DNA from: an uncultured Phycisphaerales bacterium
GTDB taxonomy: Bacteria; Planctomycetota; Phycisphaerae; Phycisphaerales; UBA1924
DNA length: 35,595 nucleotides
NCBI GenBank assembly: GCA_937879825.1
Contig: CALFMQ010000252.1
Location: forward strand, 1-35,595
Reading direction: 5' to 3'
Shown here: positions 1 to 35,595 of the stretch, piece after piece
Layout: each line of letters starts with the position of its first letter
How positions within the stretch are numbered: the stretch's first letter is position 1
Position numbers and translations under genes: made by a program
Notes under the pieces: generated by a model
What the model was told of the DNA's origin: nothing
Databases searched by the model: none
What the model saw: the letters and a program-made list of their open reading frames with translations, nothing else

Positions 1-28
1 GCCCGCGACTTCGCTGGCAACCCCCGCG

Positions 29-1036
29 GTGCCCGACGCTGGGGCCGAGGCTCCGGTCGGCGCTGCGACGGGCGGGCGTCCGGAAGCATCGGTCGGTGCG
101 GCTGCGGCCAAGATCGAGGTCAGGCGCGACGCGAACGGCAGGCGCGACGATCGGCGTGAGTTCTCCCTCGACGATCTGGCGGCCCGCGAGACGGCGCCGG
201 TGTCGGTGATCGTGCTCACATACAACGAGGAGGGGAACATCCGGGCGTGCCTGGAGTCGTGCGCGTGGTGCGATGATGTGCACGTTCTCGACTCGGGCTC
301 GAAGGATCGCACGCGCGAGATCGCCGAGGAGATGGGCGCGACGGTGCATGTGAACGCGTTCAGGAGTTTCGGTCAGCAGCGGAACTGGGCGATCGACAAC
401 ATTCCCGTTAAGTACAAGTGGCAGTTCCAGGTGGACGCGGACGAGCGGTTCACGCCCGCCTTGGTTCGGGAGATGGGGGCGCTGTTGCGGGCGGACGGAT
501 CGAGCGTGGACGGCGCGAGCGCGTACCAGTGCCCGTCGATGATGATGTTCATGGGGCGGTGGCTGCGTCATGCGGCGGAGTTCCCGGTGTACCAGTGCCG
601 GTTGTTGAATCCGGACTCGTGCCGCTTCGAGGATTACGGGCATGGTCAGCGGGAGGTAAACCGCGGCAAGACCGGCGTTCTGAGGATGCCGTACATGCAC
701 TACAACTTCTCGAAGGGTCTGGAGGAGTGGTTCGATAAGCACAACCGGTATTCATCGCTGGAGGCGAGCCAGGCGCTGGCCGAGCCGCCGATGCGGACGG
801 GGCGGGCGATCGCGACGATGTTCCGGGGGAACTCGGTGTCGCGCCGGCGGGCGCTCAAGGCGATCTCGTATCGGTTGCCCGCGAAGTCGCTCATCGTGTT
901 CTTCTGGACGATTGTGATTCGGCGCGGGTTCCTGGACGGTGTGGCGGGATGGAACTACGCGCGGATGCGTTCGATCTATGAGGGGATGATGTCGGTGAAG
1001 GTGTCGGTGCTCAAGCGGAAGGGCGAGTCGAAGTGA
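29..1036 (+). CDS. Family 2 (GT-A) glycosyltransferase
   Basis: Carries VSVIVLTYNEEGNIRACLES, VLDSGSKDRTREIAEE and a DAD (DxD) motif, typical of GT2. The frame stays open back to base 2, so the true start may lie upstream of the window. The stop overlaps the next start (GTGA at 1033-1036). Confidence 0.8.
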   Translation: MPDAGAEAPVGAATGGRPEASVGAAAAKIEVRRDANGRRDDRREFSLDDLAARETAPVSVIVLTYNEEGNIRACLESCAWCDDVHVLDSGSKDRTREIAEEMGATVHVNAFRSFGQQRNWAIDNIPVKYKWQFQVDADERFTPALVREMGALLRADGSSVDGASAYQCPSMMMFMGRWLRHAAEFPVYQCRLLNPDSCRFEDYGHGQREVNRGKTGVLRMPYMHYNFSKGLEEWFDKHNRYSSLEASQALAEPPMRTGRAIATMFRGNSVSRRRALKAISYRLPAKSLIVFFWTIVIRRGFLDGVAGWNYARMRSIYEGMMSVKVSVLKRKGESK

Positions 1037-1623
1037 GCGCACAAGACCATGGCCCGGGCTTTCCGTCTGACGAGGCGCTGTCTCGGGCGGAGAGTCCTTA
1101 CACGACCAAGGAGAAGGTTCTCCGGCTGCTGTGGAACTACTTCGGCCAGCCGATGATGCGGATGACCTTCCACAACTGGTACGGCGTGCGGGCGTGGTGG
1201 CTCCGGCGATTCGGGGCGACGATCGGGGCGCACTCGCGGATCCGGCCCAGTGTGCGCGTCGAGCAGCCGTGGAACCTGACTCTGGGGGACAACTGTTCGC
1301 TCGGGGATCGGGCGGTGATTTACTGCCTCGGGAAGATCACGATCGGCTCGAACTGCTCGATCTCGCAGCATGCGCACCTGTGCGCGGGGACGCACGACTT
1401 CACGCAGCCGAAGTTGCCGCTGCTCCGCCCGCCGATCGTGATTGAGGACGATGTGTGGATTGCGGCGGACGCCTTTGTGGGGCCGAATGTCCGGGTCGGT
1501 CGCGGGGCGTTGCTCGGGGCTCGCGGGGCGGCGTTCAAGGACCTGGAGGCGTGGACGATTTACGGGGGGAACCCGGCGAAGGCGATCCGTGCGAGGCCGC
1601 GATTTGCCGATGATCCTTCGTGA
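1033..1623 (+). CDS. Left-handed beta-helix (hexapeptide-repeat) O-acetyltransferase, WcaF-like
   Basis: The segment IRPSVRVEQPWNLTLGDNCSLGDRAVIYCLGKITIGSNCSISQHAHLCAGTHD...GNPAKAIRAR is near-colinear with E. coli colanic-acid acetyltransferase WcaF as I recall it. The GTG start overlaps the upstream stop. Confidence 0.8.
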   Translation: MSAQDHGPGFPSDEALSRAESPYTTKEKVLRLLWNYFGQPMMRMTFHNWYGVRAWWLRRFGATIGAHSRIRPSVRVEQPWNLTLGDNCSLGDRAVIYCLGKITIGSNCSISQHAHLCAGTHDFTQPKLPLLRPPIVIEDDVWIAADAFVGPNVRVGRGALLGARGAAFKDLEAWTIYGGNPAKAIRARPRFADDPS

Positions 1624-1641
1624 CGGGAGGATGCGGCGCGC

Positions 1642-2724
1642 ATGGCGGGTTCAGCGGTTGATCCGATTGTCTCCGTGGTGGTGCCGACGTTCCGGCGGCC
1701 TGAGATGCTGGTGCGCGCGGTTGAGTCGGTGCTGGGGCAAGACTTCCGGGGCATAGAGATCATCATCTGCGACGATGAGGATCCGCCGGGGGAGGGGCGC
1801 CTGGTCGCGGAACGGCTCGCGGCGCGGGACTCGCGGGTGCGCGTCGTGGCCAACGAGGGCGTGCGGGGGCAGGCGGGGAACCTGAACTATGCGATGTCGC
1901 TGGCGCGGGGGGCGTGGATCAAGCCGGTGTTCGATGACGATGCGCTGGAGCCGTCGTGCCTGGAGCGGATGCTCGCGGCGGCGGTGATGGGGCGCGGGTC
2001 TGTATCCGTGGTGCGGTGCCTGGCGAAGCGCTTCGAGGATGGACGGCTGGTCCGGACGGAGCGGCGCGGGCGCCGGGCGGTCGTGGAGCAGCTTTCGGCG
2101 GGGGACGCGGTGCTGGCGATGTACCTGCAGGATGTGGATGTGGGGATTCCGACGCAGCTGCTGGTGTCGCGGCACGCGGTGGAGGCGGGCGCGGTGATGG
2201 CGACGGACGGGCGGTTTGTCTCCAATGTCGACTCCGCGTGGACGCTCTCGCTGCTCGAGCACGGCTCGCTCGTTCTGCTCAATGAGCCGCTGGTGCATCA
2301 GCACCAGGGCGGGCACTCGACCGTGACCAGCGGGATGAGCGATGATGCGCTGGACGCTGAGTTTGCGTTGCTTCGCGAGTTGCAGCACGAGCGGCTCGGC
2401 GGGCGCACCCGCGTGCCGAGTGTGAGGACCGCGCAGGCGATGTTGCGCGGGATTCGGGCCCTTGAGCGGATGCGCCGTGGGCGTGCGCGCAGCGCGGTAT
2501 CGTTGGCGACGGATGTTCGGTCGGTTCGGGCGTGGGGATTGGCGGTTCGCTGGGCGATGCGTCGGGCGATGCCGGGATGGTTTGAGATTGTGAAGCGGAC
2601 GAGACTTTCTACGGATTCGAGGGCGTATGGCACTCAACGAGATCCCGGAATACGGATTCGAGCACAGCGGCCCGGCGCACACGATGGCGTATCTGACGCC
2701 GGCGATCGGCGCGCTGTTGGGTGA
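1642..2724 (+). CDS. Family 2 glycosyltransferase
   Basis: N-terminus VSVVVPTFRRPEMLVRAVESVLGQDFRGIEIIICDDED. ATG at 1642 with GGGAGG about 12 nt upstream. The last ~100 nt overlap the next ORF, so the exact 3' end is uncertain. Confidence 0.75.
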   Translation: MAGSAVDPIVSVVVPTFRRPEMLVRAVESVLGQDFRGIEIIICDDEDPPGEGRLVAERLAARDSRVRVVANEGVRGQAGNLNYAMSLARGAWIKPVFDDDALEPSCLERMLAAAVMGRGSVSVVRCLAKRFEDGRLVRTERRGRRAVVEQLSAGDAVLAMYLQDVDVGIPTQLLVSRHAVEAGAVMATDGRFVSNVDSAWTLSLLEHGSLVLLNEPLVHQHQGGHSTVTSGMSDDALDAEFALLRELQHERLGGRTRVPSVRTAQAMLRGIRALERMRRGRARSAVSLATDVRSVRAWGLAVRWAMRRAMPGWFEIVKRTRLSTDSRAYGTQRDPGIRIRAQRPGAHDGVSDAGDRRAVG

Positions 2725-3265
2725 TCGACTGGCGGAAGGCGTGCGTGTGCTCGATGTGGGGTGCGGGAACGGTTGGCTTGTCAACTGGTTCATCGGGCAC
2801 GGCGCTGTCGGTGTGGGGATCGATGCGTCGGAGCAGGGGATCGAGCAGGCGCGGAAGGCGTTCCCTAAAGGGCGGTTCGAGCGGCTGTTGGCGGATGATC
2901 GCGTGCTTGAGAACCTGGGAGAGGAGCCATTCGACATCGTGGTGTCGACGGAGGTTGTGGAGCATCTGTACGACCCGCGATCGTGGGCGCGGGGGTGCAT
3001 GGCGGCGGTGCGCGGGGGCGGACGGTTCGTGTGCACGACGCCGTATCACGGGTGGATGAAGAATGTGGCGGTGGCGGTGATGAACAAGTTTGATCACCAC
3101 ATGAACCCGTTGTGGGACGGGGGGCACATCAAGTTCTGGAGCCCGTCGACGCTCGGGACGCTGCTGCGTGAGGCGGGGTTCGTGGATGTCCGCTGGAAGG
3201 GTGCCGGTCGGTTGCCGCTGCTCTGGAAGAGCATGGTGATGAGCGGGGATCGCCCCGGATCGTGA
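2627..3265 (+). CDS. Class I SAM-dependent methyltransferase
   Basis: Motif I VLDVGCGNGWL and the downstream DIVVSTEVVEHL. The start could instead be the internal ATG at 2684. Confidence 0.75.
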   Translation: MALNEIPEYGFEHSGPAHTMAYLTPAIGALLGDRLAEGVRVLDVGCGNGWLVNWFIGHGAVGVGIDASEQGIEQARKAFPKGRFERLLADDRVLENLGEEPFDIVVSTEVVEHLYDPRSWARGCMAAVRGGGRFVCTTPYHGWMKNVAVAVMNKFDHHMNPLWDGGHIKFWSPSTLGTLLREAGFVDVRWKGAGRLPLLWKSMVMSGDRPGS

Positions 3266-3384
3266 GGGCGCGGTTTTATCGGGCGCGGGGTGCGGGATCG
3301 GCACGGGGACCCGGGGGGTTGGGGCCGCTACACTATCCGCCCCATTCACCCGCAACGAGACACCCGGTACCCGAGGAGAGAACG

Positions 3385-4554
3385 ATGTCCGGCCTGATTT
3401 CGCCGCACGGCGGCACGCTTGTGAATCGCGTAGTTGACAGCGCGACTGCTACGAAACTGAAGGGCGAGGCGGCTTCGCTCAAGCGGATCGACCTGAGCGC
3501 CAAGCAATCGTGCGATCTGGAGATGATCGGGATCGGCGCGTTCAGCCCCTTGACCGGGTTCATGGGCAAGGCGGACTTCGAGAGCGTGTGCAAGAGCATG
3601 AAGCTCGCGTCGGGCGACATCTGGCCGATTCCGATTCTGTTGTCGGTGGACTCTTCGAAGGCGCCGAAGGTCGGCGAGCGGGTGGCGCTGTATGCCCCGA
3701 ACGGGGTGCTGCAGGGCGTGATGACGGTGAAGGAGACCTTCGCGCACGACAAGAAGCTCGAGATTCCCAATGTGTTCGCGACGACCGATGAGGCGCACCC
3801 GGGCGTGGCGCAGGTGATGGCGGAGGGCGATACCTGCGTCGCCGGGCCGGTGGATGTGGTGACGGTTTGCGTGGACCCGAAGGGACCCGAGGCGTTCCTG
3901 GACTTCCGCCAGACGCCCGCGCAGACGCGGGCGGAGTTCGAGAAGCGCGGGTGGAAGACCGTGGGCGCTTTCCAGACGCGGAACCCGATTCACCGGGCGC
4001 ACGAGTATCTGTGCAAGTGCACGCAGGAGATCTGCGACGGGCTGCTGATTCACCCGCTGGTCGGCGAGACGAAGAAGGGTGATATCCCGGCGGCGACGCG
4101 GATGGACTGCTACCAGGTTCTGATCGAGAAGTACTTCGTGAAGGATCGGACGCATCTGTCGGTGATGCCGGCGGCGATGCGGTATGCGGGGCCCCGCGAG
4201 GCGATTCTGCACGCGCTGGTGCGGAAGAACTACGGGTGCACGCACTTCATTGTCGGGCGGGATCACGCGGGCGTGGGGAACTACTACGGGACGTACGACG
4301 CCCAGAACATCTTTGACGGGCTCGACGCGAAGAACCTGGGTATCAGGCCGCTCAAGTTCGAGCACGCGGCGTGGTGCAAGTTGTGCGAGGGCATGACTTC
4401 GTCGAAGACCTGCCCGCACGGCGGCGAGCACAAGATTTTCCTGTCGGGCACGAAGGTGCGTGAGATGCTCGCGGCGGGACAGCGTCCTCCGATGGAGTTC
4501 TCGCGGCCGGAGGTTGCGGACGCGCTGATGAGCTGGGCGAAGAGCCCCGCGTAA
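3385..4554 (+). CDS. sat: Sulfate adenylyltransferase (homomeric ATP sulfurylase, Sat type)
   Basis: Signature motifs QTRNPIHRAHE and GRDHAGVG are present. A C-terminal CKLC-x8-CPHGGEH cluster resembles the Zn site of Thermus-type ATP sulfurylases. ATG at 3385 is preceded by GAGGAGAG. The ORF-track extension from 3262 is an Arg/Gly-rich read-through that I discard. Confidence 0.92.
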   Translation: MSGLISPHGGTLVNRVVDSATATKLKGEAASLKRIDLSAKQSCDLEMIGIGAFSPLTGFMGKADFESVCKSMKLASGDIWPIPILLSVDSSKAPKVGERVALYAPNGVLQGVMTVKETFAHDKKLEIPNVFATTDEAHPGVAQVMAEGDTCVAGPVDVVTVCVDPKGPEAFLDFRQTPAQTRAEFEKRGWKTVGAFQTRNPIHRAHEYLCKCTQEICDGLLIHPLVGETKKGDIPAATRMDCYQVLIEKYFVKDRTHLSVMPAAMRYAGPREAILHALVRKNYGCTHFIVGRDHAGVGNYYGTYDAQNIFDGLDAKNLGIRPLKFEHAAWCKLCEGMTSSKTCPHGGEHKIFLSGTKVREMLAAGQRPPMEFSRPEVADALMSWAKSPA

Positions 4555-4563
4555 TCTGTGTCG

Positions 4564-5736
4564 ATGCGGATCTGTCATGTCATCGGGTCGATTGATCCGG
4601 CCAACGGCGGGCCCTCGACGGTCATCGGACGGATCGCATCGGCGCAAGCCGGGCTCGGCCTCGATGTTCATCTGCTCGGGGCGTGTTCCGCTGCTCGGGA
4701 AGCGGTGTCGCGTGAGGCGCTGGCGCAGGTGCCGGGCATCGAGCGTGTGACGCTGCACCTGATGACCGATCCGCCGTCGCGCATGCGACGGCTGCTTGCG
4801 AGCCACTTCGGTCCGGCGTTTGATGCGGTCCCCGAGCCCGACATTGCGCATCTCCATGGCGTCTGGGACTCGCCGCTGCTGCGGGTATCGGCGCGGTGTC
4901 GGGCGAGGAAGATCCCTTATCTGATTCGTCCGGCGGGGATGCTCGACTTCTGGTCGCTCAAGCAGAAGGCCCTGAAAAAGAAGGTTTCGATGGCGCTGTT
5001 CCATCGGAGGATGCTCCGCGGGGCGTCGGTCATTCATGCGCTGAATCCGCACGAACGAGATGCGGTATCGGCCCTGCGGCTTTGGACTCGGATCGAGATC
5101 ATCCCCAACGGCGTGTTCATGAGTGACATCGAGCGTGTCACGGAGGAAGGGCTGTTTCGGGGCAAGTTTCCGGCGCTGGGCGAGTCGCCGTTCGTATTGT
5201 TTCTGAGCCGCCTGCACTTCAAGAAGGGATTGGACATTCTGGCTGACGCGTGGACTCGGGTAGCGCGTGAGCATCCGGGGGCGAAACTGGTAGTGGCCGG
5301 CCCACGGGAGGACGACTCGATCGACGCGTTCGATCGTGTGATTGGGGACGCTGGGCTGACTGGCACGGTTGTTCAAACGGGCCCGGTGTACGGCGCGGAT
5401 AAGGCCGCGGCCTATCGGGAGTGTGCCTGCTTCGTGCTTCCGAGCCGGCAGGAGGGGTTCAGTCTGGCGATTACCGAGGCGTTGGGGTTCGGGGCGGCTG
5501 CGGTGGTGACGCGGGATTGCCACTTCCCTGAGATCACCGAGGTGGGTGCCGGGATCGAAACGGCCCTGGACGCGGGTGAGGTCGCTTCGGCGGTCTCTCG
5601 GATGCTGGTCGATCCGGCGTTCCGGACCTCGTGCGGGGCCGCGGGGGCGGCTCTGGTGCGGGAGCGATTCACATGGCCCGCGGTCGCCCGGAGGACGCTC
5701 GAGGTGTACCGTTCGATGGCCTCGGGGGCCCGTTGA
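4564..5736 (+). CDS. GT-B fold glycosyltransferase, family 4
   Basis: N-terminus MRICHVIGS..ANGGP and the E-x7-E region RQEGFSLAITEALGFG. The start could be GTG 4558. Confidence 0.8.
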   Translation: MRICHVIGSIDPANGGPSTVIGRIASAQAGLGLDVHLLGACSAAREAVSREALAQVPGIERVTLHLMTDPPSRMRRLLASHFGPAFDAVPEPDIAHLHGVWDSPLLRVSARCRARKIPYLIRPAGMLDFWSLKQKALKKKVSMALFHRRMLRGASVIHALNPHERDAVSALRLWTRIEIIPNGVFMSDIERVTEEGLFRGKFPALGESPFVLFLSRLHFKKGLDILADAWTRVAREHPGAKLVVAGPREDDSIDAFDRVIGDAGLTGTVVQTGPVYGADKAAAYRECACFVLPSRQEGFSLAITEALGFGAAAVVTRDCHFPEITEVGAGIETALDAGEVASAVSRMLVDPAFRTSCGAAGAALVRERFTWPAVARRTLEVYRSMASGAR

Positions 5737-5880
5737 GTTCCATCGAATGGGGCGATCCGGTTGGGGCGTCGAATCGTAGAAGGCGGGTCGAAGAGTTCGC
5801 CTGGGATTGCCGATAAGCAGGAGTCGGAGGGGTCGGGCCGCGTCAGGAGTTGGCGTGTTCTCGGACCTGGCACGGGTGTC

Positions 5881-7437
5881 ATGAAGCAGATCAAGTTCCT
5901 TGTCATCGCGTTCCTCGGATTCATCACCCTGCTGGTGGCGATGCTCATTTGGAGCGCGGAGGCGCGGGAGTTCTCGGCTTCGTTCTTCTTCATCGCGTTG
6001 GGCGCGTTGGTGCTCTTGCCGAGTGCGGCGGCGGTTCTGGCGGGGAAGATCCCGTGGTTCTCGCCGCACGCGTTCGTGGTGGCGGCGTTCGGGATGATGT
6101 ATGTGCTGGCCCCAGCGCTTGTGATTCTGGACGCTCCGGAGAGTGAGTATTACGGGCGGGCGCTGGCGCCGAGCGAGATGCTGAAGGTCGTGCAGGTGTG
6201 CACGCTCGGCGTGTTCTGCTACGTGCTGGGGTACCGGATCGGGCCCAAGAACTTTCGTGCGCCGCGTCGGCTCGAGGCGTACTTCTCTGACACCCCCGCG
6301 GTGGACCAGATCTATGTGCCGGGCGCGTTCCTGATCTGGGGGATCGGCGTCGGCGCGTGGGCGTACATCTACGGCGTGCAGGGCGGTATCTCTGCGGCTC
6401 TGTCGCGCATGGGTGAGCGATCCATGCTTCTGGCGGACGCGGGCGGCCTGGTCTTTCACCTGGCCAAGTTCCTGTACGTGGGGATGCTGCTGCTGATCGC
6501 GCGGATGGGGATGAACCTTGTCACGATCCCGATGCTGGGCTTCTCGACGCTGATCCTGCTGGCGTTCGGATCGCGGTCATACATCGGTCTGCTGGTGCTG
6601 GGCGCGCTGATTGTTTGGCGGTTCCGGTACCTGCAGAAGGTGCCGCTGATCGTGTGGGCGGGCGGCGCTGTGGGCGGGTTCTTCCTGATGGCGTTCTACG
6701 TTCTGCTCCGCGCGACGCGCGGCAATCTCGGCGAAGCGGCGTATTACTTCCAGAACTCGATGGAGCGGACGAGCTCGTGGCTCACGCCGATCGTCGCGCC
6801 GTTCACCTTCATCAACGAGATGGGCGAGGTGGTGAACAATGTCGGGGGGCGGATTCCGTATCAGTACGGCGAGACCTTCCTGACCTTGCTCTACTTCGTC
6901 CCGGGGTGGATCTGGTCGGGGAAATACAATCTGGACTCGGTGAACTCGGCGTATATGAATGCGCTGTATCCGGGGCGGATCGAGAATGTGACGATTACGC
7001 CTTCGATCATGGCGGAGTTCTTCATGAACTTCGGTTGGTTCGGGATCGTGTTCTGCCCGCTGCTTCTGGGTATCGGGATGAAGTGGTTCACGAACGCGAT
7101 GATCGGGCATCCGAACCGGAAGTATCAGTGCGCGTGGATCGTCTTTGCAGCGCTCGCGTCAGTGAATGTGATGCGTGTGCTGAAGAACGGCTCGACGGAC
7201 GCGGTGTGGCTGCTGTACTTCCTGGTGCCGCTGGCGGCGTTGTACCTGCCGAACATCGGTCTGTTCTTTTCGCCGCCTCCGCGCGGGACGCTCGTCACGG
7301 ATGAGGATCCGTACGAGGCTGCGGCGCGTGAGGCGGGCGAAGAATGGGACGCCGACGAGGGCTACGAGGAGCACGAGGGCGACGCGTACGACTGGTACAC
7401 GGAGCCGGACGGGGCGGTGGCGTCGTCGCGCGGTTGA
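5881..7437 (+). CDS. Wzy-like oligosaccharide repeat-unit (O-antigen) polymerase, polytopic membrane protein
   Basis: About 12 hydrophobic segments and a position in a GT/flippase locus. Acidic C-terminal tail (DEDPYEAAAREAGEEWDADEGYEEHEGDAYDWY). The start is taken at MKQIKF (ATG 5881); the track ORF opens at 5761. Confidence 0.6.
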   Translation: MKQIKFLVIAFLGFITLLVAMLIWSAEAREFSASFFFIALGALVLLPSAAAVLAGKIPWFSPHAFVVAAFGMMYVLAPALVILDAPESEYYGRALAPSEMLKVVQVCTLGVFCYVLGYRIGPKNFRAPRRLEAYFSDTPAVDQIYVPGAFLIWGIGVGAWAYIYGVQGGISAALSRMGERSMLLADAGGLVFHLAKFLYVGMLLLIARMGMNLVTIPMLGFSTLILLAFGSRSYIGLLVLGALIVWRFRYLQKVPLIVWAGGAVGGFFLMAFYVLLRATRGNLGEAAYYFQNSMERTSSWLTPIVAPFTFINEMGEVVNNVGGRIPYQYGETFLTLLYFVPGWIWSGKYNLDSVNSAYMNALYPGRIENVTITPSIMAEFFMNFGWFGIVFCPLLLGIGMKWFTNAMIGHPNRKYQCAWIVFAALASVNVMRVLKNGSTDAVWLLYFLVPLAALYLPNIGLFFSPPPRGTLVTDEDPYEAAAREAGEEWDADEGYEEHEGDAYDWYTEPDGAVASSRG

Positions 7438-7449
7438 GGCGGGTTGGCG

Positions 7450-8799
7450 TCAGCGCCGGGAGCGGATGAAGCGGAAGCGGAAGTCGCTCGGCCGGGGGAT
7501 GACGAGGTCCCACCACTTGATTCCGGTGATTCTGGAATAGACGGCGACCAGGCCGATGGTGCCGGCGATGTAGGTGACGGTGCTGGCCCATGCTGCGCCG
7601 AGGACACCGTTGGCCGGCGCCCACGAGACGAAGCCCTGCGGCACCCAGATGGCGTTGAGGACGATGTTGGCAACGACGACCGGGCCCATGACCGCTGAGA
7701 CCAGGAGCGGGTGGCCCTTGGCGTGGAGGTCTGCTTCGAGCGTGCGCGCGACGAAGAAGGCGACGATTCCGGGGAGGAGGATCTGGGTGCAGGTGGCTGC
7801 GAGTCGGAACCCGGGGCCGTAGACGAGCGGGAGGATCCACGGCGCGGCGAAGTATGTGACGATCGCGGCGGGGAGTCCGACGGCGAGGCCGAAGCGGGAG
7901 AGGCGCGCGGTTTTGTGCGCGAATGCCGCCCGATCTGAGGTGTTGACGCCTCGCGAGAAGACGGCCCAGGAGAGTGCTATGGGGATCTGCCAGAGCATGT
8001 TGGCGAAGTTGACGCCGACGGAGTAGTTGCCGAGGTGGGCGTCGGCGATGTGCATGACGGTGAGTGAGAGGATGAAGAGATCGATGCGGTAGTTGAGGCG
8101 CATGAGGACGGTTGAGATGCCGAACTTGAAGGCCTTGGCGATCATCTCTTTGGCGAGGGTCGCGTCGAAGTCGAAGCGGATGGTGTAGCGGGAGCGGATG
8201 AGCTGGATGCCGATGGCGAATGAGATGAGCGAGCCGACGAGCATGGCAAGGAAGTAGACCCAGCCGTCGGAGGGGCCGTCGAAACCGAGGAGCGCGCCGA
8301 GTGTGAGGATGATGATGAGCTTGGGTGGTTCGGCCCAGACGAGGCGCGGGACATAGGTGGAGATGCGCTGGTCTGCGAGGGCGACGCCCCGCGCGATTGC
8401 GAGGTGGAGACTCGGGCCGATTCCGACGACCGAGAGGGCATACCACGAGAGGGGGAGGTCGCCCGACCACGGCGCGAAGAACCACGCGACGGCGAGGAGT
8501 GTGTAGAGGATGGAGGCGATGAGCCAGAGCGTGAAGGAGACGCCGATGATTCGGTTCTTCTCATCGGGTCGGGCGGCCATCATGGTGGGGAGCGCCTTGT
8601 CGATGCCGAAGTCGCCGAAGAGCACGAGGAGCGACGGCACGATGAGGACGGCGGTGATGACGCCTCGGACGTCTTCTTTCCAGATGCGCGCGGTGGCGAT
8701 TCCCACGAGCAGCGCGAGGGCGAGGAGCCCGAAGTTGCCGAGGATGAGCCGGAGGGCGTCTTCGAGGAAGGATCGATTCTTGGGCGCTGGACTGGTCAC
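7450..8799 (-). CDS. MOP-superfamily polysaccharide flippase (Wzx-like)
   Basis: 449 aa with 12 or more TM segments and the typical size and composition of Wzx/PST proteins. GTG start overlaps the upstream stop (GTGA). Convergent with the polymerase gene, 12 bp apart. Confidence 0.7.
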   Translation of the reverse strand: MTSPAPKNRSFLEDALRLILGNFGLLALALLVGIATARIWKEDVRGVITAVLIVPSLLVLFGDFGIDKALPTMMAARPDEKNRIIGVSFTLWLIASILYTLLAVAWFFAPWSGDLPLSWYALSVVGIGPSLHLAIARGVALADQRISTYVPRLVWAEPPKLIIILTLGALLGFDGPSDGWVYFLAMLVGSLISFAIGIQLIRSRYTIRFDFDATLAKEMIAKAFKFGISTVLMRLNYRIDLFILSLTVMHIADAHLGNYSVGVNFANMLWQIPIALSWAVFSRGVNTSDRAAFAHKTARLSRFGLAVGLPAAIVTYFAAPWILPLVYGPGFRLAATCTQILLPGIVAFFVARTLEADLHAKGHPLLVSAVMGPVVVANIVLNAIWVPQGFVSWAPANGVLGAAWASTVTYIAGTIGLVAVYSRITGIKWWDLVIPRPSDFRFRFIRSRR

Positions 8800-9806
8800 A
8801 CGAGCCGTTCTTGCGGGAGCAGGTCGATCTGGAAGAGCTGGTATCCGTGGTGCTCGCCGATCTGTTTGTGGTGGATCATCTTGCGCTGGGCGAGGTCATA
8901 GAGAGCCATGTGGGAGCGGGGTTGCCAGTGGCCGTGCTTGATCCAGTAGCCGAACTCCTTCCACTTAGAGCGGCGCAGCGCGGAGAAGCAGACGAAGTAC
9001 TGATCGGGATTCTGCGGGTGACGGACGACGCCCCGGCACCAGCCGAGCTGGTTCAGTTCGGGGGTCATCTCGGGGAGGTTGTAGATGGAGCGCCGGGAGG
9101 TGTCGTCGACATCGAACATGACGAGGTGGTTGTTTGTCGTTGTGAAGACGAGTTTGTCGCCCATGACGATGCCGTCGTGCGGCATGCCGGCGGCCATCTC
9201 GATTCGGCGTCCCGGCTTGGTGACACAGACGGCGTCCATGGTGCGGAGCTGGCTCGTCCAGAGTTCGCCTTCGAGTTCGAAGAGGTGATTGCCGTGGCGG
9301 AGGTGGGGCTTGGTATCGGGGATGAGGCGGTAGTCCTTGCGGTCATCGATTTTGCGCGCACCGGGCTCGTCCTTGAGCAGGTCGTATCGCTCGAGGAGTT
9401 CGCCGGTGAGCGAGACGATGTCGACGGTCTCCAGCCCGGTGTTGGAGACGGCGAGGTTGCCCTTCCACGGGAAACAGTGGTGGAGGTCGTTGAAGCCTTT
9501 GAGACTAATCTTGCGGGCGGGCGCCACGGGGGGCCACTGGTCGTAGACGAGTATCTCGTTGTGCGTGCAGACGTAATAGGAGCCGTCGATGAAGCAGGAG
9601 CCCGTGAACTGGATTTTCTGTCCCGGGGAGACGACATCCTTCGGGGGCAGGTACTCGCAGCGGTGGAGGATTTCGTTTGTCTGGGCGTCGATGATGAGGA
9701 TGACGGCCAGGACGCCCTGATCGCCGTCTTCACCCTGCACCGCGCCGCTGATGAGTATCTGCATCCCGCCTCCTACGCCCGCACAACTTCCGTGTTCGAT
9801 CGGCAT
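8796..9806 (-). CDS. Hypothetical soluble beta-strand-rich protein (possible beta-propeller); family not assigned
   Basis: Strong GC3 bias and normal composition. Repeated short hydrophobic strand/turn units and His-rich patches (NDLHHCFPW, HLRHGNH, GMPHDG, KHGHWQPRSH). An alternative start at ATG 9764 has an AGGAGG 4 nt upstream. The gene is translationally coupled to the flippase. Confidence 0.6.
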   Translation of the reverse strand: MPIEHGSCAGVGGGMQILISGAVQGEDGDQGVLAVILIIDAQTNEILHRCEYLPPKDVVSPGQKIQFTGSCFIDGSYYVCTHNEILVYDQWPPVAPARKISLKGFNDLHHCFPWKGNLAVSNTGLETVDIVSLTGELLERYDLLKDEPGARKIDDRKDYRLIPDTKPHLRHGNHLFELEGELWTSQLRTMDAVCVTKPGRRIEMAAGMPHDGIVMGDKLVFTTTNNHLVMFDVDDTSRRSIYNLPEMTPELNQLGWCRGVVRHPQNPDQYFVCFSALRRSKWKEFGYWIKHGHWQPRSHMALYDLAQRKMIHHKQIGEHHGYQLFQIDLLPQERLV

Positions 9807-9850
9807 TTCTCGCCTTTGGGGGCCATTCTAGGGTGTCCTACGTGCGGCGC

Positions 9851-10912
9851 TCAGCGGCGCTGCTCGGGCATGACGAGGTCCACAACGACGGGCGCATGGT
9901 CGGAGCCGGTATCGGCCTCGACGACCTGCCACGAGGCGACCTTGATGCCGGGCGTGACGAAGACATCGTCGATGGCGAAACGCTTCCAACGCGGGTTGTC
10001 GGCGGGCCAGGTGCCGACGACTCCCAAGAGCGGCTTGCATCGGAGCAGGCCCAGTGCGCGGCGGACCCGGCCGGTGCGATACATGGTGGGCGAGGCGTTG
10101 AGATCGGCGGTGACGATCATGGGGAGGCGGCGCGAGAGGTAGTAGTCGCGGAGGATCTGGATGTTGGTCTCGAGCAGATCGTTGCCGAACTCCCAGCGCT
10201 TGGCGGTGCGCGGTGATGAGGGGATGAGCATGGCGTGGAGGAAGTCGCCCCCCATCGCCTCGGGGGCGTGGACCGTGACCACTCGGCGGTAGTTGTAGAA
10301 GTCCCACCAGAGGTCCCACTTGGAGTCGCGGGACTCATCGACGGTGATCGGGAACCTGCTCAGGACGACGATGTTCCACTCCTTGCCATCCTCGGGCACG
10401 ACGCGGTGCGGGTAGCGCTCGTCGTCCCACGACGCCTGGCGGAGTTCGTGGAGCGTCGACCACGAGGCCTCGAGGATGCACACGAGGTCGGCGTCTGACT
10501 GCCTGATGGCGGCGACGACCTTGTCGCCGTGGGTGTTGATCCCGAGCGAGTTGAACGTCATCACGCGGAGTGTTCGGCCTTCGATCGGCGCGGAGCGCAC
10601 GGCCCGGCCCGAAGCCATCCAGAGTAAGTGCGCTAATGCGATCAGCGCGATCAGTAGCGCAGTGCGACGAGACCGGAGTGCGAGGGCGAAAATGGCTGCG
10701 AGAGCGCAACCGACAACCATCGGGCCGGCGAAGCCGGACAGGAGATCGAGGCGCCATGAGAGCGCGAGGCCCGCGCCGAGGAAACGGAGGAGCAGGGTTG
10801 TGAACGAAGTGATGAGGAGGATCAGCGCGAGAGCGAGGCGGACCCGATGCCATCGCCTGCGCCTGCGCCTGCGCGGATCGGTGGCGGTTGTGACCGCTGC
10901 GCGCCCGGTCAT
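9851..10912 (-). CDS. Membrane-anchored endonuclease/exonuclease/phosphatase (EEP) family protein
   Basis: Three to four N-terminal TM helices, then LRVMTFNSLG..., ADLVCILE and a C-terminal GSDHAPVVVDL (EEP catalytic His motif). The ATG at 10912 forms an ATGA overlap with the epimerase stop. Confidence 0.75.
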   Translation of the reverse strand: MTGRAAVTTATDPRRRRRRRWHRVRLALALILLITSFTTLLLRFLGAGLALSWRLDLLSGFAGPMVVGCALAAIFALALRSRRTALLIALIALAHLLWMASGRAVRSAPIEGRTLRVMTFNSLGINTHGDKVVAAIRQSDADLVCILEASWSTLHELRQASWDDERYPHRVVPEDGKEWNIVVLSRFPITVDESRDSKWDLWWDFYNYRRVVTVHAPEAMGGDFLHAMLIPSSPRTAKRWEFGNDLLETNIQILRDYYLSRRLPMIVTADLNASPTMYRTGRVRRALGLLRCKPLLGVVGTWPADNPRWKRFAIDDVFVTPGIKVASWQVVEADTGSDHAPVVVDLVMPEQRR

Positions 10913-11895
10913 CCGGCGAGATGCTCGCGGGCCCATTTCCATTGCCGGCGGACGCCTTCCTCGAATGACGTTGTCGGTTTGTACCCGAGTTCGGCCGTGG
11001 AACGGGTCAGGTCGGCGTAGGTTCGTGAGACATCGCCGGCCTGCATCTCGCGTTGCTCAACTCTTGGCTCTTTGCCCAGCACGCGCCCGATGGTGGCGAT
11101 CATCTCCTTGAGGTTGACGGGGTCGTTGCCGCCCAAGTTCCAGATGCGGTAGCCGTGGTCCGGGACTCTCTCGTAGGAGGCGACGACTCCGGCGACGATA
11201 TCGTCGATGTATGTGTAGTCGCGGCTGGTGGTGCCGTCGCCGAACATGGGGATGGTTTGATCGCGTCGGATGATTTCGATGAACTTGGCGATTGCGAGGT
11301 CGGGGCGTTGGCGCGGGCCGAAGACGGTGAAGAAGCGGAGACAGGCGATCTCCATGTCGTAGAGATGGTGGAAGACATGGCCCATGAGTTCGCAGGCGCG
11401 CTTGCTTGCGGCGTAGGGCGAGATGGGGCTGGAGACATCGTCGGTCTCCGCGAAGGGGACCTTCTCGTTGTTGCCGTAGACGGAACTGGAGGATGCCATG
11501 ATGAAGCGCTTGACATTGGCGCGGCGTGCGGCCTCCATAAGGATGGTGGTGCCTTCGAGATTGACCTGCGCGTAGCGCTTGGGTTGCTCGAGACTGGGTC
11601 GGACGCCCGCGCGGGCTGCGAGATGGATGACGCCTGTGAGTTGTTCGTCGGAGAAGAGTTGATTCATCGCGGTTGCGTCGCAGATGTCGGCTTCGACGAA
11701 TGCGAACCGATCGTCGGCGCCGGGGGTCTTGCGGATCTCGGCGAGGGTTCGTTCCTTGAACGGGCGGGGGTAGTAGGCGTCGAAATCGTCGAGCCCGATG
11801 ACGGTGGTGCCGCGGGCGAGGAGGGCCTGGCAGGTGTGCGAGGCGATAAAGCCGGCGGCTCCGGTGACAAGGACTCTGTGTCTGGACCAATCCAC
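10909..11895 (-). CDS. NAD-dependent sugar-nucleotide epimerase (SDR), UDP-glucuronate 4-epimerase-like
   Basis: Rossmann motif VLVTGAAGFIASH, catalytic YAASK, and LRFFTVFGPRQRPDLA resembling GlcA-epimerase clade proteins. GTG at 11895 has AGGGAGG 7-8 nt upstream. The longer track ORF (to 12072) is rejected. Confidence 0.85.
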   Translation of the reverse strand: MDWSRHRVLVTGAAGFIASHTCQALLARGTTVIGLDDFDAYYPRPFKERTLAEIRKTPGADDRFAFVEADICDATAMNQLFSDEQLTGVIHLAARAGVRPSLEQPKRYAQVNLEGTTILMEAARRANVKRFIMASSSSVYGNNEKVPFAETDDVSSPISPYAASKRACELMGHVFHHLYDMEIACLRFFTVFGPRQRPDLAIAKFIEIIRRDQTIPMFGDGTTSRDYTYIDDIVAGVVASYERVPDHGYRIWNLGGNDPVNLKEMIATIGRVLGKEPRVEQREMQAGDVSRTYADLTRSTAELGYKPTTSFEEGVRRQWKWAREHLAG

Positions 11896-12063
11896 CCGTG
11901 TCGCCTCCCTCGCGGTGTCGTGTACCCGTACCCAACAAACGAACCGGTGCGTGGGCGGGTTCGCCCTTCGGTGCGGCCGGCGGATCGAAGGTCGCGGATT
12001 GTAATGGGGTCGTTGCGCGAGGCCTGGAACGGGCGAGCGGTGCCCATTCCCCATCAGGAGTGA

Positions 12064-12111
12064 CGCTGACAAAAAGCAAACCAGGGCGCCGTCTATTCAA
12101 CAGCGCCCCGG
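12064..12111 (-). terminator. Intrinsic terminator closing the sigma-to-SLC13 transcription unit
   Basis: The minus strand reads CCGGGGCGC-(13 nt loop)-GCGCCCTGG. This is a 9-bp stem including one G-U pair, followed by TTTGCTTTTTG. Confidence 0.65.
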
Positions 12112-12259
12112 TGGAGGAGAGAGAGATCTATTGGATATTACTCCTTATCGGCGGATTCCGTTCCGATATCTTGAGCGAAATCAAGCGGAAAGTGAACAAT
12201 AACCGACCACTCGCAATGCAAAGACCGGTGCGCGACCGAGCCCCCCATGCGCGGGTTGG

Positions 12260-12295
12260 GTCCGCGCAAGTTATGTCGTACAAACTTGCGCGGAC
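12260..12295 (-). repeat. Perfect 13-bp inverted repeat (stem-loop) in the 3' UTR of the SLC13 gene
   Basis: GTCCGCGCAAGTT (12260-12272) and AACTTGCGCGGAC (12283-12295) with a 10-nt loop, about 26 nt after the stop codon. No U-tract follows on either strand. Confidence 0.6.
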
Positions 12296-12321
12296 GCGCA
12301 AAAATGCCCTTTGTAGGCGGC

Positions 12322-14163
12322 TTATATCCACTTGAGAGCGGTTGCTATCACGGCTGTGACGCCGCACACAAGGGTGAGCGGCCCGCCAAATCGGGTGTAG
12401 TCGAGCCAGCGGTACCCTCCGGGGCCCATGACCGTGAGGTTGGTTTGATAGCCGATTGGGGTCGAGAACTCGGCAGAGGCTCCGATCGCGATAACCACCG
12501 CTAGCGGCGTGAAGTCGGTGAAGCCGACGGATGCTGCGGTCGAGACCGCGATCGGGAACACCAGCGCAGCGGCGGCGGTATTGGAGAGCAGCATGGTGAA
12601 GGCGACAGTCATTGCATAAACCACGGCGAGCACGGCGACCTTGCCCATGGACCCGGCGACAGAGACCACGAACTGCGCGATCTCCGGCGCCAGCCCGGTG
12701 GTGAGCATGGCTCGGCCGATCGCGAATGCGCACCCGACAACGATGAGGACGGTCCAGTCCATGCTTGCGCGGACCTGTGGGCCGGTGCAGCATCGTGTGA
12801 TGATCATGGCGCAAGCGGCGGACATGGCGGCGGGCAGCAGGTCCATCAAGCCAGAAGCCACAGCGACGACCATGAGCAGGAGTATGGCGATGGCGATCCA
12901 GGCGCGATCGTGGCGGGGCACGGCGGCACCTTCGAGGGCGCTGACGAGGTGAAAATCACTCGAGTCGCGGTGACGGGATGCGAACCGCTCATTTGTTTCA
13001 AGAAGGAGTGTGTCACCCGGGCGGAGTTCGATATCGCCGAGTCTGCCGATGATCGCGTGGCCCTGACGGTGAACAGCGACAACGACTGCGCCGTACCGCG
13101 ACCGGATCTCTGCATCGCGGATGGTGCGTCCGATGAGTGGTGATGCCCCGGATATGACTGCCTCAACGAGTCGGAGATTGGCTCGGGAGGCCCCCGGACC
13201 GACGCCGTCCGCCACGGGCGTGAGCCCCTTCATGCGTGCCAGGTCAACGACAGACGAGAGCACCCCGACAAAAACGAGAACGTCGCCGGCGAGAATCTGC
13301 TCATTCGGGCTCGGCGCAAGGATGGTTCTGTCCTCGCGGTCGATTCGTGAGAGAAAGACGCCCGTGAGGTGGCGCAATCCCGCGGCATCAATGGTCTTCC
13401 CCACGACGGGCGACGCTGACTCGACACGGAGCGCTGTCATGTATTGTCGCGAGCGTTCGAGGTCGCCGGATTGGTCCGTGCGCTGAGGCAGCAGCGTGCG
13501 CCCGAAGATCATCATGTATGCGAGACCCGCGATAGCAACGGGAATACCGACCCATGCGAGCGTGAACATGCCCAATGGTTCGATGAAATGGCCGTTGGAT
13601 CCGCGTGCCAAGGCGTCGTTGTGTTGTTGAATCAGTCCGGCGACCGCGAGGTTTGTGCTGGTCCCGATCAGTGTGCAGAGCCCGCCGAGAATCGCTGCGA
13701 AACTCAGCGGCATGAAAAGATATGAAGGCGAGATGCGCATTCGTTTCGAGAGCGAACTGACGACCGGCATGAAACTGGCGACCAATGTTGTGTTGTTTGT
13801 GAATGCGGAGATCGCTGCGACCGGGATGGAGAGTCGGGCCTGGGCGCTTGTGATCGACCTGGGCGTTCCCAGTATTCGATCCGCCAGGAACGATACGGCC
13901 CCGGTTTCGCGCATCCCGGTTGAGATCACATAGAGCATCGCGATCGAGGCGAGCGCCTCATTGGCGAAGCCGGCGAGGGTCTCGGCGGGTGTAAGAATCC
14001 CCAACACTGTCAGGGCAGTGAGAACGCCGAGCATGACGAGATCAATCCCGATGCGACCCCACGCCAGGACTCCGAACATGATGATCAAGAGCACACTCAG
14101 CGCCCACGGATGCCACCACGCGGTTGCACCGACCAAGAGAACGGCGTGATCGATGTTGCACAT
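12322..14163 (-). CDS. SLC13/DASS-family anion permease with two central TrkA-C (RCK-C) domains; likely sulfate uptake from context
   Basis: 613 aa with polytopic N- and C-terminal halves. Two RCK-C-like inserts (PVVGKTIDAAGLRHLTGVFLSRIDRED..., PLIGRTIRDAEIRSRYGAVVVAVHRQG...). The substrate is inferred only from the adjacency to cysQ and cysC. Confidence 0.75.
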   Translation of the reverse strand: MCNIDHAVLLVGATAWWHPWALSVLLIIMFGVLAWGRIGIDLVMLGVLTALTVLGILTPAETLAGFANEALASIAMLYVISTGMRETGAVSFLADRILGTPRSITSAQARLSIPVAAISAFTNNTTLVASFMPVVSSLSKRMRISPSYLFMPLSFAAILGGLCTLIGTSTNLAVAGLIQQHNDALARGSNGHFIEPLGMFTLAWVGIPVAIAGLAYMMIFGRTLLPQRTDQSGDLERSRQYMTALRVESASPVVGKTIDAAGLRHLTGVFLSRIDREDRTILAPSPNEQILAGDVLVFVGVLSSVVDLARMKGLTPVADGVGPGASRANLRLVEAVISGASPLIGRTIRDAEIRSRYGAVVVAVHRQGHAIIGRLGDIELRPGDTLLLETNERFASRHRDSSDFHLVSALEGAAVPRHDRAWIAIAILLLMVVAVASGLMDLLPAAMSAACAMIITRCCTGPQVRASMDWTVLIVVGCAFAIGRAMLTTGLAPEIAQFVVSVAGSMGKVAVLAVVYAMTVAFTMLLSNTAAAALVFPIAVSTAASVGFTDFTPLAVVIAIGASAEFSTPIGYQTNLTVMGPGGYRWLDYTRFGGPLTLVCGVTAVIATALKWI

Positions 14164-14243
14164 AGTCGGTAGCGACGGGCGCGCGTCTTGTAGGTCGCGC
14201 GGCAGATGCGGGGGCGAGCCGCCATTTTACCTTGGCGATCGGC

Positions 14244-15269
14244 TCAGACCAGTCCGAGGCGCTTGATGGCACCGATGGCCTTGCCGTGGAGGATTGTGGG
14301 CGCGACGACGATTCCCCGGTTCTTCTCGAGACCGATTCCATGGGAGAAATCGAGGGATTTGCCCGAGGCATCGGTGACGGCGCACCCGGCCTCGATGGCT
14401 ACGAGGGAGCCGGCGGCGTGGTCCCAGATTCGTTCCACGTAGCCCTTCTTTGTTGGGAGGCGGAGGTAAAGATCGGCCTGACCTCGGGCGACGACCGCGT
14501 ACTTGGCCTGGCTGTCGAGGCGTGCCGGCTCGCCCGGTTCGCCGAGTTGCTCGAGGACGCGCTCGGAGTCGTTGTGGCTCGTGTGTGCGGCTTCGACGGA
14601 CTCGCACATGCGGACGGGTTCGTCTTCTGAAACCTCGAGCCGCTTGAGTTTGGAACCGGCGGTCTTGAAGTCGTCGGCGCGCGACTCCCACACGCCGTCG
14701 CCCGCGATGGCGGAATACATGGTGCCGTGGGCTTCGAGTTCGTCGAACCCGCGGTTGAAATCGGCGGAGAGATTCGGGCATCCGAGGACACCGATGATGG
14801 GCGAGCCGTTCTCGATCCATGCGAGGGAGACGGCGTACTGCTGGCCTCGGAGGAAGCCCTTGGTGCCGTCGATCGGGTCGAGCGTCCAGAAGGCATGGAG
14901 ATGATCGCGCTTGGGATCGGCATTGCCGAGGTCGATCATGTCGAGGACTTCGTCGGGCGCCGCGTTGTGCCAGACCGTTCGGACGGCGGAGACGACGGCG
15001 TCGAGGAGCGCGGTGTCGCCCGAGCCGACTCGGGCGCGGAGTTCGTTGGCGTCTTCTTCGGCGACGAGTTTGATCGAGCCGAGTTGCTCTGCGAGGGCGC
15101 GGGCGATGACGGCCTGGCTCGCGAAGTCCGCGACGGTGACGGGAGAGCGGTCGTCCTTGAGGGTCTTCTGAACGGTGGCGAGATCGTGTTGCACCTTGCG
15201 GCAGACATGGCACGCCTCGGCGACCGCGAAGCGTGCGGCGTTGAGCATTCTGGCTTCACTGGACATCAC
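14244..15269 (-). CDS. cysQ: 3'(2'),5'-bisphosphate nucleotidase (CysQ/HAL2-type, inositol monophosphatase superfamily)
   Basis: Motifs WTLDPIDGTKGF and WDHAAG, with a long HAL2-like architecture (341 aa). GGAGGAGG lies 5 nt upstream of the ATG. Confidence 0.85.
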   Translation of the reverse strand: MMSSEARMLNAARFAVAEACHVCRKVQHDLATVQKTLKDDRSPVTVADFASQAVIARALAEQLGSIKLVAEEDANELRARVGSGDTALLDAVVSAVRTVWHNAAPDEVLDMIDLGNADPKRDHLHAFWTLDPIDGTKGFLRGQQYAVSLAWIENGSPIIGVLGCPNLSADFNRGFDELEAHGTMYSAIAGDGVWESRADDFKTAGSKLKRLEVSEDEPVRMCESVEAAHTSHNDSERVLEQLGEPGEPARLDSQAKYAVVARGQADLYLRLPTKKGYVERIWDHAAGSLVAIEAGCAVTDASGKSLDFSHGIGLEKNRGIVVAPTILHGKAIGAIKRLGLV

Positions 15270-15344
15270 GACCTCCTCCGATGCTGCGCTCTTGCAGGTC
15301 GGTTGAGTGTAGTGGCTCGGATGGAGGCGGGAGTCGGCGCTCGA

Positions 15345-15959
15345 TTACGCCTTCTTGATGACGCCCTTGTCTTCGAGGAACGCGACGCAGCGGCGGACGG
15401 CCTCGGCGACATCGTAGTCCGCGGGCTTGAGCACCAGTTCGGGCTTGCCGGGCGCTTCGTAGGGATCGTCGATGCCCGTGAAGCCCTTGATCTGCCCGGC
15501 GCGGGCTTTCTTGTAGAGGCCCTTGGGGTCGCGCTGCTCGCACACCTCGATGGGCGTATCGACGAAGATCTCATAGAACGCGAGTTTGCCCGCGTCGTGG
15601 GTGGCTCGGGCCTTGTCGCGGTCGGCGCGATAGGGCGAGATGAAGGACGTGAGGGTGACGCATCCGGCGTCGGCGAAGAGTTTGGCGACTTCGCCGATGC
15701 GGCGGATGTTCTCGGCGCGGTCGTCGGCGGAGAACCCCAGGTTGTTGTTGAGGCCGTGGCGGACGTTGTCGCCGTCGAGGCGGTAGCAGTTGACCTTGCG
15801 GTTCACGAGCGCCTGCTCGAGGGCGCAGGCGATGGTGGACTTGCCCGAGGCGCTGAGGCCGGTGAACCAGAGCGTGCAGCCCTTGCACCCGAGGGCGCCC
15901 CAGCGCTCGTCGCGGGTGATATCGCCGTCGTGCCAGTGGATGTTGGTTGCCTTGCTCAT
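15345..15959 (-). CDS. cysC: Adenylylsulfate (APS) kinase
   Basis: P-loop GLSASGKST, then [12 protein letters not shown] and SFISPYR. The start is at [10 protein letters not shown] (ATG 15959); the track extension to 16082 is rejected. Confidence 0.92.
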
Positions 15960-16092
15960 CGGTGTGGGCCTTTCTCTCGCTCGCTCCGTGGGGATCCCGC
16001 GGGCGCCGGACACATGGCGCGGGGATCGTGGATGGTGGGTCGGGGGGGAGGAAAGGTAGGCGGGTGCCGCGAACGGAGTCAAACCGCCCGGT

Positions 16093-18576
16093 TTACCAGG
16101 TGCGGAGTGACTGGAGCGCGTCGACGATGCTTTCGGTATCGACCACTGAACGGGTGATCAGGCGGCGGTCGACCTCGTCCTGCGACTCGGGGTCGAGGTC
16201 GATCCAGAGAATCCCCGCGATGGCGGGGTCGACCTTTTCGGCGAGCCAATCGGCGAGTTCGGCCCGGGCGTCGGTGTCGGCGGCGTGGCGGAGGCCGATG
16301 ATGGTCTTGGCCCGGGCGACGAGGTCTGCGTCTTCGGTGACGCCCATGTTCTCATCGGCGAGCGCGTGCATGACGAAGTTGAGGTAGGCGTCGGCGTCGT
16401 GGCGGGCTGCGAGATCGTTGATGACCAGAAGCAGCCGGGATGGTTCGTCGAAGCGGGCGCGGACCTCGAAGGGTGTGGTGTTATTGAGTTCGATCTGATC
16501 GTGGGTGTAGGCGATATCCAGGATGTCGTGATCGGCGGAGGTGCGCGTGTAACGTTCGGGGAAGGGGAAGTCATTGATGTCGGAGAACATCGTGGCGACG
16601 CCGGCCGCGGTGTCGTAATGGAGCGCGGGACCGGCAACCACGTCGGACATCTCGTGCGTTCCGGCGATGCGGGAGTCGTGCTTCATCGCGGGGATGAGCA
16701 GGCCGCCGCCGATACCGACGACGCACATGAGCATGAGCACAACCGCGACAACAACGCCCGCGTTGGGCGCGTTGTTGAACTGTCCGCCTCGCGGTGTGCG
16801 GCCCCGGCGCCGGTCCTGCGCGCGGCGCTGGGCGGCCTGGACGCGGGCGCGCGCAGACTTGAGTTGCGCACCGGCGTTGGGGCGGTTGTGGCGCGGCGTG
16901 ACGGGCGTCCGGCGGGCGGTTGCATCGGGTTTCGGGGTGTCGCGTCTTTCGGGGCGCTCATAAGACGCTCCGATGACCAGCGGACCGATACGAGCCCCGT
17001 ACGTGCGGGGTTTACCCGGCGCATCCTGCGGCGATGGGGACCGTTGCTCCGACTCGCTCTTGACGGAGTATCGCCCAGTCCACCAGTCTGCGAGGGCGAT
17101 GACGGGCTTGGTGCGGGGCTTGGGCGAGTCGTGCGCTGCGGGCGTCTCTGGGGCCGGCGCAGCGGGAGCTACGGGCGCGGCGGCCTGCGCGACGCGGCCC
17201 ATGTGTTCGGCGAACTCGTCTGCGACGGGCGCGGGGACGGTGAACTCGGAGCCGCCCTTGACCGAGGGGAGATCGGCGGGCTTGAGGGCGAACGCGCTGG
17301 GCGCGTGCTGGATGGCGCGGAGATCGGCGAGCATCTCGGCGGCGCTCTTGTAGCGCGTGTTGATGTCGGTCATTGCGCGGCGGACGACCCAGCGGAGCGC
17401 TTCGGGGCAGCGCTTGGAGAGTTGCGAGAGCCCGCCGTGGGCGGGGAATGAGTTCTCGATGACGGAATAGAGCACGGCGCCGGCGCCGTAAATATCGAAC
17501 TTGACGCCGTCGACCTCGTGGACTTTGACGCCGCGGAGCGCGAGCCGGACCATTTCGGGATCGCGGAAGTATTCGGTGCCGTGGGTCGTGAGGGTCATCG
17601 CGGAGCGGAGGGGCGTGATGAGGCCGAAGTCCACGAGTTCGGCGCGACCGTCGTGGACGATGATGTTGTCGGGTTTGACATCCTTGTGCCAGAGACCGCC
17701 GCGGTGGTAGACATCGAGGGTGGAGACGAGGTCGGCGATGTATCCGATCGCCTCTCGGAGGTGACGGTCGTCGAGGCCGGCGGTCTCGGCGTCGGAGTGC
17801 ATGCGGCGGGTGACGAGCGTGAGGGACTCGCCGGGCACATAGGGCATGACGTAAAAGAATCGTTCGTTGGTGAGTTCGTGATCGAGGACGAGCCCGAGTT
17901 TGCGCGCGGCTTCGAGCGCGCGGCTCTCGCGGACGATCTGCGGGACGGTCGATCCCTCGCGGACGGAGAAGGACTTGATGACGACCTGATCGATCTGGCG
18001 GTTCGATGAGCGTTCGAGTGCGGCGCGCTTGATGTCTGTGGGTTCGGCGACGTAGAGGCGGCCGCCCGAGCCGCCGCCGGGGAGCGAGCCGACGATCGTG
18101 TAGCCGTCGAACTGGCCGGTCTTCCTGGAGGGGCGGTCGGCGCCGGGGGCCTGCGCGACGGCGTCGGGCACGCGGTGCTCGATCTCGTCCATCATCGGGC
18201 CGAGCAGGAGGAAGCGCGCGGGGTGTCCGATGCAGACGCGGTAGAGGGCTTTGCCCGAGGCGCCCCACGCCGAGACGAGCTCGCGCCCGAAGTGCGTGGC
18301 GCTGGACCAGCGCCCGATGAGCGTGTTGGCGACGGCGGCGGGGATGAAGAAGAGGCCGGCGATGAAGAGGCCGACCATGCGGAGGGAGTCGGTGAGCATG
18401 CCCGCGATGAAGCGGTAGAAGTGCCTGATGACCGCGCCGATCCCCCGGAAGACCCACCCGATGCCGACGGCGGTGCCCTTCATCGCGGGCACGACGAGAT
18501 AGATGATCGCCAGGATGCCCACGACAATGGCGAGGACGGAGGCGAGGATAATGAGAAGGATTGCGGGTGCGGCCAT
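16093..18576 (-). CDS. Membrane Ser/Thr protein kinase (Hanks type, non-RD) with N-terminal TM helices, a late TM helix and a C-terminal domain of unknown function
   Basis: Gly-rich loop [19 protein letters not shown] Lys, catalytic loop [12 protein letters not shown], and [14 protein letters not shown] lies 9 nt upstream of the ATG. Confidence 0.88.
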
Positions 18577-18608
18577 GGGGGTCTACCTCCACCGTGAGGG
18601 GGTGGGCC

Positions 18609-19373
18609 TCAGCCCATGAGGCCCTCCTGCTCTGCCCGACGCGCCTGTTCCTCGCGGTGATACAGCTCCGCGATGGCTTCGTCGAACATGGCGTCGTCTG
18701 CCTTGTTCGGACTTAGCGCCAGTCCGTTTCGCTCTGCCTCGGCTTGTTCGTCGGTGGTGAAGGAATAGGTGGCCACCACCTCGGCCAGACGGCGGCGGAG
18801 AAGATCGCGGACCTTGGTCAGGCGTCGGGAGACGGTCGGCTCGGAAGTGCCCACGGACTCGGCGACATCCTTGCCGGACATGCCGTCGAACACGCGCATC
18901 CGATAAATTGTGAACTCGGTGAACTCGCACTCTCGCTCGACCATTCGGACGGCGGCGTAGACCTTGGCGCGGAAGACCTCGGCCTCGTACTTGCCGTCGG
19001 GCGTGGTGCCCTCGCCGGCGCCCATCCAGGTCTCGTCGAACTCTGAGCCGCGTTTGCCGCCGCCTCGTTTGAGGGCCATGCGCTTGTCGATCTCGTCGCC
19101 CAGCGTGTGCTTGGCGATGGCGAGGAGCCATGTGGAGAAGCGTGCGCCGCGGGCGGGGTCGTAGCGTTCAATCGAGTCCGAGAGTGCTGCGAGGGTTTCC
19201 TGCGAGAGGTCGCGGACGGTTTCGGGTCCGATTCGCCCTTTGCCCCAGCGGGCGAGTTGGGCGCGGAGGACCGGGCCGAACACTTCCCAGAGTTCGAACC
19301 ATGCGGCGGGATCGCGCGCCCGCAGGCGGTTGACGAACGAGGTGGTCATCGAGTTCAGCATGGTCGGCCCCAC
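18609..19373 (-). CDS. ECF-type RNA polymerase sigma-70 factor (kinase-associated class)
   Basis: Sigma-2 region DLSQETLAAL...FSTWLLAIAKH and sigma-4 HTH GMSGKDVAESVGTSEPTVSRRLTKVRDLLRRRL. There is a ~55-aa C-terminal extension. The start is ambiguous (GTG 19373, ATG 19361 or ATG 19349). Confidence 0.85.
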   Translation of the reverse strand: MGPTMLNSMTTSFVNRLRARDPAAWFELWEVFGPVLRAQLARWGKGRIGPETVRDLSQETLAALSDSIERYDPARGARFSTWLLAIAKHTLGDEIDKRMALKRGGGKRGSEFDETWMGAGEGTTPDGKYEAEVFRAKVYAAVRMVERECEFTEFTIYRMRVFDGMSGKDVAESVGTSEPTVSRRLTKVRDLLRRRLAEVVATYSFTTDEQAEAERNGLALSPNKADDAMFDEAIAELYHREEQARRAEQEGLMG

Positions 19374-19598
19374 ATCAAGGCGTGTGCGGCACCCGCCTCA
19401 GGGGCCGCGAAAACACCTTTACCCCTACCAGCATACGCCCAGATAGGGGTCTGGCATGACCTGAAAGGGAATCTTTGGGACTCGGAAGAAAGGGGTGAAA
19501 GGGGAACGGGCGTCTGCCCAATGACCCCTGATGACACGAATGTCCGTAATGCGGTTCGGCGGCCGCCTTGAAGTCCGCCGGGAAGGAGCGACAGGAAA

Positions 19599-20558
19599 AT
19601 GTGCATCGGTAAGACACTCGTCCGCCTGGCCGTGATCGCTGGCGTTGTTGGCGGGGTGGGGCTCCTTGCTGCCCAAAGCCCCCGCGCCCGTGCTCTCATG
19701 CACCAGGCCCATCAGTCGGTTTCCAACAAGATCGATCGCGTGATCGATGATCCGGTGGCGCTGCGTGCGCAGCTGCGTGAACTGGAGATGAAGTACCCGC
19801 AGCGGATCGCCTCGGTGCGTTCCGACCTCGCGGAAGTGACGGCGCAGGTCTCGGAGCTCGAGCACGAGATGCAGGTTGCGTCGAAGGTTGTCGAGCTCGC
19901 GGCGGCGGACCTCGAGGGTCTGCGCCCGATGCTCGCCAAGGCCGAGGCGGCCCGCGTGAGCAATGTCGCGTCGGTCATCAATATCCGGTACGAGGGCAAC
20001 ACGATGTCCTACGAGCAGGCGCTCAACAAGGCGGCGCACGCCGGCAATACGGTCGGCGCGTACCAGTCGCGTGCTGAGGAGGCGTCGCGGAACATCGGCT
20101 TCCTGAAGGACCAGGAGTCGCGCCTTACCGAGATCCTGGCTCAGCTGGAGAGCGAGCAGTCTGATCTTCAGGCGCAGATCTGGCAGCTGGACGGGCAGAT
20201 CGAGATGATCGATCGCAATGACAAGCTGATTGACTTGATCGAGAGCCGCGAGAACGCGATCGCCAAGCACGAGCGGTATGAAGCGGAGAGTCTGGACCAG
20301 GTGAAGAATCGGATGGAGCGCATCCGCAACGAGCAGACGCAGCGTCTTGAGGCGCTGGCCAACCGCTCGAAGCAGCGCAACTACGAGGACACCGCCAACT
20401 CGATGCTGCAGTCGGAGCAGGTGAGCAAGAGTCTGTACGAGCGTTCGCTCAAGACCTTGCCTCCGGCGACGCCCTCGGCGATCGAGATCACTCCGGACAG
20501 CGTTGATGATGATGCGCACGAGACGGTCGCGCTGAGCAAGCCGGTGATCATCGACTGA
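19599..20558 (+). CDS. N-terminally membrane-anchored coiled-coil protein (hypothetical; loosely PspA/IM30-like)
   Basis: GGAAGGAG RBS, one N-terminal hydrophobic helix, then ~250 aa of heptad-like Glu/Gln/Leu/Arg-rich sequence. GC3 bias supports this frame over the 406-aa antisense ORF. Confidence 0.65.
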   Translation: MCIGKTLVRLAVIAGVVGGVGLLAAQSPRARALMHQAHQSVSNKIDRVIDDPVALRAQLRELEMKYPQRIASVRSDLAEVTAQVSELEHEMQVASKVVELAAADLEGLRPMLAKAEAARVSNVASVINIRYEGNTMSYEQALNKAAHAGNTVGAYQSRAEEASRNIGFLKDQESRLTEILAQLESEQSDLQAQIWQLDGQIEMIDRNDKLIDLIESRENAIAKHERYEAESLDQVKNRMERIRNEQTQRLEALANRSKQRNYEDTANSMLQSEQVSKSLYERSLKTLPPATPSAIEITPDSVDDDAHETVALSKPVIID

Positions 20559-20629
20559 TCGTTGATTGATCGACAACACGCACGCATCGTCGGGAAACCA
20601 TTCTCCGGGGACTCGACGAGGCACCATCC

Positions 20630-20672
20630 GCCGCCGATCGCACACACCCCCGCGATCGGCGGCTGTGTTTTT
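20630..20672 (+). terminator. Intrinsic terminator after the coiled-coil gene
   Basis: Perfect 12-bp stem GCCGCCGATCGC / GCGATCGGCGGC with a 10-nt loop, followed by TGTGTTTTT. Confidence 0.75.
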
Positions 20673-20696
20673 GATTGACCACAGAGCACGCAGAGA

Positions 20697-21404
20697 TCAC
20701 AGAGAAGTAACAGGGCTGGCAAGCCCGCATTCGGGACAAGTTACGAGACCCGCGAGGTCGTAGGCGCAGGCGTGGCAGAGGCCCTTTCGCGACCTGCGGT
20801 ATCGGCGAGCAGCGGTGAGGCCGAAGAGACTGGTGAACAGGATGGTTGCGTAGAAGAGTGTGTTGATGGTGAAGCCCAAGGGGATGGGGAGCAGCGGCAA
20901 GACCTTCCAATCACGAAAGAGGCCGATTCTCCTGAGAGGTTCCACCGACAGGTATCCGAATCGCTCTTGCGGCTGATCGCGCTTCGAGCGCAGATACAAA
21001 GACCAGGTCCGCATCGAGCGTGCCGGGAGCCCGAACTCAGTGATATTCACATGATGGCTGTGCGACCCGTTGCGTGGTCGCATCACTGGAGGGCCGACGC
21101 TTGAAATGTTGTACCAAATGACTTCCTGATCTCCGCCGTCGATCATGATGAGACTGACACCCCCGGTGGTTGCGGTATTGATGGTCGTTGCTTGAGACCA
21201 GTCTGGATGAGCCGCAATCCTCCAACTCGAAGCGGGTTTCGCCTTGTGGAACATCGTGTTGGTATCGATCATCGGAATCGCTGCAAGCGTCCACGCGACG
21301 GCGACATTGACGATGGCGCCGAGCAGGAGGCACAGCGCGATGCGGCGGGCGGGTTTGTTGCGGATGATCGACACCGTGGCGGCTCCGATGGCGTCGGTAG
21401 TCAT
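20697..21404 (-). CDS. Two-TM membrane protein with a cytoplasmic C-terminal zinc-ribbon (CHACAYDLAGLVTCPECG)
   Basis: N-terminal TM (IALCLLLGAIVNVAVAWTLAAI), a ~150-aa middle domain, a second TM, a basic stretch RRYRRSRKG and then a CxxC-x10-CxxC motif. Confidence 0.65.
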   Translation of the reverse strand: MTTDAIGAATVSIIRNKPARRIALCLLLGAIVNVAVAWTLAAIPMIDTNTMFHKAKPASSWRIAAHPDWSQATTINTATTGGVSLIMIDGGDQEVIWYNISSVGPPVMRPRNGSHSHHVNITEFGLPARSMRTWSLYLRSKRDQPQERFGYLSVEPLRRIGLFRDWKVLPLLPIPLGFTINTLFYATILFTSLFGLTAARRYRRSRKGLCHACAYDLAGLVTCPECGLASPVTSL

Positions 21405-21437
21405 CGGCGGTTCCGCGAGCAGTGGTCGAGAATCCGC

Positions 21438-22232
21438 TCAGGTGCGCGTGGCGACGAGTTCCGGAGCGGCGGGGCGGGGCACAATCAGTTTGGCGCTGGT
21501 GCCGCTCACATCGAACCGGACGACGATGTGGCGGGCGCCGGCGGGGGAGAAGCGGTGCCCGCCCAGTGGGATCAGATTGCGGGTCGTCTGGCCCGTGCGG
21601 GCGAGGGTGAGCGCGGAGCGGCGCTCGAACCAGCCGATTTCGAAACGCTCGGTGTCGCCGGGACCCCACGCGTACTGGCCGAAATACTGCTCAGCATCGG
21701 CGCGATCCATTACGAAGGGGTCGTCGCGTTTGAGCCCCTTGGACTCGAGATACTCCATTACGCGCTCGGCGTCGCCGGCGCGGGCATGGTCGTAGAGTGA
21801 GATGGAGTGCGGGCCTTCGAGCGCATCGGCATTCTGGGTGTTCTCAAGGACGGCGCGGACGGCATCGATCTCGTCGAGCGTCGCTAGGGTGAAAAGTGTC
21901 GGGCGGGCGCCGTGGGCGATGAGGAGTTCGATGATGTCCTTTCGGCCTGTGTGGGAGCAAGCGCCGATGGCGTTCTCCCAATCGCCGAAGCCCCAGTCCC
22001 ACGATGCCTTGGCGAGTCCGGCGTCCTCGGCGAGCATCTCCCGGACGCGGTCGATGCGGACATGGCACGCGCCGACGAACTCCTCGGCGCGATCCGCGGG
22101 CGTGGTCGGAAATGTGTCGGCGAGGGTGGGGGCGTTGTCCTGGTCGGCTTCGCCGGAAGCGAGTGCGCTCGCTGCGATACACGATGCGGGCGCGACGGCG
22201 AGGAAGCGGCGGCGATTCAAGGCGTGAGTCAT
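21438..22232 (-). CDS. Tat-signal ankyrin-repeat protein
   Basis: MTHALNRRRFLAVAPASCIAASALA matches the twin-arginine RRxFL motif plus an h-region and AxA cleavage site. Ankyrin-like units are GRKDIIELLIAHGARP and AGDAERVMEYLESKG. Start at ATG 22232. Confidence 0.6.
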   Translation of the reverse strand: MTHALNRRRFLAVAPASCIAASALASGEADQDNAPTLADTFPTTPADRAEEFVGACHVRIDRVREMLAEDAGLAKASWDWGFGDWENAIGACSHTGRKDIIELLIAHGARPTLFTLATLDEIDAVRAVLENTQNADALEGPHSISLYDHARAGDAERVMEYLESKGLKRDDPFVMDRADAEQYFGQYAWGPGDTERFEIGWFERRSALTLARTGQTTRNLIPLGGHRFSPAGARHIVVRFDVSGTSAKLIVPRPAAPELVATRT

Positions 22233-22278
22233 CAGGGTTCTCCCGGAAGGTGCGATGTCCCTGGTCGCAGATGTCGCG

Positions 22279-23817
22279 TCATTCGGCGAGCATTTCAAGA
22301 ATCATTTCGCGGGCGGCCTTGGCGTCGGCCTTGCCGGCGGAGGCCTTCATGATCGCGCCGATGAGGCGGCCAATGGCCTGCTGCTTGCCCGCGCGGAGGT
22401 CCTCGATGCTCGATGCGTTGGCGGGGTCGTCGATGGCGCTCCGGCACCAGGCGCGGAGGGCGCCCTCGTCGCGGACCTGGATGAGGCCCAGCCGTTCGGC
22501 GGCGGCGCGGAGTTCCTCACCCCCGCCACTCTCGATTGAGGCGAGGAAAAGCGGTTCGATCGCGCCGGAGCCGATATCGCCCGCGTCGCGCATCTGGGCG
22601 ATTGCGGCGATGTGTTCGGCGGAGACGCCAAGCGCTGCTGCGGTGGTGCCCCGTTCCTTGGCGAGTTTCATGCCGGTCTGGAGGAGGAGGTTCGCGACAG
22701 TCTTGGCGTGATCGATGCCCGCGATGTTGATCGCGGCATCGAAGAGGTCGGCGGTGTCGGGGTCGTCGATGAGTGTTTCGCACTCGCGGGCGTCGAGTTT
22801 GTAGGACGAGGCCCAGCGCCCGGTGCGTTCGTGCGGCAGTTCGCTCACTGTGGCACGGACGCGCTCCTGCCATTCGGCGTCGATCTCGATGGCGAGGAGA
22901 TCGGGGTCGGGGAAGTAGCGGTAATCGTTGGCTTCTTCCTTTTCGCGCTGGAGCGTGGTCTGCCCCCCTGCTCCTAGATTTTCGTTCCACCCGCGGGTGG
23001 TTTTCGTTCCTGGTGCGAAGGTGATGCCAGACTCGGCCCAGCGCTTCGGTTGCTCCCGGAGCTCGTATTCGATCGCGCCTTGGACGGCGCGGAAGGAGTT
23101 GAGGTTCTTGACTTCTGTGATGGGCGTGCGGACTGCGGAGCCGTCGGCGAGGGTGATTTCGCAGTTGATGTTGGGCTCGAAGCGGATGTGCCCCTTCTGC
23201 ATGATGCAGTGGGAGACGCGGAGGTGGCGGCAGACATTGCGGAGGAGGCGCGCAAAGTTGACGACCTGCTCGGCTGCATTGAAGTCGGGCGCGGTGACGA
23301 TCTCGAGGAGCGGTGTGCCGGCGCGGTTGAGATCGACGATTGAGAAGTCGATCTGAGTGCCGCCCGGAAGTTCATGGAGGAGTTTGCCGGCGTCCTCTTC
23401 GAGGTGGGCGCGTTCGATGCGGACGGTGTGGTTTGAGCCGTCGGCGTTGATGGGCCAGTTCGTGGTGCCGGGGCCGCAGACGGGGTCGGCGTATTGCGAG
23501 ATCTGGTAGCCCTTGGGGAGGTCGGGGTAGAAGTAGTTCTTGCGGTCCCAGCGAGAGACCGACGCGATCTGGCACCCGAGCGCCATGCCGACGCGCATCG
23601 ATAGTTCGATGGCCCTTCGGTTGATGACGGGGAGCGCACCGGGGAGGGCGAGGACGACGGCGTCGGTGAGCGTGTTGGGATCGGCGCTGTCGAAATCATC
23701 GTGCGCCGGGTTGGGAGCGTCAGCGAAGAGTTTGCGCCGCGTCGCGAGTTCGACATGGATCTCCAGCCCGATGATGGGCCGGACAGAGGCGATGTCGGGC
23801 ATGGCGGTCACGCTCAT
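22279..23817 (-). CDS. gatB: Asp/Glu-tRNA(Asn/Gln) amidotransferase subunit B
   Basis: N-terminus IGLEIHVELATRRKLF, NRAGTPLLEIVT, and a C-terminal GatB/YqeY-type helical domain. The start is at MSVTAM (ATG 23817). gatA and gatC are not in the window. Confidence 0.92.
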   Translation of the reverse strand: MSVTAMPDIASVRPIIGLEIHVELATRRKLFADAPNPAHDDFDSADPNTLTDAVVLALPGALPVINRRAIELSMRVGMALGCQIASVSRWDRKNYFYPDLPKGYQISQYADPVCGPGTTNWPINADGSNHTVRIERAHLEEDAGKLLHELPGGTQIDFSIVDLNRAGTPLLEIVTAPDFNAAEQVVNFARLLRNVCRHLRVSHCIMQKGHIRFEPNINCEITLADGSAVRTPITEVKNLNSFRAVQGAIEYELREQPKRWAESGITFAPGTKTTRGWNENLGAGGQTTLQREKEEANDYRYFPDPDLLAIEIDAEWQERVRATVSELPHERTGRWASSYKLDARECETLIDDPDTADLFDAAINIAGIDHAKTVANLLLQTGMKLAKERGTTAAALGVSAEHIAAIAQMRDAGDIGSGAIEPLFLASIESGGGEELRAAAERLGLIQVRDEGALRAWCRSAIDDPANASSIEDLRAGKQQAIGRLIGAIMKASAGKADAKAAREMILEMLAE

Positions 23818-23853
23818 GGGGTCATGGTATCGGGGTGGGCGTACAATCGGGGC

Positions 23854-25167
23854 ATGAGCCGACGGGTCGTGATTACCGGATTGGGCGTTGTCTCGCCGAT
23901 GGGCGTGGGCATCGATGCGCTGTGGGAGGGGTTGTGCGCGGGGCGGTGCGCGATCGGTCCGATGACGCGGATCGATGCCTCGGGGTTTGCGTGCAAGCAC
24001 GCGGCGGAGGCAAAGGAGTTCTCATCGGCGAGGGATTATGTACCCAAGAACTATCGTAAGGCCGTGAAAGTGATGGCGCGGGACACGGAGATCGCGGTGG
24101 CCGCTGCGAAGCTCGCGACCGAGGATGCGGGGATCGTGACGAAGGGGTACGCGGAGGAGCATGCGGCGCTGACCTATGAGCCGGGGCGGCTCGGGTGCCA
24201 GATCGGGGCGGGGTTGATCAACGCGGAGGTGCCGGAGTTGTCGGCGGCGCTGTCCACGGCAACGGATGGTGCCGGTGCGTTCTCGCTCGCGAAGTGGGGC
24301 GAGTCGGCGGTCAACAATCTGACGCCGCTCTGGATGCTGAAGTACCTACCGAACATGCTGGCGTGCCATGTGACGATCATCCACGATGCACGCGGGCCTT
24401 CGAACACGCTGACCTGTTCCGAGGCGAGCGGATTGCTCTCGATCGGTGAGTCGATGCGGGTGATCGAGCAGGGGCGGGCGGACGCGTGCTTCGCGGGTGG
24501 CGCGGAGTCGAAGCTCAACCACATGGGAGTGCTGCGGATGCAGCTCTCGGGCCGTGCGGCGCAGACGGAGAGCGGCGAGGACGGCGCCTCGATCGTGAGG
24601 CCGTTTGACAGGGATGCTCGCGGGCTGGTGATCGGCGAGGGGGGCGGGATCGTGATGCTTGAGTCTGAGGAGACCGCCACGGCGCGCGGCGCTCGGTCGT
24701 ATGCGCGCGTGCTCGGATTCGGTGCGGGGCAGTCGCCGAGCCGGGGCGACGCCGCGCGGCGGGCCGAGGGGATGGTGGTCGCGATTCGATCGGCGCTGCG
24801 GGACGGGGATGTCGAAGCCGCCGAGATTGATGCGATCGTGCCCCACGGCGCCGGCGTTCTGAGGGATGACGAGGCGGAACTGGCGGCGCTGCGTGACGTG
24901 TTCGGTGATCGTCTGGCGTCGATACCGTTGATGCTGATGTCGCCGATGGTGGGCGAACTATCGGCCGGTGCCGGGGGTGTTGCGGTTGCGGCTGCGGCGA
25001 TGGCGCTCCGGCATCAGATGGTGCCGGCGCGGGTGCACGGCGGTTCGCCCGATGCGCGTGTCCTGGGTGGGCGAGCGGAGAAGCGGCCTGCAAAGCTCCG
25101 GCGGATTCTCGTGGTAACGAACTCGCTCGGCGGGCAGAACGCGGCGCTGGTGCTCTCGTCTGATTGA
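23854..25167 (+). CDS. Beta-ketoacyl synthase-like protein lacking the catalytic Cys and one catalytic His (CLF/KS-beta-like)
   Basis: KAS I/II fold motifs VVITGLGVVSPMG and GGAES are present. Aligned by eye to E. coli FabF, RGPSNTLTCSEASGLLSIG has Glu190 where FabF has Cys163. HGAG retains the first His. VGELSAGAG has Glu368 where FabF has His340, and the Lys335 position is Ser. Confidence 0.8.
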   Translation: MSRRVVITGLGVVSPMGVGIDALWEGLCAGRCAIGPMTRIDASGFACKHAAEAKEFSSARDYVPKNYRKAVKVMARDTEIAVAAAKLATEDAGIVTKGYAEEHAALTYEPGRLGCQIGAGLINAEVPELSAALSTATDGAGAFSLAKWGESAVNNLTPLWMLKYLPNMLACHVTIIHDARGPSNTLTCSEASGLLSIGESMRVIEQGRADACFAGGAESKLNHMGVLRMQLSGRAAQTESGEDGASIVRPFDRDARGLVIGEGGGIVMLESEETATARGARSYARVLGFGAGQSPSRGDAARRAEGMVVAIRSALRDGDVEAAEIDAIVPHGAGVLRDDEAELAALRDVFGDRLASIPLMLMSPMVGELSAGAGGVAVAAAAMALRHQMVPARVHGGSPDARVLGGRAEKRPAKLRRILVVTNSLGGQNAALVLSSD

Positions 25168-25280
25168 GGCTGAACCGGGGCGCAGAGGCCGCGGCGGGGG
25201 TTGCACGGGGGAGCGGGTGTGCGGGTATTGTGATGGGGCGTTCGGGACCCACTTCAACCACTACCGACGAGGAGCACCTC

Positions 25281-25796
25281 ATGGCGACCACCCACCATCA
25301 ACGCGGCGGATCGCGCCCTACTCTCCGCAACGAGGATCTTGACCCGGCGATTACCGAGGTCTCGCGCAAAGTGATCGGGTGCGCGATCGAGGTTCATACG
25401 GCGATCGGGCCGGGATTCGACCAGTCGGTCTATGAGAACGCGCTTTCTGCGGCTCTGAAGCGTGACGGCGTGGCGCACTCCGTCGGTCACGAGTTCCCGG
25501 TGCAGTTTGCGGGGCAGCGGGTCGGGTCGTCGCGGGCATCGATGTTCGTCGACGACAAGTTCATCGTGTCGGTGGTGGCCGATGAACGCGAGGTCTCGGG
25601 CTTCGCACGCTCGGCGCTGCGGGCGCAGCTCCGGTGCGCGGATCTGGGGCTGGGCCTCATCATCAACTTCCATCGCCGTCGCCTGAAGGACGGCGGGCTG
25701 GTCCGCGTGTTGAACCCCGACAAGATCGAGTCGATCCGGGGAGATCATGGGGACCACGGCGATTACGACGACTACGATGACGACGATCACGATTGA
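25281..25796 (+). CDS. GxxExxY-family protein (PD-(D/E)XK-like) with an acidic/His tail
   Basis: IGCAIEVHTAIGPGFDQSVYENAL corresponds to the family signature, with Gln at the Glu position. The block LGLIINF...GLVRV follows. The tail is GDHGDHGDYDDYDDDDHD. GAGGAG lies 6 nt upstream of ATG 25281. Confidence 0.7.
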   Translation: MATTHHQRGGSRPTLRNEDLDPAITEVSRKVIGCAIEVHTAIGPGFDQSVYENALSAALKRDGVAHSVGHEFPVQFAGQRVGSSRASMFVDDKFIVSVVADEREVSGFARSALRAQLRCADLGLGLIINFHRRRLKDGGLVRVLNPDKIESIRGDHGDHGDYDDYDDDDHD

Positions 25797-25817
25797 TCGG
25801 GAGTCGAGGTCGGTGTC

Positions 25818-27173
25818 ATGAGCCGGACGCGCGTTGTTATCACGGGGATGGGATGGGTGACGCCTCTCGGCGATGATGTCGAGCGGGTGTGGTCGCGTCT
25901 GATGCGGGGCGACTCCGGATTGGCCCCGGTGACACGGTTCGACGCGGCGACATTCTCGACGAACTTTGCCTCGGAGGTGCGGGGATTCGAGCTGGACCCG
26001 GCGCTGGTCGAGTTCGCGCCCGATGCGCACCTGAACTCGCGGTTTGCGATGAGCGCTGCGGCCAGCGCGTGGAAGAGCGCCGGGCTCGGCGACGTGCGAT
26101 CCATGGGCGGCGAGGCGGCGCGGCGGGCGAAGATCGAGCCGGGGCGGCTTGGTATCTATCTCGGTGCGGGGGAGGGGACTCCGGATTTCGATAACTTCGC
26201 GGCATCGAACCTGAAGGGATGGGACGCCGGGGCGCGCGACACGGACACCGCGCGATGGGCGGAGGCCGCATTGGCGCGGCTGCGTCATGCCAGCGAGACG
26301 GAGCAGGAGCCGAACATGACGGCCCAGCACCTCGCGGATGTGTTCGGCGCGCGTGGGCCGTCGTTCAACTGCATGACGGCGTGCGCGGCATCGACGCAGG
26401 CGACCGGCGAGGCGGCGGAGATTCTCCGCAACGGCGACGCGGACGTCATGCTCGCGGGCGGGTCGCACACGATGATTCATCCGCTCGGGATGACCGGGTT
26501 CATCCGGCTGACGGCGATGTCCTCGCGTCGGGATGATCCAGCGACAGCATCACGGCCGTTCGACTCGACGCGTGACGGGTTTGTCATGGGCGAGGGCGCG
26601 GGTGTGCTCGTGCTCGAGACGCTCGAGCACGCGACAAGGCGTGGGGCGAACATTCTCGCGGAGGTCGCGGGGTACGGGGCGTCGGCGGATGCGTATCGCA
26701 TCACGGACATTCAGCCGGACGGCGTGGGGGCGGGGGCGGCGATGCGCCAGGCGCTGGAGCAGGCGGAGATTGATCCGATGAGACCCGACTCGGGCGGGCG
26801 TCCGCCGGTGCAGTACATCTCGGCGCACGGCACGGGCACGAAGGAGAATGACTCGATCGAGACGCGGGCCGTAAAGCTCGTGTTCGGTGAGCAGGCGAAG
26901 CGGATTCCGTTCTCGAGCGTGAAGTCGATGTTCGGGCATCTGATTCAGGCGGCCGGGGCTGTGGAACTGATGACGTGCATCAAGGCGATCGAGACGGGCT
27001 GGGTGCCGCCGACGATCAATCTGCGCCATCCTGATCCGGAATGTGATCTGGACTATGTGCCCAACACGGCGCGGGACATGCGCGAACGCGGCGGGGTGGA
27101 TGTCTGCCTTTCGAACTCATTCGGGTTCGGTGGACAGAACAATACGATCATTGTGAAGCGTTTTTCGCCGTGA
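25818..27173 (+). CDS. fabF: Beta-ketoacyl-ACP synthase II with an intact Cys-His-His triad
   Basis: MTACAAS (active-site Cys), AHGTGT, KSMFGHLIQAAGAVE and the C-terminal NSFGFGGQN. Confidence 0.88.
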   Translation: MSRTRVVITGMGWVTPLGDDVERVWSRLMRGDSGLAPVTRFDAATFSTNFASEVRGFELDPALVEFAPDAHLNSRFAMSAAASAWKSAGLGDVRSMGGEAARRAKIEPGRLGIYLGAGEGTPDFDNFAASNLKGWDAGARDTDTARWAEAALARLRHASETEQEPNMTAQHLADVFGARGPSFNCMTACAASTQATGEAAEILRNGDADVMLAGGSHTMIHPLGMTGFIRLTAMSSRRDDPATASRPFDSTRDGFVMGEGAGVLVLETLEHATRRGANILAEVAGYGASADAYRITDIQPDGVGAGAAMRQALEQAEIDPMRPDSGGRPPVQYISAHGTGTKENDSIETRAVKLVFGEQAKRIPFSSVKSMFGHLIQAAGAVELMTCIKAIETGWVPPTINLRHPDPECDLDYVPNTARDMRERGGVDVCLSNSFGFGGQNNTIIVKRFSP

Positions 27174-27889
27174 ACGCCGCGGCGCGATCGGTCCAGCGCA
27201 AGCCATCGCGCGGTCGGGTAGTTCTACGTGCCACGCTCGCGTGTCTGCTCGTCGGGTTCGTGTTGGTAGTCATCGTCGGGTGGGTGTTGTATGCACGGGT
27301 CACAGCGGAGCCGGCGTGGTGGACGCCAGCGCTGGCGAACGATGCCGATGCTGCGGCGCTCGCTGAGGAAGCCGAGAAGGGGCTGACGCGCGTGCTGTCG
27401 CGCGAACGCATGCCAGAAGAGGCGTGGACGGTCGAACTGACGGAGGAGCAGGCGAATGCCTGGCTCGCGACGCGGCTCGAGCGATGGGCGACGAGCCAGC
27501 ACGCGGACTGGCCCGCGCTGTTGCGGGGCGTGCGGGTCGAGTTCGAACCGGGCACGATGATAATCGGCGTGGCTGTCGATGTCGGCGGCTCGACGCGGTA
27601 CGTGTCGCTCGCGCTTGAGCCGACGGACGCGGAAGAGGCGGATGCGGCGCTCCGTCTCGTGAGCGCCAAGGTCGGCGTGCAATCGGTGCCGATCACCACA
27701 CTGCGTTCGGTAGCGGGCGACGTCTTGGCGGACTCGTCGGTTCCTGAAGATGTGCGGCGTGTCATTCAAGAGGGTGTGATCGAGTTGCCCGATGCCTTTG
27801 CTGTGGATGATGCGAGGCGAGTATCTATCAGAGGAATTCTGATCGAGCCGAGTCGGATGCTCATTACCTTCGAAGCCGGCGCACCTTGA
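27170..27889 (+). CDS. Hypothetical single-pass membrane protein
   Basis: The GTG start overlaps the fabF stop (GTGA). A basic N-terminus and a TM helix (LACLLVGFVLVVIVGWVLY) are followed by a ~190-aa acidic soluble domain. No family was recognised. Confidence 0.55.
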   Translation: MNAAARSVQRKPSRGRVVLRATLACLLVGFVLVVIVGWVLYARVTAEPAWWTPALANDADAAALAEEAEKGLTRVLSRERMPEEAWTVELTEEQANAWLATRLERWATSQHADWPALLRGVRVEFEPGTMIIGVAVDVGGSTRYVSLALEPTDAEEADAALRLVSAKVGVQSVPITTLRSVAGDVLADSSVPEDVRRVIQEGVIELPDAFAVDDARRVSIRGILIEPSRMLITFEAGAP

Positions 27890-27905
27890 TGGATAGACTG
27901 TGCCC

Positions 27906-28961
27906 ATGACGCCCCCCGCCTCGCCATCGAAGGAGAGTCTGTCCGAACGCGCCGGGCGCGCAGCGCGGGCGATCGATGAGGGTGGTGTTGTTATCGTGCC
28001 GACCGAGACAGTGCGGGCGTTGGCGTGCGATGCGTCCAGCCGCGATGCGCTGAGTCTCATGTGGGACATCCGCGGGTCTGATCCGGCGCCGCTTGCGTGG
28101 CATGTCCGGGACGCGGAACAGGCGTTTCGTTTGCTCCCGACGCTGCATCCTCGGCATGCGAGATTGGTTGAACGGCTCGCGCCCGGACCGGTGTTGTTCG
28201 CGATGGAGTGCGAGCCGGAAGTCCTCGAGCGCGTGCGTGCGTCATTGCACGTGCGGGCGGGCGTGATCGAGGACGGTCGATTCATGTTTGTGCGCGTGCC
28301 GTCGCACCCGGCCGCGCGGGCGCTGCTCGGCGCTACAGAGAAGCCCGTTGTGATGGCGTCGATCCCGGCGGGCGTTCACGCGGAAGCGCGGGTGGATGTT
28401 GTGCTGGATGACGCGCCCGCACCATCGGGCAAGCCCTCGACGCTGATCCGCATGTTGGGCGGCGGATCGTGGGATGTGGCGCGTGAGGGTGTGATCGAAG
28501 AGCGTTATATTCGCAAGCTCATGACGCGGACCATTCTGTTTGTATGCACGGGGAACACCTGCAGGAGCCCGATGGCTGAGGGGATCGCGCGAGCGATTCT
28601 GGCGCAGGAGCCACCGGGCGTGGACACGGTTGTGCGGTCCGCCGGTGTCTCCGCGTTCGGAGGATCGGCCGCGACCCCTGAGGCGATCGTGGCGGCGCGG
28701 GCGTTCGGGGCGGATCTGTCGAACCACCATGCGACGCCGCTGACGCGCGAGGTTCTCGCGGGCGCTGATGTGGTGTACGCGATGACGCGCTCGCACGCCG
28801 AGATGGCGCGCGCGATCGATCCGAGCGTTGACGTGCGGCTGCTCGATCCGTCGGGGCGGGACATCCCCGATCCGATCGGATCGCCGCAGTCGGCGTACGA
28901 CGAGGCGGCGCGAGTCATCGAGCGGCATGTGCGGGCGCGGCTCGCGGAGCTGGACAAGTAG
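27906..28961 (+). CDS. Fusion protein: YrdC/Sua5 (TsaC)-like domain plus low-molecular-weight phosphatase of the YwlE (phosphoarginine phosphatase) type
   Basis: N-terminal half: VPTETVRALACDA, APGPVLF and VRVPSHPAARALL (YrdC fold). C-terminal half: ILFVCTGNTCRSPMAEG (CX5R P-loop), VRSAGV and DIPDPIG. The start is ATG 27906 or GTG 27900. Confidence 0.8.
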   Translation: MTPPASPSKESLSERAGRAARAIDEGGVVIVPTETVRALACDASSRDALSLMWDIRGSDPAPLAWHVRDAEQAFRLLPTLHPRHARLVERLAPGPVLFAMECEPEVLERVRASLHVRAGVIEDGRFMFVRVPSHPAARALLGATEKPVVMASIPAGVHAEARVDVVLDDAPAPSGKPSTLIRMLGGGSWDVAREGVIEERYIRKLMTRTILFVCTGNTCRSPMAEGIARAILAQEPPGVDTVVRSAGVSAFGGSAATPEAIVAARAFGADLSNHHATPLTREVLAGADVVYAMTRSHAEMARAIDPSVDVRLLDPSGRDIPDPIGSPQSAYDEAARVIERHVRARLAELDK

Positions 28962-28968
28962 CGATCGA

Positions 28969-31314
28969 CTATTGCGCGACGCCGACGGTCTTGGCGACTC
29001 TGTCGAGACGTGCTGCGCAATCGGGGTGTTGATCCAATCCTGGTTCGGTGCGGAGGCGTCGGATGAGGCGGGCGATGGTGTCGGTGCGCGAGCCGTCGGC
29101 GTTCTGGCGGACCAGAATCTCTGCGAGCCGTGCCTGGGCGTGCCAGTAGTCGCGAGAAGTCTTATCGCTCTCGGTCAGTTGCGCCATATTGCGGAACGCG
29201 GCGAACGCAGCGGCATCGTCGCCGGTGAGGAGAATCGACTCTGCGAGCCCTCGTGCGAGCGCGGGTGAGCGTCCGGACTGTTCGATCGCGCGATTGAACC
29301 AGATCGCGGCGAGTCTTCCCTCACCCGCCAGCAGGAGCCCCCACGCGGCGTGTGCCGCATTAGGAGGGTCGCGCTCGGTGATGAGCCGCCATGCGCTGTC
29401 CGGCCATTGCTTGCGGATGGGATCGGCGCGGACATCCTCGATGAATCGCTCGATGTCCGACATAGTTACGGCCCATGCGAGTCGATCGACTCTCGCCAGA
29501 AGCAGTCGTAAGGACTCATGATCGAGCGCTATGGCGATGGGACGTGCTTCATCGGTGCGGTTGAGTCGGATGAGCGCGATGCACGCCGCGGGCCCCGCGT
29601 CGGCGAGGCGATCGGGCATGAGTGCTTCGGCTTCGGCCCACGCTGCGGCGTCGCGGGTCAGACCGACGAGCGCACGGACGCGCACGCGGACAGCTTCATC
29701 GGTGGTGAGTGTGCGGGTGCTGGTGAGGGCTCTGTCGAAGTAATCACGTCCGACACCGCCGGCGTCCTCGATCCGCTCGCCCGCCCAGACCAGCACCGCG
29801 CCCGACGCGGCGTCTTGGGCGGACCGATGATCCAGCACGCGCACGGCTTCATCGACCAGCCGCGGGAACTCCACAGCGGACTCGTCGGCAGCCTGCCGGA
29901 TGAGCGCCGATGCCAGCTGGGAACGCCACGCGTCGGCGCCGGAATGGCGAGGAGAGGTCTTGATCGATTCCGAGAGCACGCGCACCACGATCGCATCGGT
30001 TTCGGGAGCATGCGGAACGCTCGCGGCGAGTGATGCGCCCCACGCGAGGATGCCCGGCGCGCGGATATCGTCCGCATGCTGTTGGGCGAACAACACGGCT
30101 CGATCTGCAGCATCGAGGCGGGCAAGCGGGTCGGAGGACTCGGCCAGTGCGCGCATGAGCGCGACATCTGCGCTGGATTGGATGTGCGCATTCAATGCTT
30201 CGCCGGCAATGATGCGCGACAGGCGGTCGGTATCGGCGATCGCCTCCGGCGAGGTGATCGCGTGGGCGATGAACCCGAAATCGCTTGCGGCGGCCAAACG
30301 GGAGTCGAGGGTGATGGCGCTGGCGGCGGCAGAGATCGCGAATGAAGCATCCTGGGGCGTTTCAGCGGAGCGCGCGAGTTGTTCAATAGGAACGAGCGCC
30401 TGGGCGAGTACCGCCTGGCGTGTCGCGGGATCGGAGGACGCGCGGGCCTCATTGATCGCCAGCAGCGCGTGCATCGACGCCGCGATGGTCGAGGCGTACC
30501 AGTCGCGTTTGGCGTTGATCACGAAGGGATCGGAGTCGAGCGCGGCCCGGATGATGCTGCGTGCGGCGGCGGGTGCTCCTGAAGCCGCCTTGACCTGCGC
30601 CCCGATCAGGATGCGCTCGGCGCGGAAAGAAGGGCGATCGTCCGCCGGCGCAATGAGTCGGGCTGCTTGATCGGCCGACTCCTCAACCTGTCGGGCGGCC
30701 CCGTGGTTGCCCGACATGGAGAGAGCGAGGGCCGCGAGCGTGGCGCGCTGCGTCTCGTACCACGGACCGGCGTCGGTGGGACGCAGGAGGAGTTCGCCCG
30801 CGGCTTCCGTGAGTGCGCGCTTCTTGGACTCCTCGCTTCCGCACGAGGCGTGCAGCAGCAGCGCCCTGGATGCATCGAGCGGGAGAACGACCAGAGCGCG
30901 GTCGGCGAGCGCTTCGGTTTGCGCATCGTCGGAAGCGGCCTTGGCTGCTTCGACTCGGCGCTCGGCATCGGCCGCGATCGCGATGGTCTGTTGGGCGATG
31001 TATCGCGCTAGTTGAGCGTCGCTATCCGATGGGATGGCGAACATGACGCGCCATTCGACTCCGGCGCGCCTGGCGGCGCCCCCCCACTGCTCGGCGAGCG
31101 CGAGCGCTTCGGCCGGTGTTGCGTTGGTTGGGATGCGTGTCGGAAGATCGGAGAGCCATGACAGGCCTTGCATGTCCGAGGGTTCGGGCTGTCGAAGGCC
31201 TGTTAGGTGTTGCCCCAGTCGGACGGCGGCATCGGCGACAGGGCCCGCGTGTGCAGCACATGCGAGGAACACAGCCGCGAACGAAGCGAGCCGGGCGGCA
31301 CAGCGCATCCTCAT
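28969..31314 (-). CDS. Large secreted Ala-rich alpha-helical repeat (TPR-like) protein
   Basis: Signal peptide MRMRCAARLASFAAVFLACAAHA, then ~750 aa of helical-repeat-like sequence. The ATG at 31314 forms an ATGA overlap with the exbD stop. The track extension to 31524 is rejected. Confidence 0.65.
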   Translation of the reverse strand: MRMRCAARLASFAAVFLACAAHAGPVADAAVRLGQHLTGLRQPEPSDMQGLSWLSDLPTRIPTNATPAEALALAEQWGGAARRAGVEWRVMFAIPSDSDAQLARYIAQQTIAIAADAERRVEAAKAASDDAQTEALADRALVVLPLDASRALLLHASCGSEESKKRALTEAAGELLLRPTDAGPWYETQRATLAALALSMSGNHGAARQVEESADQAARLIAPADDRPSFRAERILIGAQVKAASGAPAAARSIIRAALDSDPFVINAKRDWYASTIAASMHALLAINEARASSDPATRQAVLAQALVPIEQLARSAETPQDASFAISAAASAITLDSRLAAASDFGFIAHAITSPEAIADTDRLSRIIAGEALNAHIQSSADVALMRALAESSDPLARLDAADRAVLFAQQHADDIRAPGILAWGASLAASVPHAPETDAIVVRVLSESIKTSPRHSGADAWRSQLASALIRQAADESAVEFPRLVDEAVRVLDHRSAQDAASGAVLVWAGERIEDAGGVGRDYFDRALTSTRTLTTDEAVRVRVRALVGLTRDAAAWAEAEALMPDRLADAGPAACIALIRLNRTDEARPIAIALDHESLRLLLARVDRLAWAVTMSDIERFIEDVRADPIRKQWPDSAWRLITERDPPNAAHAAWGLLLAGEGRLAAIWFNRAIEQSGRSPALARGLAESILLTGDDAAAFAAFRNMAQLTESDKTSRDYWHAQARLAEILVRQNADGSRTDTIARLIRRLRTEPGLDQHPDCAARLDRVAKTVGVAQ

Positions 31315-31826
31315 TCTCCTTCCCCTCTCAGGCGGACTTGCTCGTAGCGCGCCAGGCGGAGTGCGTTGACGGTCGCGACGGCGTGTTCCCATCGGCAGCC
31401 GGGGGCGGGGCGGATGTCGAAACGCTGGCTCGGCGCGAGCACGCCTCCGCGTTGTGCGAAGGCGGCGTCGGTGAGGGAAGCGAATCCCGAGCCGGTGCCG
31501 ATGATCGGTGAGTCGGCGCGCCACAGTGCATCGGCGCGGCCCTGACCGAGCGACTCGACGACGATGGTGATCGGTGCTTCGGGGAGGGCGAAGGGATCGG
31601 CGGCTTCGGCCCCCCGCCCGGCGATGTTCAGCGGCATCGATCCCTCCGGTGCGCGGAACTCGGTGATGAGCATGAAATACATGAGCAGGAGGAACACAAC
31701 ATCGATCATCGGCGCAACATTGAGCCCCATCATCGGGAGCGCAGGCCGTCGGGCGCGCTTGCGGCGCTCGTCGTAATCGATCAACGCGCCCGCGTCGCGG
31801 GCTGGTTGGTGGTTGCCTCCGCTCAT
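31311..31826 (-). CDS. exbD: ExbD/TolR-family biopolymer transport protein
   Basis: TM segment NVAPMIDVVFLLLMYFML contains the conserved Asp. ATGA overlap with the upstream gene. Confidence 0.85.
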   Translation of the reverse strand: MSGGNHQPARDAGALIDYDERRKRARRPALPMMGLNVAPMIDVVFLLLMYFMLITEFRAPEGSMPLNIAGRGAEAADPFALPEAPITIVVESLGQGRADALWRADSPIIGTGSGFASLTDAAFAQRGGVLAPSQRFDIRPAPGCRWEHAVATVNALRLARYEQVRLRGEGE

Positions 31827-32296
31827 GGGGTGCTTTCCTCGTCCGTGGTGCCCGGGCTCATGGTGACGAGCCCGACGGTCGACGCGCCGCCCTTGCGGGC
31901 GGCTTCGAGGGCGGGGCGGACTCGGGCGTAGTCCTCGAGACGGTCGGCGCGGACATGGACCTCGGCGCCCGGTTCGCGCGAGATCGACTCCGCGACGCGG
32001 CGCGCCAGCGCCGACAGGCCCTCGTCGGTGCGCTCGAATGACTCATCGTTCAGGCGGTATGCGGGCGAGGACTCCTCTGTCGCCCCAGGGATGACATGGA
32101 TGATGATGGGTGCTGCCTTGTTCTTATCGTTGTTGTTCTGGCGCGCTTCGATCATGGGTGGCGTGAGTTCCACGGCACGGTGGCGGGTGATCTGCGCAAC
32201 GACCATGAAGAAGATGATCAACTGAAAGACGATGTCGATCATCGGGGTGAGATTCGACCGGAGGTCGGCGGGGAGTCTGTGCGCGTGGCGGCTCAT
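31823..32296 (-). CDS. exbD: ExbD/TolR-family biopolymer transport protein
   Basis: TM segment NLTPMIDIVFQLIIFFMV contains the conserved Asp. ATGA overlap with the exbB stop. Confidence 0.88.
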   Translation of the reverse strand: MSRHAHRLPADLRSNLTPMIDIVFQLIIFFMVVAQITRHRAVELTPPMIEARQNNNDKNKAAPIIIHVIPGATEESSPAYRLNDESFERTDEGLSALARRVAESISREPGAEVHVRADRLEDYARVRPALEAARKGGASTVGLVTMSPGTTDEESTP

Positions 32297-33066
32297 CGTG
32301 AGTCACCCGGTCCGCGGAGCAGGCCGATGACCTCTTCGACAGCGCGAGTCGCTTCGGAGGTGAGGCCGTCGATCTTGTTGCGGAGTAGGGCGTACCCCGA
32401 GAGGGCCGGGATCGCGACGATGAGGCCCCAGAATGTTGTGACGAGCGCGGTTCCGATGCCGTTGGCCAGCGCGACAGGATCCGGGGTGCCGCCGCCCAGA
32501 ACGATCTGTCGGAAGGCGAGGATCATGCCGTAGACGGTGCCGAAGAGACCGATCATGGGGGCCACATTGCCCACGACATTGAGGGGTTCGATGGCGCGGA
32601 GCCGGCGGTAAGTGAGCGTTTCGGATGCGGTCTCGGCGGCGCGGATCATTGCGCCGTGCCCGTGGGGGTGCTGATCGACGGCGGACTTGAGGACCGACTC
32701 GAAGAAGGTCGATCTGTTGGCGGACATGGCGGCGATCTCGTTCGGGAGCCCCGAGGCGGCTCGTTCGCGGGCGCGCCGCTCGATCTCCGGCGCGATGATG
32801 TCGCGCTTGCGGTTCTCCTGCAGGCGCATCACGAGGAACGCGATGCAGAAGCCCGAGAGGATGAGCAGCGCCCAGATGATGAAGGAACCGATCCACTCGA
32901 CCTGTCGGGTGATGGGGTGTCGCTGCACGAAGAACGCCTCGAGCATTCCGACCCTGACACTGCCGGCGCCAGCGGGGGCGTCCTGCGCGGCGAGCGCGAT
33001 GGCGGCGGGCGCGAGCATGGCGGTGATGCTCATGGCGGTGAGTTGCGTAGCGAGTTTGAGTTTCAC
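32293..33066 (-). CDS. exbB: MotA/TolQ/ExbB proton-channel protein
   Basis: C-terminal core VAPMIGLFGTVYGMILAF...GIGTALVTTFWGLIVAIPAL. The start is taken at GTG 33066 (GTGA overlap with the upstream stop); ATG 33033 is the alternative. Confidence 0.88.
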   Translation of the reverse strand: MKLKLATQLTAMSITAMLAPAAIALAAQDAPAGAGSVRVGMLEAFFVQRHPITRQVEWIGSFIIWALLILSGFCIAFLVMRLQENRKRDIIAPEIERRARERAASGLPNEIAAMSANRSTFFESVLKSAVDQHPHGHGAMIRAAETASETLTYRRLRAIEPLNVVGNVAPMIGLFGTVYGMILAFRQIVLGGGTPDPVALANGIGTALVTTFWGLIVAIPALSGYALLRNKIDGLTSEATRAVEEVIGLLRGPGDSR

Positions 33067-34022
33067 AGGCCGAGGTCCTCCCGGCTCCGGTGGATGAAGC
33101 CGTTGTTGCCGCCGAATCGTGCGCCGATCTCGCGCACGATTCCGGATTTGTCGTCGTCCAGGAACAGGATGGTCTTGATGGTGACCCGGCGCACACCGTT
33201 GCGCGCCAGTGGATCGAGCGCTTCGAGGCGTGCGAAGAACGACTCGCGTTGCTCGGGCGTCCACGCGTCGGCGCCGGTGATGTCGGTGGTGAGGAGGAAG
33301 ATGGCGTCGGGTCGGAGCGAGAGCGCGACCTCGAGCGCTTCGATCGGGTTGGAGCGCCCGCTGGGCCTGACGGAGGATGCCCACCTGATGGCGGACTCGA
33401 TGAACGAGCGGCGGGCGGGCACCATGCGCGTGACGGGGACAGCGGTCTGCGCGAAATCCGGGTGCGTGAAGGAGACATAGCCGTCATTCTGGAAGAAGAC
33501 GATCTGGAAACTCTGAATGGCTTCGAGTTTCCGGAGCGACTTTGAGAGTTCGTCAGCGACGATCGGCATCGCGCTGATCATGGAGCCGGAGCCGTCGACG
33601 ACATAGACGATGTCACGCGCGTTGCCGGCGCCGATCCCGGCGAAGCGCACCTCGGGGGGCGCGACGGTCTGGATGGGTGGCGGGGGTGCGGCGTCGAATG
33701 TGGGCATCGGCGCGAGCGCTTCGGGAATCGGCGCGCTTCGGGCTTCGATCGGCAACGTTGGAGGCGGCGTCTGGATGGCGATCGTCGGCGGGGGTGCTTG
33801 CGGCGCTGGATCGGTTGGTTGATCTATAACCGGTTTGGGAGGGGCGAGGCCCGGATCGTCGAAACGGACGGTGACGATGGGGGCGTCGTCATCGCGGGGG
33901 ATGACGACCTGCACGACCATCAGCATGACCGCGATCACGGCGGCGTGCGCGCCGATGGAGATGGCCCAGGCGAGGGCTGTGCGGCGCGCGCCGGTTGTGG
34001 TGCGATCCGTCCGTGCTCGCAT
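33063..34022 (-). CDS. TonB/TolA-like N-terminal anchor (SxxxH TM helix plus Pro-rich spacer) fused to a von Willebrand factor A domain
   Basis: TM helix ALAWAISIGAHAAVIAVMLMVV carries Ser-x3-His. Pro-rich spacer PPKPVIDQPTDPAPQAPPPTIAIQTPPPTLPIE...APPPPIQTVAPP. The VWA MIDAS motif is VYVVDGSGSM (DxSxS), with LLTTD following. No TonB C-terminal-like sequence was recognised. Confidence 0.75.
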   Translation of the reverse strand: MRARTDRTTTGARRTALAWAISIGAHAAVIAVMLMVVQVVIPRDDDAPIVTVRFDDPGLAPPKPVIDQPTDPAPQAPPPTIAIQTPPPTLPIEARSAPIPEALAPMPTFDAAPPPPIQTVAPPEVRFAGIGAGNARDIVYVVDGSGSMISAMPIVADELSKSLRKLEAIQSFQIVFFQNDGYVSFTHPDFAQTAVPVTRMVPARRSFIESAIRWASSVRPSGRSNPIEALEVALSLRPDAIFLLTTDITGADAWTPEQRESFFARLEALDPLARNGVRRVTIKTILFLDDDKSGIVREIGARFGGNNGFIHRSREDLGL

Positions 34023-34061
34023 GGCGCGATTGTACGCGCTGGGGTCGGCGGTGCCGGCGCG

Positions 34062-34979
34062 TCAGTCGAGTTCGATATCGCTCGTGTGATCGGGTCGGCG
34101 CGGGCGCGGAGGGGGAGCGGGGGGTGTTTCGGGACGCTGCTTGTCGTAGGCGGGCTTGCGCGGCGCGGGCTTGGGCGCGTTTCTGGAGCCGAACACCCAC
34201 GCGTCGAGGCTGAGTTTGCCAGCGCCCATGAACAGGATCGCGCCGGCCATCGCGAGCAGGCCGAACTGCCACATCATGGTGTTCCACATCTGAATCCAGT
34301 CGGGCGAGGCCATCTCGGGCTTGGGGAGGAAGCCCAGGAAGTTGTCTCCGGTCCGCGAGCGGATGGCGGGCCCGATCTGCGTGAGCCAGAGGGCGGTGCC
34401 CATGGTGCCTATGACTCCCAGAGCCGCGAGGCGTGAGAACAACCCGAAGAGAAGGGCGGCCCCGGCGGCGAGTTCGGTGGAGACGGCGGCCCACGCGAGC
34501 GACTTGGCCCAAGCATCCGAACCGAGCGCCTTGGGTACCAAGCGGGATCGTTGATCGTTGCCATCGGCGCTCATTTTGAGCATGCCGGCGATGGACATGA
34601 CGCGGCGGGCCCGAACGGTGAGGGGCTGTTCGATGACGGTGGGCTCGGCGACGGAGGATGCACCCGTGGTGAGTTCTGCTTCGGCGCCGGGCTCGTCGTC
34701 GATGGACTCGGCGCTGGAGTCGGGGTCTGGTTCATCGCCAGCAGCTGCATCGGCGCTGGACTCGGGGGTGGCTGGCGCTTCGGACTCGGGCGCGGCGGCT
34801 GGGGGAGGCCACTGGCCCTGAAGGATGGTTCCCTCGTTCATGGAAGCGAGCGTGGCGGCCATGGGGCCCGAGTAGTCCTGGGGCATGAGCTTGCCGGCGC
34901 CGGCCCAGATGAACGTTGCCCCCAGAGCCAGACGCAGGAAGAGAGGCGCGAAGGTCTGGGGCTTGGCATGATTGGACAT
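34062..34979 (-). CDS. DoxX-family membrane protein with a large acidic loop insertion
   Basis: FAPLFLRLALGATFIWAGAGKL is a DoxX-type first helix, and later helices are present. A ~110-aa Pro/Glu/Asp/Ser/Ala-rich insert follows TM1. AAGGAG lies 9 nt upstream of ATG 34979. Confidence 0.7.
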   Translation of the reverse strand: MSNHAKPQTFAPLFLRLALGATFIWAGAGKLMPQDYSGPMAATLASMNEGTILQGQWPPPAAAPESEAPATPESSADAAAGDEPDPDSSAESIDDEPGAEAELTTGASSVAEPTVIEQPLTVRARRVMSIAGMLKMSADGNDQRSRLVPKALGSDAWAKSLAWAAVSTELAAGAALLFGLFSRLAALGVIGTMGTALWLTQIGPAIRSRTGDNFLGFLPKPEMASPDWIQMWNTMMWQFGLLAMAGAILFMGAGKLSLDAWVFGSRNAPKPAPRKPAYDKQRPETPPAPPPRPRRPDHTSDIELD

Positions 34980-35057
34980 ATCTCGGGTCTCCTTGGGCAC
35001 CCGGTTATTGTCGGCGAGCACACGGGAATTGCACGCTAGAATCGTAGGTCGAGAAAC

Positions 35058-35140
35058 GCGGGCGTGGCGGAACTGGCAGACGCGCGGGATTTAGGTTCCC
35101 GTGCCTTCACGGCGTGCAGGTTCGACTCCTGTCGCCCGCA
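35058..35140 (+). tRNA. tRNA-Leu (anticodon UAG), class II with a long variable arm; CCA not encoded
   Basis: Folded by hand. Acceptor GCGGGCG/CGCCCGC, anticodon stem CGGGA/TCCCG with loop TTTAGGT, long variable arm TGCCTTCACGGCGTG, T arm GCAGG-TTCGACT-CCTGT, discriminator A. Nearly colinear with the E. coli tRNA-Leu(UAG) sequence as I recall it. Confidence 0.93.
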
Positions 35141-35282
35141 TTGGTCGATTGATCGGACGCGCAAGGGTTGCGCGTGATGATCAATAACGCGCCGGCGGAC
35201 CGGAATGGCGTGCGCAGTTTCGCCATCTTTCCGCCTGTCTTGGGTTCACAGGACGGGTGCGCGGGGTATATTTGGCGAGCCG

Positions 35283-35591
35283 ATGACCTCCATTCGCCCG
35301 ACCATCCCGTTCCACATCGCTCGCGCGTACGGCGTGGCGTCGCGTTCGGCGTCGCCCTCGGCCCAGCTCGCGCCAGCGCAGCCGGTGTCGAAGCCGGAGG
35401 TGTCGCGTGAGGACGCGGCGAGGGAGAAACTGGCTCGGCTGATCGCGGCTCGTGTGCCGGGCGGTATTGATTTCACGAATGATGAGCCGGTGCCAAGCGC
35501 CGGCGCGATCCCGATGTACCGCCACCCGGCGGAGCGCAATGCTGCGGCGACGGGCGTGGTCGCGGGGCGTGTGATCGATGTCATCGGGTAA
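35283..35591 (+). CDS. Small hypothetical protein (102 aa)
   Basis: GC3-rich frame ending at TAA 35589-35591. The ATG at 35283 is the first Met after the tRNA. No family was recognised. Confidence 0.45.
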   Translation: MTSIRPTIPFHIARAYGVASRSASPSAQLAPAQPVSKPEVSREDAAREKLARLIAARVPGGIDFTNDEPVPSAGAIPMYRHPAERNAAATGVVAGRVIDVIG

Positions 35592-35595
35592 GGAC

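Follow-up and report, generated by a model that had tools for sequence, protein, structure and literature searches.

The window analysed here, a DNA stretch of 35,595 nucleotides, is the entire 35.6-kb contig C252 of a metagenome-assembled genome (MAG) of an uncultured Phycisphaerales bacterium (G000; 2.70 Mb, 84% complete), whose close relatives carry the name Phycisphaeraceae. A conspecific near-complete genome (G001), with 95% DNA identity to the MAG, carries the locus on a 2.87-Mb contig. Gene families were assigned by Pfam and NCBIfam matches, and the locus comprises the following genes:

2-1036, plus strand, GT2 glycosyltransferase (Pfam)
1033-1623, plus strand, hexapeptide O-acyltransferase (Pfam)
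1642-2724, plus strand, second GT2 (Pfam)
2627-3265, plus strand, SAM methyltransferase (Pfam)
3262/3385-4554, plus strand, sat, homo-oligomeric ATP sulfurylase with PUA_2 and ATP-sulfurylase domains (Pfam/NCBIfam, 3e-98)
4558-5736, plus strand, GT4 glycosyltransferase (Pfam/NCBIfam)
5761-7437, plus strand, Wzy-type polymerase (Pfam/NCBIfam)
7450-8799, minus strand, Wzx-like flippase, Polysacc_synt_3/MatE, with a GTG start (Pfam)
8796-9764, minus strand, P1, a 322-aa cytoplasmic six-bladed beta-propeller of the DUF4915/TIGR03032 superfamily (hhalign, AF2)
9851-10942, minus strand, membrane-anchored EEP (YafD-like) phosphoesterase (Pfam)
10909-12072, minus strand, SDR nucleotide-sugar epimerase/dehydratase (Pfam/NCBIfam)
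12322-14163, minus strand, SLC13/DASS-like permease (CitMHS and two TrkA_C domains), presumed sulfate importer (Pfam/NCBIfam)
14244-15269, minus strand, HAL2-type 3'(2'),5'-bisphosphate nucleotidase, a PAP phosphatase (298 bits, cut-off 267)
15345-16082, minus strand, cysC, APS kinase (Pfam/NCBIfam)

The plus-strand operon runs in the order GT2, hexapeptide acyltransferase, GT2, methyltransferase, Sat, GT4 and Wzy, and converges with a minus-strand operon encoding an ECF sigma factor, a Ser/Thr kinase, CysC, HAL2, the permease, the SDR epimerase, EEP, P1 and Wzx. The genes sat, cysC and HAL2 are each present once in the MAG, and the EEP gene lies upstream of P1 across Phycisphaerae loci. Every gene named in an initial annotation made from the DNA alone (sat, cysC, the HAL2-type phosphatase, the SLC13-like permease and the Wzx/Wzy locus) was upheld by Pfam and NCBIfam, whereas its placement of cysC, HAL2 and the permease beyond the epimerase/flippase operon needs revision: these three genes are co-directional and tightly spaced with those for the epimerase, EEP, propeller and flippase, and appear to make up the front of that operon.

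Several features of the surrounding DNA may be recorded here. The Ser/Thr kinase gene, 11 nt before cysC, and the ECF sigma factor gene (16093-19373) point the same way as the PAPS genes, a layout that is kept in three other loci (L012, L013 and L015). The permease region (12314-14264), in which local GC is lower (0.62), is replaced by ~60 bp in G001; an SLC13-like permease is also missing from L013, while L015 has one, 40% identical, in the same position, and contig C161 of the MAG carries a paralogue (42%). In L013 the open frame of Sat reaches further at its N-terminal end; considered as a possible domain, this extra stretch was rejected as out-of-frame noise. Elsewhere in the window, two FabF-like ketoacyl synthase genes (23701-27173) flank a PD-(D/E)XK_3 nuclease-family gene (25164-25796), an 851-aa ORF (28969-31524, minus strand) and three ORFs of 235-406 aa (19425-22298, minus strand) are without a Pfam match, and a tRNA-Leu with anticodon TAG (35058-35140) is the sole RNA gene detected.

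PAPS had been proposed to be made here for sulfation rather than for cysteine, with a check for cysH elsewhere in the genome as a test. The PAPS_reduct (cysH/cysD) and NIR_SIR families have no match in either the 84%-complete MAG or G001, and this absence of PAPS reductase and sulfite reductase from both genomes agrees with the proposal and argues that PAPS serves as sulfuryl donor only. Judged by gene content, the organism makes its PAPS only for sulfation and has no sulfate reduction pathway. The co-occurrence of PAPS and sulfotransferase genes in capsule loci is a stated hallmark of sulfated polysaccharides, and the locus is a real sulfation-dedicated PAPS module inside a polysaccharide locus, a kind of system that is already known (PMC11641403). 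Both PAPS genes and glycan assembly genes are present, and the only in-locus sulfotransferase is a candidate, P1.

In six-frame whole-genome family searches, Sulfotransfer_1, _2, _3 and _5 gave no match on C252, and sulfotransferase HMMs built in this analysis found nothing in the window, in line with the initial annotation, which had seen no recognisable sulfotransferase there. It had left two options, an enzyme encoded outside the window or a new type among the unassigned proteins within it. Each holds in part: the former is backed by at least 15 sulfotransferases in G000 and 19 in G001, and the latter by a credible candidate, the propeller at 8796-9764; the idea of a missing enzyme needs revision, since the genome has at least 15 canonical sulfotransferases on other contigs. 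Specifically, 15 Sulfotransfer_3/1 matches and one Sulfotransfer_5 match were found in G000, all away from C252. Pfam scans of eight sulfotransferase proteins showed five of them to be TPR+Sulfotransfer_3 fusions, and most remaining matches lie in open frames of ~490-590 aa, consistent with the same fused form; stand-alone enzymes are encoded by three genes on C102 and one Sulfotransfer_5 gene on C295. The TPR+Sulfotransfer_3 fusion genes are numerous and stand in tandem, with as many as six in one array (G000 contigs C355, C341, C18, C34, C197, C212 and C372; G001:C1:2171-2182 kb). No homologues of the window's GT, Wzx and Wzy genes were found on the sulfotransferase contigs of the MAG, and in G001 the closest of the 19 matches is 176 kb away from the locus. 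In G001, the genome in which the DNA preceding base 1 could be inspected, no sulfotransferase is encoded in the first 20 kb upstream; there the sugar locus goes on with genes for a GT4, epimerases, a GDP-mannose dehydratase, an MBOAT protein and a UDP-glucose dehydrogenase. Since sat and cysC are single-copy, they would also supply all the distant sulfotransferases. Our literature search returned no work on sulfotransferases of Phycisphaerae.

P1 starts with an ATG at position 9764, preceded at 6 nt by AGGAGG, and its stop codon overlaps the GTG start of wzx as GTGA, an arrangement indicating translational coupling. The AF2 model of the protein is a six-bladed propeller (pLDDT 91.8). The family includes at least 386 close homologues of P1 and forms 811 clusters when grouped at 50% identity. 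Among 148 diverse members, H109, N173, H210-D211-G212 and R258 are invariant, and in the model these residues each begin an inner strand in successive blades. P1 is homologous to DUF4915 (PF16261; hhalign 97%, E 7e-11), with which it has H, HxN, PH and RG motifs in common, and its Atlas neighbours carry the name TIGR03032; PF16261 is matched weakly by 10 of 39 P1 relatives, and P1 alone falls below the threshold of the Pfam model. No literature on DUF4915/TIGR03032 was found.

A relationship to the aryl-sulfate sulfotransferases (AssT) was indicated by profile-profile comparison of P1 with planctomycete AssT homologues (P 9e-4 over the whole propeller) and, with larger alignments, by hhalign (P 1.3e-4, probability 53%, 305 columns), while reversed or shuffled control alignments gave P 0.04-0.96. 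P1 H109/H110 align with AssT His252, H171-x-N173 with His356/Asn358 and R188 with Arg374, the AssT positions having been checked against 3ELQ numbering; R188 is variable, 27 of 39 sequences having Arg there. H210, the histidine of the MPH motif, matches the catalytic His436 only transitively, via DUF4915; a direct hhalign pairing of the two was not obtained, and when a local alignment of the P1 PHDG segment with the AssT HQH segment was forced, the histidines stayed unpaired. In a VIA fold comparison, P1 and AssT (3ELQ/3ETS) aligned with Z 22.4 over 291 of 322 residues, the longest alignment listed, and P1 and Cpz4 with Z 20.3; however, generic YWTD/NHL propellers scored as high or higher, and since unrelated YWTD propellers reach Z 23.7, fold alone does not decide AssT kinship. 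A Foldseek search of the P1 model yielded generic propellers only, P1 profiles found no meaningful match among PDB sequences in HMM-to-sequence searches, and the AssT families PF05935 and PF14269 gave no Pfam match for P1 at E<=10 and none in the genome at E<=1. Taken at this strength, alignment and model suggest that P1 is distantly related to the aryl-sulfate sulfotransferases through a weak link. To our knowledge, AssT enzymes do not use PAPS.

The genomic context of P1 was surveyed at 80 genome loci, with flank statistics on the 57 that have at least 8 kb on both sides. Sat/CysC, CysQ or a sulfotransferase is encoded within ~10 kb of P1 at 46 of the 57 fully flanked loci, and Sat/CysC near it at 32. 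The recurrent core order in Acidobacteriota is SatCysC-TauE-CysQ-P1-Wzx, in which non-orthologous parts (a fused Sat/CysC, a CysQ-type phosphatase and TauE) fill the same jobs as in the window, whereas in Actinomycetota the order is Wzx-sulfotransferase-P1-GT4, with a canonical sulfotransferase adjoining P1. The syntenic Phycisphaerales locus L015 combines the layout of the window with a Sulfotransfer_1 gene adjoining sat. P1 is also found fused, as P1+Wzy_C and Acetyltransf_6+P1. DUF4915 proteins proper are homologous to P1 and carry the same motifs, yet they are mostly encoded away from sulfation genes; a single open frame of 1225 aa (L106:9359-13033, minus strand) encodes an Asp/Asn beta-hydroxylase-like domain together with Sulfotransfer_3 and DUF4915. 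Additionally, the gene immediately upstream of SatCysC or P1 is often one for a 4'-phosphopantetheinyl transferase, as at L039:250-1098 and in 10 further loci of Acidobacteriota. The 4'-phosphopantetheinyl transferase reaction likewise releases PAP, the CysQ substrate. Among 20 genomes with a PAPS-P1 locus without a nearby sulfotransferase, 19 carry canonical sulfotransferases elsewhere, in two cases apparently on the contig of P1, ~18-25 kb off by coordinates; the one genome with P1 and PAPS genes in which no canonical sulfotransferase was found is itself a fragmented MAG. P1 is therefore found alongside canonical enzymes rather than in their place, and it may be a second component of sulfation.

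Family membership and gene order suggest the following pathway, in which the family assignments themselves are direct matches. The permease would import sulfate, which Sat would convert to APS and CysC to PAPS; a sulfuryl group would then be placed on the lipid-linked repeat unit, with P1 as the in-locus candidate for this step, the by-product PAP would be cleared by the HAL2 enzyme, and the repeat unit would be flipped by Wzx and polymerised by Wzy. P1 may act via a sulfo-histidine intermediate on H210, drawing its sulfate from PAPS directly or from a carrier loaded by a canonical sulfotransferase encoded elsewhere. Cpz4 transfers sulfate to the hydroxyl of a sugar as part of a relay that has two steps and draws on PAPS (see also PMC13426309); by analogy, P1 and canonical enzymes may form a relay like that of Cpz8/Cpz4. 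We give an even chance to the reading that the locus makes a Wzx/Wzy-dependent acylated, methylated heteropolysaccharide that is sulfated cytoplasmically, with P1 as candidate sulfuryl transferase. P1 is the best in-cluster candidate for sulfate attachment, and the new element is likely this literature-free AssT-like propeller as an additional or alternative sulfuryl-transfer component. The broader proposal, that P1/DUF4915-superfamily propellers are a new carbohydrate sulfuryl-transfer class of AssT-fold descent in bacterial polysaccharide sulfation, working through a sulfo-histidine intermediate and fed directly or indirectly by PAPS, is more tentative, and we place it a little short of an even chance.

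P1 could instead be a different component of sulfated-glycan assembly, for instance a protein that helps the flippase in recognition or gating, or another tailoring enzyme, with a stand-alone canonical sulfotransferase (C102, C295) sulfating the polymer. Its translational coupling to Wzx, its fusion to Wzy and GNAT domains rather than PAPS enzymes, its weak similarity to AssT and the canonical sulfotransferases carried by most P1 genomes would all fit such a role, which we nevertheless regard as rather unlikely: the seven invariant polar residues that the alignment and model place at inner-strand starts appear to point to catalysis, the closest canonical sulfotransferase in G001 is 176 kb from the locus, and no GT, Wzx or Wzy homologues were seen on the sulfotransferase contigs. 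A more distant alternative is that the polymer is unsulfated and the PAPS genes are a single housekeeping supply for the 15-19 distant, mostly TPR-fused sulfotransferases, their position in the locus being historical. Single-copy sat and cysC beside many sulfotransferases elsewhere accord with this, as do a permease dispensable in G001 and an in-locus sulfotransferase kept in the relative L015 and missing from the window lineage. However, sat is set between the methyltransferase and GT4 within the glycosyltransferase operon, cysC and HAL2 head the flippase operon, and the P1-PAPS association recurs in independent phyla, so that we consider a historical position improbable.

Little is known of bacterial polysaccharide sulfotransferases, which are sought for making sulfated glycans. 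If cytoplasmic sulfation by P1 is correct, the widespread P1 family would offer a second way of sulfating glycans that can be put to the test, and the presence of P1 would mark loci for sulfated polysaccharides in Planctomycetota, Acidobacteriota and Actinomycetota.

Compared with known systems, P1 shares with AssT (3ELQ) and Cpz4 (9KF6) a six-bladed propeller and, in the alignments, His, His-x-Asn, Arg and His motifs in the same order, the last His being matched only through DUF4915, but differs from them in its length of ~320 aa, its cytoplasmic location and its lack of both an N-terminal sandwich domain and a Pfam Arylsulfotrans match. At the level of the gene cluster, polysaccharide assembly and sulfate-activation genes also occur together in Vibrio sp. 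KMM 8419 (PMC11641403), Cobetia marina KMM 1449 (PMC11766843) and the synechan xss cluster (PMC8205485), all of which, unlike the window, have canonical PAPS sulfotransferases, accompanied in the Vibrio cluster by cysDN. The sulfated product of these three clusters is assembled before export, and the window locus, known here from its genes, is likened to them; in place of a canonical sulfotransferase, it combines a Sat-type sulfurylase and a HAL2-type phosphatase with a propeller of the DUF4915 superfamily.

Follow-up and report, generated by a model that had tools for sequence, protein, structure and literature searches.

We propose that a minus-strand operon at positions 28969-34979 of the window (the whole 35.6-kb stretch of DNA analyzed here) probably encodes a Phycisphaerae member of the vWA-headed, TonB/TolA-like class of force transducers. 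The concept is not new: the locus is a real example of a class that was predicted computationally in 2025. The analysis supports the interpretation given in an initial annotation of this DNA, which had read the locus as a proton motor paired with a vWA-headed arm.

The operon runs from DoxX through a 319-residue vWA protein, ExbB and two successive ExbD proteins to a 781-residue secreted helical-repeat protein, and all six open reading frames are present at the coordinates first called for them. The tight coupling described at that stage is likewise genuine: four-base stop/start overlaps span the operon from the vWA gene to the TPR-like gene, namely a GTGA at 33063-33066, where the stop of the vWA gene overlaps the GTG start of the ExbB gene, and ATGA sequences at 32293, 31823 and 31311. 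The gap between the DoxX and vWA genes is 39 nt. Housekeeping genes surround the operon, the features of which are as follows:

34062-34979, minus strand: DoxX-family inner-membrane protein, 305 aa from an ATG, with an extension of the reading frame to 35021 possible (Pfam DoxX, E 7e-12)
33063-34022, minus strand: vWA-headed TonB/TolA-like predicted force transducer, 319 aa (AF2 and family searches)
33903-33974, minus strand: TM helix with Ser22-x3-His26, residues ~17-40 of the transducer (conservation, n=81)
33852-33884, minus strand: candidate motor box, residues 47-57, APIVTVRFDDP (analogy with TonB/TolA, PMC12204202)
33648-33902, minus strand: Pro-rich, predicted disordered linker, residues 41-125 (26/85 Pro; low pLDDT)
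33066-33647, minus strand: predicted vWA domain, residues 126-319 (Foldseek; ITIH4 profile match)
32293-33066, minus strand: ExbB/TolQ-like stator subunit, 257 aa, GTG start (Pfam MotA_ExbB, PF01618, E 1.6e-25)
31823-32296, minus strand: ExbD/TolR-like paralog 1, 157 aa, TM Asp21 (PF02472, E 1.8e-16)
31311-31826, minus strand: ExbD/TolR-like paralog 2, 171 aa, TM Asp42 (PF02472, E 1.2e-8)
28969-31314, minus strand: secreted TPR-like helical-repeat protein (BIG), 781 aa (signal peptide; AF2; Foldseek)

The motor and the arm of the transducer

The ExbB protein, which has a hydrophobic, signal-like N-terminus, finds its best solved match in TolQ (1.2e-11) and retains the pore-lining Thr177 in 59/59 and Thr211 in 58/58 orthologs, while the TM aspartates that the initial annotation had recognized as essential in both ExbD paralogs, D21 and D42, are invariant (54/54 orthologs each). 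This conservation shows that the operon encodes what is predicted to be a complete 5:2-type proton stator with two different ExbD/TolR-like subunits. Comparison with L091, a Kiritimatiellota locus of the published vWA-transducer type, yielded 28% identity between the two ExbB proteins (E 1e-21); furthermore, the family profile of ExbD paralog 1 favors the first ExbD of that locus (86 versus 58 bits) and that of paralog 2 favors the second (80 versus 40 bits). These scores clearly point to orthology between the window cassette and that of the vWA-transducer archetype, with the ExbD paralogs corresponding one-to-one.

It is common for a Ton motor to work with several TonB paralogs, and the three motor genes could accordingly constitute a general Ton motor for a canonical TonB encoded elsewhere, with the vWA protein as an extra client or as a competitor or regulator. 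We regard this as improbable in light of the four-base overlaps continuing from the vWA gene through the TPR-like gene, the conservation of the whole cassette in 55 species loci, and the presence of the same cassette of one TolQ-like and two distinct TolR-like genes beside vWA transducers in another phylum. Moreover, a Pfam scan of ORFs of the 35.6-kb window recovered no TonB_C and no receptor gene. The scanned ORFs also lacked TolB, Pal, MoxR and DUF58.

The 319-residue protein is bitopic and built like TonB, with a TM helix predicted to lie N-in that leads through a brief conserved stretch and a Pro-rich linker to a globular head. Its AF2 model (pLDDT 78.6) comprises a helix at residues 9-40, a low-confidence stretch at 41-125 and an alpha/beta domain at 126-319. 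The single TM helix with a Ser-x3-His signature noted at the outset proves near-invariant: the segment AISIGAHAAV holds Ser22-x3-His26, and across 81 species of the family (31-96% identity), over which the residue conservation of this protein was counted, S22 is found in 78/81 and H26 in 80/81. Only the S-x3-H core of the SHLS motif is met in this family, because the L position is occupied by A or G and the distal S position by T, A or V (n=81). The helix has the Ser and His and no Asp. The Arg-rich N-terminus, with five Lys or Arg in 16 residues, predicts the N-in topology.

A motor box following the TM helix has been described in TonB and TolA (PMC12204202). By analogy, residues 47-57 are a candidate for such an element: a V-x-V-x-[FW] segment is conserved at residues 50-54, position 54 is aromatic in 72/81 species (F in 52, W in 20) and 61/81 have Pro62; the segment is beta-prone, yet the AF2 monomer model has no strand there. 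The long Pro-rich spacer of the initial annotation also stands, the linker at residues 41-125 containing 26 Pro in 85 residues (31%) and appearing disordered in AF2 (pLDDT ~50-60); its length and sequence differ among homologs.

The vWA head and its predicted metal site

The C-terminal half gave no sign of a TonB_C or TolA C-terminal domain: Pfam found no match to TonB_C (PF03544) in the 319-residue protein at E<=1, neither Pfam nor NCBIfam detected a TolA C-terminal domain, and the sole TonB match in NCBIfam (E 0.13) lies over the N-terminal TM and Pro-rich region. The expectation that HMM searches would return VWA and no TonB_C thus held in its second part, whereas the VWA matches, VWA_3 (0.046) and VWA_2 (0.14), are the only Pfam hits and both are sub-threshold. 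As a consequence of these sub-threshold hits, our fold assignment leans on the ITIH4 profile match and on the Foldseek comparison of the AF2 model. The modeled C-terminal half matches the solved vWA domains of ITIH4, CMG2/ANTXR2 and the integrin I-domain with Foldseek E-values of 2e-9 to 1e-6 and target-normalized TM-scores of 0.6-0.69, and the family profile matches ITIH4 with E 1.4e-7, with the DxSGSM and G-x-S/T-N motifs aligned. Based on these structural comparisons, the predicted fold of the head is that of a vWA domain instead of TonB_C or TolA_C.

The DxSxS motif earlier assigned to this head is well conserved. VVDGSGSM occupies residues 141-148, the LLTTD segment ends at Asp247, and the MIDAS-like set of the window protein consists of D143, S145, S147, S224 (Ser replacing Thr) and D247, which fall at the canonical places, at the end of beta1, in the loop before the helix and after beta4. 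D143 and S145 are found in all 81 species, S147 in 69 (with Pro or Ala in the remaining 12) and S224 in 80; D247 is retained in only 19, position 247 being Asn in 31/81. The proposal that LLTTD contributes a MIDAS donor is therefore apt for the window protein, where Asp247 fits, but not for the family at large: the predicted MIDAS is complete in the window protein and its fifth residue is not conserved across the family. The residue patterns further indicate that the Phycisphaerae subfamily keeps a near-complete MIDAS which is degenerate in loci devoid of motor genes, such that the predicted MIDAS is more intact where motor genes are present. In contrast to the DxSxS and Ser224 of the Phycisphaerae head, the Kiritimatiellota archetype has ILDANK and no DxSxS, for which reason metal binding may be dispensable for the class.

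Conserved neighborhood, DoxX and the TPR-like protein

Searches for the family of the vWA protein recovered 225 relatives from species genomes and, at E<=1e-30, 774 representative clusters. Among GTDB species representatives with evaluable loci (n=72 for ExbB, n=67 for DoxX), ExbB lies directly downstream of the vWA gene in 55/72 and DoxX directly upstream in 61/67. The synteny suggested for examination by the initial annotation is thereby confirmed, with ExbB-ExbD-ExbD adjoining the vWA gene in those 55 species loci (76%), down to ~32% identity. The sub-threshold Pfam vWA hits and the non-significant TonB similarity might suggest a superficial resemblance, in which the vWA protein sits beside the motor by chance and its polar TM residues are coincidental; given the adjacency of ExbB and DoxX, which argues against chance, the strong structural match to vWA, and a TM motif and synteny conserved over 81 species at 31-96% identity, we give this notion almost no credence.

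DoxX and the TPR-like gene are both present in the remaining 17/72 loci, which have no ExbBD within 8 kb; here the gene for the large helical protein comes straight after DoxX and vWA, or a fusion takes its place. The link to the motor is hence not obligatory in cis. DoxX is the most conserved neighbor of the vWA gene, and the adjacency of DoxX and the TPR-like partner is conserved at least as well as that of the motor. These observations, with DoxX adjacency exceeding that of ExbB, are what would be expected if DoxX, vWA and the TPR-like protein formed a motor-independent, Bat-like envelope module into which ExbB-ExbD-ExbD was inserted in one large sub-lineage without mechanical coupling. We nevertheless consider this unlikely: the two Ser-x3-His residues persist in 15/16 and 16/16 motor-less loci, which goes unexplained without a motor; Phycisphaerae and Kiritimatiellota clusters, both with vWA transducers, have orthologous ExbD pairs; and the scanned ORFs of the window include neither of the genes typical of Bat, MoxR and DUF58. 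Furthermore, the motor-less loci have a parallel in E. coli, where tonB is itself unlinked from exbBD.

The 781-residue protein, which has no Pfam family match, bears a signal peptide, as do its orthologs. Its AF2 model is all-alpha with ~40 helices, and the top Foldseek matches are the TPR superhelices of Ski3, TTC7B, Ctr9 and the APC/C; the model being of moderate confidence (pLDDT 67.7), we call it only a TPR-like solenoid. Word-indexed homolog searches returned just 3 and 6 hits, a consequence of its Ala-rich and fast-evolving sequence, and orthologs were gathered via synteny and jackhmmer; a large ORF follows ExbD2, or comes straight after the vWA gene, in most loci. Its profile did not match the 223-residue C-terminal TPR-like fragment of L091. 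We rejected a lipoprotein assignment, the signal-peptide Cys lying outside a lipobox context and being missing in most orthologs. In at least 13 representative clusters the TPR-like protein is fused to the C-terminus of vWA: its profile matches the C-terminal 550-600 residues of 13/14 long members of the vWA family, colinearly and with E-values of 5e-61 to 3.5e-13, and BLASTP concurs (37% identity, E 1e-6). A compositional artifact was discounted, with 0/154 shuffled or reversed controls matching at E<=10. In light of these fusions, the vWA head probably binds the helical-repeat protein, which had earlier been offered as a possible partner. DoxX, for its part, has conserved TM segments and a conserved terminal GAGxLSLD motif; it also carries a lineage-specific acidic and Pro-rich loop and tail, of which the loop is not conserved.

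Relation to known systems and proposed mode of action

With the ExbB-ExbD-TonB system the operon shares the Thr/Asp residues of a 5:2-type stator and a bitopic, predicted N-in transducer with a TM S-x3-H and a Pro-rich periplasmic spacer; unlike Ton, it has two different ExbD proteins and a vWA/MIDAS-like head in place of TonB_C, and no gene for a TonB-dependent receptor lies within the window. With TolQ-TolR-TolA/CpoB it has in common a TolQ-related ExbB, a TPR-type periplasmic protein and a housekeeping neighborhood. It differs from Tol-Pal in that neither a TolA C-terminal domain nor TolB or Pal turned up among the scanned window ORFs, and from CpoB in the length of its TPR-like protein and its want of a Pfam family; a functional analogy to Tol is speculative. 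Bat-type (Bacteroides aerotolerance) operons encode membrane-anchored periplasmic vWA and TPR proteins, with vWA-TPR fusions known, and typically carry genes for a MoxR AAA+ ATPase and DUF58. The anchored periplasmic vWA encoded with a TPR protein and the vWA-TPR fusions are common to both, yet we know of no Bat protein with a TonB-like S-x3-H helix or ExbBD neighbors, and an identity as a Bat operon was rejected on the MoxR and DUF58 result. In the Agl-Glt gliding machinery of Myxococcus, a motor of the TolQR type has a functional link to the vWA adhesin CglB (PMC9946355). CglB is an outer-membrane lipoprotein, as opposed to the predicted inner-membrane, TonB-like arm of the window protein, and the locus contains no Glt genes.

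The closest relatives are the vWA-headed, SHLS-bearing force transducers of PVC bacteria described, with function unassigned, by Williams-Jones et al. (2025, Mol Biol Evol, PMC12204202) from a Tichowtungia aerotolerans seed. These adjoin tolQ, two tolR genes and a TPR gene, AF3 models place their TM His at the TonB/TolA site, and the taxa listed include Planctomycetes. The window locus has in common with them a TM helix with the S-x3-H core (SIGxH in both it and the Tichowtungia transducers), a disordered or Pro-rich linker, a conserved post-TM segment, a vWA head, and adjoining genes for a TolQ-like, two different TolR-like and a large TPR-like protein. It differs in gene order, being DoxX-vWA-Q-R-R-TPR with one transducer as against TPR-Q-R-R-vWA-vWA in the archetype, the head of which is ~150 residues larger. 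The heads are remotely alike (~20% identity): hhalign of the vWA core with the Tichowtungia transducer gave 87.8% probability (E 3.3e-6, 114 columns), and the family HMM scored 22-25 bits against the seed proteins in three colinear pieces. The second family of that paper, TPH-vWA / TolQ-only, has an ExbD-like trans-pore helix with Asp and no tolR genes; we excluded it given the Asp-free TM helix and the two ExbD genes of the window. The paper makes no mention of DoxX, MIDAS, vWA-TPR fusions or Phycisphaerae, and what is new here is the TPR-like partner with its fusions, the DoxX companion, and the near-complete MIDAS tracking the motor genes.

We infer that force is delivered through the vWA head. 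The TM helix would dock outside the ExbB pentamer via Ser22 and His26, the post-TM segment would touch the periplasmic domains of ExbD, and proton flow would turn or retract the arm, whose head may grip the periplasmic TPR-like protein through its metal site. Since that protein is translationally coupled, co-conserved and in some lineages fused to vWA, the motor would pull on a vWA-TPR scaffold and not on a TonB-dependent receptor. With low confidence, we suggest Tol-like envelope or outer-membrane maintenance as the cellular output, as the system occurs widely in Phycisphaerae and lies among housekeeping genes, in a phylum that is reported to lack Pal. A bolder version, which we think has only a slim chance of being correct, is that DoxX-vWA-TPR and ExbB-ExbD1-ExbD2 form a Phycisphaerae/planctomycete counterpart of Tol-Pal, in which MIDAS-dependent outer-membrane tethering or constriction would employ the TPR-like protein as force-bearing scaffold and DoxX as obligatory membrane subunit, in a phylum not known to have Pal or to divide by means of FtsZ. 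Ton and Tol are, to our knowledge, the sole understood routes of energy from the inner membrane to the outer envelope in diderm bacteria; if true, such a counterpart would be a third route for the proton-motive force.

With this locus the class gains a large and well-conserved subfamily from Phycisphaerae. The locus is of use as a guide to experiments on a hypothesis already proposed and brings no new concept. A third class of transducers with an adhesion-type, possibly metal-dependent head, proposed from genomes alone, would widen the Ton/Tol picture.

The operon and its vWA-headed protein

Six ORFs lie on the minus strand within positions 28969-34979 of the window:

34062-34979, minus: DoxX (Pfam DoxX, 7e-12)
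33063-34022, minus: 319-aa protein (Pfam VWA_3, 0.046, and VWA_2, 0.14, both sub-threshold)
32293-33066, minus: ExbB, with a GTG start (Pfam MotA_ExbB, 1.6e-25)
31823-32296, minus: ExbD1 (Pfam ExbD, 1.8e-16)
31311-31826, minus: ExbD2 (Pfam ExbD, 1.2e-8)
28969-31314, minus: 781-aa protein, an ORF matching no Pfam family

The stop/start overlaps of the initial annotation, GTGA at 33063 and ATGA at 32293, 31823 and 31311, were all recovered, with 39 nt separating DoxX from the 319-aa gene; its description of the operon and architecture is confirmed and its interpretation supported. It had also predicted VWA profile matches in the 319-aa protein without a TonB_C domain: Pfam and NCBIfam scans indeed returned no TonB_C match, and on the VWA side only the two sub-threshold hits. 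The C-terminal VWA domain itself was borne out by structure prediction, as an AlphaFold2 model (23 homologs as input; pLDDT 78.6) comprises a helix (residues 9-40), a low-confidence region (41-125) in which 26 of 85 residues are Pro, and an alpha/beta domain (126-319), and Foldseek searches of the PDB recovered vWA domains (E 2e-9 to 1e-6; target-normalised TM-score 0.6-0.69), including those of ITIH4, ITIH1, CMG2/ANTXR2, TEM8, the integrin alpha-M I-domain and VWF A3. The family profile matched the ITIH4 vWA domain by sequence as well (E 1.4e-7), with DxSGSM aligned on the DxSxS of the metal site (MIDAS) and G-R-S-N on G-G-T-N, the source of the MIDAS Thr. Based on the Arg-rich N-terminus, we predict an N-in orientation with a periplasmic vWA domain.

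Across GTDB, sampled at one genome per species, 225 relatives were found, the best 80 of which all derive from Phycisphaerae/Planctomycetota MAGs, bar a few doubtful labels, with the window showing 96% identity to Phycisphaeraceae bacterium HK-STAS-PLAN-8; an exhaustive profile search yielded 774 representative clusters at E<=1e-30.

Conservation of key residues of the 319-aa protein, counted over 81 family sequences
Ser22 (TM helix): 78/81
His26 (TM helix): 80/81
Asp143 (MIDAS): 81/81
Ser145 (MIDAS): 81/81
Ser147 (MIDAS): 69/81; Pro in 6, Ala in 5
Ser224 (MIDAS): 80/81
Asp247 (MIDAS): 19/81; Asn in 31/81

With Ser22 and His26 retained, S-x3-H as the core of the TonB/TolA motif persists across homologues, as the initial reading required; the distal Leu and distal Ser of the complete motor-binding motif (SHLS) are not conserved in the 81 sequences. 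Residues 50-54, shortly behind the TM helix, likewise form a conserved segment in this set (V-x-V-x-[FW]), which we consider a candidate counterpart of the “motor box” known from TonB and TolA. Judged by its residues, the MIDAS appears four-fifths conserved in the family. An LLTTD segment had been proposed to supply the remaining MIDAS Thr/Asp; Asp247 is present in the window, yet this Asp is not conserved in the family.

The motor, its synteny and the motor-less loci

The best solved structure for ExbB is TolQ (1.2e-11), and both pore-lining Thr residues are kept (T177 in 59/59, T211 in 58/58), while the essential TM Asp noted earlier in both ExbD paralogs is retained in all 54 orthologs of each. 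We then translated all ORFs of 80 species loci and classified them by jackhmmer seeded with the window proteins. The vWA-ExbB-ExbD-ExbD synteny proved conserved, with ExbB directly following the vWA gene in 55 of the 72 loci with enough sequence, and gene calls on independent metagenome contigs gave an identical six-gene order. No neighbour accompanies the vWA transducer more constantly than DoxX (directly upstream in 61 of 67 loci), not even the motor; in the window version, an acidic/Pro-rich loop (~residues 35-150) is not conserved, and the tail is rich in Pro.

The main rival to a motor-coupled transducer is a DoxX-vWA-TPR module that works independently of the motor, for which the 17 loci devoid of nearby ExbBD speak; however, it leaves unexplained why Ser-x3-His persists in such loci (Ser 15/16, His 16/16). 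In most of these a 750-1195-aa ORF lies right behind the vWA gene. Ten of the 12 Ser147-to-Pro/Ala replacements fall in loci without adjacent ExbBD (L015, L050, L057, L064, L065, L070, L075, L077, L078 and L087), where the TM Ser-x3-His is retained; MIDAS integrity seems to track motor linkage. Another locus, from a long-read assembly (L004, contig_166950_np1212), has DoxX and lacks ExbBD; its topoisomerase I gene is broken into several ORFs, and its gene calls, including a 280-aa vWA homolog without a TM helix, are therefore unreliable.

A probable TPR-like partner and a proposed mechanism

The 781-aa protein and its orthologs begin with signal peptides, and its AF2 model (pLDDT 67.7) is all-helical, with ~40 helices of 12-20 residues; the best PDB matches of the model are the TPR superhelices of Ski3, TTC7B, Ctr9 and APC/C subunits. 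Among the best 150 representatives of the vWA family, 14 are 850-1040 aa long, and in 13 of these the 781-aa ortholog profile matches the C-terminal 550-600 residues colinearly (E 5e-61 to 3.5e-13), as against 0/154 shuffled or reversed controls at E<=10. Examples are P0057, P0094, P0135 and P0141, and locus L079:7932-10652; BLASTP of the 781-aa protein against P0057 aligned the conserved C-terminal module at 37% identity. The matching representatives are natural fusions in which TM helix and linker, vWA domain and TPR-like part share one chain, and they offer the best evidence so far that head and TPR-like protein work as a unit.

Building on the established parts list, fold, conserved residues, synteny and fusions, we propose that the TM helix of the 319-aa protein docks on ExbB through Ser22/His26, with the post-TM segment contacting the ExbD heterodimer; the PMF-driven motor would then pull on the Pro-rich arm, with the vWA head holding the TPR-like scaffold, probably by its metal site. 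In the 781-aa protein, a conserved GLAE...GDDA stretch near residues 688-700 is a candidate source of an acidic side chain that would complete the MIDAS. In light of the wide Phycisphaerae distribution, the housekeeping neighbourhood and the reported absence of Pal from Planctomycetes (supplement of PMC12204202), a Tol-like envelope role is our low-confidence guess for the cellular output.

Elsewhere, the window (GC content 62-68%; GC skew positive, 0.10-0.22, in all 2-kb bins whatever the gene orientation) carries a cluster for polysaccharide biosynthesis and sulfate activation (29-16082), which also encodes two GT2, a GT4, a Wzy-like polymerase, a flippase-like protein and an epimerase/dehydratase, and suggests a sulfated surface polysaccharide as product. 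Individual features are:

3262-4554: ATP sulfurylase, in the cluster
12322-14163: CitMHS+TrkA_C transporter, in the cluster
15345-16082: APS kinase, in the cluster
16093-18576, minus: Ser/Thr protein kinase, 827 aa
18609-19373, minus: ECF-type sigma factor, adjoining the kinase
27900-28961, plus: Sua5/YciO/YrdC-like domain fused to a low-molecular-weight phosphatase (CTGNTCRS motif)

The last is convergent with the 781-aa gene that ends the operon, and is the same neighbour in a related locus (L001).

Relationship to published vWA transducers

A class of vWA force transducers in which an SHLS-bearing TM helix is followed by a disordered/Pro-rich linker containing a motor box and by a C-terminal vWA domain has been described from Proteobacteria, Planctomycetes, Verrucomicrobia, Bacteroidetes and Rhodothermaeota (Williams-Jones et al. 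2025, PMC12204202); it is known from computational prediction, with no phenotypes reported, and in AF3 models its TM His falls on the site used by TonB/TolA (PMC12204202). Our literature search found no other paper on such transducers. With Tichowtungia seed sequences from the supplement of PMC12204202, hhalign aligned the Phycisphaerae family with one seed over the vWA core (87.8% probability, E 3.3e-6), and the family HMM matched the Tichowtungia transducers in three weak colinear pieces, the SIGIH helix among them. A Kiritimatiellota metagenome relative of the seed (L091:1-4519) has the published order, TPR-like, ExbB, ExbD, ExbD, vWA, vWA. Its ExbB is 28% identical to that of the window over the full length (E 1e-21), and the Phycisphaerae ExbD1 profile favours its first ExbD (86 vs 58 bits) and the ExbD2 profile its second (80 vs 40 bits). 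Based on this identity and one-to-one profile preference, the two motor cassettes are orthologous, and the ExbD duplication is older than the split of the Phycisphaerae and archetype groups. Both ExbB proteins (32293-33066, minus, in the window; L091:721-1488) have a signal-peptide-like hydrophobic segment before the first TM region, resembling “long” ExbB forms.

The window differs from the archetype in gene order, in its single rather than paired transducer, in its intact DxSxS where the archetype has ILDANK (both tandem L091 transducers lack DxSxS) and in its DoxX; PMC12204202 mentions neither DoxX, MIDAS, metal, vWA-TPR fusions nor Phycisphaerae. The window locus is a new member of a well-populated subfamily within a class that had been published before as predicted by computation, and the leads that it adds to PMC12204202 are the likely TPR-like partner indicated by the fusions, the DoxX companion, and a MIDAS integrity that appears to follow motor linkage.
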